NCBI GenBank assembly: GCA_041662625.1
Contig: JBAZSB010000001.1
Coordinates: forward strand, 471,093 to 535,092
DNA from: Patescibacteria group bacterium
GTDB lineage: Bacteria; Patescibacteriota; Patescibacteriia; Buchananbacterales; UBA6539
Reading direction: 5' to 3'
Length of the DNA stretch: 64,000 nucleotides
How positions within the stretch are numbered: position 1 is the first letter of the stretch; every line of letters starts with the position of its first letter. Shown piece after piece: positions 1 through 64,000 of this stretch. The notes under the pieces were generated by a model. The model made no database searches. It had not been told where the DNA came from and saw nothing but the letters and a program-made list of their open reading frames with translations. The position numbers and the translations under genes were made by a program.

Positions 1-582
1 GGAAGTAATCCTGGGACAATGATAATTTTTAGAATTATACAGATAAAAAGCCGGATAAGGTAAAGAATCCAAATCCTCAATTAATTCTCGCCGTTTATTG
101 ACCACAACCTTATTCTGATTATCTCGATAAGCTAAACCATCAATAGTTTCCAAAGCTTTCCCTGAGACTAATTCAAGCAAAGTAATTTCACCCTCCCCAA
201 AAACTGCAAAATCAAAATTGTGCTTCTCAACCACTTCCGCTGGAAAAATCGAGGAATGAACGCCACCGGCAATAACTTTTATTGAATTATCAAATGATTT
301 AATCCGATTAACTAAATCACTGGCATCTTTTAATAGGCCAGTGGTAAAAGTAATACCAACAAAATTTGGTTGGAACCTCTTTAAGGATAGATCCAAATCC
401 TTCAAAGGTTCTTGAGAAATACTTAAATCCAAAATCTGAGTTGGATAACCGTCATCTAATAAGGCTGCCGCTAAAGCGGCTAAAGAGAGATAAGGAATAT
501 GAGGGATTGCTACACTAATCTTTGATTCCTTAAAAATTTTAATGGCGGTACTAGGACAAATTAATAGAACTCGTGCTTTCAT
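1..582 (-). CDS. B12-binding-domain radical SAM protein, N-terminal part; the gene continues beyond the window start
   Basis: Manual minus-strand translation from the ATG at ~582 gives MKARVLLICPSTAIKIFKESKISVAIPHIPYLSLAALAA...IKVIAGGVHSSIFPAEV. This matches the cobalamin-binding N-domain of class B radical SAM enzymes. No stop codon occurs before position 1. Confidence 0.5.
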   Translation of the reverse strand, partial: MKARVLLICPSTAIKIFKESKISVAIPHIPYLSLAALAAALLDDGYPTQILDLSISQEPLKDLDLSLKRFQPNFVGITFTTGLLKDASDLVNRIKSFDNSIKVIAGGVHSSIFPAEVVEKHNFDFAVFGEGEITLLELVSGKALETIDGLAYRDNQNKVVVNKRRELIEDLDSLPYPAFYLYNSKNYHCPRITS

Positions 583-684
583 TATTCAAATTATTAGCTT
601 GATTATTAATCAATAATACCTTATCATTATTATATAAAATTTGTTTTTGGTCAAGGCTGATTTAAAATTTTTTATCATTAATTT

Positions 685-1803
685 ATGGCTCAACCAAGCA
701 AAATTTTATATCTTGTTACCCAATCAGAATGGGGCGGCGCCCAGCGCTATATTTTTGATTTAGCAACGCATCTTGCCAGTGACTATAAAGTCGCTGTTGC
801 CGCTGGTGGTAATGATGAGTTATTTGCCAAATTAGACGAAAAAAATGTTGAAAATTACAAATTAAAAAATTTAGTCCGCCAGATTAATTTGACAAAAGAC
901 ATCCAAGCTTACTTTGAAATTAAAAAATTAATAAAAAAAATTAAACCGGATATTTTACACCTCAATAGTAGTAAAGCCGGAGTTATTGGCGCCATTGCTG
1001 GCCGACATGCCAATGTAAAAAAAATAATCTATACCGTTCATGGCTTTGTTTTCAATGAACCGATGGCCGGTTGGCAAAAACAAATTTATATTTGGGCAGA
1101 AAAATTCTCTGCTAAATATAAAGATAAATTAATTTGCGTTTCGGAATATGACCGACAGGTGGGAATTAAAAATAAAATTACTTCCGCAGATAAATTAATT
1201 ACTATCAATAATGGTATTGAACCAATAAGTTTTTTGAATAAAGCAACTGCCAGACAACAACTAAACTTACCGCCAGATAAAATAATTGTCGGAACTATTG
1301 CTAATTTCTATTTAACTAAAGGTTTAGCTTACTTGATTACGGCGGCCAAAGAAATTATAAAAATTATGCCCGACGTTATTTTCCGACTAATCGGCTTTGG
1401 GCGGCTAGAAAACCAACTCAAAACTGAAATTAAAAAGTTAAACTTAGAAAATAAAATTTATTTGGGAAAAGTTGAAAACGCCAAAGAATATCTGCTAGCT
1501 TTTGATCTCTTTGTTTTACCTTCAGTCAAGGAAGGCTTTTCTTATACGATTTTAGAAGCCATGCAAGCCGGCCTACCGATTGTGGCTACTTTGGTTGGTG
1601 GACTACCAGAAATGATTTCTGACAGCAATAATGGCTTATTAGTTCCGCCAGCTGATCCTAATGCATTGGCCCAAGCAATAATTAAACTTTTAGAAAATAA
1701 AGACTTGGCCACTCAATTAGGCAACCAAGCGAAAATCGACGTTAATCAAAAGTTTAGTTTGGCTAAAATGATTTCTGAAACAGCAAAAGTTTATCAAAGC
1801 TAA
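685..1803 (+). CDS. GT-B glycosyltransferase, family 4 (GT1/GT4-like)
   Basis: 372-aa ORF. N-terminal YLVTQSEWGGAQRYIFDLA and C-terminal EGFSYTILEAMQAGLPIVAT are typical GT4 motifs (E-x7-E region). Confidence 0.8.
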   Translation: MAQPSKILYLVTQSEWGGAQRYIFDLATHLASDYKVAVAAGGNDELFAKLDEKNVENYKLKNLVRQINLTKDIQAYFEIKKLIKKIKPDILHLNSSKAGVIGAIAGRHANVKKIIYTVHGFVFNEPMAGWQKQIYIWAEKFSAKYKDKLICVSEYDRQVGIKNKITSADKLITINNGIEPISFLNKATARQQLNLPPDKIIVGTIANFYLTKGLAYLITAAKEIIKIMPDVIFRLIGFGRLENQLKTEIKKLNLENKIYLGKVENAKEYLLAFDLFVLPSVKEGFSYTILEAMQAGLPIVATLVGGLPEMISDSNNGLLVPPADPNALAQAIIKLLENKDLATQLGNQAKIDVNQKFSLAKMISETAKVYQS

Positions 1804-1804
1804 A

Positions 1805-3463
1805 TTATTGCCAGTGATAAACGGCAAAGACGTTGCGGCCATCAGGCCGTTTTATTGTTTCTGGTTTTATATCTTTTAGCTGCTCGGCTAATGCTGCTGC
1901 ACCAGTAGTTCTTTCCTCAGCAGGTTTTTGTAACATGCTGGAATCAATAATCTTAAAAAAGTAGAAATCACCAACTCCCTGTTCAGTCCAAAATTTTTGA
2001 TTTTCTTTTAGGTAATCGTCAGCTGTTATGATTGGCCAACCTTGATAAACCATCCGGCGATGGAAAAGCCAAAGGGTGGCTAAATCATACATATTGCCAT
2101 CGTAAATCAGCAAAATAGGGGCTGGTTTTAACTTTTCCTTTTCCGCCCTCACTAAAGACTTGGCTTTAATATCTTCTAGAAATGGATAGCTGGCGGTGAA
2201 AGTGACAGCGGGTTTTTTATTATTTAACAGTTGGATTAAATATGTGTCTAATTGGTTATAACCATAACTATAACTTTCCTTTTTTAATTGAGAATAAGTG
2301 ATATTTTCCCAACCTAATGGATGGTAAACAAGTAAAGTATTAATTGTAAAAAATAACTCAAAAATCGCTAAAATTAGCAAGAAAATAACAACAATTAATT
2401 TCTTCTGCTGGGCGACAAACCAAGCGACTAATAAAACAATGAAGGGAACAACCAAACTTAAAAAACGGGGTAACGGTCCAATCAATAAAAATAAGAATAG
2501 ATAACTAAAAATAGTTAAAAGCAAAAGACCCAGTTTTTGGTCATGATGCTTCTTAAGATAATACAAAGCAAAAAATACACTGACAACTGTAAACAAAAAC
2601 ATCGGCCCCAAAATTCCAAAAAACAAATTGGGTATTAGATCAAGCAGGCGGCTGGAAAAACTGCCGATTTGCATTTTGCCGGGCAAATACTGCCATTCCC
2701 CTACCGTTTGACCGAAAAGATAGGAAAATTGCAGGTCAAAATGATTAGTCGCTTGATACAATTTAATATTATAGATTAGCACCGGACTAAAAATCAAAAC
2801 TGCTAAAACCAAACCCAGCCAAAAACCTTTTTTCTTCAGCTGATCTCGATTGGTAAAAAACGAGTAAATTAAAAAAATCGGAAAAATAATAAAGGCCGTA
2901 TATTTTGTCAGCATTGCTAAACCCAAACTAATCCCCCACTGCCAGTGCTGCCTATCAGTTAAATTTTTAAAAAATAAATAAAATGTTAATAAACTGAAAA
3001 AAATTACTAATGATTCTTGTAAACCAATCCGGCTGACCCAGCTATGGTTAACTGAAACGGCTAAAAGTAGGGCCGCGAATAAACCAACTTCTTTGCCAAA
3101 AAGCTTGCGGCCAATTAAATAAATTAAAAAAACCGACCCCACTCCAGCTAAGACAAAAGGCAAGCGCAAAACCAATAAACTTTGACCGAATAGACTAAAA
3201 AATAAATGCTGAATCAGAAAAACCAAAGGCGGATGATCATGGAAAGATAATTTAACCCAAAAAGGCAGGTTATCAGAAAACCACTCATAAGGAGTGGTCT
3301 GATAGGGTGAGGCAAAAAAATCAAGGTAGCCGACTGAACGAAAAGCAATTAAAGCTTCATCGGTAATTACATCAGCACTAGTCAGATGATAAAACCTTAA
3401 AAACAAAGCCAGAATAATAATTCCTAAAATAAGCCAATGCTCTTTTTTCATAATAAGTTTCAA
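1805..3463 (-). CDS. GT-C fold membrane glycosyltransferase (ArnT / PMT-like, GT39/83 family)
   Basis: 552-aa polytopic membrane protein. N-terminal HWLILGIIILALFLRFYHL..DE motif loop is typical of dolichyl/undecaprenyl-phosphate-sugar dependent GT-C enzymes. It is a paralog of 4216..5970. Confidence 0.65.
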   Translation of the reverse strand: MKLIMKKEHWLILGIIILALFLRFYHLTSADVITDEALIAFRSVGYLDFFASPYQTTPYEWFSDNLPFWVKLSFHDHPPLVFLIQHLFFSLFGQSLLVLRLPFVLAGVGSVFLIYLIGRKLFGKEVGLFAALLLAVSVNHSWVSRIGLQESLVIFFSLLTFYLFFKNLTDRQHWQWGISLGLAMLTKYTAFIIFPIFLIYSFFTNRDQLKKKGFWLGLVLAVLIFSPVLIYNIKLYQATNHFDLQFSYLFGQTVGEWQYLPGKMQIGSFSSRLLDLIPNLFFGILGPMFLFTVVSVFFALYYLKKHHDQKLGLLLLTIFSYLFLFLLIGPLPRFLSLVVPFIVLLVAWFVAQQKKLIVVIFLLILAIFELFFTINTLLVYHPLGWENITYSQLKKESYSYGYNQLDTYLIQLLNNKKPAVTFTASYPFLEDIKAKSLVRAEKEKLKPAPILLIYDGNMYDLATLWLFHRRMVYQGWPIITADDYLKENQKFWTEQGVGDFYFFKIIDSSMLQKPAEERTTGAAALAEQLKDIKPETIKRPDGRNVFAVYHWQ

Positions 3464-3530
3464 CTCTAATCAGCAAAATGTTCTCCCAATGTAAAGTTTG
3501 GGATTACAGATTTTATTTGACTAACCAAAA

Positions 3531-4208
3531 TTAACGGATTAATTTTTGGATTTCCTGTTTAACTATTTCGTCATCCGGATAAATTTCTAAGTGTTGACGA
3601 TAATAGTCAATAGCCTCTTCTGTGCGACCCTGACTTTGATAAAAATTTGCCAAGAGTGCCATTAAATCGCTTCTCGGATTATTTTTAATGCCTTCCAATA
3701 ATATTTCTTCGGCTTTTTTGGGGTCCTTGAGATTATCCAGGTAAAAAGAAAAGAAATTCCGATAGAACATGGCATTCTTTTCCTCACCCATTGAATTTTC
3801 AATTGCTTTACGTATTACTGGCTCAACTTTATCATATTCTTTGGTAAAATTAATGTATAAATCCGCTAAATTATTAAAGGAAATGCTGTTACTCGGCCGA
3901 TATTCACCGGCTTTAAACCAAGCAGCTTCGGCTCCTTTGTAATCACCCAGGTGTTTTTTAATCATTCCTAATTCCAGCCAACCATCCAATTGATCAGGGT
4001 TTTCATTAAGTGATGAGACAGCTTTATCAAATCGCTCTTGATATTCTTTTTTTTGCCAATCAGCCAAATTTTGATCAACCACTTTGAATTCAAATAAATT
4101 ATTTTCTTCTACCGGCACTCCACTCTTCGGCCAATAATAATAGGCTAAAAAGCCAACTGCTCCCAGCAAAATAACAAGGGCGATAAGAGATTGAATTTTT
4201 TTGTTCAT
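3531..4208 (-). CDS. TPR-repeat protein with N-terminal membrane anchor
   Basis: 225 aa with an N-terminal TM helix followed by TPR-like repeats (AEAAWFKAGEY..., EEAIDYYRQHLEIYPDD). It lies between the two GT-C paralogs. Confidence 0.6.
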   Translation of the reverse strand: MNKKIQSLIALVILLGAVGFLAYYYWPKSGVPVEENNLFEFKVVDQNLADWQKKEYQERFDKAVSSLNENPDQLDGWLELGMIKKHLGDYKGAEAAWFKAGEYRPSNSISFNNLADLYINFTKEYDKVEPVIRKAIENSMGEEKNAMFYRNFFSFYLDNLKDPKKAEEILLEGIKNNPRSDLMALLANFYQSQGRTEEAIDYYRQHLEIYPDDEIVKQEIQKLIR

Positions 4209-4215
4209 AGGTTTT

Positions 4216-5970
4216 TTAATTATTTAATTTTAATTTATAAACTTTAAAAGAAAGTTCATTGTTAATATTATAGATATCATGGACCTCAACAGCTATTGGT
4301 TCAAAGGCTTGCGCAACCTGGGCCGCAGCAAGCTGATTTATTTTTTGTTCATTATCGGTTACCAAAAATTTATTAAGTCCCCAAATATAATAGACATCTT
4401 TTACTTTGGCTTGCCCCAAAAAGTCTAACCACTGGTCAAAGGGGACAAATCGTCCTAGCTCAGCCGCCGAAATAAAAGTTACTTTATAATAAATTGCCCA
4501 GCGGCGGAAATACCAAAGGGAAGCAAACCAATTAAGCGTTGGATCATAGATAAAAAAATCTTTGCCAGCCAAATCTTTGGTTGTATCAACCATTAAATCA
4601 CCAGATTTATTAATAGTAATCATTTTGTCCTGATTAAAATTGTGAATTTGTGACAAATAGTTTTCTAACTGATTAAAACCATGGTTTTCAAAACGGCTAT
4701 TTGAGTAATGCTTTACTGGCTGACCGACGGGCTTTAAAAAAATATTGGTATTCAAATTATAAAGTAACTCAATAATAATTATAGAAGTTAGAACCAAAAA
4801 ATAAACCGCCATTTTTATTTTTTTACCAAGACGTTTTAACAAATGTGGATCTTGATATATCTGAATAACTCCCCAAGCCAAAATAATAGCCAAAAATGGA
4901 CTAATTATTGATAAGTAGCGGTCGCCCGCCCCAATGAACATGAACTGAACAATTATAAAAAATAAAGCCAATAAAACCAAAAAATTTTTATCGTTTTTAA
5001 AATTTAAAAAAGTAAAAAATATAAAATAGAAAAAGCAAGCTAAAAGGGCTAAACAGACTGGCAAAGAAGCTGACTGATAAATTACTGAAAAAATATTGAT
5101 TAATTCATTAAAATGATTCTGAGTTAAATTATTTTGGGCAAATATCGGCCAATCATTGGAAATATCCTGCCGAAATAACTGAGAAAACTGCAGATCAAAA
5201 TGTTGCCTCGTCTGGTAAAGTTCAATATTATAAAACACAACAGGGGAAATAACCAAAAAAGCAATAACCATACCAGCAATTAAATACCTACTGATAAATT
5301 GTTTTCTTTCTTTAAACAGAAGATAAAAGAAAACAACAGGAATTATAAAAAGAGTAACATACTTAGTCAAAAGGCAAAGACCCAGACTTAATCCGAAAAA
5401 AATAAAATAAAAATTATTTTTTAAACTCAACAAAAATAAAAGTAAGGTCAGAATTATAAAAAATATAGAAATGCCTTCCAAATAACCAATCCGGCTGATC
5501 CAGCTAAAATAGGAAAAAACCGCCAAAAATAAACTGGCAAGTAATGCCGTCTTTTCCCCATAAAGTTGTTTAACCAAAAAATAAAGCAAGATAACTGAGC
5601 CAACTCCAGCCAAAGCAAAAGGTAATTTGGCGGTAAAATTAGAGATGCCAAAAACTTTAAAAAACAAATGTTGAATCATAAAAACTAAAGGCGGCGCATC
5701 ATGAAAAGACAATTTTGACCACCAAGGGATATTACTAAACCAAACAATTGGGGTAGTTTGGGTATTAACAGAATCAACAAAATCAAAATAACCAATTGCT
5801 CGAAAGGAGTAAATGGCATCATCAGCTTGAATATCAGCCCGGTTAAGACGGAAAAAAATCAAAAAAGAAGCTAAAACAACAATTAAAAATAGCCACAACC
5901 AAGGCTTTTTTAAAAAACTTTTATGCTCCATAGATAATCTAATTTTATCAATAAATTTGATTTTTTTCAA
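4216..5970 (-). CDS. GT-C fold membrane glycosyltransferase (ArnT / PMT-like), paralog of 1805..3463
   Basis: 584 aa. It shares motifs with the upstream paralog: FSNIPWWSKLSFHDAPPLVFMIQHLFF vs FSDNLPFWVKLSFHDHPPLVFLIQHLFF, and YNIELYQTRQHFDLQF vs YNIKLYQATNHFDLQF. Confidence 0.65.
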   Translation of the reverse strand: MKKIKFIDKIRLSMEHKSFLKKPWLWLFLIVVLASFLIFFRLNRADIQADDAIYSFRAIGYFDFVDSVNTQTTPIVWFSNIPWWSKLSFHDAPPLVFMIQHLFFKVFGISNFTAKLPFALAGVGSVILLYFLVKQLYGEKTALLASLFLAVFSYFSWISRIGYLEGISIFFIILTLLLFLLSLKNNFYFIFFGLSLGLCLLTKYVTLFIIPVVFFYLLFKERKQFISRYLIAGMVIAFLVISPVVFYNIELYQTRQHFDLQFSQLFRQDISNDWPIFAQNNLTQNHFNELINIFSVIYQSASLPVCLALLACFFYFIFFTFLNFKNDKNFLVLLALFFIIVQFMFIGAGDRYLSIISPFLAIILAWGVIQIYQDPHLLKRLGKKIKMAVYFLVLTSIIIIELLYNLNTNIFLKPVGQPVKHYSNSRFENHGFNQLENYLSQIHNFNQDKMITINKSGDLMVDTTKDLAGKDFFIYDPTLNWFASLWYFRRWAIYYKVTFISAAELGRFVPFDQWLDFLGQAKVKDVYYIWGLNKFLVTDNEQKINQLAAAQVAQAFEPIAVEVHDIYNINNELSFKVYKLKLNN

Positions 5971-6011
5971 GGTTTACCCAATCAGAAACAAAATTTCTAA
6001 TGGAGTAAAAC

Positions 6012-6060
6012 AAAGAGCCCCTCCCCCCGCCGTGAGGCGGGAAAAGAGGAGCTCTTCTTT
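6012..6060 (-). terminator. GC-rich nested hairpin (CCCGCC-GTGA-GGCGGG inside AGAGC/GCTCT) followed by a T-run on the minus strand. Likely a rho-independent terminator of the large surface-protein gene.
   Basis: Seen directly in an otherwise AT-rich intergenic region, directly 3' of the 6101..9841 minus-strand gene. Confidence 0.5.
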
Positions 6061-6100
6061 ATCGTTTCAACTTTTACTTACAAGAGGAAAACTGGCTTAA

Positions 6101-9100
6101 TTATTTACTCCAAGTAGTACCACTAGTCGTGGCTGATATATAAGATGGAGGAGAACCAGCATCCGTTACTAAGTAGCCATTATACCACTGCTCGGCTGTT
6201 GAAGTACAAGTACTTGAGGAATTCTTTGTACCCGACATCCTCCACCAATCAGTCCAAACGAAATTATAGAGTTCACCATAATTATAAGCGCTTGGATCTT
6301 TCAAGTAGAGAGCGAGATTACTGCCACCCGTAGTGATAGCAGACGAATCAGCCATGAATTTAGTGTTGACTGTACCACCAGTTGGAGTAGTCGGATGACT
6401 ACAGAAACTTGAAGCACATTCGATATCACCCTTCACCTGATAAGTCTGGGAACTACCAGCAGCAATGATTGATTCGCTGGGCAGTAAATTGGTCAGAGCT
6501 GTGCCTACTGCGAAAGCTGGAATTGCACCGTCAGTGGTCAAGAAAAACTTCTGAACAATAGTACCCTTACTTCCACCGGCGTCAATGAATGTTGAAGAAG
6601 CTGTCCCGACTTTTGTTCCACCAGCATACAAGTAGACGTTGGTAACAGTAGCAGTAGTAGTAGTCATTAAGAAACTAACACTCATTAAACCAATATCACC
6701 ACCGCTATCAGCCGCCACGGTAAACTGACTTAAGACTTTGGTATTAGTCCCAGCCGGAATTGTTCCACCGGTTTCAGTTAAGGTAACCTTAGGAATACTT
6801 CTGACTAAGGTCAAGCTTTTACCACTAGCAGTACTTAAGCTAGCTGTAACTTCTTGACCGGACTCAGCACCTTTAGCTACGATGTCACCAGCACCGCTGA
6901 TTGACAGATAGAAACCTTGATAAGAAGATGCAAAACCAGCAGTATCACCATTAAGCTCATAATTTACTACCGGCGTATCAACCTTAAAGGTTAAGGTAAC
7001 TGTAGTGTCTTTTGGTATTACTAATGGATTACTGGTGAGATCCAATAAAGCAGTTTTACTGGCCGCATCAGTGGCAGTTGGCACTACTGAGCCAACTAAA
7101 GTACTACCATTATACAGGTATAATGTATCGATCTGATCAAAGCCACCGCTGTTGACCTGTTCGGCGGTAACATACATCTTTTCAATGTTAATGTTTTCCT
7201 TTGTCCCCTGAATCAATAATACTGCAGCACTAACACCAGCAGTATTACCTGGAATAAAGCCGGCTTTGGGTGTAGCGGATGATTGGGTTAAAGTCAAAGT
7301 CCCAGTAGTAGTAAATGTTTGGGCTTGACCATCGCTTTGGCTAACAGTAATTATTGCATCTAAAGCGCTACTATTACCTTTGGCTGTGATATGGTCAGAA
7401 CCAGTCTTATCCGGTAAACCAACGGTAATTGAACCGGAAGTCGCTGAAGTGGCAATATCACCTTTTATCGTTAAGGTTTTACTTGTTCCCTTGGTAATGA
7501 CTAAGGGTGTAGACAAGGTAAAGGTGGAGGTAGCGGAATTACCAGCTGCAGTCTTGCCGGAAGTATCGGAATCCGGATCATTGGTCACGGAAAGTTCCGT
7601 ACTACCATTCCACAAGCTCCAGTTAGAAACTTGTGACGGATTAGCAGTTGAAGAATGGACTGCTACTTTAACGGCAGTAACCTTAATATCTTCACCAGAA
7701 GATTCGGCGCCGATAATAATATTAGCAAAGGTATGACCTTTGGTTCCGCCTACAACTGTTGCTGCACCCGGAGTCGGTGAAACTGAAATGGCTAAAGCTG
7801 CACTTTGAACAGTCATCGTTGCCGAAGTCTGCTCAGAATATGGGGTCGGATAAATAGTTAAACCGGTATTTTCACCCTTCGCTACGATTGTGGCAGCTGT
7901 GGCTGAAACGGCAGGTTTAATGTGAGCAATAATCGTATCACCAGTGCCAAAATCTGAATCTAAGTCGGCTTTAACCGTGTAAATATGGACCCCGACAGGA
8001 ACAGTAACCGTGTCAGTAGAAGTAGCTACTAATATAGCTGTTTTAGTAGTACCACCGTCGTCATAATACTTTAATGTTGGATCATCTGGACCAGCAACAA
8101 TTACACCATTTTCGTCATAAACACTCACATTTGTTAAGTCAACTGTGGTGTCAGTGCCTAAATTGCCAGTAGAAGTAGTTATTTTGAAAGCAATCGGCAA
8201 AGACGTAATTTCAACCGCTTCGCCTTTGGCTTCAAACTCAAACTTGCCTAAAACTATCTGGGTATCATCTTCTGGAATATTGGCATTACTTAAGGTGGAT
8301 GAACCAATTCTTAGAGAACCGGTACTAACGGTGGTAAGAGGCGCCGTCCAGAAAGGTTCGGCATCAACAGTACAACCGCTGCCGCAAGCCACTTTGACTT
8401 CTGAACCATAAAGCTGGCCTTTAGCCCGAATATCAGATTCATCATTGACGTCAAAGCGGATGGTTCGAGCAGAACCACTAGCAATATCTAACTGCAGGTC
8501 AAACTGGACTGATCTACCTTTAGCAATTAAGACAGGACTGGCTGATAAATCAAAAGTTACCACACCATCCACAGGTTCGGCCACGGTCTTAACAACAGCA
8601 TCATCAACCAATAAATCTAAATTGGCGACGTCGCTGTCACTGGCGGTTCCCCCTTGCTTGAAGGAAATCTGGGTGACTTTAAAGTCTTCCACTGAACCAG
8701 CAGTTAATTTAACACCGGAAGCGATGTAATTGGTTACGCCAACCTTTTGGGTTGAAGCGCTTGGATTATTACTACCATTGTAAGTCGTCAAAGTACCAAT
8801 GGTCACGGTACCGTTAAGGGTCTGATAATTACCCACTATTGGCAAAGTGCCAATTACGGCGGCAGTCCCGCTCAAAGTAATGCTGTATAAATCCAATGAT
8901 GGGATTTCACCAGCATAGGAAGCAGTCGCCCCCATATTACCAGCGAGGTAAATGGTTTTGGTCGTACCCGCGGTAACGGTAATATCCTTGTTGAATACCG
9001 CCTGATGGGTGGAATTTAAGGTTTTGGTTGTACCAATTCTAACATCAGTAGCGGCATCAATTAAGGCAATTGAACTAAATGGCGTATCAGAGGCCACAGT

Positions 9101-9841
9101 TCCGCCTCGTCTAACAACTAATTGATCAATAACAATGTCACCATCAGCTGAAGCAGTTAGGTTAACCTTGGTAAATTTGTTGTTGATTGAATTAGCAACA
9201 ACAATGCCAGAGGCTGCAGTATCAGAGGCTAAAGCAACAGTTAAACTTGTGCCGGTAGAAACAGCACCGCCACTCGTTAAGTTCTTATCATCATTAATCG
9301 AGGTAGCTGCTGAAGTTTCTGCCGCTTTGTCAAAATCAGAAGCAGCATCAATGTCAGCACCAACGGTGTAGTTGACAAAGAAAGCATCAGAGATATCATC
9401 AACTGATGTTGTTGCCCAATTAGCACCGTATAAAGTTTCGGCAATAGCGCCGGTTGTTACCCAGTGTAAAGTTCCATTAGCTCCAACCGCATAGACTTTA
9501 GGATCAGTATTGATTTTCACTAATTTGACTCCTGGTCTGTAGGTAACATTGCCACCAATAGCATAAGAGCTCATCTCGGTTGAAGAGACGATCTGGACAC
9601 CAGAAAAGTCTGGATACCAAGTTTTATATGTTTTCTCATTTGGGAAAACATATCTCTTGCTATCAGCACCAAGGTAATAAACAGCTTTACAAGGGTCATT
9701 GACCTCAGCACCAGCAGCACACTGGAGCTTAATCAAATCACCGGAAACAGCTGCACCTACTGAGAAGGGAATAGCGAGTATTCCTACTGACCAAACTATA
9801 GTCGCAACGGCAACACTGTAGGTTAATACTTTTTTAATCAT
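6101..9841 (-). CDS. Very large secreted / cell-surface protein (1246 aa), Ser/Thr/Gly-rich, repetitive; likely S-layer- or adhesin-like
   Basis: N-terminal signal peptide (MIKKVLTYSVAVATIVWSVGILAIPFSVGA). Extreme Thr/Ser/Gly/Val composition with many beta-strand-like repeats. The internal opposite-strand ORFs are artefacts. Confidence 0.6.
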   Translation of the reverse strand: MIKKVLTYSVAVATIVWSVGILAIPFSVGAAVSGDLIKLQCAAGAEVNDPCKAVYYLGADSKRYVFPNEKTYKTWYPDFSGVQIVSSTEMSSYAIGGNVTYRPGVKLVKINTDPKVYAVGANGTLHWVTTGAIAETLYGANWATTSVDDISDAFFVNYTVGADIDAASDFDKAAETSAATSINDDKNLTSGGAVSTGTSLTVALASDTAASGIVVANSINNKFTKVNLTASADGDIVIDQLVVRRGGTVASDTPFSSIALIDAATDVRIGTTKTLNSTHQAVFNKDITVTAGTTKTIYLAGNMGATASYAGEIPSLDLYSITLSGTAAVIGTLPIVGNYQTLNGTVTIGTLTTYNGSNNPSASTQKVGVTNYIASGVKLTAGSVEDFKVTQISFKQGGTASDSDVANLDLLVDDAVVKTVAEPVDGVVTFDLSASPVLIAKGRSVQFDLQLDIASGSARTIRFDVNDESDIRAKGQLYGSEVKVACGSGCTVDAEPFWTAPLTTVSTGSLRIGSSTLSNANIPEDDTQIVLGKFEFEAKGEAVEITSLPIAFKITTSTGNLGTDTTVDLTNVSVYDENGVIVAGPDDPTLKYYDDGGTTKTAILVATSTDTVTVPVGVHIYTVKADLDSDFGTGDTIIAHIKPAVSATAATIVAKGENTGLTIYPTPYSEQTSATMTVQSAALAISVSPTPGAATVVGGTKGHTFANIIIGAESSGEDIKVTAVKVAVHSSTANPSQVSNWSLWNGSTELSVTNDPDSDTSGKTAAGNSATSTFTLSTPLVITKGTSKTLTIKGDIATSATSGSITVGLPDKTGSDHITAKGNSSALDAIITVSQSDGQAQTFTTTGTLTLTQSSATPKAGFIPGNTAGVSAAVLLIQGTKENINIEKMYVTAEQVNSGGFDQIDTLYLYNGSTLVGSVVPTATDAASKTALLDLTSNPLVIPKDTTVTLTFKVDTPVVNYELNGDTAGFASSYQGFYLSISGAGDIVAKGAESGQEVTASLSTASGKSLTLVRSIPKVTLTETGGTIPAGTNTKVLSQFTVAADSGGDIGLMSVSFLMTTTTATVTNVYLYAGGTKVGTASSTFIDAGGSKGTIVQKFFLTTDGAIPAFAVGTALTNLLPSESIIAAGSSQTYQVKGDIECASSFCSHPTTPTGGTVNTKFMADSSAITTGGSNLALYLKDPSAYNYGELYNFVWTDWWRMSGTKNSSSTCTSTAEQWYNGYLVTDAGSPPSYISATTSGTTWSK

Positions 9842-10115
9842 TTTTAATTTTTCCTTTCTTAGTTCATTAATCTCTTTAGTTAGGTTTGATCTTGTTACGC
9901 CTAGGCTAAATTAACAACATCAGCTGAGTCCCGATTTCACATCGGGACATCTAAATCCAGCTGTCCTTGCTCAATTCAAGGTTCCTGCTTTTACAGGATC
10001 GACCTTTGCCTTAAATAAGTAAGGGGATTTAGACCCTAATTGCTCCAAAAAGTCTAATGAACTTTTATTTTACCCAACTTTATATATTAAGCTTGTTGGG
10101 TGCAAAATTACTAAA

Positions 10116-11051
10116 TTATTTAACGCTACTATTAGTACTTGGCTCTATTTCGGCAGCATCTTGTTCTTCTGGTGTCAAAATCTGAATTATTGAAGCTTCT
10201 AATGCATCCCCTTCTTCAGTACTATCTGTCTTAGTTTGATCTGGCTCAACTGGGGTTTCAGCACCATCAATCACACCATTATCTTGATTCGGCTCTTGTT
10301 CTTCAGTCGCCTGATTAGCTTCGGCGACTAACTGCTGAGCGGACAAGCTAGTCTCTTGGGCTGATTGAACGGCTTCAGCTACCATTTGCTCCACCCCCAG
10401 CTTTTCCGCGTCTGATAACCCTTCAACAGTTTTATCAACACTCTTTGCCATCTCTTCAGTCTTGGAACTGACCGTTAGGGCCATCCTTAAAGTTGTTTCT
10501 TTATCTTCAGTAGTGGCGATGTTTTGGTCGGCTTCCTTGATTTTATTCAAATGATCATTGACTGCCACCACATTATTTTTAAATTCTTTAACTACGGCTT
10601 CAATGTTTTTCTTTTTTTGCTGCGGATCAACATTGACTTGGGCGATAATCTTATCAAGTTCAGCCACTCGCTTTTGAGCAAATTCAATTTTTAACTCGAC
10701 TTTGTTTTCATCTCCCGTCACTAAAGCCATGTGAGTCTTTTCTAAGGTTAATTTCAGTGGGTATAAAGTCTCACCGGGCAAACTATAAAAAGCAGCATTA
10801 ATCGTTAAGCTGCTTCCTAAAAATACGCCTAAAACCAAAAGCATAATAAATGCCGGCTCAAACACTAAACGCTGACTTAAAGTTTGAGCTAAAACAGTAA
10901 AGTATCCCTTTAGTCCCACGCCTACTGATTGATATTGGTTTTTTGAATTAATTTGCTGTAATAAAATATCCCGACTCAAAGTTAACCACTCTGATCGGGG
11001 CTGAATCTCTTTTTTTAAACCTTTGATTTCTTGAATGATACTATCTTTCAT
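10116..11051 (-). CDS. Putative anti-sigma factor-like membrane protein (single TM, coiled-coil, acidic C-terminal tail)
   Basis: 311 aa. It overlaps the upstream ECF sigma gene by 11 nt. There is one TM helix (FIMLLVLGVFLGSSLTI) and a coiled-coil periplasmic region. Confidence 0.4.
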   Translation of the reverse strand: MKDSIIQEIKGLKKEIQPRSEWLTLSRDILLQQINSKNQYQSVGVGLKGYFTVLAQTLSQRLVFEPAFIMLLVLGVFLGSSLTINAAFYSLPGETLYPLKLTLEKTHMALVTGDENKVELKIEFAQKRVAELDKIIAQVNVDPQQKKKNIEAVVKEFKNNVVAVNDHLNKIKEADQNIATTEDKETTLRMALTVSSKTEEMAKSVDKTVEGLSDAEKLGVEQMVAEAVQSAQETSLSAQQLVAEANQATEEQEPNQDNGVIDGAETPVEPDQTKTDSTEEGDALEASIIQILTPEEQDAAEIEPSTNSSVK

Positions 11052-11604
11052 TTTTATTTAATAGTTCACGACAAACCTTGATGGCTCGATGAAGTAAAAC
11101 TCTCACCGAACCTTTTGACTTATCTAAGACATTAGCAATCTCACTGATTGAAAGTTCTTCAATGAAACGGAGAATAACGATTTCTCGATACTCATCTTTC
11201 ATCTGTCTGAGAACTTTCTCAATATTTTTCATCTCAAATTCAGTGTCAATCTGAAACAATAAACTTTGCTGGCGATAGTCTTCAACATTCAACAACGATT
11301 CTTGATCTTGAGTAAAATCCTTTCGGGCGCTCTGACGATAAAAATCAATAACTAAATTCCGGGCAGCTTTATAAAGTAAAGCCTTTAAATTTTCAATCTT
11401 CTCGTCTGTCTCGGTAACATACTGCCAAATTTTCAAAAATACTTCCGAAGTCAAGTCTTCGGCATCTTGACGCGTCGCCACCTTAAAATAAATAAATCTG
11501 TAGATGGGCGTTACATACAGATCATAAATTTGGGCAAAAGCCTCGGGATCTTTCTTTTTCAACCTTAATAATAGCAGTTTTTCCTGAAGTTTAGAAGTGG
11601 GCAT
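11041..11604 (-). CDS. RNA polymerase sigma-70 family ECF sigma factor
   Basis: 187 aa. Region 2 (YRFIYFKVATRQDAEDLTSEVFLKIWQ) and region 4 HTH (LSISEIANVLDKSKGSVRVLLHRA) are recognisable. Confidence 0.8.
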   Translation of the reverse strand: MPTSKLQEKLLLLRLKKKDPEAFAQIYDLYVTPIYRFIYFKVATRQDAEDLTSEVFLKIWQYVTETDEKIENLKALLYKAARNLVIDFYRQSARKDFTQDQESLLNVEDYRQQSLLFQIDTEFEMKNIEKVLRQMKDEYREIVILRFIEELSISEIANVLDKSKGSVRVLLHRAIKVCRELLNKNER

Positions 11605-11848
11605 TAAGTATACATTAATTAAGACGTAATAAATAAATAAATGTTACAGCAATAAACTATACTATAACTATTTTCTTGAAGTAAGTCAATGATTATGACC
11701 TAAAACCTGAAGCTTGGACCTTATGGCTCAAAGCTTGTTTTGTAGCTTGAGGTTACAGGTTTCAAGATATTTGACTAATTTTTCTTAATTTATTACTATA
11801 TAAATGGACTAATTGTCCAGACTAATCTAGACAAATAATGCTATTTCT

Positions 11849-12136
11849 ATGCCCAATGTAATTCGGGTCTCGGTCTCAGAAGCCAGCCGGCTTTTTGGGG
11901 TCGAACCAAAAACTGTTAGACGAGCGATCAAGGACCAAAAACTCAAATACATTGTTGTCCAAGGCCGATATAAGATTAATTTTAGCAGCCTCTTGGAATG
12001 GTCACAAGGCAAAATGACCACTAAAAATAAACTGGCTGATCGGGGTATTGGCCAATATGTGGATAAGTGGAAAATTAAAAACAAGCTCTACTCCCCCAAT
12101 CCAGAGCTGGTTGGAGAGAATAAACCCAAAAGATAA
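11849..12136 (+). CDS. Small helix-turn-helix DNA-binding protein
   Basis: 95 aa. SEASRLFGVEPKTVRRAIKDQKL is an HTH-like segment. Its own SD-like site and the terminator follow. Confidence 0.45.
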   Translation: MPNVIRVSVSEASRLFGVEPKTVRRAIKDQKLKYIVVQGRYKINFSSLLEWSQGKMTTKNKLADRGIGQYVDKWKIKNKLYSPNPELVGENKPKR

Positions 12137-12142
12137 AACAAA

Positions 12143-12183
12143 AAAAATCGCCTTTTAGATAAACTCAAGGCGATTTTTTTGTA
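12143..12183. terminator. Bidirectional rho-independent terminator (ATCGCCTT...AAGGCGAT stem flanked by A-run / T-run)
   Basis: The hairpin with flanking poly-A/poly-T serves both the + strand HTH gene and the - strand htrA-like gene. Confidence 0.6.
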
Positions 12184-12202
12184 ATATACTTCTAAACTAA
12201 AA

Positions 12203-13366
12203 TTAGTCAGGCAAAATTACTAGAGTTACTGTTTTAGTTATTGTCTTACCGGCTCTCAATATCTCTAAATCAATCTCATCACCCCCCTGGTACTGTTGAA
12301 TCAATTCCGTTAAGCTACTATTTTTATCAATTTGCTGACCATCAACACTGACAACAATATCGGCTTCTTGGAGGCCGGCATCTGAGGCTGGTGTCCCCTT
12401 CTTTGGACTTTGATAAACTAATGCTCCGCGATTTAATCCCTGAGTTAAATTTTCATTTAAACCAAACACCCAGGCTAAATCAATATAACTAACACCGAGA
12501 AATGGTCGCTTAACTATACTGCTACGCAAAACATCTAAAACGATTGGCCGAAACTGATTGATCGGTACAGCGGTTACCAATTTATCGTCTTGACTGATCT
12601 CTTTAATTATACCAATCACCTCTCCCCCAAGATTAATTAAAGGGCTGCCTAAATAGGTATCATCTAAAACACCGTTTAGCGAAATTGATCGGTTATATTC
12701 TTCCGAAGAAATAACAAAGTTATCGCCTGAAGTAATATTAATGTAATCGGTGTTTTTAATATTAACCACCATCGCCTCACCTAAATTATTCAAAGTAATA
12801 GCCAACTGACCCAAAGTGGCTTCATCAGAGTCCCCCAAGACAACCACCGGTAGATTACTAGCTGAAATTTTTAAAAAAACTACACTGGTAGTGGCATCAA
12901 TTATTAAATTATCAATCGTAAAAGTTTTTCCAGCATAAACCACGACCAGCTGGTCAGGCTTATAATTTTTGAAAATTTCACCAAAACTAACTAGCCAGCC
13001 ATCACTGGTTAAAATAAAACCGTTAGTTTTTAAATCTTGGGGTAAATAAATTTGATTTAAAGCATTGTTACTGGAAGATTTTTTAGAATAAATACCAACC
13101 AATCCCGGAGTAACTTTCTCAATTGATTTATTAACCTCAAAATCTTGCTGAATACCTAAAAATCTTGTAACTCGTCTTAGTTCGGGAATAACTGAAGAAG
13201 CACCGGCATTCGTATTCAAAATATCTACCGTATAACTATCGCGCCAAGGATCAATATAAACATCAGCCACAATCTGACCAACGACACCGGCGGCAAAACC
13301 AAATACCATAGATAAAATTACTACCTGGGAAATAAATTGCTCTTTTTGCTTTTTAAATAATTTCAT
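12203..13366 (-). CDS. HtrA/DegP-like trypsin-fold protease with C-terminal PDZ domain; the catalytic Ser motif is atypical
   Basis: 387 aa with an N-terminal TM helix and a protease core (GEVIGII). The canonical GNSGGPL is replaced by LGSPLINLGG. The PDZ domain (PFLGVSYIDL...GALV) is present. Confidence 0.55.
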   Translation of the reverse strand: MKLFKKQKEQFISQVVILSMVFGFAAGVVGQIVADVYIDPWRDSYTVDILNTNAGASSVIPELRRVTRFLGIQQDFEVNKSIEKVTPGLVGIYSKKSSSNNALNQIYLPQDLKTNGFILTSDGWLVSFGEIFKNYKPDQLVVVYAGKTFTIDNLIIDATTSVVFLKISASNLPVVVLGDSDEATLGQLAITLNNLGEAMVVNIKNTDYINITSGDNFVISSEEYNRSISLNGVLDDTYLGSPLINLGGEVIGIIKEISQDDKLVTAVPINQFRPIVLDVLRSSIVKRPFLGVSYIDLAWVFGLNENLTQGLNRGALVYQSPKKGTPASDAGLQEADIVVSVDGQQIDKNSSLTELIQQYQGGDEIDLEILRAGKTITKTVTLVILPD

Positions 13367-13370
13367 ATTT

Positions 13371-14135
13371 TTAAAACCATTTAGCCGTAGCTAAAATAAT
13401 AATTAAAGCTAAAACACTAATTAATAAATAACGTTTGACTACTTTACTTTCCTTAATCTCCAAAAGCCAATTACGGGCTAAGCCGCCTACAAGGTAATAA
13501 CTAATAGTGACAATTAAACCACTAACATAAACGCTGGTTGGTAAGAATATGGCCGCCCAAAAAATTTCAGAAATTAAAATGGTAACCACTAAAATATAAG
13601 GCAAAGCGGCCGCAAAAGTCTTGCCACTGGTCCAAGCTAATTGGTAATTTAGCAAAATATTAACTACCATGAAAATAATTAATAAAATTACCCAAGAAAA
13701 ACCTAAAAAAATAGCCAGGCTATAAAAACCACTAGCGATTAAAAAAATGGTGATTAAACCCAAATGAATGATGATATTTTCTAGAGAATAAGCCTGATAT
13801 TTAATCCGAAGATGAAATTTCAAAAATACTACTTCAAAAAAAGCCCAGAATAAGATTACCACACAGACCAAAAAAGCCTGCTTGAAAAATTGACCTTCTA
13901 AAAAAATAAAAAAAAGTAAAGTCCCGGCAAAAAGTAACAGCGGCGTCAATAAAATCTGCCAAAAATTTGGGCTAAAAAGTTTCCGGCCAACTAGCTGCCA
14001 AACACTTAAAATAATTAAACCTAAAGCCAACGGCATTAACCAATAGATCTGTTTTGGCATCACTAATAGCTGCTCAAATAGAAAAAAAATGACTAGGGCT
14101 ATTAAGACGGGAATAATTCGATTAACTGCTTTCAT
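13371..14135 (-). CDS. Polytopic membrane protein, unknown function
   Basis: 254 aa with ~7 predicted TM helices. Confidence 0.4.
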   Translation of the reverse strand: MKAVNRIIPVLIALVIFFLFEQLLVMPKQIYWLMPLALGLIILSVWQLVGRKLFSPNFWQILLTPLLLFAGTLLFFIFLEGQFFKQAFLVCVVILFWAFFEVVFLKFHLRIKYQAYSLENIIIHLGLITIFLIASGFYSLAIFLGFSWVILLIIFMVVNILLNYQLAWTSGKTFAAALPYILVVTILISEIFWAAIFLPTSVYVSGLIVTISYYLVGGLARNWLLEIKESKVVKRYLLISVLALIIILATAKWF

Positions 14136-14138
14136 TTT

Positions 14139-15050
14139 TTACTTTGACTTTAATTCTTTAAGCTTCTTCAACTGTTCAACGTCAAGCCCAATACTTTTCA
14201 GCTTTTCGATCGTGTCCGGTGCCAAATTATCAAAATCATAATTAGATATCTTCTCTTTTTCTACATTGTCTAGCTGATCAATGACTTTAATGAGGCTAGT
14301 GACGCTATCTCTAATAAGTCCAATATCAATGGCAAGTCGCAAAATTAATTTACCATCTTTCAATTCAAGCGCCGGCGTGCGGGATTTATCGGAATTGACT
14401 TGATTCAAATCGATATTATAAAGAGTGGTGTGTTTATCTCCGGATTTCTCCAAGTATTTATGAACCGACCAATTAACCAGACTGGGTGGCAAATTTAAAT
14501 TACCAACTTTAAATTGAGTGATCTGATAAGAATAGGGGGCCCCTTCTGGTTTGGATATTTTAACCTTCAAAGTGAGGTTTACTTTAATTGGTCTAAGCAT
14601 TAAACCAAAAAATTCAATTTCACCCTCATTAATCACGATTTGGGTATTTTGAGCAAACTTAGGTTTTTCTTGTTTAGCTAAATTTTGGCGGATAATGAAA
14701 GTCAATTCTTCTTCCGTTAGCTCCATGGTGGTCATTTTTGTCGTCTGGTCATATTGATAACTGGCTGGTCTTCGAATAAAATCTTCTGGATTGTCGATTA
14801 CTATTAACCGGCTTGGCGAAGGCACTCGGTAAAAAATTTGAGAAAGAACTGGAATTTCAATAATGCCGGCTTTGGCTATTAAAGCAACTAAAATAATCAA
14901 AATGAAAATAAACAAAAATCCGGCCAGACGTAAGCAACTGGTTTTAACTGATCGTTTTTTAGCCCTTCTTTCTTTTTTCGGCGGCTTTGGCTTGGGCTTA
15001 AGATCTTGTGAGGGCAATAAATTTTCTTCTTTGAGATCAATCCGAGCCAT
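14139..15050 (-). CDS. Membrane-anchored protein with basic N-terminus, unknown function
   Basis: 303 aa. Lys/Pro-rich N-terminus, then a TM helix and an extracytoplasmic domain. Confidence 0.4.
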   Translation of the reverse strand: MARIDLKEENLLPSQDLKPKPKPPKKERRAKKRSVKTSCLRLAGFLFIFILIILVALIAKAGIIEIPVLSQIFYRVPSPSRLIVIDNPEDFIRRPASYQYDQTTKMTTMELTEEELTFIIRQNLAKQEKPKFAQNTQIVINEGEIEFFGLMLRPIKVNLTLKVKISKPEGAPYSYQITQFKVGNLNLPPSLVNWSVHKYLEKSGDKHTTLYNIDLNQVNSDKSRTPALELKDGKLILRLAIDIGLIRDSVTSLIKVIDQLDNVEKEKISNYDFDNLAPDTIEKLKSIGLDVEQLKKLKELKSK

Positions 15051-15062
15051 AAAAATGATTAA

Positions 15063-15458
15063 TTATTCAAGCCACGGGTATTCGGTTTTTAAAGCCTGAA
15101 TCTTTGCTTGTCCGTCTTCTATCTTATTTTGGTCTGAAGCCAGTTGTCCTTGCTCAAGTGATTCAAAGGCAACAACCAAACTGAAATGAAGATCCAGGTA
15201 TTGGGCCGGCGCTTTTAAAGCCAAAATTTTATCCTTAATACCTAAAATTTTATTACTTTCCCAATAGGGTTTCAAAATTTCAACCAAATTCGATTCATAA
15301 TCGGCCACTAAATCCTTTTGTTCCTCTGGTTTTGGTTGATTTTGCATATTTTGGTTGCTTATAGGCTCTGACTTGTTAGAACAGCCAACCATAACAAAAC
15401 CAAAAAAAGCTAAAATTACAAAAATAAAAACTTTTCTAGTGCCAAAAATTTTTCTCAT
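15063..15458 (-). CDS. Lipoprotein (lipobox LAFFGFVMVGC)
   Basis: 131 aa with a signal peptide and lipobox Cys. Confidence 0.45.
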   Translation of the reverse strand: MRKIFGTRKVFIFVILAFFGFVMVGCSNKSEPISNQNMQNQPKPEEQKDLVADYESNLVEILKPYWESNKILGIKDKILALKAPAQYLDLHFSLVVAFESLEQGQLASDQNKIEDGQAKIQALKTEYPWLE

Positions 15459-15470
15459 TAGCTTATTAAT

Positions 15471-15806
15471 TTAATAGATAAATGAGATTAAAATAAATGA
15501 TAAAATTCCGACGATGGCCAAAGTGACCAGAGTAACTATGGCCGTCATTAAAGCCTCGGCAAAACGCTTCTGAAAAGCTAAATAAACCGGATAACCAAGA
15601 ACTAGAATTCCCGAAACCGCAGCGCTAAAAACGAATAGGAGCAAAACTAGTAATGGACCAGCTATCCCTGGCGGATCATGGGGCATTGCATTACCAATAA
15701 TAGTAATCAAGGAAGCAATCAATAAAATATAAATTGCTTCCGCAATCCCGCCCAAAAAACCAAATCTAAGAACTTCTGATTCATTAATTTTTTGTTTTTT
15801 GAACAT
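15471..15806 (-). CDS. Small membrane protein
   Basis: 111 aa with 3 TM helices. Confidence 0.4.
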   Translation of the reverse strand: MFKKQKINESEVLRFGFLGGIAEAIYILLIASLITIIGNAMPHDPPGIAGPLLVLLLFVFSAAVSGILVLGYPVYLAFQKRFAEALMTAIVTLVTLAIVGILSFILISFIY

Positions 15807-15841
15807 AGATTTAGGTATTAGTAATTAGGTATTAGGGATTA

Positions 15842-16180
15842 CTAAAACGCCATTTCGCCCCGGCTCATTTCCATCTCTACCCAATTATCACCGGCTGGAT
15901 CATAACGATAAGCTTTAAATTTATGAACTTTTTCCGTATCGGAATAAACATACTCAACTCTCGTATCACTACCAATCCGCCGTGAACCAATAGTTTTTTT
16001 ATCCAAAACTAAAGGTTTGGTCGTTCGCTCCAGCTTCATTCGCCCTAGTGGTCCTTTAAACTCAATAATTTCAGCTGTGCCCGGACCAATCTCTTCGGGT
16101 AAATCTTCGGTTCGATGATCAATAACTTCAAAGTTGTCTTTAACTTGAGCGATAGTATTTTGCCATTTTTCATCAGTCAT
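15842..16180 (-). CDS. Hypothetical protein
   Basis: 112-aa ORF with consistent codon usage. Confidence 0.35.
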   Translation of the reverse strand: MTDEKWQNTIAQVKDNFEVIDHRTEDLPEEIGPGTAEIIEFKGPLGRMKLERTTKPLVLDKKTIGSRRIGSDTRVEYVYSDTEKVHKFKAYRYDPAGDNWVEMEMSRGEMAF

Positions 16181-16274
16181 AGTTTAGGAAGTAGTGAGTA
16201 GACCAGTAGATTAGTAGGACGGTAGGTAAAAATCCTTATTCCCCTACCAATCTACCGATCTACAACCCTACCAA

Positions 16275-17318
16275 CTAGTAATAAGTACTTAAAGTATCGC
16301 CAGTGCCGGTCCGATTAATATAAGTTTGCCGATCAATTAAACCTTGCTCATATAAACTTTTGAGTGAAGAGCGCATAGTAACCATCCCTTCGCTTCTGCC
16401 AGTTTGCATCGCTGAAGTAATATGAGTGATTTTATCTTCCCGGATCAAATTAGCAATTGCCGGCGTGTTAATCATTACTTCTCGGCTGACAACTACTCCA
16501 CCGTCTTTTTTCGGCAACATTTGCTGGCAGATAACAGCTCGCAAAACTGAAGCCAACTGCATCAAAATTTGTTGCTGGCGATGGGAAGGAAACATATCGA
16601 CAATTCTTTCAATAGTTTCAGCCGCCGTATTCGTATGGAGAGTTGAAATTACCAAGTGACCGGTTTCCGCCGCCGTTAATGTAGCCGAAATTGTTTCCAG
16701 ATCCCGCATTTCACCCACCATAATTACATTTGGATCCTGGCGCAAGGCTCTTTTTAAGGCTTCATGAAAAGAATGAGTATCACGGCCTAATTCCCGCTGT
16801 TCAATAATACTTTGTTCTTCTTTAAAAATAAATTCAATTGGATCTTCAATCGTAATAATATGAGCTTTCCGTTCTTTATTGATTAAATTAATCAAAACGG
16901 CTAAAGTGGTAGATTTTCCCGAACCCGATGGACCGGTGACTAAAATTAGACCTTGATTGAGGTGACTTAATTTATAGATTGATTCATCAAAATAAATTTC
17001 TTTAGGTGTAGGAATGTGCTCTGGGATTACCCGGGCTGCCAGACCAATTAAACCTTCTTGCTGATGTAAATTAATTCTGAAGTGGCCACCAGCGATATCC
17101 AAAGCAAAATCAAGTTCTTTTTCTTTTTTAAAAACAGCCACATCACTTTCACTCATTAATGAAAAAATGGCTGCTTCTAACTCATGGGGATCTAAATTAT
17201 CCTCAGTGATAACTGCCAAGTTACCATCAATTCTTAAAGTTGGTTTATTATTGGCAACCAAATGAAGATCAGAAGCACTCTTTTTTATTGCCAGGGCAAA
17301 ATATTGTTTTATATCCAT
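16275..17318 (-). CDS. pilT: Type IV pilus retraction ATPase PilT (twitching motility)
   Basis: 347 aa. It carries Walker A GPSGSGKST, IEDPIEF and the AIANLIRE motif. Its length is typical of PilT. Confidence 0.75.
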   Translation of the reverse strand: MDIKQYFALAIKKSASDLHLVANNKPTLRIDGNLAVITEDNLDPHELEAAIFSLMSESDVAVFKKEKELDFALDIAGGHFRINLHQQEGLIGLAARVIPEHIPTPKEIYFDESIYKLSHLNQGLILVTGPSGSGKSTTLAVLINLINKERKAHIITIEDPIEFIFKEEQSIIEQRELGRDTHSFHEALKRALRQDPNVIMVGEMRDLETISATLTAAETGHLVISTLHTNTAAETIERIVDMFPSHRQQQILMQLASVLRAVICQQMLPKKDGGVVVSREVMINTPAIANLIREDKITHITSAMQTGRSEGMVTMRSSLKSLYEQGLIDRQTYINRTGTGDTLSTYY

Positions 17319-17447
17319 AAGTTTAGTTAATCAGTAAATCGCTTAATTAACTTGATTCACTGATATTATATGTTCGCCTACGGCGACCATGAAATTACGT
17401 CGCTCGGTCCCGATGAAAACAAGTTTTCATCTGTCCCTCGCTAGTAA

Positions 17448-17894
17448 TTATAGCACAAAATCCTGCTGTTTTAAAAGAAACTGGTGGGCTCTCTTTAAAG
17501 AATCTTGGCCTTCCTGATAAAATAATCTTTCTAAGGCAGTGTCAAAATCAAACCAGCCATAGTCCAAATGTTCATCAGAAACTTTCACTTTATCATCTTT
17601 AGTCTCGCCGAGAAAAAAAATTGCCTTCTTATAAACTTTTTCTTTGACTCCATTCTCAATCTGAGTATCAAAATCATAGTCATATTCATCGATAAAACCA
17701 TCAACAATTTTAATTTGAGTAATTCCGGTTTCTTCTTTAAGCTCTCGTAGTGCTGATTCTAATTCCGTCTCTAAACCCTCTTGGCGGCCTTTGGGAAAAT
17801 TCCAATACTCACCGCCGTGATGCAAAAGCAGATAGCGAATGCCCTGGCCTTCTTTTCTAAAAGTGATGATGCCAATAGTTTTTTCACGTAGCAT
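17448..17894 (-). CDS. NUDIX hydrolase
   Basis: 148 aa. Nudix box GRQEGLETELESALRELKEETGI. Confidence 0.75.
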   Translation of the reverse strand: MLREKTIGIITFRKEGQGIRYLLLHHGGEYWNFPKGRQEGLETELESALRELKEETGITQIKIVDGFIDEYDYDFDTQIENGVKEKVYKKAIFFLGETKDDKVKVSDEHLDYGWFDFDTALERLFYQEGQDSLKRAHQFLLKQQDFVL

Positions 17895-17962
17895 AGTTTT
17901 AGATTAGTAGGTTAGTAGACCGGTAGATTGGTAGGTTCCTACTGTCCTACATTCCTACCACC

Positions 17963-19288
17963 CTACTTTCCTAAATACTTTCTTCCCTTCAACTTCTCCG
18001 GTAAGTATTCTTGCTCTTCTTTCCAGTCGTAGTTGGGTGAATACTTATAATCTCTGCCATAATTTAAATCTTTCATCAGTTTGGTCGGGGCATTACGTAA
18101 ATGCAAAGGCACTGGTTCGTCCATAGTATTTTTTACGTCTTCTTGGACTCGACCATAAGCCTGGTAGACTTCGACTGATTTCTTGGCCCGGGCCATATAA
18201 ACCACACATTGAGCCAAAATAATGTTACATTCCGGCATCCCGATGAAGTGGCAGCCTTGGTAGCAAGCCACGGCCTGCTCTAAGGCTTTGGGGTCAGCCA
18301 GACCAATATCTTCAACCGCCATCCGCACTAAGCGCCGGGCAACATAGAGCGGATCTTCACCGGCTTCCAGCATTCGCCCCAGCCAATAAAGCGCCGCATC
18401 GGCATTACCGCCACGAACTGACTTATGCAAAGCCGAAATAATGTTATAGTGCTGCTCGCCGTCTTTATCATATAAATAACTTGATTTCTGGAGTGACTCT
18501 TTGATGATTTTATTGTCTAAAACAATTTTACCTTGAGAATTCGGTTTTGTCGATTTAACGGCAAATTCCAAAGCATTCAAAGCAACCCGGGCATCACCAT
18601 TAGCTAAAGACGCTAAGTAGCGGCTGGCCTCATCATTAAGACTAATTTTTAAATTAGGAAAGCCAAGTTTTAAAGCCCGCTCTAAAATTTTTTCAATATC
18701 ATGATCACTCAGTTGATTTAAAACAAAAACTCGGCAGCGCGACAGTAAAGCCGACACGACTTCAAAACTCGGATTTTCAGTGGTTGCCCCAATTAAAGTA
18801 ATAATCCCCCGCTCGACATAAGGCAATAAGCCGTCCTGTTGGGCTTTATTCCAGCGGTGAATTTCGTCAATAAATAAAATCGTCCGCCGGCCGTGAAGCT
18901 TGCGCCGCTCCTGAGCCTCTTTGATTACTTCCCGAAATTCTTTCACCCCGGAATTAACCGCTGACATTTGGACAAAAATTGATTTTGTCATTTTGGCGAT
19001 GATGCGAGCCAGTGTGCTTTTGCCCGTTCCCGGCGGCCCCCAAAAAATCATGGAAGGAATCTCGTCTTTTTCCATGGCTTGACGCAAGAGCTTGCCCGAA
19101 CCGACCACTTCTTTTTGACCAACAAAATCCGCCAAGCTCTCTGGCCGCAGGCGGTCAGCCAAGGGAGCATTGGCTTTTAGATCGGCTTTAAATTTTTGGT
19201 CGAATAGATCATCCATAAATAATTTTGAATTTTTAAACTCTAATTTTGAATCAATACTATAATATTTAAATATTAGAAATTGATTCAA
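17963..19288 (-). CDS. rarA: Replication-associated recombination protein A (AAA+ ATPase RarA/MgsA); the real start is probably the internal Met ~24 codons downstream of the ORF start
   Basis: Walker A GPPGTGKSTLAR, sensor motifs and the MgsA C-terminal domain are present. The first 24 codons overlap a conserved intergenic motif. Confidence 0.85.
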   Translation of the reverse strand: MNQFLIFKYYSIDSKLEFKNSKLFMDDLFDQKFKADLKANAPLADRLRPESLADFVGQKEVVGSGKLLRQAMEKDEIPSMIFWGPPGTGKSTLARIIAKMTKSIFVQMSAVNSGVKEFREVIKEAQERRKLHGRRTILFIDEIHRWNKAQQDGLLPYVERGIITLIGATTENPSFEVVSALLSRCRVFVLNQLSDHDIEKILERALKLGFPNLKISLNDEASRYLASLANGDARVALNALEFAVKSTKPNSQGKIVLDNKIIKESLQKSSYLYDKDGEQHYNIISALHKSVRGGNADAALYWLGRMLEAGEDPLYVARRLVRMAVEDIGLADPKALEQAVACYQGCHFIGMPECNIILAQCVVYMARAKKSVEVYQAYGRVQEDVKNTMDEPVPLHLRNAPTKLMKDLNYGRDYKYSPNYDWKEEQEYLPEKLKGRKYLGK

Positions 19289-19313
19289 AATTCAAAATTT
19301 AAAATTAATCTTT
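19217..19313 (-). promoter_or_regulatory. Recurring ~47-nt upstream element (coding-strand TTGAATCAATTTCTAATATTTAAATATTATAGTATTGATTCAAAATT) with two TTGAWTCAA palindromes flanking a -10-like TATTAT/TATAGT. Other copies are at 23682-23787, 47755-47849 and 55858-55973.
   Basis: Four hand-aligned occurrences, all directly upstream of minus-strand genes (rarA, the OFOR beta subunit, the 46795..47754 membrane gene, map). The spacing fits -35 TTGAAT, 18 nt, -10. Confidence 0.45.
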
Positions 19314-20006
19314 TTACCTGCCAAATCGCCTCTGTCTCTTATTATAGTCTTTAATAATTTTATCCAGATCTTTCTGGTTAAAATCCGGCCAGTGTTTTTT
19401 GATAAAAACTAGTTCTGAATAAACCGATTGCCAGGTCAAAAAATTAGACAAACGCTGTTCGCCGGAAGTTCTGATAATCAAGTCGGGATCGGCGATACCT
19501 TGGGTCCAAAGATTTTTAGAAATTAAATTTTCATTAATTTTTTGAGCAGGGGTCTTTTTACTGATTATTTTTTTGACCGCTTGCAAAATATCTGGTCGGC
19601 CGCCATAAGAAATCGCCAGATTAAATAATAACTTCCGATTATTTTTTGTTTTGCTTTCTGCCGCCTTAATCAATTTTTGAATATCTGGCGCCAATCTTTC
19701 CCGCTGGCCGATGACCTTGAGGCGTACCCCTTGTCGATCAAGTTCGGAAATATCCCGGCTTAAAGCCTGACGGAAAAGATTCATCAGATAATTTACCTCG
19801 GTTTTCTTCCGGCTCCAGTTCTCGGTGGAAAAAGCATAAACCGTCAAAATCTTGATCCCTTTATCAATACACCACCGACTCGCTTCCTTCATTTTACTAT
19901 AACCACGGCGGTGGCCTTCGAGGCTGGGCAAACTGCGATTTTTCGCCCAGCGCCGATTACCGTCCATAATTATACCAATATGGGTTATAGGGGTTTTAAG
20001 CCTCAT
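19314..20006 (-). CDS. uppS: Undecaprenyl-diphosphate synthase (cis-prenyltransferase)
   Basis: GIIMDGNRRWA and the RTSGEQRLSNFL motifs. Confidence 0.9.
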   Translation of the reverse strand: MRLKTPITHIGIIMDGNRRWAKNRSLPSLEGHRRGYSKMKEASRWCIDKGIKILTVYAFSTENWSRKKTEVNYLMNLFRQALSRDISELDRQGVRLKVIGQRERLAPDIQKLIKAAESKTKNNRKLLFNLAISYGGRPDILQAVKKIISKKTPAQKINENLISKNLWTQGIADPDLIIRTSGEQRLSNFLTWQSVYSELVFIKKHWPDFNQKDLDKIIKDYNKRQRRFGR

Positions 20007-20101
20007 AAAATGGCAAATTTTAACGAATAAAGGCTACCTTATTCTACCGCTAAAGCCATTTTTGGTCAAAACCGTGATTATTTTAAAATCTGGTTAAAAC
20101 A

Positions 20102-20130
20102 TTGACAAAATTATAGAAATATGCTATAGT
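20102..20130 (+). promoter_or_regulatory. Near-consensus sigma-70 promoter (TTGACA-17nt-TATAGT) at the start of the GC-rich segment. A leader hairpin TATCTCTTGGCGCAAGAGATA follows at ~20137-20157.
   Basis: Hexamers and spacing read directly from the sequence. Confidence 0.45.
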
Positions 20131-20206
20131 GTAATGTATCTCTTGGCGCAAGAGATAGGGCTGCGAAAGAATTGGCAAACCACACAAATGTGAAAGGAGA
20201 CTTGAC

Positions 20207-20599
20207 ATGTGGTGGAAGCTGTTCATTCGTAGCTGTATCGGATCCTTGATTTTGGCTCTTGTAGCCGGCCTGATCGCCACGCGATTGGGTGATAGCAGCA
20301 GAGCTGGCTTAATTGCCAAGTACGTCTGCTGGCTGGGAATCGGGATCCCAAGTGCCATCTGCATCATAGTGGCTGTACGCCAGTTCATGGTTTCCATGAT
20401 TACTGGGATACACCGCCTGATAAAAGGGCACTCGCAATTCATTGGCGGACTACTGGTCGTCTTTGGTTTCGGCATCGCCGCTGGCCTTGGGGGCGCGGAG
20501 ACTGACTACGACAGTGTTCTGCCAAATATCATCGCCGGCCTTGTCGGACTGGCAATGATGTTCCTCGGGACTAAGCTGTTGCAAAACAGCAAAGTCTAG
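20207..20599 (+). CDS. GC-rich (~52%) small membrane protein, 4 TM, unknown function
   Basis: 130 aa with a strong SD AAAGGAGA 7 nt upstream. Its composition contrasts with the ~35% GC neighbours. Confidence 0.5.
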   Translation: MWWKLFIRSCIGSLILALVAGLIATRLGDSSRAGLIAKYVCWLGIGIPSAICIIVAVRQFMVSMITGIHRLIKGHSQFIGGLLVVFGFGIAAGLGGAETDYDSVLPNIIAGLVGLAMMFLGTKLLQNSKV

Positions 20600-20621
20600 G
20601 TACCCACAACCGACATCATCG

Positions 20622-20690
20622 AGGCCGCTTGCTTGGTCACCTCCCTCCTTACGGGTGACTTCTCAAAGCGGCCTCGCCTTTTTTTATTTA
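20622..20690 (+). terminator. Rho-independent terminator (GAGGCCGCTT...AAGCGGCCTC stem + T-run)
   Basis: GC-rich hairpin followed by TTTTTTTATTT. Confidence 0.55.
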
Positions 20691-20800
20691 CTTATCTTTT
20701 TTAAAAGATTATAATATAAGTAGAGGTCATTCATAGTCCATATCATCTGTTCTCCTCTGATAAAGGCCTGATTATCATCATCGGGCAAAGGAGGTGTCAG

Positions 20801-21151
20801 ATGACAACTTACTCTTTTGGCGGTGTAGCCAAAGAAAAAGAACCGAAACAAAGCTGCATCGAGGATGTTGTAGCTAGGCACCGAAATGGCAAAGGAGATC
20901 AAGCCGATCTAGAGGCTGCTCTGAAAGATTTGAAGACGCTTTGCGTCTTTGAACCTTCACTCCAGGAAAAAACCGGCCCGAACAAAACGTTGATAGTCGA
21001 TGTCCCGCTACGGCGGTTAACACTGGAGCAACTTCGGGCAATACTGATCGGCAACAAAGCTGAAATCCGGTTTGGATTTCTGTGGTTAGGGAAACTGACG
21101 ATAAGTAAGAAATCGGTGGTCTACCGCCGAGTTCGTTCCTTGCGCCACTAG
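20801..21151 (+). CDS. GC-rich soluble hypothetical protein
   Basis: 116 aa. SD AAGGAGGT, an upstream TATAAT, and a downstream hairpin GCGACAAAATTGACTTAA..TTAAGTCAATTCTGTCGC + T-run (~21155-21210). Confidence 0.45.
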   Translation: MTTYSFGGVAKEKEPKQSCIEDVVARHRNGKGDQADLEAALKDLKTLCVFEPSLQEKTGPNKTLIVDVPLRRLTLEQLRAILIGNKAEIRFGFLWLGKLTISKKSVVYRRVRSLRH

Positions 21152-21286
21152 CTTTCCCGGCGACAAAATTGACTTAAAGCGATGACTTAAGTCAATTCTG
21201 TCGCTTTTTCTTTAAAGATAATATAACTGCTGGCTGACTACTTACCGGGTTGATTTTTTGTTTGAAACTATCTAGACTGAAATATA

Positions 21287-21415
21287 CGGGCTGTAGCGCA
21301 GCTGCCCCGATGTCCGCCTTTGGCGGAATCGGGATCCCGACATTGCCAAAGGCAATCGTCGGGAGCTAGCGCGCATCGTTGGGCCTGCCCGCGTTGCTTT
21401 CACTGCGGGGTTAAA
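21287..21415 (+). other. tRNA-like 5' half. It has an acceptor strand CGGGCTG, a D-arm GCGC/GCGC with a ~58-nt structured insertion in the D-loop, and an anticodon-stem-like CATCG followed by TTGGGCC.
   Basis: It is closely similar to the 5' half of the adjacent tRNA-Pro (TAGCGCAGCTGG...CTAGCGCGCATCGTT) but has no matching 3' half nearby. Confidence 0.35.
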
Positions 21416-21441
21416 ATTAGAAATCTAAAACCGTTCTGAGT

Positions 21442-21515
21442 CGGGGTATAGCGCAGCTGGCTAGCGCGCATCGTTCGGGACGATGAGGTCGCCGGTTCGA
21501 ATCCGGCTACCCCGA
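21442..21515 (+). tRNA. tRNA-Pro (anticodon CGG), 74 nt, no encoded CCA
   Basis: Hand-folded cloverleaf: acceptor CGGGGTA/TACCCCG, D-stem GCGC/GCGC, anticodon stem CATCG/CGATG, loop TTCGGGA, T-arm GCCGG-TTCGAAT-CCGGC, discriminator A. It is flanked by an 11-bp extension of the acceptor stem (CCGTTCTGAGT / ACTCAGAACGG) plus a T-run. Confidence 0.85.
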
Positions 21516-21554
21516 CTCAGAACGGTTTTTCTAAAAAAGCAATGCGAAAGCAGG

Positions 21555-21620
21555 CGGGGAGGTCGTGGGTTTTCCGACGTGAAGTCGGAATCCCGACCAA
21601 ATGGTCGGGACAAATCCCAC
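21555..21620 (+). other. tRNA-like 3' half. It has a variable-loop AGGTC, a T-arm-like GTCGG-GACAAAT-CCCAC, an acceptor 3' strand CAGCCCG, discriminator A and an encoded CCA.
   Basis: The 3' acceptor strand is exactly complementary to the 5' strand CGGGCTG at 21287. Relative to tRNA-Pro there are compensatory changes at two stem positions. Confidence 0.35.
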
Positions 21621-21972
21621 CAGCCCGACCAAATTAAATAACTTTAAATCATTTCGCTCAATTAGGCGATTTTTTGTTTTTCCCTGTAACAACTACCAAA
21701 ATCCAACGTCTAAGTTATGCTAAAGGGGAAAACAAACCCCAAAAAACAACTAAATAAAAATACAAAAATAACCCAAAGGCCTTAAAGAAAAATGCTTCTT
21801 GAAAGCTCAGGAGGACCCGCGCCGAGGTTATTAGCTTGTATACCTAATCACCAACTTAAACTTAACACCAAAGCAACAACCCCCAAACCTAGCACATACC
21901 TCGGTAAGCCGAGGTTATTTTTATCTGCCAGTCGATTCACATAACGTAGTTCTTTGAAAGGAGGTGGCAGTC

Positions 21973-22428
21973 ATGAAACCGAACGTAAGTAACGGCCATG
22001 CTGTCTCAGCAATCAAGCGACTGTCTGCCGCGCGTGCTGCCAGAAATATTGTGGGGCTCAACAGCATTTATCTGCTAACTCTAATCGTCACCATTGCCAC
22101 TCTGGCAATGTTCTGGATCGAATTTCTCTTCCCGAAGTATCACGTCGGGCTCACCCGCTCCTTTGTTTACTACAGTCTTCTGACTTTCTATGTAGTCTGC
22201 AAAGAAGCTTACCGGTGGGTCGGCTGGCACGGAGAGAAAAGAGTTGGCGCTGTATGGGTGCTGATCTGGTGGACTTCAACTTTCCTGATGGAAGTAATCA
22301 GCTTCCTGGGTCAGGAGCGGTTCACCCCCCTTGAGGAACAATATCTGGTGACAGTGGCAGTATCAGTCAACTTCTTGCTCTCGCGATTATCGAGATGTCT
22401 CTACGAAAGACGCCTGTCTAGGCGGTAA
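21973..22428 (+). CDS. GC-rich small membrane protein (3-4 TM), unknown function
   Basis: SD AAGGAGGT lies 6 nt before the ATG at 21973. The terminator GGAGAGAGGCTCCCCTCTCTCC + T-run follows at ~22440-22480. Confidence 0.5.
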   Translation: MKPNVSNGHAVSAIKRLSAARAARNIVGLNSIYLLTLIVTIATLAMFWIEFLFPKYHVGLTRSFVYYSLLTFYVVCKEAYRWVGWHGEKRVGAVWVLIWWTSTFLMEVISFLGQERFTPLEEQYLVTVAVSVNFLLSRLSRCLYERRLSRR

Positions 22429-22580
22429 ATCGCGAAGACCAAGAATTCCGGAGAGAGGCTCCCCTCTCTCCCTCTTTTATATCAAAATTAGGTTAGGTTG
22501 AAAAAATCACTTTAAAATCATACAATAAATATATCACTACGTTCCTTGGCCGAGGTTCAACAGAAAAGGAGGGCACCAAG

Positions 22581-22775
22581 ATGGATAAACCCAAGCATTC
22601 CAGCCATCACCGCCATACGCCCAAACCGACCTCGCCTCAAAAAGGAAAGGTCGTGAAAGAAAATGTCGTAAAACAATGGCTGTGGTTTTTGCTCTGGTGT
22701 TCCTGGTTTGGCCACAACATCAAAGGCTGCGAAGCCTGCCCCCGTTGCGGCCAATACCCCTGGTCACCAAAATAA
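22581..22775 (+). CDS. Small His-rich / Cys-motif protein with one TM segment
   Basis: 64 aa. SD AAGGAGGG. HSSHHRH N-terminus and CEACPRCG motif. A hairpin terminator lies downstream. Confidence 0.4.
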   Translation: MDKPKHSSHHRHTPKPTSPQKGKVVKENVVKQWLWFLLWCSWFGHNIKGCEACPRCGQYPWSPK

Positions 22776-22826
22776 AAGCACCTCTCCGCTTCCGGAAGGT
22801 GCTTTCGCTTTATATTTTTACATCTT

Positions 22827-23681
22827 TTATCTAAATTCTTTCAAGAGCTCGCTAATCTCCCCCTTTTTAACCTCTTGCTTGGCTAAAGGCAGCTTACTCA
22901 ATTGGGGCAACTGACTTTCATAGGTAGGACAGATGCTTCGATAAATTACACCAATAGGCAGTTTTTCTGTTTCCCCGGCTTTTTGGTAAGCGGAAAATTT
23001 ATCATCTGGCTTATAACCAACATCATCCAGCTTATAAACTTTAGCTTTATATTGCTCGCGGATATCTTTATCGTTGAAGATGACGCAGGGCTGTAAAACA
23101 TCAACCAAAGAAAAGCCCGGATGAGCAATGGCTTTTTTGAAAAGTTCTTTGAGATGAACCACTTCATCAGCATAACCTTGGGCCACAAAAGTTGCCCCAG
23201 CGGTAATGGCCACTTGCATACCGTTTAAAGGATATTCAATCAAGCCATCCGGCGTTGATTTGGTTTTTTCACAATGCTCAGTAGTCGGCGAGGCCTGACC
23301 GGTAGTTAAACTGTAGCGATGATTATTATGAATGATATAAGTGAGATCAACATTGCCCCGGCAAGTATGAACAAAATGATTACCACCTTCACCGTATCCC
23401 CCGCCGTCGCCGGAAATGGCAATGACTTTCAAATCATGGTTCGCCAGTTTAACCGCATAAGCCACCGGTAACGGCCGGCCATGAAGGCTATGAAAACCAT
23501 AAAGCTTATGCCAATTGGCGCCATTGCCGCAACAACCAATATCAAAACTCATTACCACTTGATGCGGCTCTAAATTCAGCTCAGCCAAAGCCTGACGCAG
23601 GGCGGTCCAAATACCAAAATTACCGCAGCCTGGACACCAGGTCGGCTTAACTTGAGTCATAAAATCAATATCTTTGGCCAT
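22827..23681 (-). CDS. 2-oxoacid:ferredoxin oxidoreductase beta subunit (TPP-binding)
   Basis: 284 aa. WCPGCGNFGI and GDGG TPP-binding motifs. Confidence 0.8.
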   Translation of the reverse strand: MAKDIDFMTQVKPTWCPGCGNFGIWTALRQALAELNLEPHQVVMSFDIGCCGNGANWHKLYGFHSLHGRPLPVAYAVKLANHDLKVIAISGDGGGYGEGGNHFVHTCRGNVDLTYIIHNNHRYSLTTGQASPTTEHCEKTKSTPDGLIEYPLNGMQVAITAGATFVAQGYADEVVHLKELFKKAIAHPGFSLVDVLQPCVIFNDKDIREQYKAKVYKLDDVGYKPDDKFSAYQKAGETEKLPIGVIYRSICPTYESQLPQLSKLPLAKQEVKKGEISELLKEFR

Positions 23682-23787
23682 ACTTTATCAATTTTTAATT
23701 TTGAATTTCTAATTTTGAATAAATTTCTAATAATTCAATATTCTAATATTCAAAATTGATTAAAAATTTAAAATTAAAAATTCGAAA

Positions 23788-25548
23788 TTATTTCAAGTTT
23801 TTAATCAGCTCGACCACTTCTTCCGGGAAAAACTGGGCGCCATTATATTTATTTAGTCTTTGGTCAACTTTGATCCCAGCCACTTCCTGCAAAATGTTGG
23901 CGAGCTGGCCATCATAATTATTTTCAATACAAACTAACTTCTTTACGCCTTTCAAAGCCTTCTGCAGTTTTTCTACACCAAGCGGCCACGGTGCGACCAA
24001 GTGCAAATAATTGACATCAGCCAAAACTTTCAACGCTTCCAAAACCGGACCTTTAACCGAACCCCAGCCGATCAAAGTCAGTTTGGCTGATTTGGGACCA
24101 AATAATTCCGGGGCCGGCAAATCTTTTAAAACACCGCCAAGCTTGGCCGAACGCTTTTCCACCATTTGATTACGAATCTGCGGGGTAAAGCCTTCAATCG
24201 TAAAACCAAGCTCATCATGCTCGTCACTGTTGGCCAAGTAAACTCCGCCTTTTTGGCCGGGAATTGAACGGGGTGAAACCCCGGACTTAGTGACTAAATA
24301 GCGTTTAAATTCAGCCATCTTATTCAGTTGCTCATCAGTTAATAACTGCCCGCGGTCAATTTCAACCTTGGCTAAATCCGGTGGCAGAATTGATTGGTGA
24401 CCTTCGGAAATATATTTATCCAGCAGAATAAAAACGGGAATCTGCCATTTTTCAGCAATATTAAAGGCTTGGGTAGTTAAATAAAAAGCTTCAATCGGAT
24501 CGCCCGGAGCCAGAATTACCCGGACGAACTCGCCATGGCCGGCATGAGCTAAATAGGCTAAATCACCTTGTTCTGTCCAGGTGGGCAGGCCGGTGGCCGG
24601 ACCGGGCCGTTGTGATTCAAAAATAACTACTGGTGTTTCCGTTATCCCGGCTAAAGCCAAAGCCTCAGTCATTAAAGCAAACCCGCCGCCGGAAGTGGCA
24701 GTTGCCGCTCTGACTCCGGCAAAGTTGGCACCAATTGCCATATGGATGGCCGAAATCTCGTCTTCGGGGTGTTTGACTACCATGCCGGTCTTTTGCTGCC
24801 AAGCCGCCAGGTTATGCAAAATTGATGAAGCTGGTGTCATCGGATAAGAGGCAAAAAATTTACAATCCGCTGCAACCGCACCCAGACAGGCCGTGTCATT
24901 GGAAGTAACAATAATGGAATCTTTATTTTTGCCTACTGCCTTAAGTTTATAAGGAAATTTCTCCGCTTCCAAATTAGCTTTGGCGTAATCATAGCCAAAT
25001 TTGGCCGCCGTAATATTCATGGCTACTACTTCCTCACCCTTACCGGCAAAAGCATCTTTAATTACTTCATTTAAAATTTCTAAGTTAAAATCCAGTAAAG
25101 CCGCACTGGCGCCGGTAATAATGATATTAGCCGCAATTGGCTTAATTTGGGCTTGGCTGGCTAATTTTTCCAAAGGCAACGGGTAAACCTTGACGCCTTT
25201 GGTTTCCCCGGGCTTAATTTCAAATTTATCGCTATCATATAAAATCACGCCATCAGACATCATATCGGGCAGACAATAATCAAAGGCCTCACGGTTTAAG
25301 GCAATTAAGAGCTGGGTTTTTTGGTAAATCGCCATTACCGGCTCCTGACCAACGCTAACCCGATAGGTTACTAAACCGCCGCGGATCCGGGAAGGATATT
25401 CTGAGCTGTCAAAAGTAAAAAGGCCGCCGCGAACACAGGCCTTAGTAAAAATCAGGCCAGCTATTTGCTGTCCCCCGCCGGCAATACCGCCGATTTTCCA
25501 GGTAAAAATATTGTTGTTACTATCTTTCATGCTTTTATATTTTAGCAC
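23788..25548 (-). CDS. 2-oxoacid:ferredoxin oxidoreductase alpha subunit with fused N-terminal gamma domain
   Basis: 586 aa. The gamma-like N-terminal domain (KIGGIAGGGQQIAGLIFTKA) is followed by an alpha-subunit pyrimidine-binding domain. Confidence 0.8.
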   Translation of the reverse strand: MLKYKSMKDSNNNIFTWKIGGIAGGGQQIAGLIFTKACVRGGLFTFDSSEYPSRIRGGLVTYRVSVGQEPVMAIYQKTQLLIALNREAFDYCLPDMMSDGVILYDSDKFEIKPGETKGVKVYPLPLEKLASQAQIKPIAANIIITGASAALLDFNLEILNEVIKDAFAGKGEEVVAMNITAAKFGYDYAKANLEAEKFPYKLKAVGKNKDSIIVTSNDTACLGAVAADCKFFASYPMTPASSILHNLAAWQQKTGMVVKHPEDEISAIHMAIGANFAGVRAATATSGGGFALMTEALALAGITETPVVIFESQRPGPATGLPTWTEQGDLAYLAHAGHGEFVRVILAPGDPIEAFYLTTQAFNIAEKWQIPVFILLDKYISEGHQSILPPDLAKVEIDRGQLLTDEQLNKMAEFKRYLVTKSGVSPRSIPGQKGGVYLANSDEHDELGFTIEGFTPQIRNQMVEKRSAKLGGVLKDLPAPELFGPKSAKLTLIGWGSVKGPVLEALKVLADVNYLHLVAPWPLGVEKLQKALKGVKKLVCIENNYDGQLANILQEVAGIKVDQRLNKYNGAQFFPEEVVELIKNLK

Positions 25549-25621
25549 AAAGGCTATAAATTTAAAAGGAGTAAAAAATAAAAAGCTGTTTAATTTCTTA
25601 ATTTATTAATTTTTTATTTTC

Positions 25622-26965
25622 TTAATACTGCAGCACCATCTTCGGTTCTTTGGTTTCTTTAAATTGATGTTTAACCACTTTTTCAATATTATAGGTGCCA
25701 AATTTAGGTGCTTCCAGAAAACCTTGGATAGCCGCCTCGGCAAACCAGCCGGAATTAACCCAGTCAAAAAGCCATTCATTACAATACCTTGGGTCATCTT
25801 GGCTGGCCGCGGCACCAATTGTCCTTAGCCAGGTCCGGTTGAATTCCTCTTGCGAACCAATCGGCGGGGCAATGATAATCGGCAAACCTAGGGCGGCGTA
25901 AAAACTAAGTTCTGACGGCTTAGTCCATAAAATATCAGTTGTCCGTAAAGCGGTGTTAAACTTTTTGAAATAACTTTCTTTGTTTTCGGCAAAAATTATT
26001 TTTACTCCTCTCTCAATTTCTTTGGCCAACCCCGCTGCTTTGGCGGCTTGACGAAAATAACGGCTCAAGCTGTTATGAATGCCGGCCACCAAAATCATCC
26101 GAATTCTTTTGGTCAAAATATCATTTTTCAAACTATTCAAAGCGGTTGTGCCAATCTCCCGTTGGGCGCCGGCACCGCCGACCGAAAACATTAAAGTCAA
26201 AGGATGATTGCTTTTAGGTGGCAATTTTTTAATCCCCAAATGCCGCTGGATTGTTTCCCGATCTTTGTCCCAGTATCTCTTTTTTGGATCTAAATTGATC
26301 AGCCGCTTGATTAGATCATCTTTTAAAACACTTAATTTGGAATTACCGATATTTTCCAAAGGTAAGGGAAAGCCGGTTAAAAATATTTTTTCTGTCCGAA
26401 CGCCATAAAGTTTAAGCCGTTCAACCACCCGGTAACTTGGGGCAAAATAATTAATCCGGCTGGCACTGGGATCTTTCGGCGCCCAGGCCCGATTAATATC
26501 ACTGTCGGTTGCCAAACAATAAATTTCTCCGGGATAATTAAAAACTTCGGCCATAAACGCGGGAATAAAAAAAGTGGCAATCAAAGGCACTGGCTTTTTT
26601 GCCAACGTATTAATCAAATGCTTGCCCCAACCTTGGCTTTCAATCAGATAGTAAATTTGCTTAACCTGCATGCTTAAATTAGAAAGATCACGTCGGGGAT
26701 AAAATTTTGGAATCTTTTGCAAATTATCATAAAACCTCCAGGCGGGTTGACCAACGAGAGGCAAATTTTTGAACCGGGACATAAATTCATAAAACTCTCG
26801 GCTTTGCCGCCATAAATTCCGGTCTTTGCTGGGAATACCCGGATAAGTATTGGCTGTGATGATCCGGTTTCTGTAAGCCAAATACTTTAAAGGATAAGCC
26901 GCCCTTTGGTGGCCATAACCCATATCAACAGAAACTACCCATGCCTTTCGGTTATTCTTCAACAT
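25622..26965 (-). CDS. Putative GT-B glycosyltransferase (MGDG-synthase / UgtP / MurG-like, GT28-type N-terminus)
   Basis: 447 aa. The N-terminal WVVSVDMGYGHQRAAYPL resembles the GxGHxxAA motif of GT28 enzymes. Confidence 0.45.
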   Translation of the reverse strand: MLKNNRKAWVVSVDMGYGHQRAAYPLKYLAYRNRIITANTYPGIPSKDRNLWRQSREFYEFMSRFKNLPLVGQPAWRFYDNLQKIPKFYPRRDLSNLSMQVKQIYYLIESQGWGKHLINTLAKKPVPLIATFFIPAFMAEVFNYPGEIYCLATDSDINRAWAPKDPSASRINYFAPSYRVVERLKLYGVRTEKIFLTGFPLPLENIGNSKLSVLKDDLIKRLINLDPKKRYWDKDRETIQRHLGIKKLPPKSNHPLTLMFSVGGAGAQREIGTTALNSLKNDILTKRIRMILVAGIHNSLSRYFRQAAKAAGLAKEIERGVKIIFAENKESYFKKFNTALRTTDILWTKPSELSFYAALGLPIIIAPPIGSQEEFNRTWLRTIGAAASQDDPRYCNEWLFDWVNSGWFAEAAIQGFLEAPKFGTYNIEKVVKHQFKETKEPKMVLQY

Positions 26966-27067
26966 ATTTTGTATAAATAATTAAGAAAATAAGAAATTAA
27001 GAAATTAAGGCTAAAATATGGCTTTAATTTTTTAATTTTTTAATTTTTTAATTTCTTATTCCTAGTT

Positions 27068-28381
27068 TCACCCTGCTTTAATTTTACCAAAAAATTGCCT
27101 TAAACAAAAGATTAAAAATAAAATGCCTAAAGGTACTAATTGCAAATTAACCCAGGCCAAAGCACTTAAATCATAAGCTTGAGCGGTCAATAAAATAACA
27201 CTATTATAAGCCAGAAATATCAGACCAATCATTAAAGCCAAATAACGCAGGGCAAAATTACGTCCACTAAGCTTAAGCTTAAAAAGAATAATTGCTAAAA
27301 TCACTGACCAAAGCCAATTAAAATCGCTGAAAGTATCGAGCCGATTACCAAGACGAAAAACCAGCCAGGGAAAAATTGTCACAACCGGCCAAAGCCAATA
27401 CAAAAATAATTGTTTCAGACGATATTTTTTCTTTAACCAAAAAACTAAAGTGGTGGCTAAAATGAAAGGAAAAATAATCCACAAACCATCGTTTTTAATC
27501 CAAAGACTAAAAGCTAGCGCAATACCCGAAAAATAGAAAAAAGAATTGCCGGCCCCGGCCAAATAATAAAAAAAGCTGGCAATGGTCAAAAATAGAAATA
27601 CCGAGAAAAACAAATCAATATAAGAAACTTGGGTATAGAAATAAAGCAAAGGTAAGCTGCTTAAAAGATACAAACCAAGCAATTTTAACCAACGATTGAC
27701 CTGCAAAGGCAGGGAAAAATAAAAAATTAACAGCAGCATCAGGTAATAAAAGACGCTGGCTAAATTAATGTAGCGATCTTCAAAACTGCCAGCAGCTTGG
27801 GCCAGCCAAACTTTAAAAATCGGATCAAAAAGCGGAGAGTTTTTACTGTCCCCAAAATCAAAAAAACTGGATTCTTCTAAGCTAGCAGTCTTGCCGGTAT
27901 AGATCACTTCCGCCTTAAGATTCGAATTATCGGAGGCAGCGAGGTCATAAACTGGAATATTAGTTATCCGCCAAACACTGGCTACTAGCTGAGCTAAGAT
28001 TATCAAAATTAAAATGCCTAAGGCCAATTGCTGCCCTTTTGACCAATGAAAAAAACTTTTAATTTGTTTAGTCAAAAATGGCTTTAATCTTTTCAAGTTG
28101 GGCCAAGGAATTTTACGTTCAAAAATAAAAATCACCAGGCCAAAACCAAATATTTGGCCAACCGCCGAGTAGACAAAGACCCAAGGTGCCAGTTCAAAAC
28201 CGCCAAAAACATTAGTAGCAAAAACATCGAGGGTAAAGCCAACCAGGCCAATCAGCCAGCCGGTAAAAAACTTAAAGCCAAAACTAAAATTTTTTGATCG
28301 ATCAATTAAATAAATCAAAAGGTAGCCGCGCGGCCAAATCAGGCAAATTGCCAAAATTATTTTTAACCAAACCCAAATCAT
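27068..28381 (-). CDS. Large polytopic membrane protein (possible GT-C-like or polymerase-like), unknown function
   Basis: 437 aa with >10 TM helices. Confidence 0.4.
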   Translation of the reverse strand: MIWVWLKIILAICLIWPRGYLLIYLIDRSKNFSFGFKFFTGWLIGLVGFTLDVFATNVFGGFELAPWVFVYSAVGQIFGFGLVIFIFERKIPWPNLKRLKPFLTKQIKSFFHWSKGQQLALGILILIILAQLVASVWRITNIPVYDLAASDNSNLKAEVIYTGKTASLEESSFFDFGDSKNSPLFDPIFKVWLAQAAGSFEDRYINLASVFYYLMLLLIFYFSLPLQVNRWLKLLGLYLLSSLPLLYFYTQVSYIDLFFSVFLFLTIASFFYYLAGAGNSFFYFSGIALAFSLWIKNDGLWIIFPFILATTLVFWLKKKYRLKQLFLYWLWPVVTIFPWLVFRLGNRLDTFSDFNWLWSVILAIILFKLKLSGRNFALRYLALMIGLIFLAYNSVILLTAQAYDLSALAWVNLQLVPLGILFLIFCLRQFFGKIKAG

Positions 28382-28550
28382 TTTTCTCTAAAAATTTGTT
28401 AATACATAAAGCCTTGCAAGAAGGCTGCTCAAAACTACTAAAATTCACTTGATCATACTTTCATTTTACCTGATTTTTCCCAATAAAAAAAGGAGTCAAA
28501 CGCCCTCGCCACCAATTCGACTCCAATGTGCTCAAAATTGCTAGTTTGTC

Positions 28551-29036
28551 CTAGCCGCCCCGCCGCTTGGCCGCCTTCTCCTGCATCGTTTTGATCTGAC
28601 CTTCAAGTAAGGCCAAAGGAACATTGGTGTCGGCGGCTAACTTCTCCGCCAAAATCTTGCGGCGCCGAGCCTCCCAAATCACTGCTCCCTGGAGCAAATC
28701 AAAGGGTGGCTTGCCTTCGTCCGCCCGTTCTTGATTGATAGGGGCCAAAACAATTATAGCTTCGATCATATCAGCGGCGCTAAACGCAAAGTCATAGCCT
28801 TGCGCTAAAAGACCCTGCATGACCAACAGCAGCCGGTCATGAAACCGGCCAGGAACAATGGCGGTACCCAGGACCTGCTCGGCCAATTTGACTCTTAGGG
28901 GGTCAACCCCAAGGTATAACCGCCAATAGTCAGCCGCGCTAAGACCGGCCTTCCTTCTTTTCGTTTCTTCAGTTGATGCAGCGGGTTGAGCGGCGCCCGG
29001 CACACCTTTATCTCTTCGAGACCAAGGCCAATTCAT
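28551..29036 (-). CDS. GC-rich (~58%) hypothetical protein
   Basis: 161 aa. Strong SD GGAGGAAAG 7 nt upstream. The composition is foreign to its surroundings. Confidence 0.45.
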   Translation of the reverse strand: MNWPWSRRDKGVPGAAQPAASTEETKRRKAGLSAADYWRLYLGVDPLRVKLAEQVLGTAIVPGRFHDRLLLVMQGLLAQGYDFAFSAADMIEAIIVLAPINQERADEGKPPFDLLQGAVIWEARRRKILAEKLAADTNVPLALLEGQIKTMQEKAAKRRGG

Positions 29037-29148
29037 CGGCTTTCCTCCACTGGTTACAAACTCCCTCCGTTAGTAAAGTATCTTAGCAGAAACTGAATTA
29101 CTTTTCAATATCGATAATCACCAAAGATGTTATGTGGGACGGGGGTTT

Positions 29149-29264
29149 GGGGGTCAACATTGACCCTTCGACAAGCTCAGGGTCACTTCGAGCAAGGTCG
29201 AGAAGTGAGCCCAACGCGAGCAAAAGATAGTTTGATTGGCACCAAAGGCGAATTGTTGACCCCC
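29149..29264. repeat. GC-rich ~116-bp element bounded by 10-11-bp terminal inverted repeats GGGGGTCAAC(A)/ (T)GTTGACCCCC. It belongs to a dispersed family; relatives are at ~29270-29370, 34417-34475 (inverted), 35395-35460 (inverted) and 39470-39555.
   Basis: Shared words CCCTTCGAC(A/T)A(C/G)GCT, TCGAGCAAG, GAGCGAAGC, GGAGGCGAAA. Members are 55-60% GC within ~30% GC spacers. Confidence 0.45.
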
Positions 29265-29439
29265 AAAACTTTTGGTTACTTTTGGTTACAAAAGTAACCC
29301 TCGCCGCCTCTCGATAAACTCGAAGCGGCCTTGAGCGAAGCCGAAAGGCCGGAGGCGAAAGACGAAAAGAGATTTAGAAGCTAAATCAACCTAGGTGATG
29401 ATGACAGAAAAATAGCTTGATAGAACTGAGTTTGATCTA

Positions 29440-29475
29440 ATAACAAAAGAGAACCGTGTGTCCACGGAACTCTTT
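29440..29475 (-). terminator. Rho-independent terminator of hup (AGAGTTCCGTG-GACA-CACGGTTCTCT + T-run on the minus strand)
   Basis: Hairpin directly 3' of the HU gene. Confidence 0.5.
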
Positions 29476-29495
29476 TGCAAAACAATGTTACTCAA

Positions 29496-29777
29496 TTACA
29501 ATATTGCTTCTTTGGCCACTTTGGAAACTCGGAATTTAACCACGGTTTTGGCCGGGATCTTGATTTCTTCACCAGTGGCTGGGTTGCGGCCCATTCTGGC
29601 TTTCCGGTTGACTTTAACTAATTTGCCGACACCCGAAATGGTAAATTCACCGCTGCTTTTTACTTCTTTGTAAGCCAGCTCTACAAACTTGTCTAAAAAG
29701 CTAGCGACGTCTTTTTTACTCATGCCTGTGCTTTCAGCTAAAGCGGCAAGCACTTGTGATTTTGTCATTTTTGCCAT
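29496..29777 (-). CDS. hup: DNA-binding protein HU
   Basis: 93 aa; MAKMTKSQVLAALAESTGMSKKDVASFLDKFVELA...RNPATGEEIKIPAKTVVKFR is the HU/IHF fold signature. Confidence 0.85.
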   Translation of the reverse strand: MAKMTKSQVLAALAESTGMSKKDVASFLDKFVELAYKEVKSSGEFTISGVGKLVKVNRKARMGRNPATGEEIKIPAKTVVKFRVSKVAKEAIL

Positions 29778-29985
29778 AGTTTTACTTAATTTTATTTAAG
29801 TTATTATAAATTGTGCTTTTCTAACTTATCCACATTATACCTCGAAAGAATAAAAAAAGCCAATAAAAACCGGGGTTTTATCAGCCTAAAGACTCAAATT
29901 GTCAACCTTAGCCGACTGACTAAAGAGATTTTTTCCCTAAAATAAGGGCTTTTTAGACTAATCACCCGGACCATAACTAAACCCC

Positions 29986-30582
29986 CTAAATGGCCGGGTT
30001 TTGGCCCACTTTTCCTTGAATTCTGAAACCAAGTTTGATTGCCACTAATATTGTTAAACTGGCCAGACAAATATAAAAAGGAAAGGCTAACAGAATAAAA
30101 TTTAACTGGCCAACAGCAATACAAGCCAGCAAGCCGCCAACAAAAGTCAAAACCCAGGCGCTGACCGTTTCCGTTGCCGGCTTTTGGTAAGATTTCATTG
30201 CCGTTAGCACTGCCCCAATCGCATCAACCAAAATAACTAAAAATAAAGCCACGACCGCTTCTTTGGTTAAATACCATAAAAATAAACTGACACCAACACC
30301 AATCAAAGAAATAAAATCTCTTTTCATCAAACCGCCAACGCCGTATTTGATTGCCAAAATAAAAATACACAAATCCCCTATAGCCTGCGCCCCGGTCATA
30401 ACCAAAGAATAAGACGCCCCTTCGGCAAACTGGGAGAAAAAAGAAATCAATCCCAGAATTGCCCAGATTAACCAGGAAACTCTTTGGGGTTTTGTTTTGT
30501 GCAAAAAAATATCCTTAAGGTAAGGCCCAAAAGACAACAGGATTGCTATCCCCGATAAATACCCGGCGATTTCAGTAATCAT
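29986..30582 (-). CDS. Membrane protein (6 TM), unknown function
   Basis: 198 aa, hydrophobic. Confidence 0.4.
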   Translation of the reverse strand: MITEIAGYLSGIAILLSFGPYLKDIFLHKTKPQRVSWLIWAILGLISFFSQFAEGASYSLVMTGAQAIGDLCIFILAIKYGVGGLMKRDFISLIGVGVSLFLWYLTKEAVVALFLVILVDAIGAVLTAMKSYQKPATETVSAWVLTFVGGLLACIAVGQLNFILLAFPFYICLASLTILVAIKLGFRIQGKVGQNPAI

Positions 30583-30616
30583 AAATTAAGTTTTGCCAAA
30601 ATTATTTTTTCCCTAC

Positions 30617-31801
30617 CTACTCTTGTTCTGCGGCTGGCTGTTGTTCTGTCAGTTTTTTACAACTCTCCACCAAAGCCGAAGCGACCCGCTCTTTTTCTTT
30701 ATTCTCCCACTCAGTAATCTGGGTTTCCAAGGTTTTAATCTCGGCTTCCAAAGCGGTTAATTTGGCTTGCCGTTCAGCATTGGCGGCTTTGCTATTAGCC
30801 AGAACCTGGTCAACCACGCCTTTATTAATTTGCTGCTGCTTTAAAATATTAATTTCGGCTTCACTGATATCAGCCGAAGGCACGCTGGCTTCAGCTGCAC
30901 TTTGAACAAACTTAGTCGCCACTTTATACGGATCACCTAAACTTTCTACGGCCGTCAAAGCAGTTTTGGCGCCAACACTGGTTGCCTGGCCAGTTAATGT
31001 TGACTTATCAATGGCTAAATCCGAATTCGCGGGAATTAAAGCTTGAAAAGATTTTAAGCCGGAAGCAATGCTTTGCACCGCGCTGCCAGCGGAAGTCATT
31101 ATTTTACTGTAAGCGCTGCCGGCCTGGACTCCACTTTTAATTGTTGAGGTAGTTACCCAAGACAGCCGCCAAAAAGCTTTGAGCAAATTGGTTTTTTGGT
31201 TTTGGACTATCGCCTGGCGGTATTCATTCAAACCCGCCTGCATCTCATTTTCAATTTCAATATCGCGCGACAGTTCAAAAGTTTCTACTAACTTGGCAAT
31301 CATTGAATTATAAGCAGCCAGGGCTTGCTGGGCTTCATAGCTGCGATCAGTCGGCTCAATTGCGTTATCAATATCAGAATATTTTTTCCAGTCCGCATCA
31401 ACTTCATCTTCTTCATCGGCGTCGGTATCAGCATCGGAATCAGCTAAGCAGCCTTCTTTGTCTGCAGTATAACCACTATCACAATAATTGCAGGTGTAGT
31501 CATCCATGTAGCCATTAGCACCCTGGCAACGGCTGGCAAAATCAGCGCTGGCCGTCTTTAACCATTTATCATACTCTTCCTGGACATATTTATCTGCTTC
31601 TTTTTTACTCATGCCGATTTCATCGCAATACTGGCCGTGAAAAGCGCATTTACAGTACTGAAAACTAATCTGAATACCGCAAAACTCGTCTTTGATGTCG
31701 GGTTTTTCAAAATCCTCAGTCCGGCTGACACCCTCGGGTTTGATACCGCAGCCGGCTAAAAATAAGATTAAAACTGCACTGACCAAAATTAATCTTCTCA
31801 T
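30617..31801 (-). CDS. Lipoprotein with Cys-rich N-domain, acidic linker and C-terminal coiled coil
   Basis: 394 aa. Lipobox LAGC, 12 Cys in the first 120 residues, a DADTDADEEDEVD linker, and a coiled coil at the end. Confidence 0.45.
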   Translation of the reverse strand: MRRLILVSAVLILFLAGCGIKPEGVSRTEDFEKPDIKDEFCGIQISFQYCKCAFHGQYCDEIGMSKKEADKYVQEEYDKWLKTASADFASRCQGANGYMDDYTCNYCDSGYTADKEGCLADSDADTDADEEDEVDADWKKYSDIDNAIEPTDRSYEAQQALAAYNSMIAKLVETFELSRDIEIENEMQAGLNEYRQAIVQNQKTNLLKAFWRLSWVTTSTIKSGVQAGSAYSKIMTSAGSAVQSIASGLKSFQALIPANSDLAIDKSTLTGQATSVGAKTALTAVESLGDPYKVATKFVQSAAEASVPSADISEAEINILKQQQINKGVVDQVLANSKAANAERQAKLTALEAEIKTLETQITEWENKEKERVASALVESCKKLTEQQPAAEQE

Positions 31802-31885
31802 AGGCTTAAAAGTAAATTATTATATTTTCAGTATATCAAAAAACACCCTTAGGATAAAGGGAGTTTTGGGACAGGCAGCTTTATT

Positions 31886-32068
31886 TTATTTTTTACCAAA
31901 CTTATTATCAATCTTTGCTTTAATCTTTTTCCGTCTTTCGTATCTCTTACCCCAGTTATAGTCATCGATTTTTCTTTCCAGTATTACAACAATTATTCCA
32001 ATACCTAAACCTGCTGCCAAAAGTAATCCTAAAAATCTATATATTCCTTGTAATTGTGGATCAACCAT
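31886..32068 (-). CDS. Small membrane protein with basic C-terminus
   Basis: 60-aa ORF, one TM. Confidence 0.3.
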   Translation of the reverse strand: MVDPQLQGIYRFLGLLLAAGLGIGIIVVILERKIDDYNWGKRYERRKKIKAKIDNKFGKK

Positions 32069-32127
32069 ATTATTTAATTAATTTTATTTAGCAAGTGAAC
32101 TGGCTAGCCGCCTTAAATGAAGCACCA

Positions 32128-32931
32128 TTAACTACCCCATTCATTTCTTAAGTAATTTTGTATGATTTTAAAATCGCTACCAGCTAATTTTTTTAGATAT
32201 TCTTCAAATTTTGTAAAATCAACCACATCTATAAGAAAATATTCATTGTGCTCTTGGCTCCCATTGGTAATATAACTATAGTTAACCTCTAGCTCAAAAT
32301 AATTATCCTCAAGCTTAGAATATTTATCTTCTCCAATATTTATTCTGAATATTTTTTCAAAATTATTACAGAGTATGATTGGATAATGTATAACTTCTTG
32401 CTTGTATCTTTCTCTAATCGGTTTTGGATTTATGGAAAATCCACCACGATTTTTGTAATAAACCATCCCATTTAAAGTTTGATTAAGTGCTCTGTAAAAT
32501 TCTTCATTTTCGTGTAGCTTTTGTAAGCTAGCACTTGATGAAAATAATTTAGCTACCTTTTTATCTTCAAAATGATGGTGCTGATCTATAGTTATATTGT
32601 CTTTGTGATGCGGTAAACATGTGTTGTTCACTATCATATCTTCTGCTGCATTTGTGTTCTTATTATCAAACCAAAAAACAATACTATTGTTAATATACTT
32701 ACATTCTATAAATAATTGAATTATTAAAAATCCATATCGCTGTTCCCATTCTATGACATCCAGTCTTTTTTCAGCAATAATATCAATTTCACGCGGTTTA
32801 GCGGTTTGGTTATCATTATAGTACGGACTAACCAATATATACCATCCTAAACTTCTAAGAAATGTTATCACTTGGGAATGCAAAGTATTTCCACTATTAT
32901 CAATTATTTTTTGAATGCCGTTTATTGTCAT
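32128..32931 (-). CDS. Very AT-rich hypothetical protein with a possible PD-(D/E)xK nuclease-like motif
   Basis: 267 aa. EIDIIAEK ... LFIECKY spacing resembles D...(D/E)xK. GC is ~28%, below the local average. Confidence 0.3.
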   Translation of the reverse strand: MTINGIQKIIDNSGNTLHSQVITFLRSLGWYILVSPYYNDNQTAKPREIDIIAEKRLDVIEWEQRYGFLIIQLFIECKYINNSIVFWFDNKNTNAAEDMIVNNTCLPHHKDNITIDQHHHFEDKKVAKLFSSSASLQKLHENEEFYRALNQTLNGMVYYKNRGGFSINPKPIRERYKQEVIHYPIILCNNFEKIFRINIGEDKYSKLEDNYFELEVNYSYITNGSQEHNEYFLIDVVDFTKFEEYLKKLAGSDFKIIQNYLRNEWGS

Positions 32932-33000
32932 TTATAATTTTACAAAATTTGAAATTAGTTAATGGTATTCCACCCAGCTTATTTTATCCAAACTAGCTAA

Positions 33001-33687
33001 TTATTTATTGTTTATTGCTTTACATACGTTACCAATCTTCTTAAAGCCTGTACTACAATACCAACTGCTTCCGGCGATATAAGCATTAGCGGGAGCTACT
33101 ACTTTAACGCAATTGCTACCGACCTTCTTAAAACCATTATTACAGTACCAATTACTTCCCGCAATATACGCATTCTCTGGTGCAATTACTTTGACACAAG
33201 AATTGCTGACTTTTTTATACCCATTATTACAATACCAACTACTTCCAGCGACATAAGCATTCGCAGGGGCTACTACTTTGACACAATTATTGCCAACTTT
33301 CTTAAAACCATTATTACAGTACCAATTACTTCCCGCGATATAAGCATTTGCTGGTGCTACAACTTTAACGCAACTATTGCCTATCTTTTTGTAACCGCTG
33401 TCACAGCTAAAAGTAATTCCTGAAGTATAAGCATTATTTGGTACTTTTTTTAGCGGACAATCGTAACAATCCTTATAATAGCCACTGGGTGGATAAATTA
33501 CTCCGCCACTAGCCGGGTAAGTTGGGTACTGGCAAGGATGCCCTGCATCTCCACAGGTATACGAACCCGAATCGGATGGACAAGAATGCCAACGATGGCA
33601 ACCTGACTGGTGTGCCTCAGCTGGCGTAAACAAAAAAGGAATACAAAATATTCCCAAAAAACTAAGCAAAAAGATAATTTTTCTCAT
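33001..33687 (-). CDS. Secreted Cys-rich protein with ~4.5 tandem 29-aa repeats
   Basis: Signal peptide, then repeats of CVKVVAPANAYIAGSNWYCNNGFKKVGNN (87-bp DNA period at ~33010-33420). Confidence 0.55.
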   Translation of the reverse strand: MRKIIFLLSFLGIFCIPFLFTPAEAHQSGCHRWHSCPSDSGSYTCGDAGHPCQYPTYPASGGVIYPPSGYYKDCYDCPLKKVPNNAYTSGITFSCDSGYKKIGNSCVKVVAPANAYIAGSNWYCNNGFKKVGNNCVKVVAPANAYVAGSSWYCNNGYKKVSNSCVKVIAPENAYIAGSNWYCNNGFKKVGSNCVKVVAPANAYIAGSSWYCSTGFKKIGNVCKAINNK

Positions 33688-33875
33688 ACGCTATGTTGAT
33701 TATTTTACCCCTTAATTTTCCCTCTTTTTCGCTAATTTGTCAAAAAAAGAGATTCTTCCCCCGACTTTGCCGGGGTCAGAATGACAAAGTAAAACTAAAA
33801 AAGCCGGCTTAGGGCCGGATATTGACAGATATTTCAAATCTGCTAAAATAAAATCATTCACTACGAAAAAGACCC

Positions 33876-34415
33876 TTATAAGGTTCCGTCCTTATCGGGG
33901 GCTTTTTCATATCTGGCAGCTAAAATTGACTGCTGATTATTAATATAGGCGATCTTGGCTCCGGTTCTTTTTAAAAGGACGGAACATTTTTCTTCAACAC
34001 TTGGCGATAATATGGTTAAAATTTTATTTTTTATTAATAAAAATTTTATTAAACTTGAATAATCACCGTCGCTGGTCACAATAACTGCCTTTTCAAAATT
34101 ATTCTCAAATGCGTCGCATACCACTTGCAATACCAAATCGGCGTCACAATTCCCTTTTGGTTTACCGGAGCCATCATATATTACTTCCTTAAAAATCAAA
34201 GTGAATCCTGATTTTTGCAAATAAATATACAAATCTTTATATTCTGGTATCAAGCCGATGAAAATATAGGCTCGTTTTACTCCATATTTTTCAAAAAGCC
34301 AGACCCGAAATTTTACATAATCAAGTTTCCAGCCTGATTCTTTAATAGCCTTATGCAAGTTAGCCCCATCAATAAAGGCATAATTGTTTTCTTTTTGATA
34401 CATAAAAAGCGCCAA
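33876..34415 (-). CDS. NYN-domain (LabA/DUF88-like, PIN-like) protein
   Basis: 179 aa. FIDGANL, CDADL and TSDGDY acidic motifs are typical of the NYN family. Confidence 0.7.
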   Translation of the reverse strand: MALFMYQKENNYAFIDGANLHKAIKESGWKLDYVKFRVWLFEKYGVKRAYIFIGLIPEYKDLYIYLQKSGFTLIFKEVIYDGSGKPKGNCDADLVLQVVCDAFENNFEKAVIVTSDGDYSSLIKFLLIKNKILTILSPSVEEKCSVLLKRTGAKIAYINNQQSILAARYEKAPDKDGTL

Positions 34416-34579
34416 AAAGCGCTATGTTTATCTCGCCGTAGCCCCAAAGCGTAGTCGAAGGGCGGAGGCGGATTGATTACTATATTTAATTTACAAGTTT
34501 ATAGTATTACATCTGGTAAACCTTGTCAAACAAAAAGCCCGCCTGAAGCGGGCTGGATGAATGGCTTAGAATTACAGGG

Positions 34580-34765
34580 TTACTTATCGTTAAAACTGTT
34601 AAAGCATTTTTTACAATACTGCAATTTATTTTTTATTTTACCTTCCTGGGTAATTTCAAACAACTCATAAGATTCTTTGCCGCAGTTTTGGCAATATCTT
34701 GATTCCCCGGTTATAAACTTCCTGACCCCCCTTAGTTTTACCTTGGCCGCCTTTATCTTTTCCAT
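34580..34765 (-). CDS. Small zinc-ribbon protein (CxxC...CxxC)
   Basis: 61 aa; CQNCG ... CKKCF. Confidence 0.4.
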   Translation of the reverse strand: MEKIKAAKVKLRGVRKFITGESRYCQNCGKESYELFEITQEGKIKNKLQYCKKCFNSFNDK

Positions 34766-34778
34766 ATTATTGTCTTGA

Positions 34779-35303
34779 TTATTTTCTTTTTTTAGTCTTC
34801 AATTTCTTGGCCGCCGGTTTGCTTTTTTTGCTCTCTTTTGTTGCCAAGGCTTTCTTTACTTCTTTAGCAGCCGGCAGAGAAGCGGTCGGGTTTAAAGCTT
34901 GTAAAATCTTATCAAGTTTGGCGTTTAAAATTTCAAACTGTTGCCTGGTTTGATCCGGGGCTTTAGGGGAAGAAGAACTGCTCCCTTTGCTAAAACAGTT
35001 GCTGCAGTATACTGGCTTATCACCCGAGGGCCGGAAAGGCACTTCACATTTATTGCCGCATTTGGCACAGGTAGCCTGATACATTCTTTTATCTCTGTCT
35101 CTGCCACCCGGTCGGTTAAAATCCCGCCGTGGCCCCTGCTGTTGCTGACGCCGGTTTTTGAAGCAATCATTGCAGTAAACTGGTTTGTCGCCAGAAGGTC
35201 GAAAAGGCACTTCGCAGGCATTGCCGCAAGCAGCACAAGTAGCCTGATATTTGGCCTGGGAGTCTTTATGGTCGAATTCTTTGGTTTTGTTGAAAAGTTT
35301 CAT
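34779..35303 (-). CDS. Protein with two tandem CxxC-x17-CxxC zinc-ribbon modules and a Lys-rich tail
   Basis: Internal duplication YQATCAACGNACEVPFRPSGDKPVYCNDCF / YQATCAKCGNKCEVPFRPSGDKPVYCSNCF. Confidence 0.5.
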   Translation of the reverse strand: MKLFNKTKEFDHKDSQAKYQATCAACGNACEVPFRPSGDKPVYCNDCFKNRRQQQQGPRRDFNRPGGRDRDKRMYQATCAKCGNKCEVPFRPSGDKPVYCSNCFSKGSSSSSPKAPDQTRQQFEILNAKLDKILQALNPTASLPAAKEVKKALATKESKKSKPAAKKLKTKKRK

Positions 35304-35459
35304 ATTTTTTTTCTTACCTTGATTTAATCTACTTTTTTAAGTATCCCACATCCTGGAACAAAAGTCAATTTTGAATCAAACAAAAAATAGCCGGGTAAAC
35401 CAGCTGTTTTTGGACAAAGCCGCGTCGTTTGCGAACGGCGTGACAAGGCTCGCTTTGGG

Positions 35460-35798
35460 CTAACAACTACATTTTGCCTTTCTTGCCACTTTTAATAATT
35501 TAATAATCTGCTCCTCATTGATATCTTTCAATGAATATATTTTTATGTGCCGCATTGTCTTACCATTTCCTTCAAACAAATCTAATTCTTTTTTTGATAA
35601 ACCGCGGGTAGCAAATCCTATATTAACATGATCCTTTAAGGCAACAACATAATATTTCTTTCCATACCAGGGCACACCTACCCAAATCTTCTCTTTAACT
35701 TTCGGCAATGCTTTCGTTATAATCTTATGCAATTTCTGACAAATTTCTTTTTGCGGTGATTTTTGTTTTTTGATATAATTGTTGATTTCTTGATTCAT
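35460..35798 (-). CDS. DUF1801 (YdhG-like) domain protein
   Basis: 112 aa; the pattern KIWVGVPWYGKKYYVVALKDHVNIGF fits the DUF1801 fold. Confidence 0.55.
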   Translation of the reverse strand: MNQEINNYIKKQKSPQKEICQKLHKIITKALPKVKEKIWVGVPWYGKKYYVVALKDHVNIGFATRGLSKKELDLFEGNGKTMRHIKIYSLKDINEEQIIKLLKVARKAKCSC

Positions 35799-35820
35799 AA
35801 GTGAGTAATGTTTAATGTGT

Positions 35821-36264
35821 TTATTCTAGCTTAGCGATTTTAGCAAAGATAAAACATGTCCCACTTATAAATAAAAAATGAACTATTCCTATAATTGTAC
35901 CGCCAAAAAATGTAGAGTGCGGAAAAGTGAAATAATAATATATTCCGAAAATAACAGTTCCTAGTATGCCAATTATAATTGACTTTAAAATCGATTTTAT
36001 ATTTTTTTTAAAAGTAAAAATATAGACCAAGAAGAAGACAAGGGAAACAACAATACTTTTAGTAAAACCATAATAGGTTGGCGCTAAATAAGATTCGTAC
36101 ACAAAACCAGGATCTTTGTCATACAATAAAGGATCCAGTATAAACCTATGCCCGATATATAGTTCCAAAATGCCCACTAAAAATCCGGCAGCGATAGAAT
36201 AAAAAAATAATTTAAGAGTAAATAATCCTAGTCTTTCATTTACCATATTTTTTTTAATTAACAA
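35821..36264 (-). CDS. Membrane protein (4 TM)
   Basis: 147 aa, hydrophobic. Confidence 0.4.
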   Translation of the reverse strand: MLIKKNMVNERLGLFTLKLFFYSIAAGFLVGILELYIGHRFILDPLLYDKDPGFVYESYLAPTYYGFTKSIVVSLVFFLVYIFTFKKNIKSILKSIIIGILGTVIFGIYYYFTFPHSTFFGGTIIGIVHFLFISGTCFIFAKIAKLE

Positions 36265-36598
36265 TTATTTTTCCTTTCATGTTTGAATGAATGGCGCAAA
36301 CATAGTCGTAAGTGCCCACATTATCAAATTTAAACTCAAAGGAATCTCCCCGATTTAAATTGTTAGAATTAAATGTGTCCGATTTGATTTTGTGGACTAC
36401 TGAATCCTCATTGGTCCAAATTACAGTCGTGCCTTTGGCGATAGACAAAACCGCCGGGTTAAAAGAAAAATTTTGAATGACAATGTTATTGCCTGTCGTA
36501 ACGGGCTGACCCTGATTGATTGGCTGAGCGCTTTGTTGGGCGCAACCAGCTAAGATCAAACTTAAACCCAAGAAGGCGAATGGAAGTATTTTTTTCAT
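36254..36598 (-). CDS. Cupredoxin (plastocyanin/amicyanin-like type-1 copper) lipoprotein
   Basis: Lipobox ILAGC. Ligand pattern His (VVHKI) ... Cys-x2-His-x2-Met (YVCAIHSNM). Confidence 0.65.
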   Translation of the reverse strand: MKKILPFAFLGLSLILAGCAQQSAQPINQGQPVTTGNNIVIQNFSFNPAVLSIAKGTTVIWTNEDSVVHKIKSDTFNSNNLNRGDSFEFKFDNVGTYDYVCAIHSNMKGKIIVN

Positions 36599-36665
36599 AT
36601 TTTTTGTTAATCTTTAGTTATTTTTATTATACCAAAAAACCGCCTACTCGGCGATTTTTTGTCCA

Positions 36666-36736
36666 CAGGGGTGGAAGGAATCGAACCCTCGTATCCGGTT
36701 TTGGAGACCGACGTTCTACCACTGAACTACACCCCC
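36666..36736 (-). tRNA. tRNA-Trp (anticodon CCA)
   Basis: Hand-folded: acceptor GGGGGTG/CACCCCT, D-stem GTTC/GAAC, anticodon stem TCGGT/ACCGG with loop CTCCAAA, T-arm GAGGG-TTCGATT-CCTTC. Confidence 0.85.
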
Positions 36737-37091
36737 ATAAAAGTCATCCCGAACTCGGTTCGGGATCTCATAAAATATTTAAGAGATTCTGAAACAAGTT
36801 CAGAATGACAATAAGAGTATTACTTTGTTTCTTTATGCACGGTATGTTTTTTGCAGTGCCGACAGAATTTATTTAATTCCAGCCGGGTTTTAAGAGTTTT
36901 TTTATTTTTTTTGGAAAAATAATTGACTCTTTTACATTCCTTGCACTCTAATCGAATCAAGTTGTCCTGGGACATAAATTTAACAGGTTAACAATTAACA
37001 ATTAACAATTAACTTGAATTGCTAAACTGATAATTGATAACTATGATTAATAGTTAATTATTAATAGTTAATAGTTAATTGTTTGAAGTGG

Positions 37092-37164
37092 AGCCAACGG
37101 TCGGATTCGGACCGACGACCTACAGTTTACAAAACTGTTGCTCTACCAACTGAGCTACGTTGGC
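37092..37164 (-). tRNA. tRNA-Thr (anticodon UGU); CCA encoded at 37089-37091
   Basis: Acceptor GCCAACG/CGTTGGC, anticodon stem ACAGT/ACTGT, loop TTTGTAA, T-arm GTCGG-TCCGAAT-CCGAC. Confidence 0.85.
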
Positions 37165-37167
37165 TGG

Positions 37168-37249
37168 TGGGTGGAGCAGGATTCGAACCTACGTAGGCAA
37201 AGCCAGCTGATTTACAGTCAGCCCTCGTTGACCACTTGAGTATCCACCC
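37168..37249 (-). tRNA. tRNA-Tyr (anticodon GUA), class II long variable arm; CCA encoded at 37165-37167, directly abutting the 5' end of tRNA-Thr
   Basis: Acceptor GGGTGGA/TCCACCC, anticodon stem GCTGA/TCAGC with loop CTGTAAA, variable arm TGGCTTTGCCTAC, T-arm GTAGG-TTCGAAT-CCTGC. Confidence 0.85.
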
Positions 37250-37269
37250 ATATATACAACATTTGACAG

Positions 37270-37626
37270 TTAACATTTAACAATTAACGACTTGGAAAAA
37301 CCACCTAATTGCTTAGCAATATTTTCACAATCAATTGCTAACTTTTCAAACATCTCAATGCTTATAAGGTTATTATCTCTCATCACATCCAAACAAGCAA
37401 AAACTTCACTAACCGAGCCCAAGGCTATCTGCAGGAATCTATAAAATTCCTTATCCGACTTTTTTGCTGAACCTTCGGCAATGTTTAAGATTACAGAGAG
37501 AGCCGCTCTTCTAATCTGATCCTTTAAACTGAAATCTTTCAGGTTATCGGAGACTTTAAGTATATTTCTATAGAATTCCTTAGCTTTAATGTAAACCTCA
37601 AAGTCTAAAAAACGAAAGGTTTTCAT
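37270..37626 (-). CDS. Four-helix-bundle protein of the 23S rRNA intervening-sequence (IVS) protein family
   Basis: 118 aa; IRRAALSVILNIAEGSAKKSDKEFYRFLQIALGSVSEVFACL matches the IVS-protein signature. It is embedded in a tRNA cluster. Confidence 0.75.
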   Translation of the reverse strand: MKTFRFLDFEVYIKAKEFYRNILKVSDNLKDFSLKDQIRRAALSVILNIAEGSAKKSDKEFYRFLQIALGSVSEVFACLDVMRDNNLISIEMFEKLAIDCENIAKQLGGFSKSLIVKC

Positions 37627-37701
37627 AGCGCAAAAAATTAGTAATAAATGCGCTATGTTGAAAGCTAAATGCTAATTGTCAACTGTTAATTGTTTATCTG
37701 G

Positions 37702-37774
37702 AGCCCACTCGCGGATTTGAACCGCGGACCTACTCCTTACCATGGAGTTGCTCTACCAACTGAGCTAAGTGGGC
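37702..37774 (-). tRNA. tRNA-Thr (anticodon GGU); CCA encoded at 37699-37701
   Basis: Acceptor GCCCACT/AGTGGGC, anticodon stem ACTCC/GGAGT with loop ATGGTAA, T-arm CGCGG-TTCAAAT-CCGCG. Confidence 0.85.
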
Positions 37775-38625
37775 AAATTATCAATTTCCTCTTTTAATTC
37801 GTCTAATTTTTGGTTTAAAGGATCAGCTTTTCTTAAGCCATTAAAAACCTGTTTCGCCAGGTTTTTATTCTTTATCATTATACTGATTTTCAGTAATAAG
37901 TCAAGGAAACGCGGATTACTTGGTTCCAACTCCACGGCTTTCTGAAAACTAACGATAGCATAATTATTTCTTCCTTCAAGCTGATAAATATAACCTAAAT
38001 CGGCATAGTAGTTGGCCAATCGGTGCTTCAGACCACTAGTTTCAATATCAACTTTACTTTTACTGACTAATTTAGTTAAATGACGAAAAGTTTCCCGGGA
38101 TTTTTTATAATCTTTGTTTCTTCGGTAAACTTCAGCCAAAAATTCATAGGCTTCCAGGTTTTTTCTGTCCAACTCTAAAACGGAAATACAAACCTCTTCA
38201 ATCTTGATTAAATCTTCTTCGGCTAAATATTTTTCGGCTGACTCCAATTTTTCCTTTATCTCTTGAGTGATATCAATTGCCTTTAAGGGCGGCTTTTGGA
38301 CACTTTGCTTTTCTAATTCTTTTACTTTTTGATAAAGATCACTACCGGCTGCTGACAAAACTTCCAGCAAAGGTGCAATAACCTGGTTTAAAATATTTTT
38401 TAAATTCAAAAGAATCCGATTCAAGCGCTCAACCATAATCCTATTTTTGACCTTAGTTTCTTTTTCTTGAGCAATCGACTCAATATTAATCGCTGCCAGG
38501 CTGGGAAACTTTTTGACGGTAACAAAAATTATAATCACCAGACTAATCAAAATGATAATTAAAGGGATAATATAGAAAAGCATAAATGTAAAAATTAAAC
38601 GGCGCAAAATTAATTGGCCGCTCAA
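37765..38625 (-). CDS. TPR-repeat protein with N-terminal TM helix. The stop codon TAG lies inside the first 10 nt of tRNA-Thr(GGU).
   Basis: 286 aa with TPR-like repeats (YQLEGRNNYAIVSFQKAVELEPSNP). The 3' end reads ...gat aat ttg ccc act tag, overlapping the tRNA 5' end. Confidence 0.55.
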   Translation of the reverse strand: MSGQLILRRLIFTFMLFYIIPLIIILISLVIIIFVTVKKFPSLAAINIESIAQEKETKVKNRIMVERLNRILLNLKNILNQVIAPLLEVLSAAGSDLYQKVKELEKQSVQKPPLKAIDITQEIKEKLESAEKYLAEEDLIKIEEVCISVLELDRKNLEAYEFLAEVYRRNKDYKKSRETFRHLTKLVSKSKVDIETSGLKHRLANYYADLGYIYQLEGRNNYAIVSFQKAVELEPSNPRFLDLLLKISIMIKNKNLAKQVFNGLRKADPLNQKLDELKEEIDNLPT

Positions 38626-38633
38626 ACTTTTAG

Positions 38634-39389
38634 TTAATAGCTGTTATTAATCAGGGAGATGAATTCTTCAGTATTTAAACTGGCGCCGCCGACCAGTACG
38701 CCGGAGGTATTTTCTAAATTAACGAAAGCCGAAACATTACTGTGATCAACACTACCGCCATAAACGATTCTAAAATTATTCCTCACTAGATCAGGAGGGA
38801 AAATATCAAATAAAGTCTGCCTGATCACTTGGTGAGCTGAGCCCGCCTCCGCCGGACTGATTGCCTGGCCAGTGCCAATGACCCAAACCGGCTCATAAGC
38901 GATAATTATTTCTTTTTTACCGATATCAATTCCTTCAAAGGCACGGGTAGTTTGTCTGATCAAGACATAATCTTGAGCCCCCTGCTGCCGCTGCTCAAAA
39001 GTTTCTCCCACACAAACAATCGGTGTTAAGCCAGAAGCCAAAGCTATCCGGATTTTTCGATGGACGATTTCATCGGTTTCCTGCAAATATTTCCGCCGTT
39101 CTGAATGGCCTAAAATTACAAAATCGCAGCCGGTTTCCCGCAATTGGCCCGCGGAAACTTCACCGGTATAGGCGCCTTCGGCTTCCCAAAAACAGTCCTG
39201 AGCCCCTAATTTAATGTTGCTGCCTTTCAAAATTTTACCAACTTCTAAAAGACAAGGAAAAGAAGGGCAAATTACGACTTCTGAGTCTTTGGCAACTTTT
39301 TTCTTGATTGCCCCGGCTAACTCCTGACTTTGCGCCAGACCGAGTTTCATTTTCCAATTGGCAATAATAATTGGCTTTTTTGTGTCCAT
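38634..39389 (-). CDS. tpiA: Triosephosphate isomerase
   Basis: IIANWKM, GHSERR, AYEPVWVIGTG motifs. Confidence 0.9.
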   Translation of the reverse strand: MDTKKPIIIANWKMKLGLAQSQELAGAIKKKVAKDSEVVICPSFPCLLEVGKILKGSNIKLGAQDCFWEAEGAYTGEVSAGQLRETGCDFVILGHSERRKYLQETDEIVHRKIRIALASGLTPIVCVGETFEQRQQGAQDYVLIRQTTRAFEGIDIGKKEIIIAYEPVWVIGTGQAISPAEAGSAHQVIRQTLFDIFPPDLVRNNFRIVYGGSVDHSNVSAFVNLENTSGVLVGGASLNTEEFISLINNSY

Positions 39390-39556
39390 ATTTAGCTATT
39401 TTAATAAAAATTTCGAATATTTAATGCCATCTTATTATACAACATCTGTAGTATTTTTCAATTCTTAGTTACAAATTATAATTTTGAAATTCGACCATTC
39501 GACTCCGCTCAGGTCGCCTCGAGCAAGCGAAGCGAGTCGAGAGGCGAAATTAAAAA

Positions 39557-40465
39557 TTATTCCGGCCAGCTGTAATTCCTAAACACCCATTCCACTAATC
39601 CTTTGGCTTCCTGCCAGCGGTCATCAATCGTTTCTGAGCCAAGCAATACTAAAGTTAAACTGGGCCCAGAAATTTTTTGGACTCGCAGCAATAAACAATA
39701 ACCCGCTTCATCCAAATAGCCGGTCTTGGCACCAAGCACTTGGTAATTTGGACCATTCAAAAAGCTATCAAGCAGCCGATCAGTACTAAAAACTTTAACT
39801 TGTCGTTGATTATTGATTACTTGAAATTTATAAATTTCAGTGGTAAGGGCTTGAGTAATTTCTGGTTTAGCGAAAGCCGCTTGAGCTAATTTAAGCAAAT
39901 CAGCCGGACTGGAAACGTTAAGTGGATCAATCCCGCTGGGCTCAAGAAAATAGCTGTTGGTCATTCCCAGTTCTTTTGCCTTTTTATTCATGGCAGCATT
40001 AAATTCAGTAATTCCGGAATTCCGGGCTAAAGCCACAGCAGCTTCATTGGCCGAACCAATCAACATTAAATAAAATAAATCTTTAACCGTTGCCTCTTCC
40101 CCCGACATTAGATAAATCATTCCCCCTTCCCGCTTATCTCCCGGACTGATTTTAACGACTTGCTCCCAATCAGGTTTAGTATCCAAAATGACTAAGGCAG
40201 TCATTAGTTTGGTGATACTGGCAATCGGCGTTATAGCTAACGAGTTTTTATTATAAAGAACAGAACCAGAGTTGTCGTCAACGATCAAAATACTTTTGGC
40301 GGTAGTTTTAAGACCAAAGCTTTCATTAACCAGCCTTTGGGGTGAACCGGCTTGGCCAACATTTGGTTGACGATAAGAATAATCAACCGCTTTATCGGTT
40401 AAAAAGTTAAAGCCAGCAGGGATTAAGAGGCTGGCCAAAATTAGGCTGGTAAGAAAATTTAACAT
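39557..40465 (-). CDS. D-alanyl-D-alanine carboxypeptidase (S11 peptidase, PBP5/6-like)
   Basis: 302 aa. SITKLMTALV (SxxK), SGS/SAN and KTG motifs. Signal peptide. Confidence 0.7.
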   Translation of the reverse strand: MLNFLTSLILASLLIPAGFNFLTDKAVDYSYRQPNVGQAGSPQRLVNESFGLKTTAKSILIVDDNSGSVLYNKNSLAITPIASITKLMTALVILDTKPDWEQVVKISPGDKREGGMIYLMSGEEATVKDLFYLMLIGSANEAAVALARNSGITEFNAAMNKKAKELGMTNSYFLEPSGIDPLNVSSPADLLKLAQAAFAKPEITQALTTEIYKFQVINNQRQVKVFSTDRLLDSFLNGPNYQVLGAKTGYLDEAGYCLLLRVQKISGPSLTLVLLGSETIDDRWQEAKGLVEWVFRNYSWPE

Positions 40466-40486
40466 ATTTTAAGAAATCAGATGTCT

Positions 40487-41056
40487 CTATTTACTGCTAT
40501 CTGATTTCTGTTCACTGTTTTCTGGACTTAAGATCTTTTCCAGACTTTCACTGGAGTTAAGCTTATCATAATCGGGCAATTCTTGAGGCTGATTAATGCC
40601 TAAAAATTTCAAAAAGTCAAAAGTAATGTTATAAACTGTCTGCATCTTTTTTCGATCTTCCCGGCTTTCAACTAATCCCCTAATTAAAAGATGGCGTAAA
40701 ATAATGGCGCAATTCACGCCGCGGATTTGTTCCAGCTCGGCCCGGCTCACCGGCCCCCGATAAGCAACAATGGTCAAAGTCTCCAAAGCCGCTCGGCTCA
40801 ATTCGCCAGTTGTCTCTTCCTTAATAAAATCTTTGACTAACTTCGAATTATCCGGATGAGTGACCAATTGAACCTTATCGCCAATTTTTTGCACCTGAAT
40901 TCCTTTGTCAGCTTGATTGTAATCGGCCATTAATTCGTTAATAGCCGTCTCCACTTTATCTTTTTCGGATTTAGTCAAATCAGTCAAACGCTTAACAGAA
41001 AAAGGCTGGTTAGAAATGAAAAGCAGACTTTCAATTTTTGCTTTTAGACTTGCCAT
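40487..41056 (-). CDS. scpB: Segregation and condensation protein B
   Basis: KIESLLFISNQPFSVKRL...RGLVE winged-helix pair typical of ScpB. Confidence 0.8.
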   Translation of the reverse strand: MASLKAKIESLLFISNQPFSVKRLTDLTKSEKDKVETAINELMADYNQADKGIQVQKIGDKVQLVTHPDNSKLVKDFIKEETTGELSRAALETLTIVAYRGPVSRAELEQIRGVNCAIILRHLLIRGLVESREDRKKMQTVYNITFDFLKFLGINQPQELPDYDKLNSSESLEKILSPENSEQKSDSSK

Positions 41057-41213
41057 AAGAAATAATAAAAATATGAATAATTATACTAAAATTTATAAGG
41101 ATTTTCAATAATCAAATCAATAAAAGAGTGTTAACATTGACTTTTTTTTAAAAATAATGTAATATATCTAGTCGAAATGGGATAGGCCCATAAAGACACC
41201 AAGGAGGAACACC

Positions 41214-41774
41214 ATGAGAAATCTGAGCGTAGTAATCGCCCTAGTCGCTGTCTTGTTGATCAGCACTGCCGCCCACGCGGCCCAGCAGGTCACCATTGAC
41301 CTCGACAAGCTGACTCCGGAAGCGGCGGCCGAACTGATGAAGCTCAAGAAGGCGGCGGAAAACCCGGAACCGGAGATGCCAACGGCGGAACAGTTGGAAA
41401 ACTACGTCGACCTCGGGGCAAAGATTGGCCAAGCCATCGCAGCCACGTGCAAAGAGCTGTCCGTAGAGGTCAACGAGTTCGTCAGAACGCCGGTTGGGAT
41501 GATCACCATGGGGTTGATCATCTGGAAGGTGGCAGGCACCGAAATCTGGGGTATCGTTGGCGGCACATCCGTCTGGGTAGTTATCACTCTTATTCTCATG
41601 TGGTCTTTCCACTACTTCCACATGAGCAAAAAGGTGAAAGGTAAAGAAGGCGACGAATGGGTCCGACGATATGAATTCAGCGACTGGACATATGAAGCCT
41701 GGTCGGCTGGCATCCACCTGGTATGTTGGGCGGCGATCACTATCACCTGCCTCGTCATCGTCTTCTACCACTAG
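41214..41774 (+). CDS. GC-rich (~60%) secreted/membrane protein, unknown function; inserted between scpA-associated genes and scpB
   Basis: 186 aa with a signal peptide and 3 TM helices. SD AAGGAGGAAC. Upstream TTGACT-17-TAATAT promoter. Composition is foreign to its surroundings. Confidence 0.5.
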   Translation: MRNLSVVIALVAVLLISTAAHAAQQVTIDLDKLTPEAAAELMKLKKAAENPEPEMPTAEQLENYVDLGAKIGQAIAATCKELSVEVNEFVRTPVGMITMGLIIWKVAGTEIWGIVGGTSVWVVITLILMWSFHYFHMSKKVKGKEGDEWVRRYEFSDWTYEAWSAGIHLVCWAAITITCLVIVFYH

Positions 41775-41853
41775 CAACCAGCACCCCCACCCACCCGCGA
41801 TCTCATGAAATTGTCGGAGCCCGGAGTAGCATTGCTACCTGGGTTCCTTTTCT

Positions 41854-42897
41854 TTATTCTAATTTTCTCACTATTCCCCGATTAGCATCCACTTCCACTC
41901 GGTCACCATTTTTAAAAACCAATGTGGCAACTTTTGCTCCGACGATACAAGGAATTTTTAGTTCTCTGGCAACTACCGCCGCATGAGAATTCAAGCCACC
42001 AAAATCAGTAATCAGGGCTTTAACTTGCTTAAAATAAGGATAGTATTCCGGCACCGTTCTTGGCGAAACAATAATTTTCCCTTGATATTTCTTTTTGAAA
42101 TCAGCCAATTTTTTGATAATCAGGACATGCCCTTGAACCAAGCCGGGCTGAGCGCTTATTCCTTTCACCATCTTAAGACTTTTGGCCACTCGAATTTTTT
42201 TAAAACCTTCTTTTTTCAAAATACGGCGGGCCGCTTGACCGGTATAAATTACCGTTTTATCCTTGGTTGTTAACTCAACAAAAAATTTTTTCCGCCTGGC
42301 TAGCTCGCTTTTTGGCAACACAGAGCCTTTGAACAATTCATCAAACAAATAATAATCAAAGTTTTTGAATTTCTTAAATCTCTTTTTCAAATAAGGATAA
42401 ATTTTATTGTATTCCTGGTAACCCTTTTTTGATATCATCTCTCTTAATTCAGCATTTTGATTCAATAACTTTTGAATTAACTTTTGTTCTCTCTGACTGA
42501 AAGCAGGAAACTGCTGATATTTCTTCATCAGAAACTGCTCCAAAAAATAACTGTAAATCACGAAAGTACCCGCCTTTCGCCAAAGCTTTAACACCGAATC
42601 AATTGGCTGACCGTTTACTTTCCGGTATTTTTTCAGCAAACTAAAAAATTTTTTAAAGTGCCCGCCAATTAGTCCCTGGGAGTAATATTTTTTTATCCAG
42701 GCGGCATTTTCTTTGTCTTCTTTGCTACTGACAAAAACCCAGTTGCGATCCTTTTGGCCAATAATCAGTAAGCGGCTGACTTGCAAACTCGTTGTTTCGT
42801 CAAGATACAAATAGCATTGTTTTAAAAATTCTCTTTTGAGCAAAGAAGTCGGGCTATCAATGAAAAGCACCCATCTTCGGCTTTGGAATCGAGCCAT
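41854..42897 (-). CDS. Protein with C-terminal PEP-utilizing-enzyme mobile domain (PEP synthase / dikinase-like phosphotransfer domain)
   Basis: C-terminal GGLNSHAAVVARELKIPCIVGAK is the phosphohistidine swivel-domain signature. Confidence 0.5.
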   Translation of the reverse strand: MARFQSRRWVLFIDSPTSLLKREFLKQCYLYLDETTSLQVSRLLIIGQKDRNWVFVSSKEDKENAAWIKKYYSQGLIGGHFKKFFSLLKKYRKVNGQPIDSVLKLWRKAGTFVIYSYFLEQFLMKKYQQFPAFSQREQKLIQKLLNQNAELREMISKKGYQEYNKIYPYLKKRFKKFKNFDYYLFDELFKGSVLPKSELARRKKFFVELTTKDKTVIYTGQAARRILKKEGFKKIRVAKSLKMVKGISAQPGLVQGHVLIIKKLADFKKKYQGKIIVSPRTVPEYYPYFKQVKALITDFGGLNSHAAVVARELKIPCIVGAKVATLVFKNGDRVEVDANRGIVRKLE

Positions 42898-42902
42898 ATA
42901 TT

Positions 42903-43640
42903 TTAAGGGAGTCTTTCAATTTCAATATCGTCAAAAATTTTGCTTTGCTTAACCACAATCGTTCTTTGTTTAATTAATTCCAAAAGCGCCAAAAAACTCA
43001 CGATCACTTCAGTTTTATCCTTGGCTTCTTTCAAAATATCAGAAAACCGGGTGCTGGCTTGCTGAAAAATTCGCTCCCGCAGCTGGGCAATTTTTTCCTG
43101 AATATTGATAGTTTTGCGAACAACTTCAGTTGGCAAATTCAAAAATGGATCAAGGCCAGAAATAATATCGGCAAACACTTCGCGCAATTTATCTTTAACC
43201 AATTTAGGCGGCGGGGCAAAACCAATCTCCTCGCTTGCCAAAAGTTTTTCCCGGGAAAAACCAAAATGCTTTTTAGAAATCATCCCTTGAATTACCTTCA
43301 TCGCTTCCAGGTATTCTTTGTAAATCTTCAACTGTTTGGTTAGTTCTTCGCCTTCCTCTTCCTCGCCCCATTCCAAAAACGGCAAAAGCGCCCTTGACTT
43401 GATTAAAAGTAAGCGCGCGGCCACCACTAAAAAATCCGCTAGATCGGTGGCTTGGATCTGATCTTTGGCTACCTGATTAAGAGTCTGAATATATTGTTCC
43501 GTCACCTGAGCCAAAGAGACTTGGGTAATTTCCAGCTTTTGTTCTTCAATCAGCTGTAAAAGTAAATCTAAGGGCCCTTCAAACTGGGCAACTTTAATTT
43601 TATGCATAAATCCAGTAAATCCAGTAAACCAGTAAATCAA
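42903..43640 (-). CDS. scpA: Segregation and condensation protein A
   Basis: FEGPLDLLLQLIEEQKLEITQVSLAQVTEQY is an ScpA signature. Confidence 0.8.
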   Translation of the reverse strand: MIYWFTGFTGFMHKIKVAQFEGPLDLLLQLIEEQKLEITQVSLAQVTEQYIQTLNQVAKDQIQATDLADFLVVAARLLLIKSRALLPFLEWGEEEEGEELTKQLKIYKEYLEAMKVIQGMISKKHFGFSREKLLASEEIGFAPPPKLVKDKLREVFADIISGLDPFLNLPTEVVRKTINIQEKIAQLRERIFQQASTRFSDILKEAKDKTEVIVSFLALLELIKQRTIVVKQSKIFDDIEIERLP

Positions 43641-43681
43641 GCCGGCCAGCTAGCCCACTGGATTTACTGATCTATATTACT

Positions 43682-43987
43682 CTACTTAACTTCCTGCTTC
43701 TCTTCTGGGTGAAAAACTAAATCAATTTTGACTCCACCAACGAGGGGGGCTAACAAATTATACAAAAAACCAACAATCAACCCAAAAAGGGCACCAACTA
43801 AAAGACCAATCAAAGGAACGATTAAAAGCCAGATCAAAGAAAAAATACTCCCATAGTATCCGCTAAGACTAAAAGTTAATACGGCAAAAACAATACCAAA
43901 AATAAAAGGCAAAAGTGATATAACGGCACCCAGCAAAGCTGAAAAACGGATAAAACCGGTTAAATCAATTTTTTTAACTTCATACAT
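43682..43987 (-). CDS. Small membrane protein
   Basis: 101 aa, 2-3 TM. Confidence 0.4.
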   Translation of the reverse strand: MYEVKKIDLTGFIRFSALLGAVISLLPFIFGIVFAVLTFSLSGYYGSIFSLIWLLIVPLIGLLVGALFGLIVGFLYNLLAPLVGGVKIDLVFHPEEKQEVK

Positions 43988-43989
43988 AA

Positions 43990-44580
43990 TTAAACTTCTC
44001 CCGTTTTATAGGCCATCTTTTTTTGGATAAAAAAGATTAAAGCCGAAAAAATTATGGCTAAAACGATCAAAATTATATAAACTGCGGCATTTTTATATTT
44101 CACTACCACAAAATAACCTGTTTCAACAATCAGATGTAAAATCATCCAAAAGGCAAAAGCGATATAACCACCAACCAAAACTCGATAAGGACTGTTTTCG
44201 TGCTTTAAATAAACCAAATAATAGAACAGAAAAGTCAGAAGAAATATCGGAATGATAAACGCCGAGTGGAGCAAAATTTTATAAAGCAGATAGTTATCCT
44301 TTTGTTCCTGCGGGTAATAAACCCGGGCCGGCGAAAGAGCTGATTTTTCAGAAGCATAGTTTTGGTAAACGCCACTATAGCTATAATCTGAAACACTGTC
44401 AGTTTTTTCAACCAGCGGATTAGCCACTTTGTTGATATCAAAGATTATCCGTTCTCCCAACAGGATCAAAACAATCGCTAAGATGATGGCTAAAACTACC
44501 GCCATCGCCGAAACGGCGTGTTTCTTTTTTGGTTTTGGCGCCGCCAAAGGGGCAGTCGCTTGCAGAATGTCCTGATTCAT
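43990..44580 (-). CDS. Membrane protein
   Basis: 196 aa, 4 TM. Confidence 0.4.
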   Translation of the reverse strand: MNQDILQATAPLAAPKPKKKHAVSAMAVVLAIILAIVLILLGERIIFDINKVANPLVEKTDSVSDYSYSGVYQNYASEKSALSPARVYYPQEQKDNYLLYKILLHSAFIIPIFLLTFLFYYLVYLKHENSPYRVLVGGYIAFAFWMILHLIVETGYFVVVKYKNAAVYIILIVLAIIFSALIFFIQKKMAYKTGEV

Positions 44581-44590
44581 AAATTTTTCA

Positions 44591-45721
44591 TTATTTTTTA
44601 AATGTTAAATAGATAATTATAACCAATAAGACTAGGGTTAAAACCCCGCCAATGGCTAAAGTCACGGCTAAAATTATTTTTGAATGCCTCACTGACTGGG
44701 GCGCATTGATGGTGTCGTCATTTCCCGCTTGCCGGAAAAATAAATCACTAGTCATTTCCGCCTGCCTCATTTGCCGCTGCAGTTTGGTTAAATAATATTT
44801 ATCCCCGCTGATTTTTTTCCAGGGATTACCCGAATCATCGTAGGCCAACTTTTCAATTTTATCTTTTTCCACCCAGCCGGCATAGAGAGTATTGAATTGG
44901 GGAAGTTCTTGTTTATGACCGGCAAAAACATAAAGTAAAATATTGACCTGATCGGGCGGATAAGGATAACGAGCAGTCTTTGATACTGGCGGCATTACTT
45001 GGACATTTGTTATCTGGTCGGGTGAAACTTGGATTGTTCCATCATACTGATTTGTTCCCTCGTATTGAACATTAGTCGAAGAAATCTTCAGCGGGTAAAC
45101 AATTTTATCCGTTGTAAAACTCAACTGCAAAGGAATAGCGTGACCGGTCCTAAACTGTTCATCCAAATTATTGGACAAATACTGAGCATCAACTTTAACG
45201 GCGGTAAAATACCAATCATCCTTGATATAATCATCCAAAATATAGGTGGCGTTGTCCGGAAATTTATAACCATGATCATTCAGCCACTGGTATAAATCAT
45301 TGGCATTAGTGGCGGCTAAGACCGTAACATCATAATAATCAATCTGCTTAGTTTCAATTACCGTCACTCCACTTTTTACCTGGCCGGTCGCCCCAAGCCC
45401 CAACTCCATGGGTCGGGCCTGATCATAATAATAGTTTACACTTGTCAATTCATCCAGGGCAGTAAATAATTCATCAGAAGATTTATTTACCTGAGGTCGA
45501 CTGGGCGTCGGAATAATCCAGGCAAAATCTTTGGCATTGCCGCGGAAAGTAATGGAGATAATCAAATCTTCAAGGTTATTTTCATAAAAAATAACCGCCT
45601 TTTGGTCGGTTTCAAACATGTAATAATTAGGTGGCGGAACAATCATCCCGTCAGCCAAAACCAAGCTGGGAACTAAAATCGTCAAAGCCAAAAAAAATAT
45701 TAATAACGCAATTTTTTTCAT
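44591..45721 (-). CDS. Secreted protein with C-terminal TM anchor, unknown function
   Basis: 376 aa with a signal peptide and a C-terminal hydrophobic helix. Confidence 0.4.
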   Translation of the reverse strand: MKKIALLIFFLALTILVPSLVLADGMIVPPPNYYMFETDQKAVIFYENNLEDLIISITFRGNAKDFAWIIPTPSRPQVNKSSDELFTALDELTSVNYYYDQARPMELGLGATGQVKSGVTVIETKQIDYYDVTVLAATNANDLYQWLNDHGYKFPDNATYILDDYIKDDWYFTAVKVDAQYLSNNLDEQFRTGHAIPLQLSFTTDKIVYPLKISSTNVQYEGTNQYDGTIQVSPDQITNVQVMPPVSKTARYPYPPDQVNILLYVFAGHKQELPQFNTLYAGWVEKDKIEKLAYDDSGNPWKKISGDKYYLTKLQRQMRQAEMTSDLFFRQAGNDDTINAPQSVRHSKIILAVTLAIGGVLTLVLLVIIIYLTFKK

Positions 45722-45882
45722 AAAGAAATTATTAATTATTAAATTATTTTCTTTTTTTATTTTAACTTTCTACGTTTTATTTTATTAACTAAACTAACTA
45801 TTGACTGATTATTAAGCTAAGTGCTAAGATACTATACTGTTTTGGAAATGGACAAGGGTATTCCAAACAAAGGAGAAATGCC

Positions 45883-46185
45883 GTGGTAACGTTACAAAAA
45901 GTGTCAATGTATCGCTTGGTGATTGTGGACGGAATGCCAGTAATTGTTCCGGACCAAATCAATGACGCTCTTGATGCGGGGGCCACTGTCAAAGGGTTGG
46001 TCAAAATTGTTCCGGACCAAACCAATGACGCTCTTGATGCGGGGGCCACTGTCCAAGAGTTGGCCAAAGCCGAGCCCTGCCCGCACTGCCAGCGGGGCAC
46101 CAGCTTTCTCGTTCTCCTCCAAGGAGACGAAACGAGCCGCTCTGAGCATCGCTACTGCCTGAACTGTGGCGAAAAGACTGAATAA
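45883..46185 (+). CDS. GC-rich small protein with internal 21-aa tandem duplication and C-terminal CxxC...CxxC zinc ribbon; GTG start
   Basis: SD AAAGGAGA. 63-bp direct repeat encoding IVPDQ(I/T)NDALDAGATV(K/Q). CPHCQRG...CLNCGEK. Confidence 0.45.
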   Translation: MVTLQKVSMYRLVIVDGMPVIVPDQINDALDAGATVKGLVKIVPDQTNDALDAGATVQELAKAEPCPHCQRGTSFLVLLQGDETSRSEHRYCLNCGEKTE

Positions 46186-46191
46186 GTCTGA

Positions 46192-46776
46192 CTATCTCCT
46201 CTTTGCTTTTGCTCTCTTACGACCTGACCGCTTGGTCGGTCTTTTTTTTGCTGCTTTTTTCGGTTTTTTCTTGGCCACTTTTTTCTTTGGCTTGGCCTGC
46301 AATTTATATCCGCCCGCCTTGGCAAAATTAGCTAACTTGGCTTGTTCCAAATCAATAAAATCTTTGGCTTTCATCCGGACTGAATCGGTGAAACTGCCGG
46401 CGGACAAAATTATGTCTTTAGTTTTCAACAAGCTTTTATCGACCCAGACTTCAACTTGGTGCAGCCCGCCAAAAGCCGTCATCGTTCCGGGCTTAACCTT
46501 AAAAATTTTCAGCATCACTTTTTCGTTAGGAATAGAAATCTTTTTAACTTTCAGGGCCTGCTTCAGCTTCTTTAAGTCAATTCTCATATGAGCCGGCACC
46601 ACCGCAATAATATAAGCTTTATCCGCAGCAATTAAAAGACTTTTAGCTATATCCTTAAGTTCCCGGCGCAAAGTTTGGGCCGCATCATAGGCGGTGTAAA
46701 CGGTTTTATGGGTCAGCTCATCATATTTAGCCATTTTTTTGTCTAAATACTTTTTGGTGTTTTTAGGGATAGACAT
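46192..46776 (-). CDS. YbaK/ProX-type aminoacyl-tRNA deacylase domain protein with Lys-rich C-terminal tail
   Basis: 194 aa; the central domain resembles YbaK (Cys-tRNA(Pro) deacylase) and the C-terminus is highly basic. Confidence 0.6.
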   Translation of the reverse strand: MSIPKNTKKYLDKKMAKYDELTHKTVYTAYDAAQTLRRELKDIAKSLLIAADKAYIIAVVPAHMRIDLKKLKQALKVKKISIPNEKVMLKIFKVKPGTMTAFGGLHQVEVWVDKSLLKTKDIILSAGSFTDSVRMKAKDFIDLEQAKLANFAKAGGYKLQAKPKKKVAKKKPKKAAKKRPTKRSGRKRAKAKRR

Positions 46777-46794
46777 AAAGTTAAATGTTAATTG

Positions 46795-47754
46795 TTAATT
46801 GTTGATCGCTTCCACCTGAGGTACAAACTCAGGTCCTGTCTTACTATTTAAAGAATCAATCACCATTGAATTAAAACACTGATAGCCAACCTGATGATAA
46901 GACCAATCTTTGTTCCCGCCATAGTAGCCATAATCCGACTCATTGGGGTCAACAGCTAAAGAAAAAGTGGCACAAAGCTCGTACTCTTTTTGCCCAAGCA
47001 CTCTGTAGTCATAGGCCTTTTTAGTTTGGGGATCCTTAAATTGGGAAAATTTGGCAGCCGATAAATCAAGGGGCAATTCTTTATTTTGCCAATAATAATC
47101 ACCAATCAGACCATCAATGTTGTACAAATCATTGATTCTTTGCTGATCGAGTTTGACCGCCCGGGCGTGGGCCGGCGAATCAACAACGGCAAAGCCGCCA
47201 ATTACTGCCGCTAAAGTGATAATAATAACAAGGCCAAATGAAATCTGAGAAGTCAGACTCCTTTTACTGAAATCTTTTCTGATTAAATCATAAAGGTAAT
47301 AGCCAAAGATACTGCCGGCGATTACTAAAATCACTAGGGTTTTCAAAATTACCGGTAAGGCATAATCGCCGTCCAAAAAACGGAAAAGCTGATAAATCAG
47401 CCGGCCAATAATGGTCAGGGCGGAAACAAAAAGCATTAAATAAGTCAGCCAGCGGTGAATCCCACTTTTATGATCGAGTTTACCAAGTTTGTAATTATGA
47501 TGAAGCCAAGCCGAAACCGCTAAAAATATTGGCGTTATAATCACGACCGAAGCAATGCCCACCTTAAGCGGACTTTGAGAAAATCGGGCCACGTAGTCGA
47601 TTGCTTTAGCGGGGACAAATTTATTAATCAGCTGAAATAAAATCATGCCTAAAGAAATTGCCAGCCAGCCAACAGTGGCCAAACTTAATAAATTCAAAAA
47701 AGCGTCCAAGGCTCCCTTGCCCTTGAGTTGATTGGATTTAGATGATTTTTTCAT
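46795..47754 (-). CDS. Membrane protein with C-terminal extracytoplasmic domain
   Basis: 319 aa, 5 TM N-terminal. Confidence 0.4.
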   Translation of the reverse strand: MKKSSKSNQLKGKGALDAFLNLLSLATVGWLAISLGMILFQLINKFVPAKAIDYVARFSQSPLKVGIASVVIITPIFLAVSAWLHHNYKLGKLDHKSGIHRWLTYLMLFVSALTIIGRLIYQLFRFLDGDYALPVILKTLVILVIAGSIFGYYLYDLIRKDFSKRSLTSQISFGLVIIITLAAVIGGFAVVDSPAHARAVKLDQQRINDLYNIDGLIGDYYWQNKELPLDLSAAKFSQFKDPQTKKAYDYRVLGQKEYELCATFSLAVDPNESDYGYYGGNKDWSYHQVGYQCFNSMVIDSLNSKTGPEFVPQVEAINN

Positions 47755-47849
47755 ATTTTTTAATCAATTTTTAATTTTTAATTTCAAATTTTGATTCAAT
47801 ATTATAATATTCTAATGTCCAAAATTGATTCAAAATTAAAAATTCAAAA

Positions 47850-48155
47850 TTATTTATTCTTCAGGGGTAGTTTTTGCTGCACCCCTAATAACCGACGCGC
47901 AATTTTTGCTCCTTTCGGCGTCAATTTCACCTGCCTAATAAACCACTTGTGGGGTGTTTTCCAGCCGTAACCAATCACCAGTTCTTTTTTAATCAACCGT
48001 TCAACACTTTTAGTAATAGTATTAACCAAATCTTTTGGTTTAGGCTTAGCTTTCGAATTAGTATAAAATCTCTCCAGATTTGCCTTAGAAATTACCTTAT
48101 CTTTGGCTTGGACGCATTGTTTCAAGATATATTTTTGTAATGTGGACAGTTTCAT
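47850..48155 (-). CDS. Small basic protein, possible DNA-binding
   Basis: 101 aa, Lys/Arg-rich. Immediately preceded by a 15-bp perfect inverted repeat. Confidence 0.4.
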   Translation of the reverse strand: MKLSTLQKYILKQCVQAKDKVISKANLERFYTNSKAKPKPKDLVNTITKSVERLIKKELVIGYGWKTPHKWFIRQVKLTPKGAKIARRLLGVQQKLPLKNK

Positions 48156-48216
48156 AAATATGATACCAATCTACAAATATTCGTAGATTCGCATACATTC
48201 GTAGATTGGTATCATG

Positions 48217-48885
48217 TTATAAAAGCTTAAACTTATTAATCTCCAGATCAAATTTATAGCCTAAATATTTTGCCGCCACCCGACAGAAAGTCATTCTTTC
48301 AGTAAAAATTTCGAAGTACTCCAAAGGAGCGGAAAATTTGGTATCAAGTTTTAAACGCAGGACAATTAATTTTTTATCGGGCAGAACAATTAAATCATTA
48401 TCAACAATAGCGTAATTAACCCGGTCATGGATATCTTTGTGCGGATTACCACTTTTGGTTTTTTTCACCCTCGAGCGATGAACATCACTTTTATCGGCCA
48501 AAATCAAAATAGCTGTTACTTTATTGACAATTTTCAAATCATCTTTATCATGGCTGACAATAGCCTGAGCCACGGTGGAAACATCATTAGGATCATCAAC
48601 TTCATTTAAAAAAACTTGGGAAAACAACAAAGCCGACCAGTAATGGTGTTGATGGCGGCCTAAAAAATTCCCCATGTCATGGCAATAACCGGCTACCGCG
48701 GCAAGCTGCTGAATATTGGCCGACATTCCAATTTTTTTGGCAATGCTTTGCGCCCGGTCAGCCGCAATATTAATGTGGCGGAAACCATGGTCGGTGAAGC
48801 CTAGAGAATCTAAATAAATTTGTGTCTGCTGGACAAAATCCTTGATTTTGGGATTTTTTTTGACCAAATCTAAAGTAAGTTTCAT
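48217..48885 (-). CDS. HD-domain phosphohydrolase
   Basis: H...HD motif (GFRHINIAADRAQ...GYCHDMGN). Confidence 0.65.
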   Translation of the reverse strand: MKLTLDLVKKNPKIKDFVQQTQIYLDSLGFTDHGFRHINIAADRAQSIAKKIGMSANIQQLAAVAGYCHDMGNFLGRHQHHYWSALLFSQVFLNEVDDPNDVSTVAQAIVSHDKDDLKIVNKVTAILILADKSDVHRSRVKKTKSGNPHKDIHDRVNYAIVDNDLIVLPDKKLIVLRLKLDTKFSAPLEYFEIFTERMTFCRVAAKYLGYKFDLEINKFKLL

Positions 48886-48896
48886 ATTTATTTCAG

Positions 48897-49346
48897 CTAT
48901 TCGTTATTTCCCTTGATTGGACTTTCACCACTCGCTGGCTGGCATTCACCGCGATAAAAAGCCCATTCATCACATTCTGAACCGTCGCTAAACTTACATA
49001 TACCGGACTGGCTGCCGTCATCGGCGGTTTTAATTTCCACTGTGCCGCCCTTCTGCTCACAGTTGACTGAAGCGGGGTTAGCTATTCCTACCGGCGTTTG
49101 CGGCATAATAGTTGGCTCGGTGGTCGTACCGGGATGGCATTTGACACCTTTGCATTGAGCGGTCGGACATTCAGCAAACTCACAATTTGGCCCTTGTCGC
49201 CCGACAGATGAACCATCAGAACAAATCTTTGCTTCCATAGTACATGCCCCTCTTCCGTCCTCCTCAACCTTGACGAACGGATTAATGGTGCAGCCTGCCA
49301 AAATTAATAATCCTACTACGGCTAATAAAAAAGTAATTTTTTTCAT
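48897..49346 (-). CDS. Cys-rich lipoprotein
   Basis: Lipobox LLILAGC; 12 Cys in the mature part. Confidence 0.45.
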   Translation of the reverse strand: MKKITFLLAVVGLLILAGCTINPFVKVEEDGRGACTMEAKICSDGSSVGRQGPNCEFAECPTAQCKGVKCHPGTTTEPTIMPQTPVGIANPASVNCEQKGGTVEIKTADDGSQSGICKFSDGSECDEWAFYRGECQPASGESPIKGNNE

Positions 49347-49391
49347 GGGTTTATAGTTAACTGTTAAATGTTAATGGTTAACTGTTAATTG

Positions 49392-50822
49392 TTAGTCAGC
49401 CATAGCTGTATCAAAGCCTTCCTCGGCTTCAACGCCTTTGGCTAAATCAATGTTAGCTTCCTTTAAGGCTTTCTTACTGGCTGGACTGGGTGCACCCATC
49501 ATCAAATCGCGGCTGTCGCCAGTTTTGGGAAAAACTATGACTTCGCGAATATTGGGTTCATTTTGTAAAATCGCCATAATCCGATCAATGCCCGGCGCAA
49601 TCCCGCCATGCGGCGGCGCCCCGTAAGTAAAAGCTTCCAGCATATGGCCAAACCTAGCCTGGATTTCTTTTTCCCCGACTCCTAAAAGTTCAAAAACTTT
49701 TTGCTGGACTTCCCGCAGATGAATCCTGATTGAGCCGCCGGCAATTTCAAAACCGTTTAAGACTAAATCATAACCATAGGCCCGCCATTTTCTTGGCTCA
49801 TCCGGGTATTTTTTCATATCTTCCAAGTTTGGCATGGTAAAAGGATGATGACTGGCGACTAATTTCTTTTCAGTTTCGGAATATTTAAACATGGGCGGAT
49901 CAATCAGCCACATGAAAGCCACTTCATTGGAATCTTCTTTGTTAGTTCTCAAGTCAGGCTTATCGGTTTTGTATTTTTTCAAACATTCAGCATGGGTCAG
50001 GCGCGGGAACGGTTTAGCCGTGATTTTCTTTTCCGGATACAAAGTTTCAACCAGCTTAATCATCATCGGTTCCATTAACGAAAATATATCTTCTTGATCA
50101 ACAAAACTCATTTCTAAGTCCAGCTGAGTAAATTCCGCCTGGCGGTCACCGCGGGTATCTTCATCACGAAAGCAGCGGGCAATCTGAAAATATTTTTCCG
50201 CACCGCCAACCATCAGTAATTGCTTAAATTGCTGGGGTGACTGGGGCAAGACATAAAATTGGCCTGGCCAAAGCCGGGCAGGCACTAAAAATTCTCTGGC
50301 CCCTTCCGGCGTGCCTTTGGTTAAAATTGGCGTTTCCACTTCCAAGAAACCCTGCTGATCCAAATAATCACGGATAAATTTGACCACCCGATGGCGCATG
50401 ATCATGTTATTTTTCATCCGTTCCGACCGCAAATCCAAATAGCGGTATTTCAACCGAATTTCCTCGCTGACTTGGCTGGTATCTTTATCTAATTCAAAAG
50501 GTGGAGTTTTTGCCTCATTTAGAATTTCCAATTCCTCCCCTCTCATCTCTACGGTGCCAGTGGCAATCTTTTCATTGACCATATTTTTGGGCCTTTGGTT
50601 GATTGTCCCTTTAATTCTGACTACAAATTCCGACCGCAAGCTATTGGCTAATTTATGAGCCCCTGCAAAAGTCGGCTCAAAAACCACCTGCAAAATGCCG
50701 CTGCGGTCCCGCAGGTCAATAAAAATAATTTTGCCATGATCGCGCCGGGTATGGACCCAACCTCTGACTTCAACCTTCTGCCCAACTTGATTTACTACCT
50801 CTGCGATTGCTGTTCTTGCCAT
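49392..50822 (-). CDS. aspS: Aspartate--tRNA ligase (compact form without a recognisable GAD insertion)
   Basis: N-terminal OB fold. LPQSPQQFKQLLMVGG..FQIARCFRDEDTRGDRQAEFTQLD (class II motif 2, AspRS-type QSPQ signature). Motif 3 GGIAPGIDR. Confidence 0.75.
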   Translation of the reverse strand: MARTAIAEVVNQVGQKVEVRGWVHTRRDHGKIIFIDLRDRSGILQVVFEPTFAGAHKLANSLRSEFVVRIKGTINQRPKNMVNEKIATGTVEMRGEELEILNEAKTPPFELDKDTSQVSEEIRLKYRYLDLRSERMKNNMIMRHRVVKFIRDYLDQQGFLEVETPILTKGTPEGAREFLVPARLWPGQFYVLPQSPQQFKQLLMVGGAEKYFQIARCFRDEDTRGDRQAEFTQLDLEMSFVDQEDIFSLMEPMMIKLVETLYPEKKITAKPFPRLTHAECLKKYKTDKPDLRTNKEDSNEVAFMWLIDPPMFKYSETEKKLVASHHPFTMPNLEDMKKYPDEPRKWRAYGYDLVLNGFEIAGGSIRIHLREVQQKVFELLGVGEKEIQARFGHMLEAFTYGAPPHGGIAPGIDRIMAILQNEPNIREVIVFPKTGDSRDLMMGAPSPASKKALKEANIDLAKGVEAEEGFDTAMAD

Positions 50823-51032
50823 AAAAATAATAAAAAATAGGATGAATTAGTACTTATATCATATAATTTTTTGCGATTTCTGGCAACCCTGATACCAAAC
50901 CATTTGGTCTAAAAAGACTTGACAAAAAAAGAAATATAAGTTAGGATAAAAATCTGAACCTTTTTGAGTTGTGTCTTTGTATTTTGTTTTTGCCGGAGAG
51001 GCTAACTGTAATCGGAAAGGAGGTGATTCCGA

Positions 51033-51272
51033 ATGAGTATAACAGTAGCCATACAGTGTAAGGGTGGGGTGGCCCAGTTGATTCGAGCTGCTCTGCAGCA
51101 GCGTTCACCCCTGAGGGTGACCAAAGACCAACTCGAGCAACTCGCCAAAGTGGGCGGAGCCCACATAACCGAAAGGAAGGAGGGACAGCACGATGTTCGA
51201 GTGGTTTCGATACCAGGAGAGGAAGACCAACGCTTGGAATTCCTCGCCCCTGCCGACAGACTCGGCACATGA
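51033..51272 (+). CDS. GC-rich small hypothetical protein
   Basis: 79 aa. SD GGAAAGGAGGTG. Terminator GGCCCAGG...CCTGGGCC + T-run at ~51290-51335. Confidence 0.35.
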   Translation: MSITVAIQCKGGVAQLIRAALQQRSPLRVTKDQLEQLAKVGGAHITERKEGQHDVRVVSIPGEEDQRLEFLAPADRLGT

Positions 51273-51403
51273 ACATATTCACCCTCCACCAGATGGCCCA
51301 GGACAACGATCATATCGCCTGGGCCTCATTTTTTTTAAAAAAAAATCGCCTCGCCTTGGAAAACTTCCCAAGAGCGAGGCGGTGAAAACATCATACGATA
51401 ACC

Positions 51404-52672
51404 TCAGGCGATTGCCGGCTCCCATTCCGGATCAATACCCATGAAGGCTTTCGTATCTTGGTAGAGCGCACGGCCTACCGTGTCAATGTCGACTTCGTTC
51501 AATGGTGTACCTGCGGCCAACTTGGCCCACACAGTAATAGGGTAAAACCGCACAACATTGGTACCCATTACTGCGACCTCAGTCAACATATCCCCACTGT
51601 TACCGGGGACAAAGACGTCGCAGATGTTGTCGGTGCCGATACGAATCGGAATTCGCCACTTGATTAACTCCAGCAGGCGTGCTACCGAATTGTGCATCGG
51701 CGCCGTAATCGGCCGTAACCGGCGCATCGAAATCGCCGCTGTCGGACAGATGATCACACCGATATTGAGGCGCTTAAGGTCCTTCAGCAGTTGCCGAAAC
51801 TTCTCTTCCGTGTAGGACGACGGGCTGATCATGTGAACGACCCAGATCTTCGGTTTTCCGGAGGCAAACCAATCGATCGCTTTCTGTTCCATGCCGTCTA
51901 TCACGCGGATTAGTCGGATCGTCCCTTCTTCGCTTGGATCATCCGCCTGATCCAGATGGAGATGCACTTCTTTGCGCAACCGGTAGGCAAGCTCCAGAAT
52001 CCGCCGGATGTGCTGTTCAAATCCGATCTTACCGTCTCGGCTACCTCGCACCGAGATATCGAAGTCATCCTTCTCCGGTAAAGCAGTAATGAAATCGGAG
52101 TCCTTGGCCGCTTTGAGATAGGTTTCCCAGCGACCGCTCCCCTGTTTGAAACCGAAGATTGGACTCGGTCCGATCTGCAGATCAATTTGACCTGCGAATT
52201 CAGCCTTAAGCTCGCGCAGAATTCGCCAGGCCAAAAGACCACCTTCGGCAATACCAGGGCACACGTCGCAGCAGGTGCTTAAACGTGTTGTCCCAAAAGC
52301 AATACAACGCCGAAGCACGCGACTTACCCGCTCGCGCAGGTCCTTCTCAGTGTAAGCTGGACCCCGGTGAATGTAACCGACCAGGTTCTGCTTCACGGTC
52401 AGCGGCATAATCGCTGCATCCAACGGATTCAAGCTGATCTGACTCAGATACATCGGGTCAAGCGTATCAGCCCGATCTAGATGAGCATGCCAATTGCTGA
52501 ACCCGCCCAAAGCCTCGACTTGTTCCAAGAGCTGCCGCGAATACGGATCTAGGATCCGATTTGGCAACACGACTGTTCCCTTCTCTGACCGTACTCCTCG
52601 TGCTCCTCTTGCCTTTTTTACACTCTTCACCATGATTTCCTCTCCTTCAATGTTGCTGCCGGGTTTCTTCAC
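51404..52672 (-). CDS. codA: Cytosine deaminase-like metal-dependent amidohydrolase
   Basis: NWHAHLD metal-binding motif. GQIDLQIGPSPIFGF, VHLHLDQADD and GTDNICDVFVPGNSGDML align with the conserved CodA blocks (HIHLD, WIDLQIVAFPQEG, VHCDEIDD, GHDDVFDPWYPLGTANML). Local GC is ~55%. Confidence 0.6.
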   Translation of the reverse strand: MKKPGSNIEGEEIMVKSVKKARGARGVRSEKGTVVLPNRILDPYSRQLLEQVEALGGFSNWHAHLDRADTLDPMYLSQISLNPLDAAIMPLTVKQNLVGYIHRGPAYTEKDLRERVSRVLRRCIAFGTTRLSTCCDVCPGIAEGGLLAWRILRELKAEFAGQIDLQIGPSPIFGFKQGSGRWETYLKAAKDSDFITALPEKDDFDISVRGSRDGKIGFEQHIRRILELAYRLRKEVHLHLDQADDPSEEGTIRLIRVIDGMEQKAIDWFASGKPKIWVVHMISPSSYTEEKFRQLLKDLKRLNIGVIICPTAAISMRRLRPITAPMHNSVARLLELIKWRIPIRIGTDNICDVFVPGNSGDMLTEVAVMGTNVVRFYPITVWAKLAAGTPLNEVDIDTVGRALYQDTKAFMGIDPEWEPAIA

Positions 52673-52755
52673 TACGACACTGCCACTGCTGTCTTTCCAT
52701 CCTCTCCCAAAAAACTCCTTTCCTCACTACATTTACCATAGACTTCCGCTCCTTC

Positions 52756-53697
52756 TCAATGTTGCTGTTGCTGCCGGGTTTCTTTACTACGACGCCACTC
52801 TTCGAAACTGGAGAAACCGTGTCTCTCCAGCCATTCGCTGATGCCCAAAATGATGCGGGGCATCGCCGAAGCCGGATGGCCGAAGTTGGCTGTGCCAACT
52901 GCCACAGCTTGGGCACCTGCCCAAAAGAACTTCATTGCATCCGCCGCCTCAGTAATGCCACCCATCCCGATGACCGGAATTCTGATGTCAGGGCAATGAC
53001 AGACCTGCCAAACACAACGTAGAGCTACGCGTAGAATTCCAGGACCTGAGACGCCGCCGGTGATGTTAGCCAAAACCGGCTGACCAGTTTCCGGATTGAT
53101 GTCCATGCCCAAAAGCGTGTTGATCAGGGATAAGACATCAGCTCCACCTGCTTGTGCTGCCTTGGCAATAGCCACGATGTCAGTGACGTTGGGCGTCAGT
53201 TTGGCAATCAATGGCACCTTAGCCCGCGACCTGATAGCCGAAACTAACTCATAGGTCAGTTTAGGATCTTGGCCAAACGACATGCCCATCTTCACGTTGG
53301 GGCACGAAATGTTAGCCTCGATCATATCAATGCCCGAACCGTCCAGTCTTGCCGTCAGTTCGACGTATTCCTCAACTGTCGTACCCGAGATATTGACAAC
53401 CACGCGCCGGCCCAAGGCTTTGATTGGCAGCAGCTTACGTGCCAAAAAGTCCTCAATCCCATCTCCGGCCAAACCAATGGCATTCAGTATCACGCCACGG
53501 TTGGTGTCATACAGTCTGGGTGTCGGATTACCGGGAACTGGCTTCAGCTTGACAGTCTTGCTGACGATTGCGCCAGGTTTTGGGTCTTCCAAGAGCTGCT
53601 CGCCCTCTTCGTCCCAAGTGCCGGACGCATTCATGACCGGGTTACCAAGAAGTACACCGGCCAGAGTAGTGCTCAGATCAACTTTACGTGAGTTCAT
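52756..53697 (-). CDS. pyrD: Dihydroorotate dehydrogenase catalytic subunit (class 1B)
   Basis: NASGT, NISCPN (active-site Cys) and the GGI..A motif. It overlaps pyrK by 14 nt. Confidence 0.8.
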   Translation of the reverse strand: MNSRKVDLSTTLAGVLLGNPVMNASGTWDEEGEQLLEDPKPGAIVSKTVKLKPVPGNPTPRLYDTNRGVILNAIGLAGDGIEDFLARKLLPIKALGRRVVVNISGTTVEEYVELTARLDGSGIDMIEANISCPNVKMGMSFGQDPKLTYELVSAIRSRAKVPLIAKLTPNVTDIVAIAKAAQAGGADVLSLINTLLGMDINPETGQPVLANITGGVSGPGILRVALRCVWQVCHCPDIRIPVIGMGGITEAADAMKFFWAGAQAVAVGTANFGHPASAMPRIILGISEWLERHGFSSFEEWRRSKETRQQQQH

Positions 53698-54484
53698 ACC
53701 AGTTTACCTCCTCTGCCGGAAATACCGGGCCGTCTTTGCAGACGTATTTTGGGAAACCACTTAGCATCGGTACAGCGCACGACTTGCAGGCGTAAATCCC
53801 GCCGCAACCCATCACTTGCTCGATGAACGCCAAACAGCTTACTCCGGCTTCTTGGGCTAAGAGAGCCACCTGCTTCATCATTGGCTTGGGGCCACAAGTG
53901 ATGATCTGGACTTTGTCCGACGACGGCAAACCGTCTCTGCTAAGAATCTCTCGCAGGAGATCGACTGCCGTCTTGCTGTCCTCGGCTTGGGTGACATAGT
54001 TAAAGGTCGCACCGATTCTTTCGAAATCAGCTTGACCAAAAACCTGAGCCCGATTCCGAAAACCACAACCGACAATCACACGCGCAGAAGTCTGCTCATT
54101 GATCTCCCTGGCCGGGAAATGCATCGAGGCCAAACCGCAGCCGCCAGCGATCATCAGAAAACACTCAATCGCTGGATCGATGATTATGCCCTGGCCAATT
54201 GGGCCAAGGATTTCCACATCTTGGCCAGCTTTCCAGCCAGCGTACGCCCGGGTGTTAGGTCCAGCATCCTGAATCACCAGATCAATAACATCATCTCTTC
54301 GTGAGTAGACGGTGAACGGCCGACGGCAGTTCGCCGAAGGTATTCCGGGTTCGATTGTGACAAACTGCCCAGGCTTAACCCTGGCAGCAATTCTCGGACA
54401 ACACAGAGCAGCCTTTACAATCCCTTGGGCTATCTGGGTGACCGATGACACAACCGCCATATCAACTACCTTACTTGCGCTCAT
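53684..54484 (-). CDS. pyrK: Dihydroorotate dehydrogenase electron-transfer subunit (FAD/NAD-binding, 2Fe-2S)
   Basis: RPFTV FAD motif. C-terminal CGGIYACKSC cluster-binding Cys triad plus a fourth Cys. Confidence 0.75.
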   Translation of the reverse strand: MSASKVVDMAVVSSVTQIAQGIVKAALCCPRIAARVKPGQFVTIEPGIPSANCRRPFTVYSRRDDVIDLVIQDAGPNTRAYAGWKAGQDVEILGPIGQGIIIDPAIECFLMIAGGCGLASMHFPAREINEQTSARVIVGCGFRNRAQVFGQADFERIGATFNYVTQAEDSKTAVDLLREILSRDGLPSSDKVQIITCGPKPMMKQVALLAQEAGVSCLAFIEQVMGCGGIYACKSCAVPMLSGFPKYVCKDGPVFPAEEVNWYELT

Positions 54485-54783
54485 TCTATCTCCTCCCTAC
54501 CTCGGTTGAAAATGCCTAAATTGACACAAAAAAAATAGGGCTTCCCCCTATTCCCTAATGGATTGTCAAGGTACTTGACAACCCCCTCCCCAGAATAGTA
54601 TCAGAATCAAGTTGTTTAGTCAAGATCATTATTTTTAGCTATTTCTTAATAATCTAAAGATAAAATACCCAAATTAGTGCTTACAAAAAATGCGGCTTTA
54701 AAGCCGCCGCCTGACGGCTGGAAACCGTCTTTGGGTGTTAAACAACACCTTTTTATCTATCCTAAGGTAAATTAATCTGCATG

Positions 54784-55344
54784 TCAAATCTTCATTTTAA
54801 CTAAAAATTTCTCCGTTTGTAATTCCGCCTCTAACTGATTTTTTAAAAACTGATTTAATTTCTTTGGGTCAGCAGCTATACTGGCATTTGGAGCCAGCCC
54901 TAAAAGTGACAATAATTTAATGATAAAAGCCTGCTTAACCACTCGCCATTCCTTGTCTTTAAATAAATTATCATTGACTACAGATAAATACTTTGCCAAC
55001 AAATTAAAAATATTGCTGTCCGGCTGATCAGTTTCAGTCAATTTATCAACCAGCTCTAAGGCAAAGCTTCCTAAAACAATTTTTTTTAAATCCATACCAA
55101 GGCGGGGAAAATTTGTGACTAAAACTGCTCCGGCAATATGGCTATAGTTTTTTCCCGGCGCAATCATTAAATCAATCAGGCCAAACATTTTCAAACTACT
55201 GTTAAGCTTGCTTTGGATTTTTTTTGTCCCCCGACCCAAAGCTATAACCTTGCCATAGTTTTGGGTGTAGATACTAAAAAGCTGATCAGCTTCAGCGTGA
55301 TCAGTCTTTTTGAGGATTAGGCCAATGGTTTGGTAGGTGGACAT
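54784..55344 (-). CDS. recO: DNA repair protein RecO (short form)
   Basis: The N-terminal OB-fold pattern MSTYQTIGLILKKTDHAEADQLFSIYTQNYGKVIALGRG matches RecO. At 186 aa it is shorter than typical. Confidence 0.55.
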   Translation of the reverse strand: MSTYQTIGLILKKTDHAEADQLFSIYTQNYGKVIALGRGTKKIQSKLNSSLKMFGLIDLMIAPGKNYSHIAGAVLVTNFPRLGMDLKKIVLGSFALELVDKLTETDQPDSNIFNLLAKYLSVVNDNLFKDKEWRVVKQAFIIKLLSLLGLAPNASIAADPKKLNQFLKNQLEAELQTEKFLVKMKI

Positions 55345-55422
55345 ATTAGGAATTTAGGAGGTTAGGAATTTAGGAGGTTAGGGAGATGCGCTTTTATTTC
55401 TAATTCCTAAATTCCTAATTTC
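55345..55422. repeat. Long imperfect hairpin built from tandem 8-nt words (TTAGGAATTTAGGAGG x2 ... CTAATTCCTAAATTCCTAATTTCCTA). Other members of the same class are at 16181-16274, 17895-17962, 26966-27067, 48158-48222 and 59048-59108.
   Basis: Tandem short words are followed by their reverse complements, always in intergenic spacers at gene 3' ends. Confidence 0.45.
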
Positions 55423-55857
55423 CTAGTGCCTTATTTTCTTATCTAAGTAACTCTGCAGTATTAACATCGCTGCCACAGCATCATCCGGACCTTTTTTGAC
55501 CAAATCACGCCGCAAGCCGTTAGCCATTTTTGTACTCAAACGCTCATCCTCAACTTCAATTGGCAAATCAAAATTTCCTTTTAGCCAATTAACAAAACTT
55601 AAAACTTCCTGCATTTGTTTATTCTGTAAATCAATCCGCCGCCAAAAAGTTCTTTTATGCCCATTTTGCATACTGACCGGCACACCGATTACAATCTGTT
55701 TGATATTATATTTTTGGCAAATCATTTTTAAGCCGGCCAAAACTTCCGGATTGGTGGTATTGGGCAAAATTTCCAAAGGCAAAGCGAACTTTTGCCCCTC
55801 ATCAGAAACTGCTAAGCCTATTTTTTTAGCACCATAATCAATGCCTAAAATTGCCAT
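55423..55857 (-). CDS. ruvX: Holliday-junction resolvase-like / pre-16S rRNA nuclease YqgF
   Basis: MAILGIDYGAKKIGLAVSD and the RNase H-like acidic residues. Confidence 0.8.
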   Translation of the reverse strand: MAILGIDYGAKKIGLAVSDEGQKFALPLEILPNTTNPEVLAGLKMICQKYNIKQIVIGVPVSMQNGHKRTFWRRIDLQNKQMQEVLSFVNWLKGNFDLPIEVEDERLSTKMANGLRRDLVKKGPDDAVAAMLILQSYLDKKIRH

Positions 55858-55973
55858 AAACTCAATTTTTAATTTTGAATTTCAATTTCCCGCCGCAGCG
55901 GGATCCTCAATTTTTCACCAAATCATAGATTTGGGGGAAATCGGGACAATATTATAATATTCAAAATTCGAAT

Positions 55974-56753
55974 TTAATTAGTGATGGTTATTATCTCATG
56001 TCCATTATTCGTCACGACAATAGTATGCTCAAAATGGGCACCTAAGCTGCCATCAGCCACCACAACGCTCCATTCATCCTCCAGAGTTTTGATTAAATAG
56101 TCACCGGCACTGACCATTGGTTCAATCGCTAAAACCATACCGGCTTTCAGTTCACAATCTTTCTGGCTCTTATCAACATAATTAGGAATTCTTGGATCTT
56201 CATGGACCTGATAACCCACGCCGTGGCCGACCAATTGCCTGATGACGGAAAAACCCTGGGCTTCAACATATTGCTGGATACTACGGGAAATATCCGAGAT
56301 GTGATTGCCCGGCTTAACTTGATCAATCCCTATTTCTAATGATCTTTTGGTCACTTTAATTAATTTCCGGGCCAGTTGGCTGACTTTACCAATCCCAATG
56401 GTTACGGCCATATCTGTAAAAAACCCGCCATCCTTTGGGTATTTCATCCCGATATCAATATTTAAAACATCCCCGGTTTTAAGCTGATAGTTTGAAGCTG
56501 GGGTATGAACGATTTGGTCATTGACTGAAGCGCAGATGGTGGTAGGAAAAGCCGGCTCACCCTGGCGGCTGCGGTAATTCTTAAAAGAAGGGATTCCGCC
56601 CTTCTCTGTAATCAAGTGTTCGGCTAACTGATCTAAATCAATTGTCTTAACGCCGGGTTCAGCTTTTCTGACTAATTCGGCTAAAACTTCGGCCAAAATC
56701 CGGCCGCCTTGGCGCAAAACTTCAATTTCCTCAGGGGTTTTTATAGTAACCAT
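55974..56753 (-). CDS. map: Methionine aminopeptidase type I
   Basis: Pita-bread fold. Metal ligands D..D..H..E..E in blocks DIGMKY, GHGVGYQVHE, EPMVS and FEHTIVVT. Confidence 0.9.
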   Translation of the reverse strand: MVTIKTPEEIEVLRQGGRILAEVLAELVRKAEPGVKTIDLDQLAEHLITEKGGIPSFKNYRSRQGEPAFPTTICASVNDQIVHTPASNYQLKTGDVLNIDIGMKYPKDGGFFTDMAVTIGIGKVSQLARKLIKVTKRSLEIGIDQVKPGNHISDISRSIQQYVEAQGFSVIRQLVGHGVGYQVHEDPRIPNYVDKSQKDCELKAGMVLAIEPMVSAGDYLIKTLEDEWSVVVADGSLGAHFEHTIVVTNNGHEIITITN

Positions 56754-56859
56754 AGTAGTAAATTATAAATGTCAAATTACAAATTTCAAACACTTTGATT
56801 TTGCGTTTAGAATTTGAGATTTAAAATTTGGAATTTGTTTGTTATTTGTAATTTGGAAT

Positions 56860-57498
56860 TTAGAATTTTTTCTTGATGATTTCTTCAACCTGCTGATAGA
56901 CTTCCTCAATCGACTTGGAGCCGTCAACCCGGTGTAAAATACCAGACTTTTCATAAATTGCCAAAAGCGGTTCAGTTTCAGTATGGTAGATTTCCAGCCG
57001 CTTTCGGATTGCGTCCGGTGTATCATCATCACGTTTGAATAACTCACCGCCGCATTTGTCGCAAACCCCCGGACTTTTCGGCGGATTATTCAAAGGATGA
57101 TAGCTCAAACCGCATTTGCAGGCTAAACGGTCAGCCAATCTAGCGATTGCTTCGGCATCAGTTAATTCAATGGCAATAGCCAAATCAATTTTAGTAATCC
57201 CAGCCAAGAATTCAAGCTGGCTTTTATTCCTCGGATAGCCATCCAAAACAAACCCGGTGGCACAATCAGGCTGATGAATCCGGTTTTGGACAATTTCATT
57301 AGTCAGTTCATCGGGCACCAAATGACCGACATTAATATATTCAGCAACTTTTTTACCTAATTCGGTTTGATTTTTTAAGTGATAACGAAAAATATCGCCA
57401 GTGGAAATATAAGGCCAAGCATGCCTTCTGGCGATTAATTCAGCTTGTGTTCCTTTACCTGATCCTTGCGGACCAAAGATTATAATTTTCATAATCAT
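56860..57498 (-). CDS. adk: Adenylate kinase with zinc-binding LID (CKCG...CDKCG)
   Basis: GPQGSGKGTQA P-loop, NMP-binding and LID motifs. Confidence 0.9.
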   Translation of the reverse strand: MIMKIIIFGPQGSGKGTQAELIARRHAWPYISTGDIFRYHLKNQTELGKKVAEYINVGHLVPDELTNEIVQNRIHQPDCATGFVLDGYPRNKSQLEFLAGITKIDLAIAIELTDAEAIARLADRLACKCGLSYHPLNNPPKSPGVCDKCGGELFKRDDDTPDAIRKRLEIYHTETEPLLAIYEKSGILHRVDGSKSIEEVYQQVEEIIKKKF

Positions 57499-57735
57499 TT
57501 ACTTAATCAGCATCAACAAATTCTCCTCATCAAATTCGGAAATTTCACCTTTCTCTCTTAACTCCCCAACTACTTTTTTTATCTCTTCTGCACTCACTCC
57601 CCCATCAATTAGCTCTTTAACTAACGCACCATAGACATTCGGCTGTTCCCGATAATCTAAGCTTTTGATTTGATATAAAGCATCTTTAATCTGCTGTCTG
57701 TTTTTGAAAACTTTTTTGGCAGAAAATAAAGCCAT
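57499..57735 (-). CDS. Small hypothetical protein between secY and adk
   Basis: 78-aa ORF. The usual infA/rpmJ genes are not present in this position. Confidence 0.35.
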   Translation of the reverse strand: MALFSAKKVFKNRQQIKDALYQIKSLDYREQPNVYGALVKELIDGGVSAEEIKKVVGELREKGEISEFDEENLLMLIK

Positions 57736-57769
57736 AAGTTAACTGTCAAATGTTAACTGTAAACTGTTA

Positions 57770-59047
57770 TTATAGGCCTTCGTAATCCCGCATTGTTAGC
57801 TGGGATTCGATCTGTTTATAGGTTTCAATCACTACAGACACAACAATCAGCAAACTGGTACCACCAATAGTCAGACTGGCCATTCCAGTGAAACCCTGTA
57901 AAATCAAAGGTAAAACAGCAATAATACCTAAAAATAAAGCCCCCGCTAAAATGATTCGATTAGTTGTATTAGTCAGGTATTCTTCCGTATGCTTACCCGG
58001 CCTAATCCCGGGAATAAAACCACCTTGTTTTTGAAGATTTTCCGAAATCTGATCAGGCTTGAATACCACTTCTGTGTAGAAATAGGTAAAACCAAAAACC
58101 AAAACAAAATATAAAATACCGTAAAAAAGCTGGTTTTGAAAAAGGGCAATCGTCTTTTCGGCAATACTGACTAGAATTGCGGTTTTTGCGCTCAAGAAAA
58201 ATTGAGCAATCATAGGTGGGAACAAAATAATGGAAATGGCAAAAATAATCGGGATGACTCCGGCCATATTAACTCGCAATGGCAAGTGAGTGTTGACACC
58301 GCCATACATTTTCATTCCCCTGACCCGCTTAGCATAGGAAACCGGGACATTACGTTGACCCTCAGTGATTATTACCACCCCAACAATAGTTAAAAGCGCA
58401 ATCCCGGCAAACAAAAATAAAGTTATAATTTGTGATTTATCAAAAACTAAAAAAGTCTGCTGGATAGCACTCGGCAGCTGGGCCACAATGCCGGCGAAAA
58501 TAAATAAAGAAATACCATTACCAATATGTTTTTCAGAAATTAGTTCACCAAGCCACATCAAAAAAACAGTTCCAGCCGTAGCCGTCACTAAAATCATTAC
58601 TAACCGCCAAGGGGTTAAATCAGTAAAAATTTCTACGCTTGACTGTCGCAACAAAGCAATCAGACCATAAGCCTGCATCATCCCTAAAGGAACAGTCAAG
58701 ATTCGTGTCCATTGGTTAATTTTATGCCGACCGGCTTCACCATCTTTGGAAATTTCTTCCAGGCGCGGAACAATCATTACTAAAAGTTGAAAGATAATTG
58801 AAGCGGTAATGTAAGGGGCAACACCCATGGCGACAATGGAAAAACTTTCCATTCCCCCGCCGGACAAAATATTCATGATGCCCAAAAGTTGATTAGCGGC
58901 AAAAAAATCTTTGATTGCTGCTGTATTAATACCAGGTATCGGAATATGAGCGGCAATTCGAAAAATAACCAGCATTGCGGCAACAAACAAAATGCTGTCT
59001 CTTAAATCTTTAATTTTCCAAATTTGAATCAATTTTTTCCACCACAT
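57770..59047 (-). CDS. secY: Preprotein translocase subunit SecY
   Basis: 425 aa, 10 TM. Position after rplO in the spc operon. Confidence 0.9.
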   Translation of the reverse strand: MWWKKLIQIWKIKDLRDSILFVAAMLVIFRIAAHIPIPGINTAAIKDFFAANQLLGIMNILSGGGMESFSIVAMGVAPYITASIIFQLLVMIVPRLEEISKDGEAGRHKINQWTRILTVPLGMMQAYGLIALLRQSSVEIFTDLTPWRLVMILVTATAGTVFLMWLGELISEKHIGNGISLFIFAGIVAQLPSAIQQTFLVFDKSQIITLFLFAGIALLTIVGVVIITEGQRNVPVSYAKRVRGMKMYGGVNTHLPLRVNMAGVIPIIFAISIILFPPMIAQFFLSAKTAILVSIAEKTIALFQNQLFYGILYFVLVFGFTYFYTEVVFKPDQISENLQKQGGFIPGIRPGKHTEEYLTNTTNRIILAGALFLGIIAVLPLILQGFTGMASLTIGGTSLLIVVSVVIETYKQIESQLTMRDYEGL

Positions 59048-59108
59048 TTTATCAGTTGTAAGTGAGTAAGCCGAGATAAGCCGAGATAAGTTAAATTCTT
59101 ATCTGGAC

Positions 59109-59573
59109 TTATTTCTTATCTTGGCTTGCCAGCTGGACTTGGCCGCCTGCTTCTATTATAGCTTTTTTTGCTGATTCTGAGAAACTGTCAGCACTAACGG
59201 TAAATTTCTTGGTTAATTTGCCATCGCCTAAAATTTTCACGCCAGTTTTTGCCGTTTTAATTAAATTTTTAGCAATTAATTTTTTAGCGTTAATTAGTTC
59301 TCCTGCTTCAAAACTACTTTCCAGTTGATCTAAATTGACTATTACCATTTTTGGCTTTAAACTCCTAAAACCGCCAATTTTCGGTTTATTTCTTAGACGT
59401 TGCTTTTAACCTCGGCGCTTTAAACCACCTTTACCGCCCGAACGGGATTTTTGGCCTTTCAAGCCGCGCGTACTATAAGTTCCATGGCCAGAAGCATTCC
59501 CGCGACCAACTCGCTTGGATTTTTTTCTGGCTTTTTTATTAACTTTTAAATTGTGTAAAGTTAGTTCAGACAT
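59109..59573 (-). CDS. rplO: Ribosomal protein L15 containing an in-frame TAA at codon 55 (+ strand 59406-59408). The track ORF 59109..59348 is only the C-terminal part.
   Basis: Manual translation from the ATG at 59573 gives [80 protein letters not shown].... It aligns with bacterial L15 across the stop (E. coli ..[30 protein letters not shown]..). Confidence 0.6.
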
Positions 59574-59577
59574 AGAT

Positions 59578-60144
59578 TTAACTAGCAGCTTTCTTAGTTT
59601 CTACTTGAGCCGCCTTATCGGCATTTTTATCACCCGTTTCCACTTTCGGCTCAACCTTTTTTAACATCTGCAAGGCTTTAATGGTTGCTTTAACATTATT
59701 AATTTTATTATTAGTACCCAAAATTTTTGCCACAACGTTAGAAACTCCGGCCAAATCTAAAACCATTCGAACTGCCCCGCCGGCAATAATCCCAGTACCT
59801 TTAGGAGCCGGCTTAATAAGAATTCTGGCGGCACCAAATTTAACATCAACCCGATGAGGGATAGTTTCATTGATAATCGGAATGCTAACTAAGTTTTTTC
59901 TTGCTTTAGTCACGGCTTTATTAACCGCCAAAGTTACATCCGCCCCTTTAGCCACGGCTGAACCAACCTTGCCCTTCCGATCCCCAATTACAACACAAGC
60001 ACGAAATCGCATCCGTTTACCGCCGGCCATCACCCGAGTGACTCGAGCGATATCAATGATTACCTGATCAAATTCTCTGTCAGCACCCTTATCCGCCCCT
60101 TGGTTTCTCGGACCTCTATTAGATTTTTTATTACCAGTTGTCAT
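59578..60144 (-). CDS. rpsE: Ribosomal protein S5
   Basis: IDIARVTRVMAGGKRMRFRACVVIGD, GTGIIAGGAVR. Confidence 0.9.
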   Translation of the reverse strand: MTTGNKKSNRGPRNQGADKGADREFDQVIIDIARVTRVMAGGKRMRFRACVVIGDRKGKVGSAVAKGADVTLAVNKAVTKARKNLVSIPIINETIPHRVDVKFGAARILIKPAPKGTGIIAGGAVRMVLDLAGVSNVVAKILGTNNKINNVKATIKALQMLKKVEPKVETGDKNADKAAQVETKKAAS

Positions 60145-60162
60145 AATTATAAAATTTATAGA

Positions 60163-60522
60163 TTAGAACTCAAGTCCACCCTTTCTGGCACCATCAGCGG
60201 CGGCTTTAATTCGGCCATGATACTGGTAGCTTGATTTATCAAAAACTACTTTTTTAATTCCCGATTTAATTGCTTTACTGGCGATTAATTCTCCGACTTT
60301 AAAAGCCATATCCGTCTTTTTAATTCTGCTCCCTTTGATTTCGGTATCTTTAGCAAAAGCTAATGTTGCCCCTTTCTGGTCATCAATCAATTGAGCATAT
60401 AAATGTTTAAGACTCCGAAAAACTACCAGGCGGGGTTTTTTGGCCGTGCCAAAAATTTTTGCCCGAATTCGGCCTTTCCGGCGTAATCGCTTTTGTTGTT
60501 TAATAATCTCTTTTTTTGCCAT
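60163..60522 (-). CDS. rplR: Ribosomal protein L18
   Basis: LVVFRSLKHLYAQLIDD...FDKSSYQYHGRIKAAADGAR. Confidence 0.9.
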   Translation of the reverse strand: MAKKEIIKQQKRLRRKGRIRAKIFGTAKKPRLVVFRSLKHLYAQLIDDQKGATLAFAKDTEIKGSRIKKTDMAFKVGELIASKAIKSGIKKVVFDKSSYQYHGRIKAAADGARKGGLEF

Positions 60523-60574
60523 ATCCCGTTAAAAATTTATTTAATTTAATTTATTATTCATTAAATTAATTGGG

Positions 60575-61120
60575 CTATTCACCCTTGACTGCTGACTTCC
60601 CAACTTTTCTTCTGATTATCTCGTCCGTATATTTTATCCCCTTACCTTTATAAGGTTCGGGCTTTCTCATTGACCTAATCTCCGCGGCGGTCTGACCAAC
60701 GACTTGCTTGTCAATGCCAGAAACAGTAATGATATTTTTTTCAACTTTGATTTCAATTCCAGTGGGAATATTATATTCAATCGGGTGAGAATAACCTAAA
60801 TGCAAAACCAAATTGCTTCCTTGGACTGCTGCTTTATAACCAATACCATTAACCTCAAGTTGTTTAGAAAAACCTTGGGTGACACCAATAATCATATTGG
60901 CAATCAGGCGTCGAAATAAACCCCAAAGGGATTTTTGCTGTTTAAGTTGAGGATTCTTAACCAAAAGTGATATTTCATTATCTTTCTTTTCCACCATAAC
61001 CAAAGGATTAATTTCTTGAGTTAATTCACCTTTTGGTCCCTTAACAAAAATTTTATTATCAGTAATCTTTACCTCCACCCCTTCAGGAATTACGATTAAT
61101 TGTTTACCAATTCGACTCAT
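60575..61120 (-). CDS. rplF: Ribosomal protein L6
   Basis: MSRIGKQLIVIPEGVEV...GYSHPIEY. Confidence 0.9.
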   Translation of the reverse strand: MSRIGKQLIVIPEGVEVKITDNKIFVKGPKGELTQEINPLVMVEKKDNEISLLVKNPQLKQQKSLWGLFRRLIANMIIGVTQGFSKQLEVNGIGYKAAVQGSNLVLHLGYSHPIEYNIPTGIEIKVEKNIITVSGIDKQVVGQTAAEIRSMRKPEPYKGKGIKYTDEIIRRKVGKSAVKGE

Positions 61121-61124
61121 ATTT

Positions 61125-61526
61125 TTAATATATTTCGCAAATTATTTCACCACCGAGCTTATTTTTTCTTGCTTCCTTGTTGGTCATTAAGCCGGAAGAA
61201 GTGGAAATAATTGCAATACCTAAACTATTTAAAACTCTTGGCAATTCGTCTTTTGCAGCATAAACGCGCCGGCCTGGCTTACTGATTCTTTTGATGCTGG
61301 TAATCGCTGGCTGGCTACCTTGATATTTTAAAACAATTTTTATTTCATCATAATTATTGCCATTACTCCCCTTTTCAATCTTTTCGACATTTTTAACATA
61401 GCCCTTTTCTTTTAAAATCCCGGCAATTCCGAACTTTATTTTAGAAAAAGGTAAAACCACCTCTGGCTTTCTTACCGCCAAGGCATTACGAATTCTAGTT
61501 AACATATCCGCGATTGGATCAGTCAT
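61125..61526 (-). CDS. rpsH: Ribosomal protein S8
   Basis: [15 protein letters not shown]. Confidence 0.9.
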
Positions 61527-61568
61527 ATAAATCTAATTTAGATTATTATTCATTATACATTAGTTATC

Positions 61569-61754
61569 TTACCAACTTGATTTTCTAATCCCCGGAATTT
61601 GACCATTATTAGCTAATTCCCGAAAGCAGATGCGGCACAGATTAAAATCCCGCATATAACCTCGAACGCGACCACAACGCCAGCATCGTCTGACTATCCG
61701 ACTAGAATACTTTGGAGTTTTATTTGATTTTGCAATTTTTGCTTGGGTTGCCAT
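61569..61754 (-). CDS. rpsN: Ribosomal protein S14, zinc-binding type Z (61 aa)
   Basis: CWRCGRVRGYMRDFNLCRICF Cys4 motif. Confidence 0.85.
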   Translation of the reverse strand: MATQAKIAKSNKTPKYSSRIVRRCWRCGRVRGYMRDFNLCRICFRELANNGQIPGIRKSSW

Positions 61755-61761
61755 AAATTAA

Positions 61762-62304
61762 TTATTCTTTACTAAAAGGAAAACCTAAAAGTCTTAGTAA
61801 TTCTAAACTTTCTTCTCGACTTTTAGCGGTAGTCACAATGGAAACTTGCAGACCGTGAATTTTTTCAACTTCATCAGATTTAATTTCCGGAAAAGCAATA
61901 TTTTCTTTAAAACCGATATTTAAATTTCCCCGCTGATCAACAGAATTAGGATTTAGGCCGCGGAAGTCTCTGACCCGAGGCAAGGTAGCATTAATTAATT
62001 TATCAACAAAGTCATCCCGTCTTTTACCTCTTAAAGTTACCATCATACCGACGATTAAGCCTTTTCTGATTTTAAAATTAGATATTGATTGCTTAGCGGC
62101 AGTTTTAATTGGTCGCTGACCGGTAATCCGCGTTAAAGTACCTTCGGCGACTTCATTAAACTTGGCGTCTTTTAAACCAGGGCCAGTTCCAATATTAACT
62201 ACCACTTTTTCAATCCGAGGAATTGCTAAATCATTTTTATAACCAAATTTCTTCTTGAGGGCGGGTGCAACTTCCTTTTTATATTTTTCTTGTAAACGAC
62301 TCAT
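61762..62304 (-). CDS. rplE: Ribosomal protein L5
   Basis: MSRLQEKYKKEVAPALKKKFGYKN...GMMVTLRG. Confidence 0.9.
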   Translation of the reverse strand: MSRLQEKYKKEVAPALKKKFGYKNDLAIPRIEKVVVNIGTGPGLKDAKFNEVAEGTLTRITGQRPIKTAAKQSISNFKIRKGLIVGMMVTLRGKRRDDFVDKLINATLPRVRDFRGLNPNSVDQRGNLNIGFKENIAFPEIKSDEVEKIHGLQVSIVTTAKSREESLELLRLLGFPFSKE

Positions 62305-62308
62305 ACTT

Positions 62309-62617
62309 TTAGATTATTTCTTTACATTTTTTACAAATTCGAACTTTTTTCTGATTGACCAAAATCTTATAACCAGGATGAGTGACCTTATTACAACGAG
62401 AGCAAACTAAGGCGATATTACTAATTGCCAAAGGGGCGGGAAACTGGATGCGTTGGCCTTTTTCACCTTGCTTTTTTGGCCGCATATTTTTAAATAGTAA
62501 ATTAACTCCCTCAACTGAAACTTTGTTGCGTTTATTAAAAATCTGTAAAACTTTACCCGTTTTACCTTCATCCTTACCCGTTAAAACTTTTACTTTGTCA
62601 CCTTTTTTTACCTTCAT
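62309..62617 (-). CDS. rplX: Ribosomal protein L24 (KOW domain)
   Basis: MKVKKGDKVKVLTGKDEGKTGKVLQI. Confidence 0.85.
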   Translation of the reverse strand: MKVKKGDKVKVLTGKDEGKTGKVLQIFNKRNKVSVEGVNLLFKNMRPKKQGEKGQRIQFPAPLAISNIALVCSRCNKVTHPGYKILVNQKKVRICKKCKEII

Positions 62618-62655
62618 AATATGTTAATTGCTAACTGTTAATTGTTAAATGTTGT
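62618..62655 (-). promoter_or_regulatory. Tandem TTAACAATTAAC-type units (coding-strand ...ACATTTAACAATTAACAGTTAGCAATTAACATATT-ATG) directly upstream of rplX. Related copies are at 36960-37090, 37250-37290, 37655-37695, 46777-46810, 49347-49391 and 57736-57769.
   Basis: The motif ends within ~5-10 nt of start codons in at least five places. Confidence 0.4.
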
Positions 62656-63027
62656 CTATACCACTTCTGGGGCTAATGAAATTATTTTATTAAATCCTTG
62701 ATTTCTTAACTCTCGGGCCACGGGACCAAAAATCCGGGTACCTTGAGGTTCTTTATTTTTTTGATCAATGATCACTGCAGCATTATCATCAAAGCGGACA
62801 TAAGAACCATCTTTCCGACGAATTTCTTTTCTGGTTCGAACAATCACGGCATGCAAAACTTCGCCTTTCTTAACGGCGCTATGGGGTACTGCCTCTTTAA
62901 CCGAAACCGTGATGATATCACCGATTCGGGCATAACGTTTTTTGTTTCCACCTAATACCTTAATACACTGGAGTTTTTTGGCACCAGTATTATCGGCAAC
63001 TTTTAACATTGTACGTAATTGAATCAT
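62656..63027 (-). CDS. rplN: Ribosomal protein L14
   Basis: [27 protein letters not shown]. Confidence 0.9.
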
Positions 63028-63086
63028 ATTTTTAGCTTATAGCTTATAGCTTATAGGAATTTTCACTACATCCTAACAGCTACAAG

Positions 63087-63335
63087 CTAACTAATTACTC
63101 GCCACTTTTTATCTTTGCTGATCGGCCGACACTCGATAAAATTTACCTTATCACCAATTTTATATTTATTCTCGGGATCATGAACTTTGTATTTCTTAGA
63201 TACGGTATAACGTTTTAAATACTTGGGGTGAAGACGGGTTCCTCTAACTTCCACCACAATGGTTTTATCGTTTTTATTAGAAACTACAGTACCGACAAAT
63301 TTTCTTTTAATTACTTTTTTCTTGTCTTGAATCAT
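63087..63335 (-). CDS. rpsQ: Ribosomal protein S17
   Basis: GTVVSNKNDKTIVVEVRGTRLHPKYLKRY. Confidence 0.85.
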   Translation of the reverse strand: MIQDKKKVIKRKFVGTVVSNKNDKTIVVEVRGTRLHPKYLKRYTVSKKYKVHDPENKYKIGDKVNFIECRPISKDKKWRVIS

Positions 63336-63339
63336 AAAA

Positions 63340-63567
63340 TTATTTATTGGTTTTAACTCCCGATCTATTCTTTTGACTTAATAAAAACATTATCTGGGCC
63401 AAAGTCTTTTTCACTTTACGAACTTCCCTGACATTTTTCAACTGCTCCGAAGAAACCTTAAATCTCAATTCACGCGACTTCTCCCGCCATTCAGCTAAAA
63501 GCTTTTGTAATTCTTTATCGGATTTAGTTTTTAACTCTTTAAATTTCATAATCAGCTTATTTAACAA
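63340..63567 (-). CDS. rpmC: Ribosomal protein L29
   Basis: 75 aa, coiled-coil. Position between rplP and rpsQ. Confidence 0.7.
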
Positions 63568-63961
63568 TAAAACTAGTCTTAATCGGTAATTTATGCGCTG
63601 CTAACCGCATTGCCTCTTTAGCTTTTTCTTCTGTTACGCCGTCCATTTCAAACAAAATCATACCCGGTTTGATTACGGCGACATAATGATCAACCGGTCC
63701 CTTACCTGAACCCATGGTAGATTGTTCACCTTTCTGGGTCACCGGTTTGTCAGGAAAAACTCTAATCCAAATTTTACCACCTCGTTTAATAAAACGAGTC
63801 ATCGCGCGACGGGCAGCTTCAATTTGCCTCGCCGTCAGCCAACAATTACCTAATCCTTTCAAAGCATATTTGCCAAAACTAACGGTGGTCCCTGCTGACG
63901 CGGTACCCTTGAGTCTACCTTTATGCCACTTTCGATGTTTTACTTTTTTTGGTGATAACAT
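63557..63961 (-). CDS. rplP: Ribosomal protein L16
   Basis: [19 protein letters not shown]...[10 protein letters not shown]. Confidence 0.9.
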
Positions 63962-63965
63962 ATCT

Positions 63966-64000
63966 TACTTCTTGGTTATAATATTTTTATTATTTGGTTC
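63966..64000 (-). CDS. rpsC: Probable 3' end of the rpsC (S3) gene, truncated by the window edge
   Basis: The minus-strand frame reads ...EPNNKNIITKK*, ending at TAA (~63966), directly upstream of rplP as in the S10/spc operon order. Confidence 0.3.

Follow-up and report, generated by a model that had tools for sequence, protein, structure and literature searches.

The locus described here, in a 64-kb stretch of DNA (hereafter, the window), is best explained as a whole as an S-layer locus with a glycosylation module attached, a reading to which we assign a probability of approximately 0.47. Its central gene (6101..9841, minus strand) encodes a 1246 aa protein, designated SLP, which is very likely the S-layer protein of an uncultured, ultra-small patescibacterium (CPR bacterium) of the ABY1 type (Buchananbacteria-like). 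All genes listed in the original prediction were present as ORFs at the coordinates given here, and these are real genes and not chance ORFs, given the hundreds to thousands of homologs detected for each.

SLP begins with a Sec-type signal peptide, recognized by inspection (residues 1-30, 9841-9752), and has a single hydrophobic segment (residues 10-28). In the AlphaFold2 model (mean pLDDT 88.3), an anchor-like N-terminal alpha/beta domain of 160 aa (residues 31-190, 9751-9272) precedes six all-beta Ig-like domains (9256-6347, residues ~196-1165), and the chain ends in a small C-terminal domain (6346-6104). The protein is acidic (pI 4.6) and contains 14.3% T, 10.5% S (24.8% S+T), 10.5% A and 9.5% G. 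Its original description as a signal peptide-bearing, Thr/Ser/Gly-rich protein was correct, but it is not repetitive: the gene has no DNA tandem repeats besides a 22-nt hexamer run, and pairwise identity of the Ig-like domains does not exceed 32%. Searches of Pfam and NCBIfam with SLP yielded no match. Homologs of full length (~1190-1280 aa) numbered more than 865, all in Patescibacteria. A Campbellbacteria homolog, aligning to SLP residues 213-1225, has more than 1400 relatives, often with an N-terminal PG_binding_1 domain in place of the window-type N-domain, which is an anchor-domain swap. The N-domain of SLP, a terminal module without any Pfam model, occurs in 4090 representative proteins (216-1331 aa), located at either the N- or the C-terminus.

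[quoted passage not shown] SLP shares with this family the phylum, length, signal peptide, cell-anchoring end and six Ig-like domains, and was placed in it by phylum, length and architecture. It differs in its N-terminal domain. Paceibacteria homologs of SLP carry the peptidoglycan-binding domain of highly expressed proteins (PMC10936435). The constant family length, the six-Ig model, the swapped wall-binding domain and the published prediction together support the original view of SLP as a major surface protein of the S-layer type. Its acidic, Ser/Thr-rich composition, the wide occurrence of its N-domain, and the strong terminator-like hairpin after and structured leader before its gene (both described below) were also counted in favor of this identity. 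A Foldseek search with the model returned only strings of Ig-like domains, and adhesins, integrins and cadherins were among the matches; moreover, homologous proteins with the PG-binding domain were taken as host-attachment proteins by Kuroda et al. SLP might then serve as an adhesin anchored in the wall, or as a fibre for host attachment, built of Ig-like domains and forming no lattice. However, variable length and repeat number are usual in adhesins, whereas length and the six-domain plan are constant across classes in the SLP family, and the published lattice models and high expression also argue against this possibility, which we consider very improbable.

Over 75 related loci, the stable core consists of HTH, ECF sigma, DUF5667, SLP and small TPR protein genes. 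SLP is preceded by a covarying structured leader RNA (9842..10115, minus strand), recognized by RNA folding and covariation. It contains an invariant AAAGGTCG (10007-10000) in an internal loop between the closing stem and hairpin 9998-9983, a long-range helix pairing 10033-10025 to 9958-9950, two additional hairpins (9948-9928 and 9921-9888), and the SLP ribosome-binding site (9856-9850). AAGGTCG occurs in the leaders of 29 of 35 loci. Stem lengths exceeded those of all 300 shuffles, RNAalifold gave 48 pairs (27 with compensatory change), and 89% of cells were paired, against 79% for shuffled controls (0/500) and 30-50% after sliding. No Rfam match was found for the leader even at E<=10. Directly upstream of SLP in 43 loci is the gene for a single-pass membrane protein with an extracytoplasmic DUF5667 domain (10116..11051, minus strand; PF18915 9e-11; TM at ~residues 58-85), a candidate anti-sigma factor. 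It overlaps by 11 nt the gene for an ECF-type sigma-70 factor (11041..11604, minus strand; Sigma70_r2 and r4_2; TIGR02937 87.5 bits, cut-off 42.9), which is kept in 39 loci. An ECF-type promoter-like motif, TGTAAC-N16-CGTC (11623..11648, minus strand), lies upstream of the sigma gene, and of 39 orthologous upstream regions, 19 contain it in exact form, for the most part 33 nt before the start codon, implying autoregulation of the sigma gene. A small HTH_17 DNA-binding protein (11849..12136, plus strand; PF12728 listed for the public gene call), whose cluster occurs in 32 loci, is encoded divergently, and the palindrome TTGTCTAGATTAGTCTGGACAA (11813-11834), also read in orthologous regions, is located just upstream of its gene.

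Downstream, the small TPR protein (3531..4208, minus strand) matched several TPR models (1e-9 to 1e-13) and has one N-terminal TM segment, consistent with a membrane-anchored, outward-facing protein. Its gene is directly 3' of SLP in 20 of 29 ABY1-type loci, and its product is homologous to that of the gene 3' of Paceibacteria SLP (E 1e-18 and 1e-26). As the TPR gene follows SLP in Paceibacteria, where no glycosyltransferase neighbors were found in the five loci inspected, it is the conserved partner of SLP and not of the GT-C genes, and the GT-C/TPR block originally proposed is not supported. The TPR protein may help SLP export, folding or assembly.

In this clade, two PMT_2-type GT-C genes are inserted around the TPR gene, with a conserved GT4 gene beyond. 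GT-C #1 (1805..3463, minus strand; PMT_2 1.4e-31, PMT 1.4e-8) has about 10-12 TM segments and a C-terminal soluble domain, and GT-C #2 (4216..5970, minus strand; PMT_2 7.9e-24, PMT 1.6e-10) is its paralog (38% identity over 494 aa, E 2e-83). The PMT_2 matches were well above the Pfam threshold, in agreement with the original assignment as two paralogous PMT/ArnT-type enzymes. Translation probably begins at ATG 5931 for GT-C #2 and ATG 3451 for GT-C #1 and not at TTGs, since the public gene calls are 571 and 548 aa, respectively. In the first loop, D31, D35, R42 and D48 are invariant and E36 nearly so. The cytoplasmic GT4 glycosyltransferase (685..1803, plus strand, convergent with GT-C #1; Glycos_transf_1 1e-37, Glyco_transf_4 3e-23) reached the cut-off of no NCBIfam equivalog. 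Members of its family were detected at 23 of 29 loci, and many loci have an unambiguous ortholog (E 1e-76 to 1e-163) lying a few kb 3' of SLP.

Linkage of SLP to glycan genes is far above chance across divergent relatives. Among the 26 ABY1-type loci with at least 5 kb downstream of SLP, 25 have glycan genes within 10 kb downstream and 16 a polytopic GT-C or Wzy_C gene. The exact SLP-GT-C-TPR-GT-C order is kept in five loci (L003-L006 and L011) at SLP identities down to about 54%, with orthologs of GT-C #1 (E 1e-176 to 1e-216) and GT-C #2 (1e-137 to 1e-165), and at about 41-42% identity (L008, L010) the order is SLP-GT-C-TPR or SLP-GT-C-GT-C-TPR. The polytopic enzyme varies by lineage: the PMT_2 pair in the window's clade is replaced elsewhere, in the same position, by an O-antigen-ligase-like Wzy_C-TPR protein. 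These counts, the kept order and the Wzy_C-TPR enzyme in the same slot were counted in favor of SLP glycosylation, as were the acidic loop-1 residues, a GT2-GT-C fusion protein (P0207) and the likeness of a GT2 to polyprenyl-phosphate sugar synthases. This short GT2, present in related clusters but not in the window, is similar to PpgS (1e-48) and AglJ (2e-35) and directly adjoins the GT-C gene in one locus (L015). On gene order, the preferred reading, at somewhat less than even odds, is that SLP is the acceptor of the GT-C enzymes (O-glycosylation).

Several observations were counted against SLP glycosylation. GT-C adjacency to SLP is found in one clade only. A strong intrinsic terminator-like hairpin (6018..6049, minus strand; 14-bp stem with 9 G-C pairs, then a T-rich tail) separates the SLP stop codon from GT-C #2. 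The 64-kb window has no polyprenyl-phosphate GT2, flippase or further glycosyltransferase, and the GT-C profile is no nearer to PMT than to ArnT. Paceibacteria SLP homologs, again, have no glycosyltransferase neighbors; as they are just as rich in Ser/Thr (25.5% versus 23.3%), composition says nothing on glycosylation. The terminator, together with the CPR-wide distribution of the GT-C family, whose members in other CPR lineages sit among housekeeping genes, usually away from S-layer genes, would also fit GT-Cs that are general envelope enzymes for lipids or for secreted proteins besides SLP (type IV pilins, for example), with adjacency to SLP reflecting surface-gene clustering. Genes for a PilT-like ATPase and for five conserved small proteins are located a few kb upstream, and one family member (L085) has as its neighbors a GT2, a DUF2079 protein and an Ig-domain surface protein other than SLP. 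However, the persistence of the SLP/GT-C/TPR orders in divergent relatives, the different polytopic transferase in the same slot of other lineages, and glycan genes downstream in nearly all loci, hard to explain without a functional link, make this possibility rather unlikely.

A serious rival is that the product of the glycan genes is a wall polymer that anchors the S-layer. The GT-C pair and GT4, with the GT2, DUF2304, Wzy_C and UDP-sugar dehydrogenase of relatives, would then build or decorate a wall-linked glycopolymer that is the ligand of the N-domain, and SLP would not be the acceptor. The N-domain would resemble SLH domains, which bind pyruvylated secondary cell-wall polymer, or the CWB2 domains of Clostridioides difficile, which bind PS-II. 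Glycan-gene adjacency tracks anchor type, being present with the window-type N-domain and absent with PG_binding_1, which could bind peptidoglycan directly, but this tracking rests on five Paceibacteria loci. The occurrence of the N-domain in thousands of other secreted proteins suits binding to a common wall polymer, and the GT2+DUF2304 pair of relatives most closely resembles mycobacterial PpgS, which supplies a GT-C that modifies arabinogalactan. GT-C enzymes of the same superfamily decorate Gram-positive teichoic acids and rhamnopolysaccharides. On the other hand, no LytR-CpsA-Psr ligase was seen among the 25 most frequent of 59 Pfam families in the unannotated downstream ORFs, no such polymer is known in these organisms, and the position of the GT-C genes within an otherwise inseparable SLP-TPR pair suggests a closer tie to the protein. 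On balance, we regard the wall polymer as unlikely, though it carries appreciable weight.

In profile searches, the best solved-structure match of the GT-C family was ArnT, the lipid A aminoarabinose transferase of the ArnT/ArnC system (GT83; 5ezm, E 2e-5, loop-1/TM core), a weak and partial match, and yeast Pmt1 followed (E 4e-3, TM3-7 only). As the profile matches both about equally and over the TM core only, the originally proposed comparison of ArnT with PMT does not discriminate protein from other acceptors. The patescibacterial envelope is Gram-positive-like and is not known to contain lipid A, and the ArnT acceptor should therefore be absent; the context is also an S-layer gene and not an arn operon. 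The window GT-Cs are similar to actinobacterial Pmt (protein O-mannosylation; GT39, with the polyprenyl-phosphate mannose synthase Ppm1) in their PMT_2/PMT matches, acidic first outer loop and polytopic core with a soluble domain, and the side-by-side paralogs recall the yeast Pmt1-Pmt2 heterodimer. The proposed substrate is likewise a Sec-exported Ser/Thr-rich protein. However, Pfam reports no MIR domain in these GT-Cs, and the window has no donor synthase. In eukaryotes, TMTC1-4, in which a GT-C is fused to TPR repeats, O-mannosylate cadherin Ig-like domains. The window similarly combines a PMT_2-type GT-C, an outward-facing TPR protein and a proposed Ig-like-domain substrate, but this is an analogy only, as the TPR protein is encoded separately and its conservation tracks SLP and not the GT-Cs.

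The slg clusters of Geobacillus stearothermophilus and Paenibacillus alvei serve S-layer glycosylation by Wzy_C-type O-oligosaccharyltransferases (WsaB/WsfB). There, as here, the S-layer structural gene adjoins glycan-biosynthesis genes, and sister lineages of the window have a polytopic Wzy_C-domain protein directly after the SLP-TPR pair, although the patescibacterial Wzy_C proteins differ by a TPR-repeat fusion. The polytopic enzymes of the window belong to the PMT_2 GT-Cs and not to the Wzy_C type, and neither an initiating phosphoglycosyltransferase nor an ABC exporter was found in the 64 kb. With regard to the Agl pathway of Haloferax volcanii, the likeness of the GT2 to AglJ and a weak likeness of GT-C #1 to the Agl23 family (5e-11) were both below the cut-offs, the AglB/STT3 oligosaccharyltransferase is absent here, and the lineage is bacterial.

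A radical SAM-modified sugar had also been proposed. The gene fragment at 1..582 (minus strand, start codon 582) encodes the N-terminal 194 aa of a probable cobalamin-dependent radical SAM enzyme: the B12-binding domain alone is visible (PF02310 9e-17), with weak NCBIfam matches to B12-radical-SAM families, and the gene extends past the window edge, where the radical-SAM core would lie. The only recurrence is in a relative with 87% identity (L078; 0 of 75 genome loci); in other relatives, this position is occupied by genes for an epimerase and a UDP-sugar dehydrogenase. Thus, this gene is probably not part of the S-layer/glycan system, and this part of the proposal was not borne out.

The coat-protein family of SLP was already predicted, and its link to sugar, although unproven, is plausible. 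Neither the preprint (bioRxiv 10.1101/2024.05.28.596244) nor PMC10936435 mentions the glycosylation genes, TPR partner, sigma/DUF5667 module or leader RNA. In the proposed mechanism, which would be that of actinobacterial Pmt, a short GT2 such as that of relatives would load sugar onto polyprenyl phosphate, and after flipping, both GT-Cs, perhaps as a heterodimer or with different specificities, would pass it to Ser/Thr of SLP on the external side of the membrane during the emergence of SLP from Sec. The Wzy_C-TPR enzyme of sister lineages may have an equivalent role by en-bloc transfer. SLP itself would form the predicted hexagonal S-layer, held to the wall by its N-terminal domain.

The ORFs listed in the original prediction were all found at their coordinates in this low-GC (about 35–44%) patescibacterial stretch. 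The largest product, a protein of 1246 amino acids (6101–9841, minus strand), is named at NCBI 'hypothetical protein WC675_02330 [Patescibacteria group bacterium]'. It had no match in Pfam or NCBIfam, nor in the PDB by sequence search. It is acidic (pI 4.6), with 14.3% Thr and 10.5% Ser, and a signal peptide was read by inspection together with a hydropathy scan; the repetitiveness ascribed to it earlier was not seen at the sequence level. More than 865 homologs were found. Those listed are 1190–1280 aa long, except truncated ones, and those with names belong to Patescibacteria (Buchanan-, Falkow- and Kuenenbacteria), the nearest named relatives being Candidatus Buchananbacteria; a genome scan added relatives from Uhr-, Magasanik- and Campbellbacteria. 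An AlphaFold2 model built on an 89-sequence alignment (mean pLDDT 88.3) consisted of an alpha/beta domain (residues 31–190), six domains of all-beta fold and a small domain at the C-terminus. In Foldseek, the whole model matched nothing beyond generic Ig-domain arrays, and TM did not exceed 0.25.

The supplement of a preprint (bioRxiv 10.1101/2024.05.28.596244) has already predicted, for Patescibacteria, a family of S-layer proteins built from six Ig-like assembly domains. The same source gives a p6 'hexagonal spiral pyramid' as its predicted lattice and lists members of 1131–1274 aa (e.g., A0A1G2EN61) with homologs in many classes; in PMC10936435, family members are in the top five of secreted proteins by expression. 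The large protein likewise combines a signal peptide and six Ig-like domains in a single chain of ~1100–1300 aa, and we infer that it belongs to this family, the link being indirect, through Paceibacteria homologs. The earlier view of it as a major surface or S-layer protein is thus supported by the six all-beta domains of the model, the constant length and the fit to the predicted family. What the present analysis adds is the architecture of the locus, the observation that PMT_2 and Wzy_C enzymes alternate in it, a family of anchor-like domains and a leader RNA.

The ~160-aa alpha/beta N-domain (residues 31–190; 9272–9751, minus strand) is not covered by any Pfam model. Modeled alone, it reached a pLDDT of 95, and in Foldseek the predicted fold had nothing but weak matches, to EccB repeat domains (E 0.014). 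It is carried by 4090 representative proteins of 216–1331 aa, always in a terminal position, either directly behind a signal peptide or at the very C-terminal end, e.g., on S8 proteases. This placement is what would be expected of a modular anchor, and the domain is probably a wall-anchoring module. A Campbellbacteria homolog, which has more than 1400 Paceibacteria relatives of 1155–1245 aa, aligns with residues 213–1225 of the large protein. Many of these relatives are named 'peptidoglycan-binding protein' and have an N-terminal PG_binding_1 domain. Since the homologs match residues 213–1225 but carry PG_binding_1, it appears that the lattice body was kept and the wall-anchoring end was swapped.

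For the analysis of gene neighborhoods, 75 genome loci, located with a set of close homologs of the large protein because a broader alignment had proved too diverse, were retrieved and their ORFs called and then clustered. In ABY1-type lineages, a module composed of HTH_17 (divergent), ECF sigma, DUF5667 membrane protein and S-layer genes was nearly universal (among the 75 loci, DUF5667 was present in 43, sigma in 39 and HTH in 32). A small TPR gene was located immediately downstream of the S-layer gene in 20/29 loci; in the window it occupies 3531–4208 (minus strand, Pfam). Beyond it, three alternatives were observed: PMT_2-type GT-C glycosyltransferase genes (10/29 loci, which apart from L015 and L018 all belong to the Buchananbacteria-like group), a ~760-aa protein combining Wzy_C (O-antigen ligase) and TPR domains, and an S8 protease. 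Next in the clusters were GT4s, a short GT2, DUF2304, another GT2 and UDP-sugar dehydrogenase. When loci with at least 5 kb of downstream sequence were considered, glycan genes occurred within 10 kb downstream of the S-layer gene in 25 of 26, in agreement with the proposed glycosylation neighborhood, and a polytopic GT-C or Wzy_C protein in 16 of 26. The known slg clusters have a Wzy_C-type O-oligosaccharyltransferase beside the S-layer gene, whereas the window lacks one and 8/29 related loci have it in the form of a Wzy_C+TPR protein. [quoted passage not shown] Some glycan clusters (L024, L025, L031, L036, L047 and L056) end in a conserved polytopic membrane protein of 640–716 aa (cluster c30) that matched nothing in Pfam, NCBIfam or PDB; its candidacy as a hidden GT-C was rejected (hhalign probability 0.4%, no PDB match).

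Paceibacteria loci had a different gene order: FtsK, a ~270-aa protein, an intergenic region of 640–780 nt, the S-layer gene and a small TPR protein. Neither sigma/DUF5667 genes nor glycosyltransferases were found beside the S-layer homolog in these loci. The ~270-aa protein contains a weak DeoR-type HTH, and a homology test for its relationship to DUF5667 was negative. The TPR protein, in turn, is a true homolog of that of the window (E 1e-18 and 1e-26). Because of this homology, the unit whose conservation reaches deepest is the S-layer–TPR pair, around which the GT-C genes of the window are insertions. The original prediction had grouped the TPR protein with the GT-Cs; instead, it partners the S-layer gene, also in Paceibacteria that have no glycosyltransferases there.

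The two GT-Cs are encoded on the minus strand at 1805–3463 (GT-C #1) and 4216–5970 (GT-C #2). Both exceeded the curated Pfam threshold for PMT_2 (1.4e-31 and 7.9e-24; 110.3 and 85.1 bits, cut-off 26.1), as the original prediction expected, and also matched PMT more weakly (35.1 and 41.4 bits, cut-off 22.7). They are 38% identical to each other; GT-C #1, with a TTG start, had no exact database match because its start was mis-set. Hydropathy analysis placed about 10–12 transmembrane segments within the N-terminal ~400 residues; the last ~150–180 residues are free of them and form a soluble, extracytoplasmic domain. In the first extracytoplasmic loop, 26 family members share D31, D35 and D48 without exception and E36 almost without exception, GT-C #2 having DD where others have DE. 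The family occurs CPR-wide at about 38–40% identity (Azam-, Sung- and Doudnabacteria, Paceibacterota) under the NCBI name 'glycosyltransferase family 39 protein'. Other CPR members are located among housekeeping genes, and the neighbors of one member are a GT2, a DUF2079 protein and a second surface protein with Ig domains. A profile of the 26 members matched ArnT (5ezm, 2e-5) and yeast Pmt1 (6p25, 4e-3) and no other structures, in the transmembrane core only; when single sequences were searched against PDB, GT-C #1 had no match and GT-C #2 matched ArnT alone (0.043). These matches do not allow the family to be placed with either enzyme, and it is not nearer to PMTs than to ArnT. No arn-type neighbors were found around the GT-Cs, and Patescibacteria are not known to have lipid A.

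A GT4 gene (685–1803, plus strand, Pfam) adjoins GT-C #1. In the 64 kb window, which ends 1.8 kb past GT-C #1 at an edge shared by the public contigs, we detected neither a GT2 nor a flippase, a Wzy_C protein or any additional glycosyltransferase. Among related loci, a short GT2 was present in 12/29, and in L015 it is beside the GT-C. This GT2 resembles polyprenyl-phosphate sugar synthases (PpgS, 1e-48; AglJ, 2e-35). In addition, an 808-aa member of the GT-C family (P0207) naturally carries a GT2 domain (PF00535/PF13641) fused to the GT-C, an arrangement consistent with a polyprenyl-phosphate sugar made by the GT2 serving as donor for the GT-C.

At the edge of the window, a gene truncated by that edge (1–582, minus strand) contains a B12-binding domain (Pfam). 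It had been proposed that a radical-SAM enzyme modifies the sugar. However, the radical-SAM gene recurred only in one 87%-identical relative and in none of the 75 related genome loci, and its position is taken in other Buchananbacteria by genes for an epimerase and a UDP-sugar dehydrogenase, which leaves this proposal unsupported.

Upstream of the S-layer gene, the sigma gene product contains sigma-70 regions 2 and 4 (Pfam) and exceeds the TIGR02937 cut-off. Its gene overlaps that of the DUF5667 protein, a single-pass protein that matched no anti-sigma model; we found no mention of DUF5667 in the literature. An ECF-type promoter-like site, TGTAAC-N16-CGTC (11648–11623, minus strand), was present in exact form upstream of the sigma gene in 19/39 loci, and a sigma-70-type promoter-like site, TTGACT-17-TATAGT (11689–11661, minus strand), is located upstream of it. 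A palindrome, TTGTCTAGATTAGTCTGGACAA (11813–11834), precedes the divergently oriented HTH_17 gene (11849–12136) by 15 nt and is probably the operator of the HTH protein; similar TGTCTAGA..TCTAGACA palindromes were seen at the same place in many related loci. Farther along, a block at 12203–17318 (minus strand) is kept together with the S-layer locus in about 10–15 relatives. It encodes an HtrA-type protease (12203–13366, minus strand), a PilT-like T2SSE ATPase (16275–17318, minus strand) and five small proteins without a strong family match, one with a weak DUF5656 match, and may be a pilus-related or envelope-quality-control module. Elsewhere in the window, four tRNA genes are clustered at 36666–37774 (minus strand), and a 2-kb segment (52000–54000) has a G+C content of 0.53 compared with about 0.40 in its surroundings.

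The DUF5667 and S-layer genes are separated by a structured 5' leader of 274 nt (9842–10115, minus strand). An internal loop contains the invariant AAAGGTCG (10007–10000), and AAGGTCG occurs in 29/35 loci, bounded by a closing stem on one side and a hairpin on the other, both of which vary in sequence but retain their pairing. Mean lengths of these stems were 5.1 and 5.2 bp, compared with 2.0 and 3.0 bp in shuffled sequences (0/300 shuffles as high). The leader also forms a covarying long-range helix (10033–10025 with 9958–9950) and further hairpins. In eight close relatives, RNAalifold gave 48 pairs, 27 with compensatory changes, and 89% of alignment cells were paired, versus 79% after shuffling (0/500) and 30–50% when the partner was slid. 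The leader is retained where S-layer proteins share only ~25–30% identity. It had no match in Rfam even at E≤10. Five Paceibacteria leaders inspected lacked the exact AAAGGTCG and contained only GTCGA-containing look-alikes; in L080–L082 (Paceibacteria), the intergenic regions upstream of S-layer genes are also very long (640–780 nt). A strong terminator follows the S-layer gene, and therefore the GT-C–TPR–GT-C genes are probably a transcription unit of their own.

In the reading that we favor, the S-layer protein would leave the cell via Sec, be held to the wall by its N-domain and be assisted by the outward-facing TPR protein. In the clade of the window, the two GT-Cs would O-glycosylate it from polyprenyl-phosphate sugars, and in sister clades the Wzy_C-TPR enzyme would perform en-bloc transfer instead. 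A more far-reaching combination has a probability of roughly 0.3: that the GT-C pair, inserted between the S-layer gene and its TPR partner, O-glycosylates the S-layer protein, that in sister clades a Wzy_C-TPR enzyme takes the same slot, and that the leader RNA, not described before, with its invariant AAAGGTCG loop governs expression of the S-layer gene. En-bloc transfer of glycans to S-layers is known in Gram-positive bacteria (WsaB/WsfB). The main rival is that the glycan genes make a wall polymer, which is bound by the N-domain. It is favored by the PpgS-like GT2/DUF2304 pair and by the fact that the presence of neighboring glycan genes correlates with the type of anchor, but no LCP ligase was found among the commonest families of unannotated ORFs. 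The composition of the S-layer protein is uninformative with regard to glycosylation, because Ser/Thr content is alike whether a clade has glycosyltransferases next to the gene (23.3%) or lacks them (25.5%).

Much of bacterial diversity belongs to the Patescibacteria, which live attached to other cells and whose envelope is, as far as we know, almost uncharacterized. For one major class, the locus names concrete components of the S-layer: the structural protein, a class-spanning TPR partner, an ECF sigma module dedicated to it, a leader RNA with conserved structure, putative anchors that are interchangeable and candidate glycosylation enzymes specific to lineages. The leader RNA and the anchor-like domain, which has 4090 representative proteins, are annotations useful by themselves. 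If the GT-C and Wzy_C-TPR enzymes do act on the S-layer protein as proposed, two mechanistically different routes of protein glycosylation would have been exchanged at a single locus. PMT-like O-glycosylation of the S-layer, if true, would extend protein O-mannosylation-type chemistry to S-layers and to CPR bacteria, and would name the glycan-bearing surface that is met by hosts, phages and immune systems.

What the first reader, a model, noticed from the sequence alone, without database searches (positions are those of the whole stretch)
21280..21625. tRNA-Pro(CGG) on an extended stem, nested between two tRNA-like halves with a co-varying acceptor stem
A canonical tRNA-Pro(CGG) lies at 21442-21515. 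Its acceptor stem is extended by ~11 bp (CCGTTCTGAGT / ACTCAGAACGG) and followed by a T-run.

Upstream, at 21287-~21400, is a 5' tRNA half. It has acceptor strand CGGGCTG, a D-arm with a ~58-nt three-hairpin insert closed by a 7-bp stem CCCGATG/CGTCGGG, and an anticodon-stem-like CATCG followed by TTGGGCC. It is nearly identical to the 5' half of tRNA-Pro.

Downstream, at ~21555-21620, is a 3' tRNA half. It has AGGTC, a T-arm-like GTCGG-GACAAAT-CCCAC, then CAGCCCG-A-CCA.

The two outer halves differ from tRNA-Pro at two acceptor-stem positions, with matching compensatory changes on the opposite strand (CGGGGTA/TACCCCG becomes CGGGCTG/CAGCCCG). That argues they pair with each other and form one selected RNA. 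Only the outer molecule encodes CCA.

This layout is not a standard bacterial tRNA gene or tandem array. It could be a tRNA gene carrying a large intervening sequence that houses a second tRNA, a split or permuted tRNA, or the attachment-site scar of the adjacent GC-rich element.
Basis: seen in the sequence. Interest (0 to 1): 0.75.

Follow-up and report, generated by a model that had tools for sequence, protein, structure and literature searches.

The report
A tRNA nested inside a tRNA
In this Patescibacteria genome a working proline tRNA gene sits on a long helical stalk inside an older, interrupted proline tRNA gene, and the same layout recurs in several related uncultured bacteria, matching no described RNA family.

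Summary
A canonical tRNA-Pro(CGG) lies at 21442-21515. It sits on a 15-bp perfect extension of its acceptor stem, between the two halves of a second tRNA-Pro-like gene (21287-21631).

Relatives explain the outer halves. L125, L010, L008, L127 and L151 carry an ordinary, uninterrupted tRNA-Pro(CGG) at the same place, with the outer acceptor stem CGGGCTG/CAGCCCG; the promoter was compared, and is the same, in L125, L010 and L151. The "co-variation" therefore just reflects two different tRNA-Pro genes.

The outer gene cannot be spliced into a tRNA, because its anticodon loop and 3' anticodon strand are gone. No group I intron, tmRNA or other Rfam family matches. No integrase lies nearby.

The layout recurs in at least five other lineages: L003, L124 (three layers deep), L046, L120 and L099. 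Every interrupted layer carries a paired-hairpin module in its T loop, and often one in its D loop, with compensatory changes in the stems. The outer tRNA-like segments are 65/65 identical to the intact gene of the sister lineage, while the flanks are only 52-58% identical.

Best reading: one transcript in which the inner tRNA is the working one and the outer gene survives as a constrained, tRNA-shaped leader and trailer. Its origin by recurrent insertion, and its function, remain unresolved.

The parts
21250..21278 (+). Likely promoter of the whole unit: TTGATT (21250-21255), 17-nt spacer, TAGACT (21273-21278), 8 nt before the outer 5' end.
   Evidence: Read from the sequence. The same TTGATT/TTGCTT-17-TAGACT/TAAACT arrangement precedes the plain or nested tRNA-Pro in L125, L124, L010, L126 and L151. 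It falls below the threshold of the generic scan. Its promoter role is inferred.
21287..21293 (+). Outer acceptor stem, 5' strand: CGGGCTG.
   Evidence: Pairs 7/7 with 21621-21627. Identical to the intact resident tRNA-Pro(CGG) of relatives.
21294..21304 (+). Outer positions 8-18: TA, D-stem 5' strand GCGC, start of D loop AGCTG.
   Evidence: Identical to the inner tRNA and to the L125 intact gene (D6, 56).
21305..21364 (+). D-loop module, a 60-nt GC-rich insert. It forms two compound hairpins (CCCGAU/AUCGGG with UCCGCC/GGCGGA; UCCCGAC/GUCGGGA with AUUGCC/GGCAAU) and is also a 74% palindrome centred on GGGATCCC.
   Evidence: (I1). Its core resembles the T-loop module (D2). Analogous D-loop modules occur in L120, L003 and L008.
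21365..21380 (+). Outer D loop 3' part and D-stem 3' strand (GCTAGCGC), G26, anticodon-stem 5' strand CATCG (21374-21378), TT.
   Evidence: 95% repeat of the inner tRNA (D3). Identical to the L125 intact gene up to TT.
21381..21426 (+). 5' strand of the long imperfect arm that replaces the outer anticodon loop. It includes GGCCU, CCCGC and UUGCUUUC, which pair with 21546-21564.
   Evidence: RNAfold helices. Only the 3' strand next to the T arm (GGCGGG(G)AGGTCGTGGGTTT) has sequence similarity in L099: window 21552-21579 versus L099 974-1000, 93% over 28 nt.
21427..21441 (+). Stalk, 5' strand: AAAACCGTTCTGAGT.
   Evidence: 15/15 Watson-Crick pairs with 21515-21529 (I2, 88).
21442..21515 (+). Inner tRNA-Pro(CGG). 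Canonical: C1-G72, A73, anticodon loop TTCGGGA. No encoded CCA.
   Evidence: ARAGORN. Rfam RF00005 at 66.1 bits, E = 3.6e-12.
21515..21529 (+). Stalk, 3' strand: ACTCAGAACGGTTTT. Its first base is the inner discriminator A73.
   Evidence: (I2).
21530..21564 (+). 3' strand of the long arm, ending in GCGGGG AGGTC. AGGTC (21560-21564) is the outer variable-loop sequence. CGGGG may be the altered 3' anticodon strand (CGATG in the intact gene).
   Evidence: comparison with L125. The link to CGATG is inference.
21565..21620 (+). Outer T arm. Stem GTGGG (21565-21569) / CCCAC (21616-21620). The T loop is TT...CAAAT, split between positions 55 and 56 by a two-hairpin module (21572-21610: UUCCGAC/GUCGGAA and UCCCGACC/GGUCGGGA).
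   Evidence: The same insertion point and architecture occur in L003, L124 (middle layer), L046, L099 and L120, with compensatory stem changes.
21621..21631 (+). Outer acceptor 3' strand CAGCCCG, discriminator A, encoded CCA.
   Evidence: Identical to the intact genes of relatives.
21654..21679 (+). Terminator-like hairpin TCGCTCAATTAGGCGA followed by TTTTTTGTTT.

Best explanation
This is the organism's resident tRNA-Pro(CGG) locus in a nested, Russian-doll state.

The original gene has acceptor CGGGCTG/CAGCCCG and an encoded CCA. It has been interrupted in three loops:
- Its anticodon loop and 3' anticodon strand are replaced by a long helical arm. The tip of that arm is a complete second tRNA-Pro(CGG), sitting on a 15-bp perfect extension of its own acceptor stem.
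- Its D loop carries a GC-rich paired-hairpin module.
- Its T loop carries a related module.

Inferred operation:
1. The unit is transcribed as one RNA of about 345 nt, from the resident promoter to the terminator after 21631.
2. The inner tRNA is the working proline tRNA. It is cut out by the normal tRNA end-processing enzymes: RNase P at the 5' end, and an RNase Z-type cut followed by CCA addition at the 3' end.
3. A first cut in the 22-bp helix by a double-strand-specific enzyme such as RNase III probably comes earlier, as with the stalks that flank rRNAs.
4. The outer gene is no longer a tRNA. It persists as a tRNA-shaped leader and trailer, whose two pieces would stay paired after the inner tRNA is removed.

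The outer tRNA-like segments appear to be under sequence constraint. What that constraint serves (precursor folding or processing, a separate tRNA-like RNA, or homology arms for spread of the cassette) is not resolved.

Shown: the anatomy, the homology to intact genes, the recurrence, and the conservation. Inferred: co-transcription, the processing route, and that the inner copy is the functional one.
For: **Anatomy and fold.**

**Identity of the outer gene.**
- Intact tRNA-Pro(CGG) genes with the outer acceptor occupy the syntenic place (between PFOR and UppS-MgsA-NUDIX-PilT) in L125, L010, L008, L127 and L151. The promoter hexamers and spacing were read, and match, in L125, L010 and L151.
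- All 65 retained outer tRNA-like positions are identical to the intact gene of the sister lineage L125. The 80 nt upstream are 58% identical and the 100 nt downstream 52%.

**Not spliceable in the window.** Insert-free constructs of the window, L046 and the L124 middle layer are not called as tRNAs.

**Recurrence in independent assemblies.**
- L003/L004/L005/L075 are one lineage seen in four samples; L046/L083 are one lineage; the window and L101 are one lineage.
- Distinct lineages: L003, L124 (three nested layers), L046, L120 and L099.
- A stalk of 9-15 pairs adjoins the inner acceptor stem (directly, or across a 1-4 nt internal loop in L046 and L124) in 5 of 6 lineages. It includes G.U pairs in L124 (2 of 14) and L003 (1 of 9), which argues for pairing at the RNA level rather than DNA inverted repeats.

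**The T-loop module.**
- It sits at the same point (TT|module|CAAAT) in six layers.
- Its stems show compensatory changes: CCGCC/GGCGG versus CCGAC/GTCGG; CCCGCC/GGCGGG versus CCAGCC/GGCTGG versus CCCGACC/GGTCGGG versus CCCGAG/CTCGGG.
- Modules of L124, L046 and L003 are only about 65% alike, while the tRNA-like segments flanking them differ at only a few positions.

**Exclusions.**
- No Rfam family other than the inner tRNA at E<=1 to 10.
- No integrase or transposase domain among the neighbouring genes that had Pfam results, in any nest locus.
Against: - There are no transcript data. Co-transcription, cleavage sites and stability of the outer pieces are all inferred.
- A leader fully paired to the trailer is a poor RNase P or RNase Z substrate, so release of the inner tRNA needs an extra, untested step.
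- L099 keeps the T-arm module and the 3' acceptor strand, but has no recognisable outer 5' half. A paired outer acceptor stem is therefore not universal.
- Nest presence is patchy within one clade. L125, the sister of the window, is plain. That fits recurrent insertion or loss as well as it fits a conserved function.
- If the insertion in this lineage is very recent, the 65/65 identity could be left over from the time the gene was an intact tRNA.
- Only 64 kb of the genome is visible. Whether another tRNA-Pro(CGG) exists elsewhere is unknown.
- The hairpin modules can adopt two topologies, side by side or one long cruciform-like hairpin. That weakens any precise structural claim.
Confidence: 0.55

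Rival explanations
1. The nest is the footprint of a recurrent DNA-level process that replaces tRNA-Pro genes. In this view a cassette (stalk, tRNA-Pro and hairpin modules) is copied into the loops of a resident tRNA-Pro gene. The route would be double-strand-break repair or homologous recombination after DNA uptake, with the tRNA halves acting as homology arms. The outer halves have no RNA function. They look conserved because each event is recent or because the arms must match the target.
For: - Distribution is patchy inside one clade. The window, L124 and L003 are nested, while L125 (sister of the window), L010, L008, L151, L153, L126 and L127 are plain.
- L124 has three layers, which implies repeated events.
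- Stalks and inner tRNAs differ between the window and L124 although the outer segments are the same.
- The window's module and arm base resemble those of L099, which carries its nest in a non-syntenic gene neighbourhood, more than those of L124 or L003.
- Decayed tRNA-Pro debris lies downstream of the plain genes in L125 and L008.
- In L008 a 93-aa GIY-YIG nuclease ORF sits exactly between a complete tRNA-Pro and a 5'-truncated copy that starts at a D-loop module. A GIY-YIG homing endonuclease acting in a tRNA gene cluster is known from phage T4 (SegB, PMC2330249).
Against: - No nuclease, integrase or transposase gene accompanies any of the six nests. The L008 GIY-YIG has no homolog in the window or in any other fetched locus.
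- No target-site duplications are evident.
- G.U pairs in the stalks and compensatory changes in the module stems point to selection on RNA pairing.
- Modules diverged to about 65% while the adjacent tRNA-like segments stayed nearly identical. That is hard to reconcile with every event being recent.
- The model gives no reason for the stereotyped T-loop module.
Confidence: 0.25
2. The outer RNA is itself the point. In this view it is a tRNA-derived structured RNA with an acceptor/T-arm helix, elbow modules and a long arm. After the embedded tRNA is excised it works as a two-piece tRNA-like molecule, for example as a decoy or partner for a tRNA-binding protein. This would be analogous to the tRNA-like domain of tmRNA, or to two-piece tmRNA.
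For: - The acceptor, D-stem and T-stem sequences, A73 and (in the window, L046, L099 and the L124 outer layer) CCA are strongly conserved.
- The modules have a conserved architecture with covariation.
- In L120 the outer RNA folds into a complete cloverleaf. It has a closed 7-bp hairpin in the anticodon position, and the inner tRNA sits in the variable-arm position.
- A terminal mini tRNA-like element with CCA and a terminator is conserved in L008, L125 and L124.
Against: - No partner protein is conserved in the neighbourhood, which differs between lineages.
- L099 lacks the 5' half.
- The loops of the modules are not conserved.
- No Rfam family matches and no expression data exist.
- The anticodon, a major ProRS identity element by established knowledge of bacterial tRNA-Pro recognition, is absent. 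Aminoacylation is therefore doubtful.
Confidence: 0.2
3. It is an intron-containing tRNA gene. The three inserts are introns (group I, or archaeal-type bulge-helix-bulge) that are removed to give a second mature tRNA-Pro.
For: - The inserts lie in the D, anticodon and T loops, as in archaeal multi-intron tRNAs (PMC4090602).
- Patescibacteria are rich in tRNA group I introns (PMC13011429).
- In L003 and the outermost layer of L124, in-silico removal of the inserts restores a sequence that ARAGORN calls tRNA-Pro(CGG).
Against: - In the window, L046 and the L124 middle layer the anticodon and 3' anticodon strand are absent, so no splicing can give a tRNA.
- In L120 the anticodon position is a closed 4-nt loop.
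- There is no group I intron signal at E<=10 or E<=1.
- The inserts (37-60 nt hairpin pairs) are far too small for a group I core.
Confidence: 0.02
4. The halves are attachment-site remnants left by integrase-mediated insertion and loss of a genomic island at a tRNA gene.
For: - tRNA genes are classic integration sites, and partial tRNA copies are common by-products (PMC9897764).
- The anticodon and T loops are the usual crossover sublocations (Williams 2002, cited there).
- The PFOR-UppS interval has variable gene content among relatives.
- The collection scans returned many ordinary 3' tRNA-Pro fragments in other bacteria.
Against: - att remnants are direct repeats of one end of the tRNA, flanking kilobases of element DNA with an integrase. 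Here a 5' half and a 3' half enclose only a 74-nt tRNA on a complementary stalk.
- No integrase lies within about 5 kb of the nest in the window, and none among the genes called in the stretches examined around the nests in the five related lineages.
- The T-loop insert is a conserved 37-60 nt structured module, not element DNA.
Confidence: 0.04

Closest known systems
tRNA gene fragments left by integrative elements (attL/attR duplicates)
   Same: Partial tRNA copies lie next to an intact tRNA gene. The interruptions are at the anticodon and T loops. The neighbouring region has variable gene content.
   Different: The halves are in nested order (5' half, whole tRNA, 3' half) instead of being direct repeats around an island. 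There is no integrase. The intervening DNA is only a tRNA on a self-complementary stalk. The T- and D-loop inserts are small conserved structured modules.
Disrupted tRNA genes of Archaea (multi-intron, split and permuted tRNAs; PMC4090602)
   Same: One tRNA gene is interrupted at several loops, including the D and T loops. The exon sequences are highly conserved.
   Different: In the window the exons cannot be joined into a tRNA. The largest insert contains a complete tRNA of the same specificity. The host is a bacterium. No bulge-helix-bulge motif or splicing endonuclease was shown.
Group I introns in Patescibacteria tRNA genes (PMC13011429)
   Same: Same phylum. The insertions are in the anticodon loop of tRNA genes and escape standard annotation. 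The outermost L124 layer is interrupted at 35/36, the site highlighted in that paper.
   Different: There is no group I catalytic core. The insert carries a tRNA rather than a ribozyme. The exons are incomplete.
tmRNA, including two-piece tmRNA
   Same: A tRNA-like acceptor/T-arm module has a large insertion in place of the anticodon arm. A two-piece mature form is conceivable after excision of an internal segment.
   Different: Proline-type acceptor (C1-G72, A73) rather than the alanine-type G3.U70. There is no tag reading frame and there are no pseudoknots. ARAGORN and Rfam give no hit. The gene order is not permuted.
RNase III processing stalks flanking 16S and 23S rRNA
   Same: A mature RNA sits at the tip of a long helix, formed by its leader and trailer, within a longer transcript.
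   Different: The cargo is a single tRNA. The stalk emerges from a tRNA-shaped scaffold. Cleavage has not been tested.
Free-standing GIY-YIG homing endonuclease in a tRNA gene cluster (phage T4 SegB, PMC2330249)
   Same: In L008 a small GIY-YIG ORF lies between a whole and a truncated tRNA-Pro copy, at the same locus.
   Different: No such gene is present in the window or in any nested locus. Activity is unknown. This family of small GIY-YIG proteins is not established as homing enzymes.

Membership tests
Canonical bacterial tRNA (inner gene) | Cloverleaf scoring above the Rfam RF00005 gathering threshold, with a 7-nt anticodon loop. | tested here: met
   66.1 bits against a threshold of 29. 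ARAGORN calls tRNA-Pro(CGG).
Canonical bacterial tRNA (outer gene) | After removal of the inserts, a complete cloverleaf with an anticodon arm. | tested here: not met
   ARAGORN finds no tRNA in the insert-free window construct. An alternative junction gives only tRNA-???.
Group I intron-containing tRNA | Group I catalytic core within the insert. | tested here: not met
   cmscan of 21150-21750 at E<=10 gives no intron family. The same holds for L099, L124 and L003.
Group I intron-containing tRNA | The exons join to form a functional tRNA. | tested here: not met
   The residues CGGGACGATG of the intact gene (L125) are absent or altered in the window.
Archaeal-type (bulge-helix-bulge) intron tRNA | The exons join to form a functional tRNA. 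| tested here: not met
   for the window, L046 and the L124 middle layer. The condition is met only in silico for L003 and the L124 outermost layer.
Archaeal-type (bulge-helix-bulge) intron tRNA | A bulge-helix-bulge motif at each exon-intron junction, and a splicing endonuclease in the genome. | not tested
   No motif search was run. Only 64 kb of the genome is available.
Permuted or split tRNA | The 3' half is encoded upstream of the 5' half, or the halves are at separate loci. | tested here: not met
   The 5' half (21287-21380) precedes the 3' half (21560-21631) on one strand, within 345 nt.
tmRNA | Detected by ARAGORN or the Rfam tmRNA models; a tag ORF; a G3.U70 alanine identity pair. | tested here: not met
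   No tmRNA call. The acceptor stem is CGGGCTG/CAGCCCG with G3-C70.
att-site tRNA fragment of an integrative element | A direct repeat of one tRNA end, bounding an element that encodes an integrase. | tested here: not met
   The halves are nested, not directly repeated. No integrase domain appears among the neighbours.
RNase III-type processing stalk | A continuous double helix of about two turns formed by leader and trailer. | tested here: met
   22 consecutive Watson-Crick pairs, 21427-21448 with 21508-21529 (I2).
RNase III-type processing stalk | Cleavage by RNase III in vivo or in vitro. | not testable with these tools
   No transcript or enzymatic data are available.

The most novel reading that the evidence does not exclude
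Some Patescibacteria carry an undescribed class of composite RNA gene, a "tRNA within a tRNA". A tRNA-Pro-derived scaffold, with conserved hairpin modules inserted at the D-loop/T-loop elbow, carries a functional tRNA-Pro on a stalk. Either the scaffold has its own function as a two-piece tRNA-like RNA, or the whole unit is a self-propagating cassette that invades and functionally replaces resident tRNA genes, layer upon layer.
Probability: 0.35. Interest if true: 0.85.

Novelty: new variant of a known kind. Interest (0 to 1): 0.68.

Why it matters
Disrupted tRNA genes (multi-intron, split, permuted) are treated as an archaeal and eukaryotic speciality. In bacteria, group I introns in the anticodon loop are the main interruption described, with rare group II introns (PMC13011429).

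This locus is a bacterial tRNA gene interrupted at three loops, holding a second complete tRNA of the same specificity. It recurs in several lineages, up to three layers deep.

- If the outer layer is functional, it is a new tRNA-derived structured RNA.
- If it is a footprint, it reveals a mechanism of tRNA gene turnover by nested replacement in very small genomes.

Either way, standard annotation sees only the inner tRNA. Such loci are invisible in current tRNA inventories and in genome-completeness estimates for these uncultured bacteria.

Tried and rejected
**Searches that found nothing relevant**
- Rfam at permissive thresholds on the window, L099, L124 and L003 returned only the inner tRNA.
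- The motif CCCGAC..GTCGGG is not a genome-wide repeat. In 64 kb it occurs only in this locus.
- Two viral-contig scans gave zero hits for the specific pattern and 22 chance hits for a looser one. There is no sign of a phage origin.
- Six literature searches found no description of a tRNA nested in a tRNA.
- tblastn of the L008 GIY-YIG protein against all fetched DNA matched only itself.

**Searches that were poorly designed or too noisy**
- The genome-contig scan pattern (GGGTTN{28,58}AAATCCCNCCAGCCCGA) was too permissive on the 5' side. Of 63 loci, nearly all were ordinary tRNA-Pro genes or chance matches in coding DNA.
- The metagenome scan returned 50 loci: five were true (two of them new lineages, L099 and L120) and one (L076) was odd.
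- A generic script for T arms with large structured loops, applied to all held DNA, produced mostly noise. Among the Patescibacteria loci it added nothing beyond the known cases.

**Comparisons that were uninformative**
- L003 and L004 differ at two positions in 521 nt. Both lie in the inner tRNA and they are not compensatory.

**Not attempted**
- I considered building a covariance model of the module.
Full report
**What is there**

The window comes from a Patescibacteria (candidate phyla radiation) MAG related to Candidatus Buchananbacteria. The ORF just upstream is identical to an NCBI "Patescibacteria group bacterium" protein on a 922-kb contig. The best UppS relatives are labelled Buchananbacteria.

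ARAGORN and Rfam see one gene in the flagged region: tRNA-Pro(CGG) at 21442-21515, scoring 66.1 bits. At E<=10 nothing else in 21150-21750 matches any Rfam family.

- The inner tRNA's acceptor stem continues into 15 further perfect pairs, 21427-21441 with 21515-29. Together with the acceptor stem this makes 22-nt arms at 100% complementarity.
- Upstream there is a tRNA 5' half: CGGGCTG TA GCGC AGCTG [60-nt insert] GCTA GCGC G CATCG TT.
- Downstream there is a 3' half: AGGTC GTGGG TT [module] CAAAT CCCAC CAGCCCG A CCA, ending at 21631.

The whole 345 nt folds at -196 kcal/mol. All outer acceptor pairs form. There are two compound hairpins in the D loop, a long imperfect arm carrying the inner tRNA, and two hairpins in the T loop. 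The truncated version has z = -11.6 against shuffles.

An independent JGI assembly (L101) is 99.94% identical across the region it shares, which begins just upstream of the nest at 21276. This is not an assembly artefact.

**What the outer halves are**

Gene order around the locus (PFOR ... tRNA-Pro ... UppS-MgsA-NUDIX-PilT) is kept in relatives fetched through UppS homologs.

In L125, L010, L008, L127 and L151 the same position holds an ordinary, uninterrupted tRNA-Pro(CGG) with exactly the outer acceptor stem: CGGGCTG...CAGCCCG-A, with or without CCA. In L125, L010 and L151, where the upstream sequence was read, it is preceded by the same promoter layout, TTGATT/TTGCTT, 17 nt, TAGACT/TAAACT.

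The outer halves are therefore the resident tRNA-Pro(CGG) gene. The inner gene, with acceptor CGGGGTA/TACCCCG, belongs to a different tRNA-Pro lineage. L126 has that second acceptor type on its own at the syntenic site.

The "compensatory" difference between inner and outer acceptor stems says only that the two halves descend from one tRNA. It is not evidence of selection on a joined RNA.

Compared with the intact L125 gene, the window lacks CGGGACGATG, which is the anticodon plus the 3' anticodon strand. An insert-free construct is not recognised as a tRNA. No splicing could yield a tRNA-Pro(GGG).

**The architecture recurs**

One scan each of the genome and metagenome collections, plus the synteny look-ups, gave five further lineages.

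| Locus | Layout |
|---|---|
| L003 (= L004, L005, L075; four samples) | Outer tRNA-Pro interrupted by a D-loop hairpin, a ~190-nt insert at 31/32 (containing another 5' half and an intact tRNA-Pro(CGG) on a stalk) and a T-loop module |
| L124 | Three layers: outermost CGGGGAT/ATCCCCG, middle CGGGCTG/CAGCCCG, innermost intact tRNA; each interrupted layer has its own two-hairpin T-loop insert |
| L046 (= L083) | Inner and outer nearly identical; 10-bp stalk; T-loop module |
| L120 | Outer RNA folds as a full cloverleaf with D- and T-loop modules and a closed 7-bp hairpin in the anticodon position; an intact tRNA-Pro(GGG) sits on a 14-bp stalk in the variable-arm position |
| L099 | tRNA-Pro(GGG) inside a long imperfect arm, followed by the T-arm module and 3' acceptor strand; no recognisable outer 5' half |

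Features shared across these:
- The T loop is split at the same point, TT|module|CAAAT. The exception is TTCG|module|AGT in the L124 outermost layer.
- The module is two GC-rich hairpins separated by 0-3 nt.
- A stalk of 9-15 pairs abuts the inner acceptor stem, directly or across a 1-4 nt internal loop, in 5 of 6 lineages.

Stem sequences differ between lineages but stay paired:
- CCGCC/GGCGG versus CCGAC/GTCGG.
- CCCGCC/GGCGGG versus CCAGCC/GGCTGG versus CCCGACC/GGTCGGG versus CCCGAG/CTCGGG.
- Outer acceptor CGGGCTG/CAGCCCG versus CGGGCTA/TAGCCCG.

The stalks of L124 and L003 contain G.U pairs, which would be mismatches in DNA inverted repeats.

Within a lineage, the D-loop and T-loop modules resemble each other: 71% in L120, and a shared GTCGGAATCCCGA-type core in the window.

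**Is the outer layer constrained?**

All 65 retained tRNA-like positions of the window's outer gene are identical to the intact gene of L125. L125 is the window's sister lineage, at 87% amino-acid identity over UppS+MgsA+PilT. The 80 nt upstream are 58% identical (mostly the promoter) and the 100 nt downstream are 52%, which is close to saturation.

There is also an internal control. The T-loop modules of L124, L046 and L003 align but are only about 65% identical and contain indels. The tRNA-like segments on either side of them differ at only a few positions.

By contrast, the tRNA-Pro debris downstream of the plain genes in L125 and L008 is visibly decayed.

This favours sequence-level constraint on the outer tRNA-like parts. 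Three causes remain possible: a very recent insertion in this particular lineage, selection on RNA function, or selection for matching homology arms.

**Origin**

The nest is patchy. In an NJ tree the nested lineages (L003, L124, window) and the plain L125 form one clade, with L125 closest to the window.

- Stalks and inner tRNAs differ between the window and L124 although the outer exons are the same.
- The window's module type and arm base (GGCGGGG AGGTC GTGGG TTT, CCGAC-type hairpins) are closer to L099, whose nest lies in a different gene neighbourhood, than to L124 or L003.
- L124 shows that the process can repeat.

I read this as recurrent insertion or replacement at the tRNA-Pro locus. 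I cannot name the machinery.

No integrase, transposase or nuclease domain turned up among the called neighbours of any nest. The only lead is L008. There a 93-aa GIY-YIG ORF lies exactly between a complete tRNA-Pro and a 5'-truncated copy that begins at a D-loop module. It has no homolog in the other loci. Phage T4 SegB, a GIY-YIG homing endonuclease acting in a tRNA cluster (PMC2330249), is a precedent, not a match.

**How it probably works**

- The conserved promoter sits 8 nt upstream of the outer 5' end, and a terminator-like hairpin follows the outer CCA.
- The generic promoter scan of 20000-22100 lists no site between the outer 5' end and the inner tRNA, so a single transcript is the simplest reading (inferred).
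- The inner tRNA is canonical but has no encoded CCA, and its discriminator is paired. It must be cut out of a 22-bp helix and then receive CCA. Three of the four other tRNAs in the window do encode CCA.
- I propose an initial double-strand cut of the stalk, as with the stalks flanking rRNA, followed by RNase P and 3' trimming (inferred, untested).
- After excision, the two outer pieces would remain held together by the acceptor stem and the base of the arm.

**Comparison with what is known**

Five of the six literature searches were aimed at a nested tRNA, and none found a description of one; the sixth was for the SegB precedent.
- The recent survey of Patescibacteria tRNA introns deals with self-splicing group I introns at 35/36 (PMC13011429).
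- tRNA fragments from integrative elements are well known (PMC9897764). They have a different geometry and come with integrases.
- Archaeal multi-intron, split and permuted tRNAs (PMC4090602) share the loop positions, but their exons reconstitute a tRNA.
- tmRNA shares only the idea of a tRNA-like module with a large insert.

**Verdict**

The att-scar idea is unsupported.

What remains is an unusual, recurrent, unannotated layout of a bacterial tRNA gene. The inner copy is almost certainly the working tRNA. The outer layer appears constrained for a reason not yet known. I rate it a new variant of a known kind (disrupted tRNA genes), with interest 0.68.

Noticed in passing
L008:4869-5150 (- strand) and L008:4818-4905: A 93-aa GIY-YIG ORF lies between a complete tRNA-Pro(CGG) and a 5'-truncated second copy. 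The second copy starts in the D loop with a two-hairpin module (agctt ccgcc aaa ggccg a cccgcc tct ggcggg ggcta gcgc). The ORF's last ~14 codons read through the module and stop at the D-loop TAG.
   Followed up: partly
L125:3808-3858, L008:4628-4680, L124:3785-3875 (all - strand): A terminal mini tRNA-like element is conserved across three lineages, downstream of the tRNA-Pro gene or nest. It consists of the 5' acceptor/D-stem fragment cgggcttTAGCGCAG joined directly to a variable loop, T arm, acceptor strand and CCA, followed by a terminator. In L124 it serves as the outermost 3' half and carries its own T-loop module.
   Followed up: partly
L125:3975-4130 (- strand): Decayed tRNA-Pro debris lies downstream of the intact gene. 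It includes a GGTGCGGG...CCCGCACC hairpin and a 3' tRNA half followed by TAAAGGTGAAGGATTAGGGAC. That sequence is homologous to the stalk and anticodon-loop remnant that follow the inner tRNA of L003.
   Followed up: partly
window 20336-20349: An exact 14-nt copy of the D-loop module core (GGAATCGGGATCCC, also at 21325-21338) lies inside the membrane-protein ORF 20207-20599, which has its own promoter and terminator. It may be chance, but it is improbable for a 14-mer within 3 kb.
   Followed up: no
L076:1999-2060 (- strand): In a high-GC metagenome contig, a tRNA-Pro 3' fragment has a 34-nt GC-rich insert at the start of its T loop (gaggg tt[tccgagggccggcccacttcgggccgccccgagg]ttcaaat ccctc caccccg a cca). 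It lies about 160 nt after another tRNA-Pro 3' end at the contig edge. It may be an unrelated case of T-loop insertion.
   Followed up: no
L099:530-830: About 280 nt separate a strong promoter (TTGACA-17-TATAAA) from the inner tRNA-Pro(GGG). This long leader has no Rfam match and no recognisable tRNA 5' half.
   Followed up: partly
L003 vs L004, L003 positions 5005 and 4991: The only two differences in 521 nt between two assemblies of the same lineage both fall in the inner tRNA, one in the D-stem 3' strand and one at anticodon-loop position 38. They are not compensatory.
   Followed up: no
window 37089-37249 (- strand): tRNA-Tyr and tRNA-Thr(TGT) abut with no spacer. The CCA of Tyr is followed immediately by G1 of Thr.
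   Followed up: no
L151:2830-2870 (- strand): Between the conserved promoter and the plain tRNA-Pro there is a 30-nt stretch beginning cgggccc. It may be the remnant of an older outer 5' acceptor strand.
   Followed up: no

Follow-up and report, generated by a model that had tools for sequence, protein, structure and literature searches.

RPEs are short palindromic repeats that lie in spacers and also in frame in unrelated housekeeping genes, and that encode no transposase (PMC10969869). They form Rickettsia-specific families of about 100-150 bp that preserve a peptide in one frame. The REP, BIME and REPIN sequences are non-autonomous, small, GC-rich imperfect hairpins found singly, in tandem or as inverted doublets able to form one larger hairpin (PMC3116915, PMC3333891, PMC8266576); REPs are species- or clade-specific and extragenic, have a GTAG or CGTC head and flank a RAYT gene. 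In IS200/IS605 and PATE-type elements it is two hairpins that define the element, and long terminal inverted repeats of the ordinary kind are lacking. The cleavage sites of IS608 are recognised by base pairing with short sequences beside the hairpin foot, so that the left end invariably lies beside the target word, and the element terminates in a related word (PMC3201880, PMC3597680). Bacterial MITEs (Correia/CREE, ERIC, RUP, BOX, Nezha) are short, multicopy and non-coding, with inverted-repeat ends and flanking direct repeats; their presence varies between strains and they are occasionally intragenic (PMC10969869). A further parallel is offered by the GC-rich palindromic clusters and double-hairpin elements of fungal and sponge mitochondria, which are GC-rich hairpins in AT-rich spacers and sometimes in genes (PMC2800124). 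The likeness of these mitochondrial clusters to the repeats described below is one of analogy only. They are organellar, and their sequences are unrelated to those of our repeats.

The DNA analysed here (the window) is a stretch of 64,000 nt from a Patescibacteria genome. Between hup and the gene for a 161-aa protein it contains a structured spacer, which is a 332-bp block (46% GC) carried by the present lineage and missing in its nearest known relative (Table 1). That relative (L001), about 88% identical over hup and the 161-aa gene, lacks in the alignment the 332 bp between 29107/11 and 29438/42, and the junction carries the 4-nt repeat AATA. The block lies between the hup terminator and the -35 of a promoter-like site for the 161-aa gene; this site is intact and adjoins the left junction. 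An independent JGI assembly of the same stretch (L304) is 100% identical. The block is largely built of palindromic repeat units, including the modules A and inverted B described below. It is not itself a repeat: no other copy was found in the searches, and no significant terminal inverted repeats were found at its ends, which leaves about 240 of the 332 bp unexplained. Its polarity as a gain or a loss rests on one relative, and the AATA repeat would also fit a deletion in L001.

Table 1. Positions of the repeat modules and neighbouring features in the window
Feature	Positions	Strand	Basis
332-bp lineage-specific block	29107-29442 (both AATA copies included)	.	window versus L001 alignment
Promoter-like site TTGAAA-17-TAAGAT with TG, for the 161-aa gene	29080-29108	-	site and L001 comparison
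Left arm of 13-bp perfect long-range inverted repeat, TTTGGGGGTCAAC	29146-29158	+	inverted-repeat search and direct reading
Right arm of 13-bp perfect inverted repeat, GTTGACCCCCAAA	29255-29267	+	inverted-repeat search
Module A, TGA-CCC-TTCGACAAGCTCA-GGG-TCA-CTTC-GAGCAAGGTCGA-GAAG-TGA	29161-29208	+	covariance model, 70.4 bits, E = 3e-14
Perfect 11-bp hairpin, GGTTACTTTTG-GTTA-CAAAAGTAACC	29274-29299 (arms 29274-29284 / 29289-29299)	.	inverted-repeat search
Module B, CGG-CCT-TTCGGCTTCGCTCA-AGG-CCG-CTTC-GAGTTTATCGA-GAGG-CGG	29304-29351	-	covariance model, 52.6 bits, E = 3e-10
hup terminator hairpin (right-hand context, outside the element)	29444-29477	-	conserved in L001
Half unit D, one hairpin with loop TTCGACTACGCTTT, second hairpin absent	34424-34472	-	weak model match
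Module C, CGA-CC-(A)-TTCGACTCCGCTCA-GG-TCG-CCTC-GAGCAAGCGAAGCGAGTCGA-GAGG-CGA	39492-39547	+	covariance model, 53.9 bits, E = 2e-10

The sequence-only reading of this region had proposed a 116-bp unit (29149-29264) bounded by the inverted repeats GGGGGTCAAC / GTTGACCCCC, followed by a perfect 11-bp hairpin and a GC-rich tail. The hairpin is borne out, preceded by a tandem 10-nt duplication, ACTTTTGGTT, and the tail is present and corresponds to module B. The inverted repeat is likewise real and extends to a perfect 13 nt flanking 96 bp; its stem closes when 29144-29270 is folded as DNA (z = -3.9). The GGGTCAA of the left arm also pairs locally with TTGACCC at 29160-29166. Such a structure might be a cut-down DDE-transposon with TIRs, of which the other sites in the window would be diverged copies, and the module itself consists of two 19-20-nt inverted arms flanked by 3-nt direct repeats. 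However, neither the 116-bp unit nor its arms have a second copy in the window, where plain BLAST of the region gave chance-level matches only; similarity to the other sites stops at the limits of a 48-56-nt module; the unit has no flanking direct repeat; and the indel relative to L001 comprises 332 bp and ends 40 bp and 175 bp outside the arms. Repeats of the terminal kind expected of a MITE are absent from the 332-bp block and present as 13-bp but non-recurring arms in the 116-bp unit; the 42-nt module consists of two imperfect inverted arms. A classical MITE of 116 bp is very unlikely.

The unit that does repeat is a double-hairpin module of 48-56 nt with the form T-[CCC-TTCGACARGCTCA-GGG]-rc(T)-[CYTC-GAGC..GTCGA-GRRG]-T, in which two imperfect inverted arms of about 20 nt (19-20) surround a 3-nt centre. 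Both arms are able to fold into a small hairpin with a conserved loop, which is TTCGAC-N2-3-GCTCA in the first arm and GAGC-N-GTCGA in the second, and the central trinucleotide is the reverse complement of the trinucleotide on both flanks. A covariance model built mostly from 28 outside sequences, and run over the window without filters, matched the DNA at 29157-29213 (+), 29299-29355 (-) and 39488-39552 (+), corresponding to modules A, B and C, and gave a weak half-match for half unit D at 34428-34469 (-; 11.6 bits, E = 0.44). The 64 kb hold three full copies and one half copy in all, every one of them intergenic. Module B is inverted relative to A, module C begins 10 nt past the stop codon of a Peptidase_S11 gene and upstream of tpiA, and half unit D has a conserved promoter-like sequence on one side and the leader hairpin of an NYN gene on the other. 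The words by which related sites had been linked from the sequence alone are present, and one of these sites (39470-39555) contains module C; a second (34417-34475) returned the weak half-match only, and the third (35395-35460) gave no model match. The contrast in base composition was also partly upheld, in that the modules have 54-65% GC (55-60% had been claimed) and the flanks range over 18-41% GC rather than being uniformly near 30%. A blastn-short comparison of 29040-29460 with the window found only chance-level matches between copies; the family is visible by pattern and structure only. A similarity to module A at 41288-41311, within the coding sequence of a GC-rich orphan gene, is probably a coincidence.

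Outside the window, the full module architecture was found in about 28 of 88 metagenome loci from soil and water that were matched by a pattern scan; the scan pattern had been taken from the copies in the window, so that the loops and part of stem 2 are constrained in this sample. Both-sided changes occur in five of the six pairs of stem 1, and stem 2 (7 bp) is 98% paired, with four pairs changed on both sides. The observed values were reached by none of 500 shuffles, and shifted registers fall to 27-52% paired. The core word TTCGACAAGCTCAGG is found in more than 120 viral contigs and in MAGs labelled Rickettsiales-like, Methylococcaceae, Limnocylindrales, Binatia, Anaerolineae and Vicinamibacterales, where it is arranged singly, in tandem, as inverted pairs or nested inside its own loop. 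Neither PLSDB plasmids nor GenBank phages contained a match to the module or a dimer of the hairpin, and in the viral contigs the two-hairpin pattern was not matched. A first scan of genome contigs used a pattern that lacked the second hairpin and was not specific enough: some 110 of its 120 matches were chance occurrences in GC-rich coding DNA. No description of the module sequence was found in the literature when it was searched by peptide strings, DNA words and topic.

An unusual property of the modules concerns their flanks. The two flanking trinucleotides are identical to each other in 27 of 31 modules; in 25 of the 31, both are also complementary to the centre, and six different triplets (CGA, TGA, CGG, TCA, TTG and TCG) are seen in this relationship. 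The sequence of the flanks is thus tied to that of the element. This coupling differs from what a classical transposase-made target duplication would give, which would not complement the centre, and it counts further against a TIR-bounded DDE element. It could reflect selection for two overlapping stems, or templated correction within quasi-palindromes, rather than a guide role of the central trinucleotide. For module A, an attractive account was that 88 nt had been inserted into the palindrome TTTGGGGGTCAACATTGACCCCCAAA, duplicating the 7 nt TTGACCC; it was abandoned because it is at odds with the boundaries that modules have in general and with a kinase gene (L309) in which CCC must belong to the element.

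In other bacteria, modules also lie inside genes. Pfam domains flank or span the insert in genes for ArgRS (L288), TopA (L291), a BioF-like aminotransferase (L319) and a Ser/Thr kinase (L272). The N-terminus of the L309 kinase reads TRL-[15 aa]-GPYE, as against SRIGPYE in L272; the addition is exactly 45 nt, and the inferred empty site has a single TCG. All three reading frames of the module are used by host genes (PFDKLRV..., DPSTSSGS... and ALRQAQG...). This bears directly on the suggestion that the repeats are remnants of a small Arg/Glu-rich protein-coding gene family, whose translations indeed share peptide-like strings (LRQAQG..EQGREV) and for which the JGI annotation of a 56-aa ORF (P0003) over module A might be cited. 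Against it, besides the use of three frames, the conservation is at the nucleotide level with covariation at paired sites, the module is only 16-19 codons long, and the 56-aa ORF matches only itself among 5.8 billion proteins; the same ORF, used as a probe for further copies of the block, found itself alone. A coding origin is effectively refuted, and the copies resemble one another as peptides because their DNA is conserved.

Comparison with relatives bears on how the modules came to be where they are. A genome (L349) with a TIM 88% identical to that of the window, and syntenic over 20.7 kb, lacks both C and D: module C is absent from the corresponding spacer, and the 49-nt stretch of half unit D is replaced by 'CA' with both flanks conserved. 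Across four related Patescibacteria genomes C and D are missing at the syntenic sites, and about 85 kb from L349-L354 and L001 gave no model match at E <= 0.4. The modules thus share with MITEs the occurrence of multiple copies whose presence differs between related genomes. Deletion in silico of module C together with one CGA restores AAATTCGAAATT, a word typical of AT-rich spacers in the present genome (17 occurrences observed against 2.8 expected). It might be argued that the block is an ancestral spacer that relatives lost by microhomology-mediated deletion, its hairpins having arisen by local template-switching in quasi-palindromes. The AATA microhomology at the L001 junction, the micro-duplications within the block (ACTTTTGGTT twice, GGGTCAA/TTGACCC three times) and the tandem arrays of the unit elsewhere (L197, L240, L136) are in keeping with such a history, but it needs independent and precise losses at three loci, in four relatives for module C, and is confronted with the same 13-nt loop and architecture in distant phyla and as clean 45-nt additions in unrelated genes. 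Local slippage cannot explain modules that recur in this way, and we consider an ancestral origin of the block quite unlikely.

That the modules are structured RNA elements, whether sRNAs, processing or stabilising hairpins or terminator-like structures, acting in the transcripts of their neighbours and with stems kept by selection for RNA folding, would account for the compensatory changes in both stems, for the position of C shortly after a stop codon and of D in a 5' leader, and for the TTCGAC strand being the sense strand in eight of nine intragenic copies inspected. The whole insert (336 nt), moreover, folds better than shuffles on both strands (z = -4.4 for the + strand and -5.7 for the - strand). 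However, no Rfam family matches the modules: only tRNAs reached gathering scores in the window, and relaxation to E up to 10 (28400-29500) gave only noise. Single modules have unexceptional folding energies (z = -0.6 to -3.3), their two stems overlap by 3-4 nt and cannot both form fully, and in the minimum-energy fold of module C arm-to-arm pairing is preferred over two hairpins. Relative to the minus-strand genes around them, modules A and C are antisense and B and D sense. A scan of the 332-bp block found no promoter or T-tract terminator of its own; the single match of the terminator scan was the conserved hup terminator (29454-29467), and the modules, examined as Rho-independent terminators, have no T tract. 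Wobble-pair asymmetry, considered as a criterion for the functional strand, is biased by the search pattern and mixed elsewhere, and no conclusion was drawn from it. Copies also lie inside unrelated housekeeping coding sequences and are missing in close relatives, and for these two reasons a parasite fits better than a regulator. The proposal of structured sRNAs is not supported, and structured RNA elements of any of these kinds are unlikely.

Collectively, the covarying stems, the trinucleotide coupling and the in-frame copies in three frames lead us to read the function of the module as that of a selfish element. The spacer block with its modules would then represent selfish, non-autonomous miniature palindromic insertion elements without demonstrated benefit to the host, a reading to which we assign a probability of roughly 0.6. 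Of the possibilities raised from the sequence alone it is the MITE-like mobile repeat that has fared best, with the correction that the unit is the module of about 48 nt and not the 116-bp segment. On this selfish-element reading, the element would reach a site and add 42 nt plus one copy of the flanking trinucleotide, and would be tolerated in spacers and, in other bacteria, in frame within proteins. It may move as single-stranded hairpin DNA with an enzyme supplied in trans, in the manner of IS200/IS605 and REP/REPIN, with the central trinucleotide pairing to the target site on the 5' side as well as to the 3' end of the element itself. No transposase was identified among the selected ORFs scanned in the window or near the outside copies. 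A link to GIY-YIG proteins, which had been entertained for inverted core words around a GIY-YIG-like fragment seen by eye (L065) and too short for Pfam, was dropped as unsupported, and crude regex scans for it found nothing. Relatives have GIY-YIG and 23S_rRNA_IVP genes nearby, without modules.

The comparison with described systems argues for RPE, REPIN and IS200/IS605-derived elements as the closest to the module family. Like RPEs, the modules occur in spacers and, in the outside copies, in frame in genes, and encode no transposase. Judged from the RPE descriptions, length and frame use set them apart from those families: they are 42-56 nt long, are read in three frames, occur in several phyla including Patescibacteria, and show flank/centre coupling. 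With REPs and REPINs they share the form of small hairpins seen singly, in tandem and as inverted pairs, so that short palindromes and inverted doublets are both represented. In contrast to REPs, they conserve the loop TTCGACARGCTCA, have a consensus without a GTAG or CGTC head, lie also inside ArgRS, TopA, aminotransferase and kinase genes, and possess a core common across phyla. As in IS200/IS605 elements, two hairpins define the module, which likewise lacks long terminal inverted repeats of the ordinary kind. The IS608 arrangement, with a target word at the left and a related word ending the element, is matched by the module pattern T ... rc(T) ... T, and this pattern and the net addition of 45 nt in the L309 gene are compatible with an IS200/IS605-type element, the pairing being what we infer from them. 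IS608, however, uses two tetranucleotide guides and partly non-canonical pairing, whereas a single central trinucleotide of the module would serve both ends by Watson-Crick pairing, and the module is about ten times smaller. The four window copies, all in one replichore, are oriented 2+/2-; this lack of bias, in so small a sample, is not an obvious consequence of a strictly lagging-strand-specific mechanism. Typical MITEs are 100-400 bp long and traced to a known IS family, with target duplications unrelated to their internal sequence, whereas the module is essentially two arms and 3 nt, with a flanking repeat tied to its centre. The modules belong to a little-described family of probably mobile miniature elements that is also present in unrelated bacteria, in some cases in frame within essential genes.

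A bolder proposal, which we put forward tentatively and hold to be possible though not probable, is that the modules are an undescribed cross-phylum class of 42-nt transposable elements in which the central trinucleotide is a built-in, mutable guide for the target. Base pairing of the guide would be both to a single-stranded DNA target of 3 nt and to the element's 3' end. Mobilised by a widely distributed enzyme, the element could retarget by mutation, nest within related elements in their single-stranded loops and enter essential genes in frame (45 nt).

For annotation, the modules yield spurious 'hypothetical proteins', such as the 56-aa ORF over module A, and they presumably explain the recurrent PFDKLR, STSSG, LRQAQG and PELVEG peptide strings of metagenomic proteomes. 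All four sites in the window differ between close relatives, which is of use for strain typing. One sequence family of about 45 nt is common to Patescibacteria, several soil phyla and viral contigs; by adding 15-residue loops to housekeeping enzymes it extends the RPE phenomenon well beyond Rickettsia. The coupling of flanks and centre across six triplet variants is unusual, and if it does reflect target choice by base pairing, the modules would be the smallest self-guided mobile DNA known, a proposition that is easily tested in vitro.

The Patescibacteria (CPR) genome to which the window belongs has a GC content of about 40%, and the window's TIM protein, at 64-65% identity, puts the organism close to Candidatus Buchananbacteria. 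The spacer considered here lies between hup and a GC-rich gene encoding a 161-aa protein, for which, apart from its own record, one other homologue exists among 5.8 billion proteins and no Pfam family is matched. In other genomes the gene is found only on L001, a 1.3-kb contig of a relative (~88% identical). Its differences fall 20/14/39 on the three codon positions, 31 codon changes being synonymous and 28 non-synonymous, and the gene evolves like coding sequence. The sequence-only reading placed a 116-bp unit bounded by inverted repeats and a perfect 11-bp hairpin in the spacer. The inverted repeat does exist and exceeds the described length, with perfect 13-nt arms (TTTGGGGGTCAAC / GTTGACCCCCAAA), and the hairpin is indeed perfect. 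On either strand the fold of the region is better than those of shuffled controls (z = -4.4 and -5.7). A search of the window against Rfam matched neither the spacer nor the other proposed sites, returning only five tRNAs elsewhere. Among the proposed copies BLAST gave similarity at chance level only, so that the family, if real, needed another definition. The JGI annotation has a 56-aa 'hypothetical protein' here (P0003); its only homologue is itself, and it is a mere translation of module A (described below) plus surroundings.

Features of the hup spacer, the repeat modules and other repeats and genes of the window
Feature	Position	Strand	Remark
161-aa ORF	28551-29036	-	55% GC in 40% GC genome
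Promoter-like site of 161-aa gene	29108-29080	-	includes -35
332-bp block	29107/29111 to 29438/29442		carries modules A and B
P0003	29127-29297	+
13-nt inverted repeat	29146-29158, 29255-29267
Module A	29161-29208	+
11-bp hairpin	29274-29299
Module B	29304-29351	-
hup terminator	29444-29477		conserved
hup	29496-29777	-	normal HU gene
Half unit D	within 34424-34472	-
Module C	39492-39547	+
~90-nt AT-rich palindromic repeats	19216-19307, 23692-23783, 47761-47852, 55862-55979		intergenic
87-bp tandem repeat	33038-33472		4-5 copies, in 228-aa ORF 33001-33687
Internal 79-nt duplication	35003-35249		in zinc-ribbon (zf_Tbcl_2) gene
23S_rRNA_IVP gene	37270-37626	-	four-helix-bundle; between tRNA-Tyr and tRNA-Thr
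GTTAA-rich AT repeats	37042-37083, 37258-37288, 37657-37694, 46773-46810, 49356-49393, 57724-57775, 62616-62653
Orphan gene	41214-41774	+	58% GC gene in region 41057-41853
63-bp tandem duplication	45942-46067		94% identity

Set side by side, the copies have a common pattern and not a common sequence: a short stem with the loop TTCGRC-N2-3-GCTCA is followed directly by a CYTC...GRRG stem with the loop GAGC-N-GTCGA. It has three matches in the window, A and B in the spacer and C at 39498. A stricter form, run against the JGI metagenome collection, gave 88 loci, one of them the window; many are chance matches in GC-rich coding DNA, and about 28 of the 88 have the full module architecture, most on contigs of 63-71% GC and five on contigs of 41-50% GC. 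Structure statistics and a covariance model were taken from an alignment of 31 sequences (A2), in which stem 1 has both-sided changes in five of its six pairs and stem 2, extended to 7 bp, is 98% paired with both-sided changes in four pairs. None of 500 shuffles reached the observed pairing values, and every shifted register lowers pairing to 27-52%. Run without filters on the whole window, the covariance model scores A at 70 bits, C at 54 and B at 53, gives a half match at 34428-34469 (-) (11.6 bits, E = 0.44) and leaves 35395-35460 unmatched; the proposed repeat family is therefore real at three sites, partial at one and unsupported at one. Loops 1 and 2 are mutual inverted repeats (TCGAC..GCTC / GAGC..GTCGA), so the module can alternatively fold as one longer hairpin, the preferred minimum-energy fold of module C.

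The triplet that separates the hairpins is complementary to both the trinucleotide just upstream and that just downstream of the module, and the module has the form T-[CCC-loop1-GGG]-rc(T)-[CYTC-loop2-GRRG]-T. In 27 of 31 modules the two flanking triplets agree, and in 25 all three triplets are coupled; six values of T are seen, the window having TGA (A), CGG (B) and CGA (C) and outside copies CGA, TGA, CGG, TCA, TTG and TCG. This coupling is unusual. In an ordinary target duplication made by a transposase, the duplicated bases would be independent of the centre of the element. Stems 1 and 2 share an overlap of 3-4 nt, and the coupling could also come from selection for two overlapping stems, or from templated correction in quasi-palindromes; in two outside copies the centre is mutated yet the flanks are still identical.

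On L001 the hup/161-aa gene arrangement is the same with a spacer of just 130 bp, the alignment being clean on either side of exactly 332 missing bp, and AATA is present at both junctions. This block lies within the few bases separating the hup terminator from the -35 of the 161-aa gene and disturbs neither. It is not an assembly artefact, since it is 100% identical in L304, an independent assembly from JGI. Terminal inverted repeats were sought at its ends and none was found, and a search for the block elsewhere, in the DNA of the window and among the called ORFs of the protein collection, gave nothing. Modules A and B cover about 90 of the 332 bp; the remainder, without recognisable repeat, comprises the 13-bp long-range stem around A, the 11-bp hairpin, which carries a 10-nt tandem duplication, and AT-rich ends. 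The block may instead have been lost by deletion in L001, a reading consistent with the AATA microhomology at the junction and with the single relative known at this locus.

For C and D, syntenic DNA of relatives was obtained through the TIM protein. In the related locus L349 (TIM 88% identical, gene order conserved over ~14 kb), the Peptidase_S11 to TIM spacer, which holds C in the window, lacks a module, and in the NYN leader 'CA' replaces the 49-nt half unit D, the upstream promoter-like sequence and downstream leader hairpin both being conserved. The covariance model gave no match at E <= 0.4 in L349, L350, L351, L352, L353, L354 and L001 (~85 kb), and a core-word scan of the relatives' spacers gave none either. 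Removal of C together with one CGA gives back AAATTCGAAATT, which is a typical word in the AT-rich spacers of the window genome (17 occurrences vs 2.8 expected). With C and D missing from four related genomes, gain in the window lineage is the simpler reading.

Several other features of the window were recorded. The ~90-nt AT-rich repeats are rich in AAATTCRAAATT-type words (17 vs 2.8 expected) and unrelated to the GC-rich modules. GTTAA-rich AT repeats recur across the window and bracket the 23S_rRNA_IVP gene; the same tRNA/TPR neighbourhood in L352, L353 and L354 holds GIY-YIG or IVP genes, which suggests a hotspot of small selfish genes. The orphan gene lies on the strand opposite that of its neighbours. 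It comes with a promoter-like site and an RBS of its own, and its product has a signal peptide and membrane segments. In L349 only 141 bp separate the flanking ScpB and PEP-utilizer genes, which makes ~650 bp specific to the window lineage.

Many outside modules lie within long ORFs that are real genes, with Pfam domains flanking or spanning the insert: arginyl-tRNA synthetase (L288, 44% GC), topoisomerase I (L291), BioF-type class I/II aminotransferase (L319) and Ser/Thr kinase (L272). The kinase N-terminus of metagenome locus L309 reads MTLSAGTRL-[ALRQAQGDLEQGREV]-GPYETQAAIGAGGMG and that of its uninterrupted relative L272 reads MPLAAGSRIGPYEIRALLGAGGMG, so that L309 is longer by exactly 45 nt, made up of 42 nt and one TCG; a single TCG is present in CTC GGG, the inferred empty site. 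All three reading frames of the module are used by host genes (PFDKLRV.., DPSTSSGS.., ALRQAQG..), which rules out a protein family, and with it the suggested remnants of an ORF family, and explains the peptide similarity noted among the copies. Six outside modules are nested in loop 1 of another module, exactly at CGA. Far commoner than the double module is the loop word together with its closing pairs: 26 viral-contig loci carry CCTTCGACAAGCTCAGGRTSAC and at least 120 loci TTCGACAAGCTCAGG; among the matches listed, 144 distinct instances have C-G at the two closing pairs in 82-83% and a covarying third pair (C-G 63, T-A 32). Units occur as single hairpins (GTCAYCC-loop-GGRTGAC), as tandem arrays with a period of 23-24 nt and as inverted pairs that make long hairpins. 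The MAGs that carry them are labelled Rickettsiales-like, Methylococcaceae, Limnocylindrales, Binatia, Anaerolineae, Dehalococcoidales and Vicinamibacterales. PLSDB plasmids and GenBank phages searched with the module and the hairpin dimer gave no match, and a literature search for the DNA words and derived peptide strings found no paper with either in the library covered.

On two low-GC metagenome contigs (L264 3680-3860, L314 270-450) the module sits in a larger common context, with GGACGCTGAA words on either side and then a terminator-like hairpin, which suggests composite elements built around the module, like the 332-bp block. A Limnocylindrales MAG (L065 2600-2790) has a ~170-bp fragment between two inverted core words that is by eye GIY-YIG-like (MLQCADGHYFVGVTS...EHQDG) and too short for Pfam, and a Binatia MAG (L038 2620-2960) has a single 24-nt unit, apparently in frame in an ORF that by eye looks adenylate-cyclase-like.

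Collectively, these are tiny palindromes that form a family of defined architecture, present here and absent in relatives, with clean additions to unrelated genes elsewhere. We infer that the modules belong to the selfish, non-autonomous mobile elements. The sequence-only reading was largely right: of its three proposals a MITE-like repeat comes closest, with the unit, its boundaries and one listed member in need of correction. Three kinds of element are the nearest analogues. Rickettsia palindromic elements resemble the modules in residing in frame within genes (PMC10969869), and REP/REPIN elements in having hairpin units and inverted doublets. In IS200/IS605 elements, a short sequence beside the foot of a hairpin base-pairs with both cleavage and target sites (PMC3201880, PMC3333891), and by analogy this logic would best fit the T ... 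rc(T) ... T coupling. The triplet at the centre would pick out a 3-nt target complementary to itself, which would remain on the 5' side, and would also set the element's own 3' end. The outcome would be what looks like a 3-nt duplication, with 45 nt gained net, and insertion guided in this way would account for nesting in single-stranded loops. The four copies in the window are not biased in orientation. Within the window genome the finding is modest, a few selfish repeats in spacers, and the modules open a clean way into a family that is widespread, apparently undescribed and unusual in its coupling of flank and centre.
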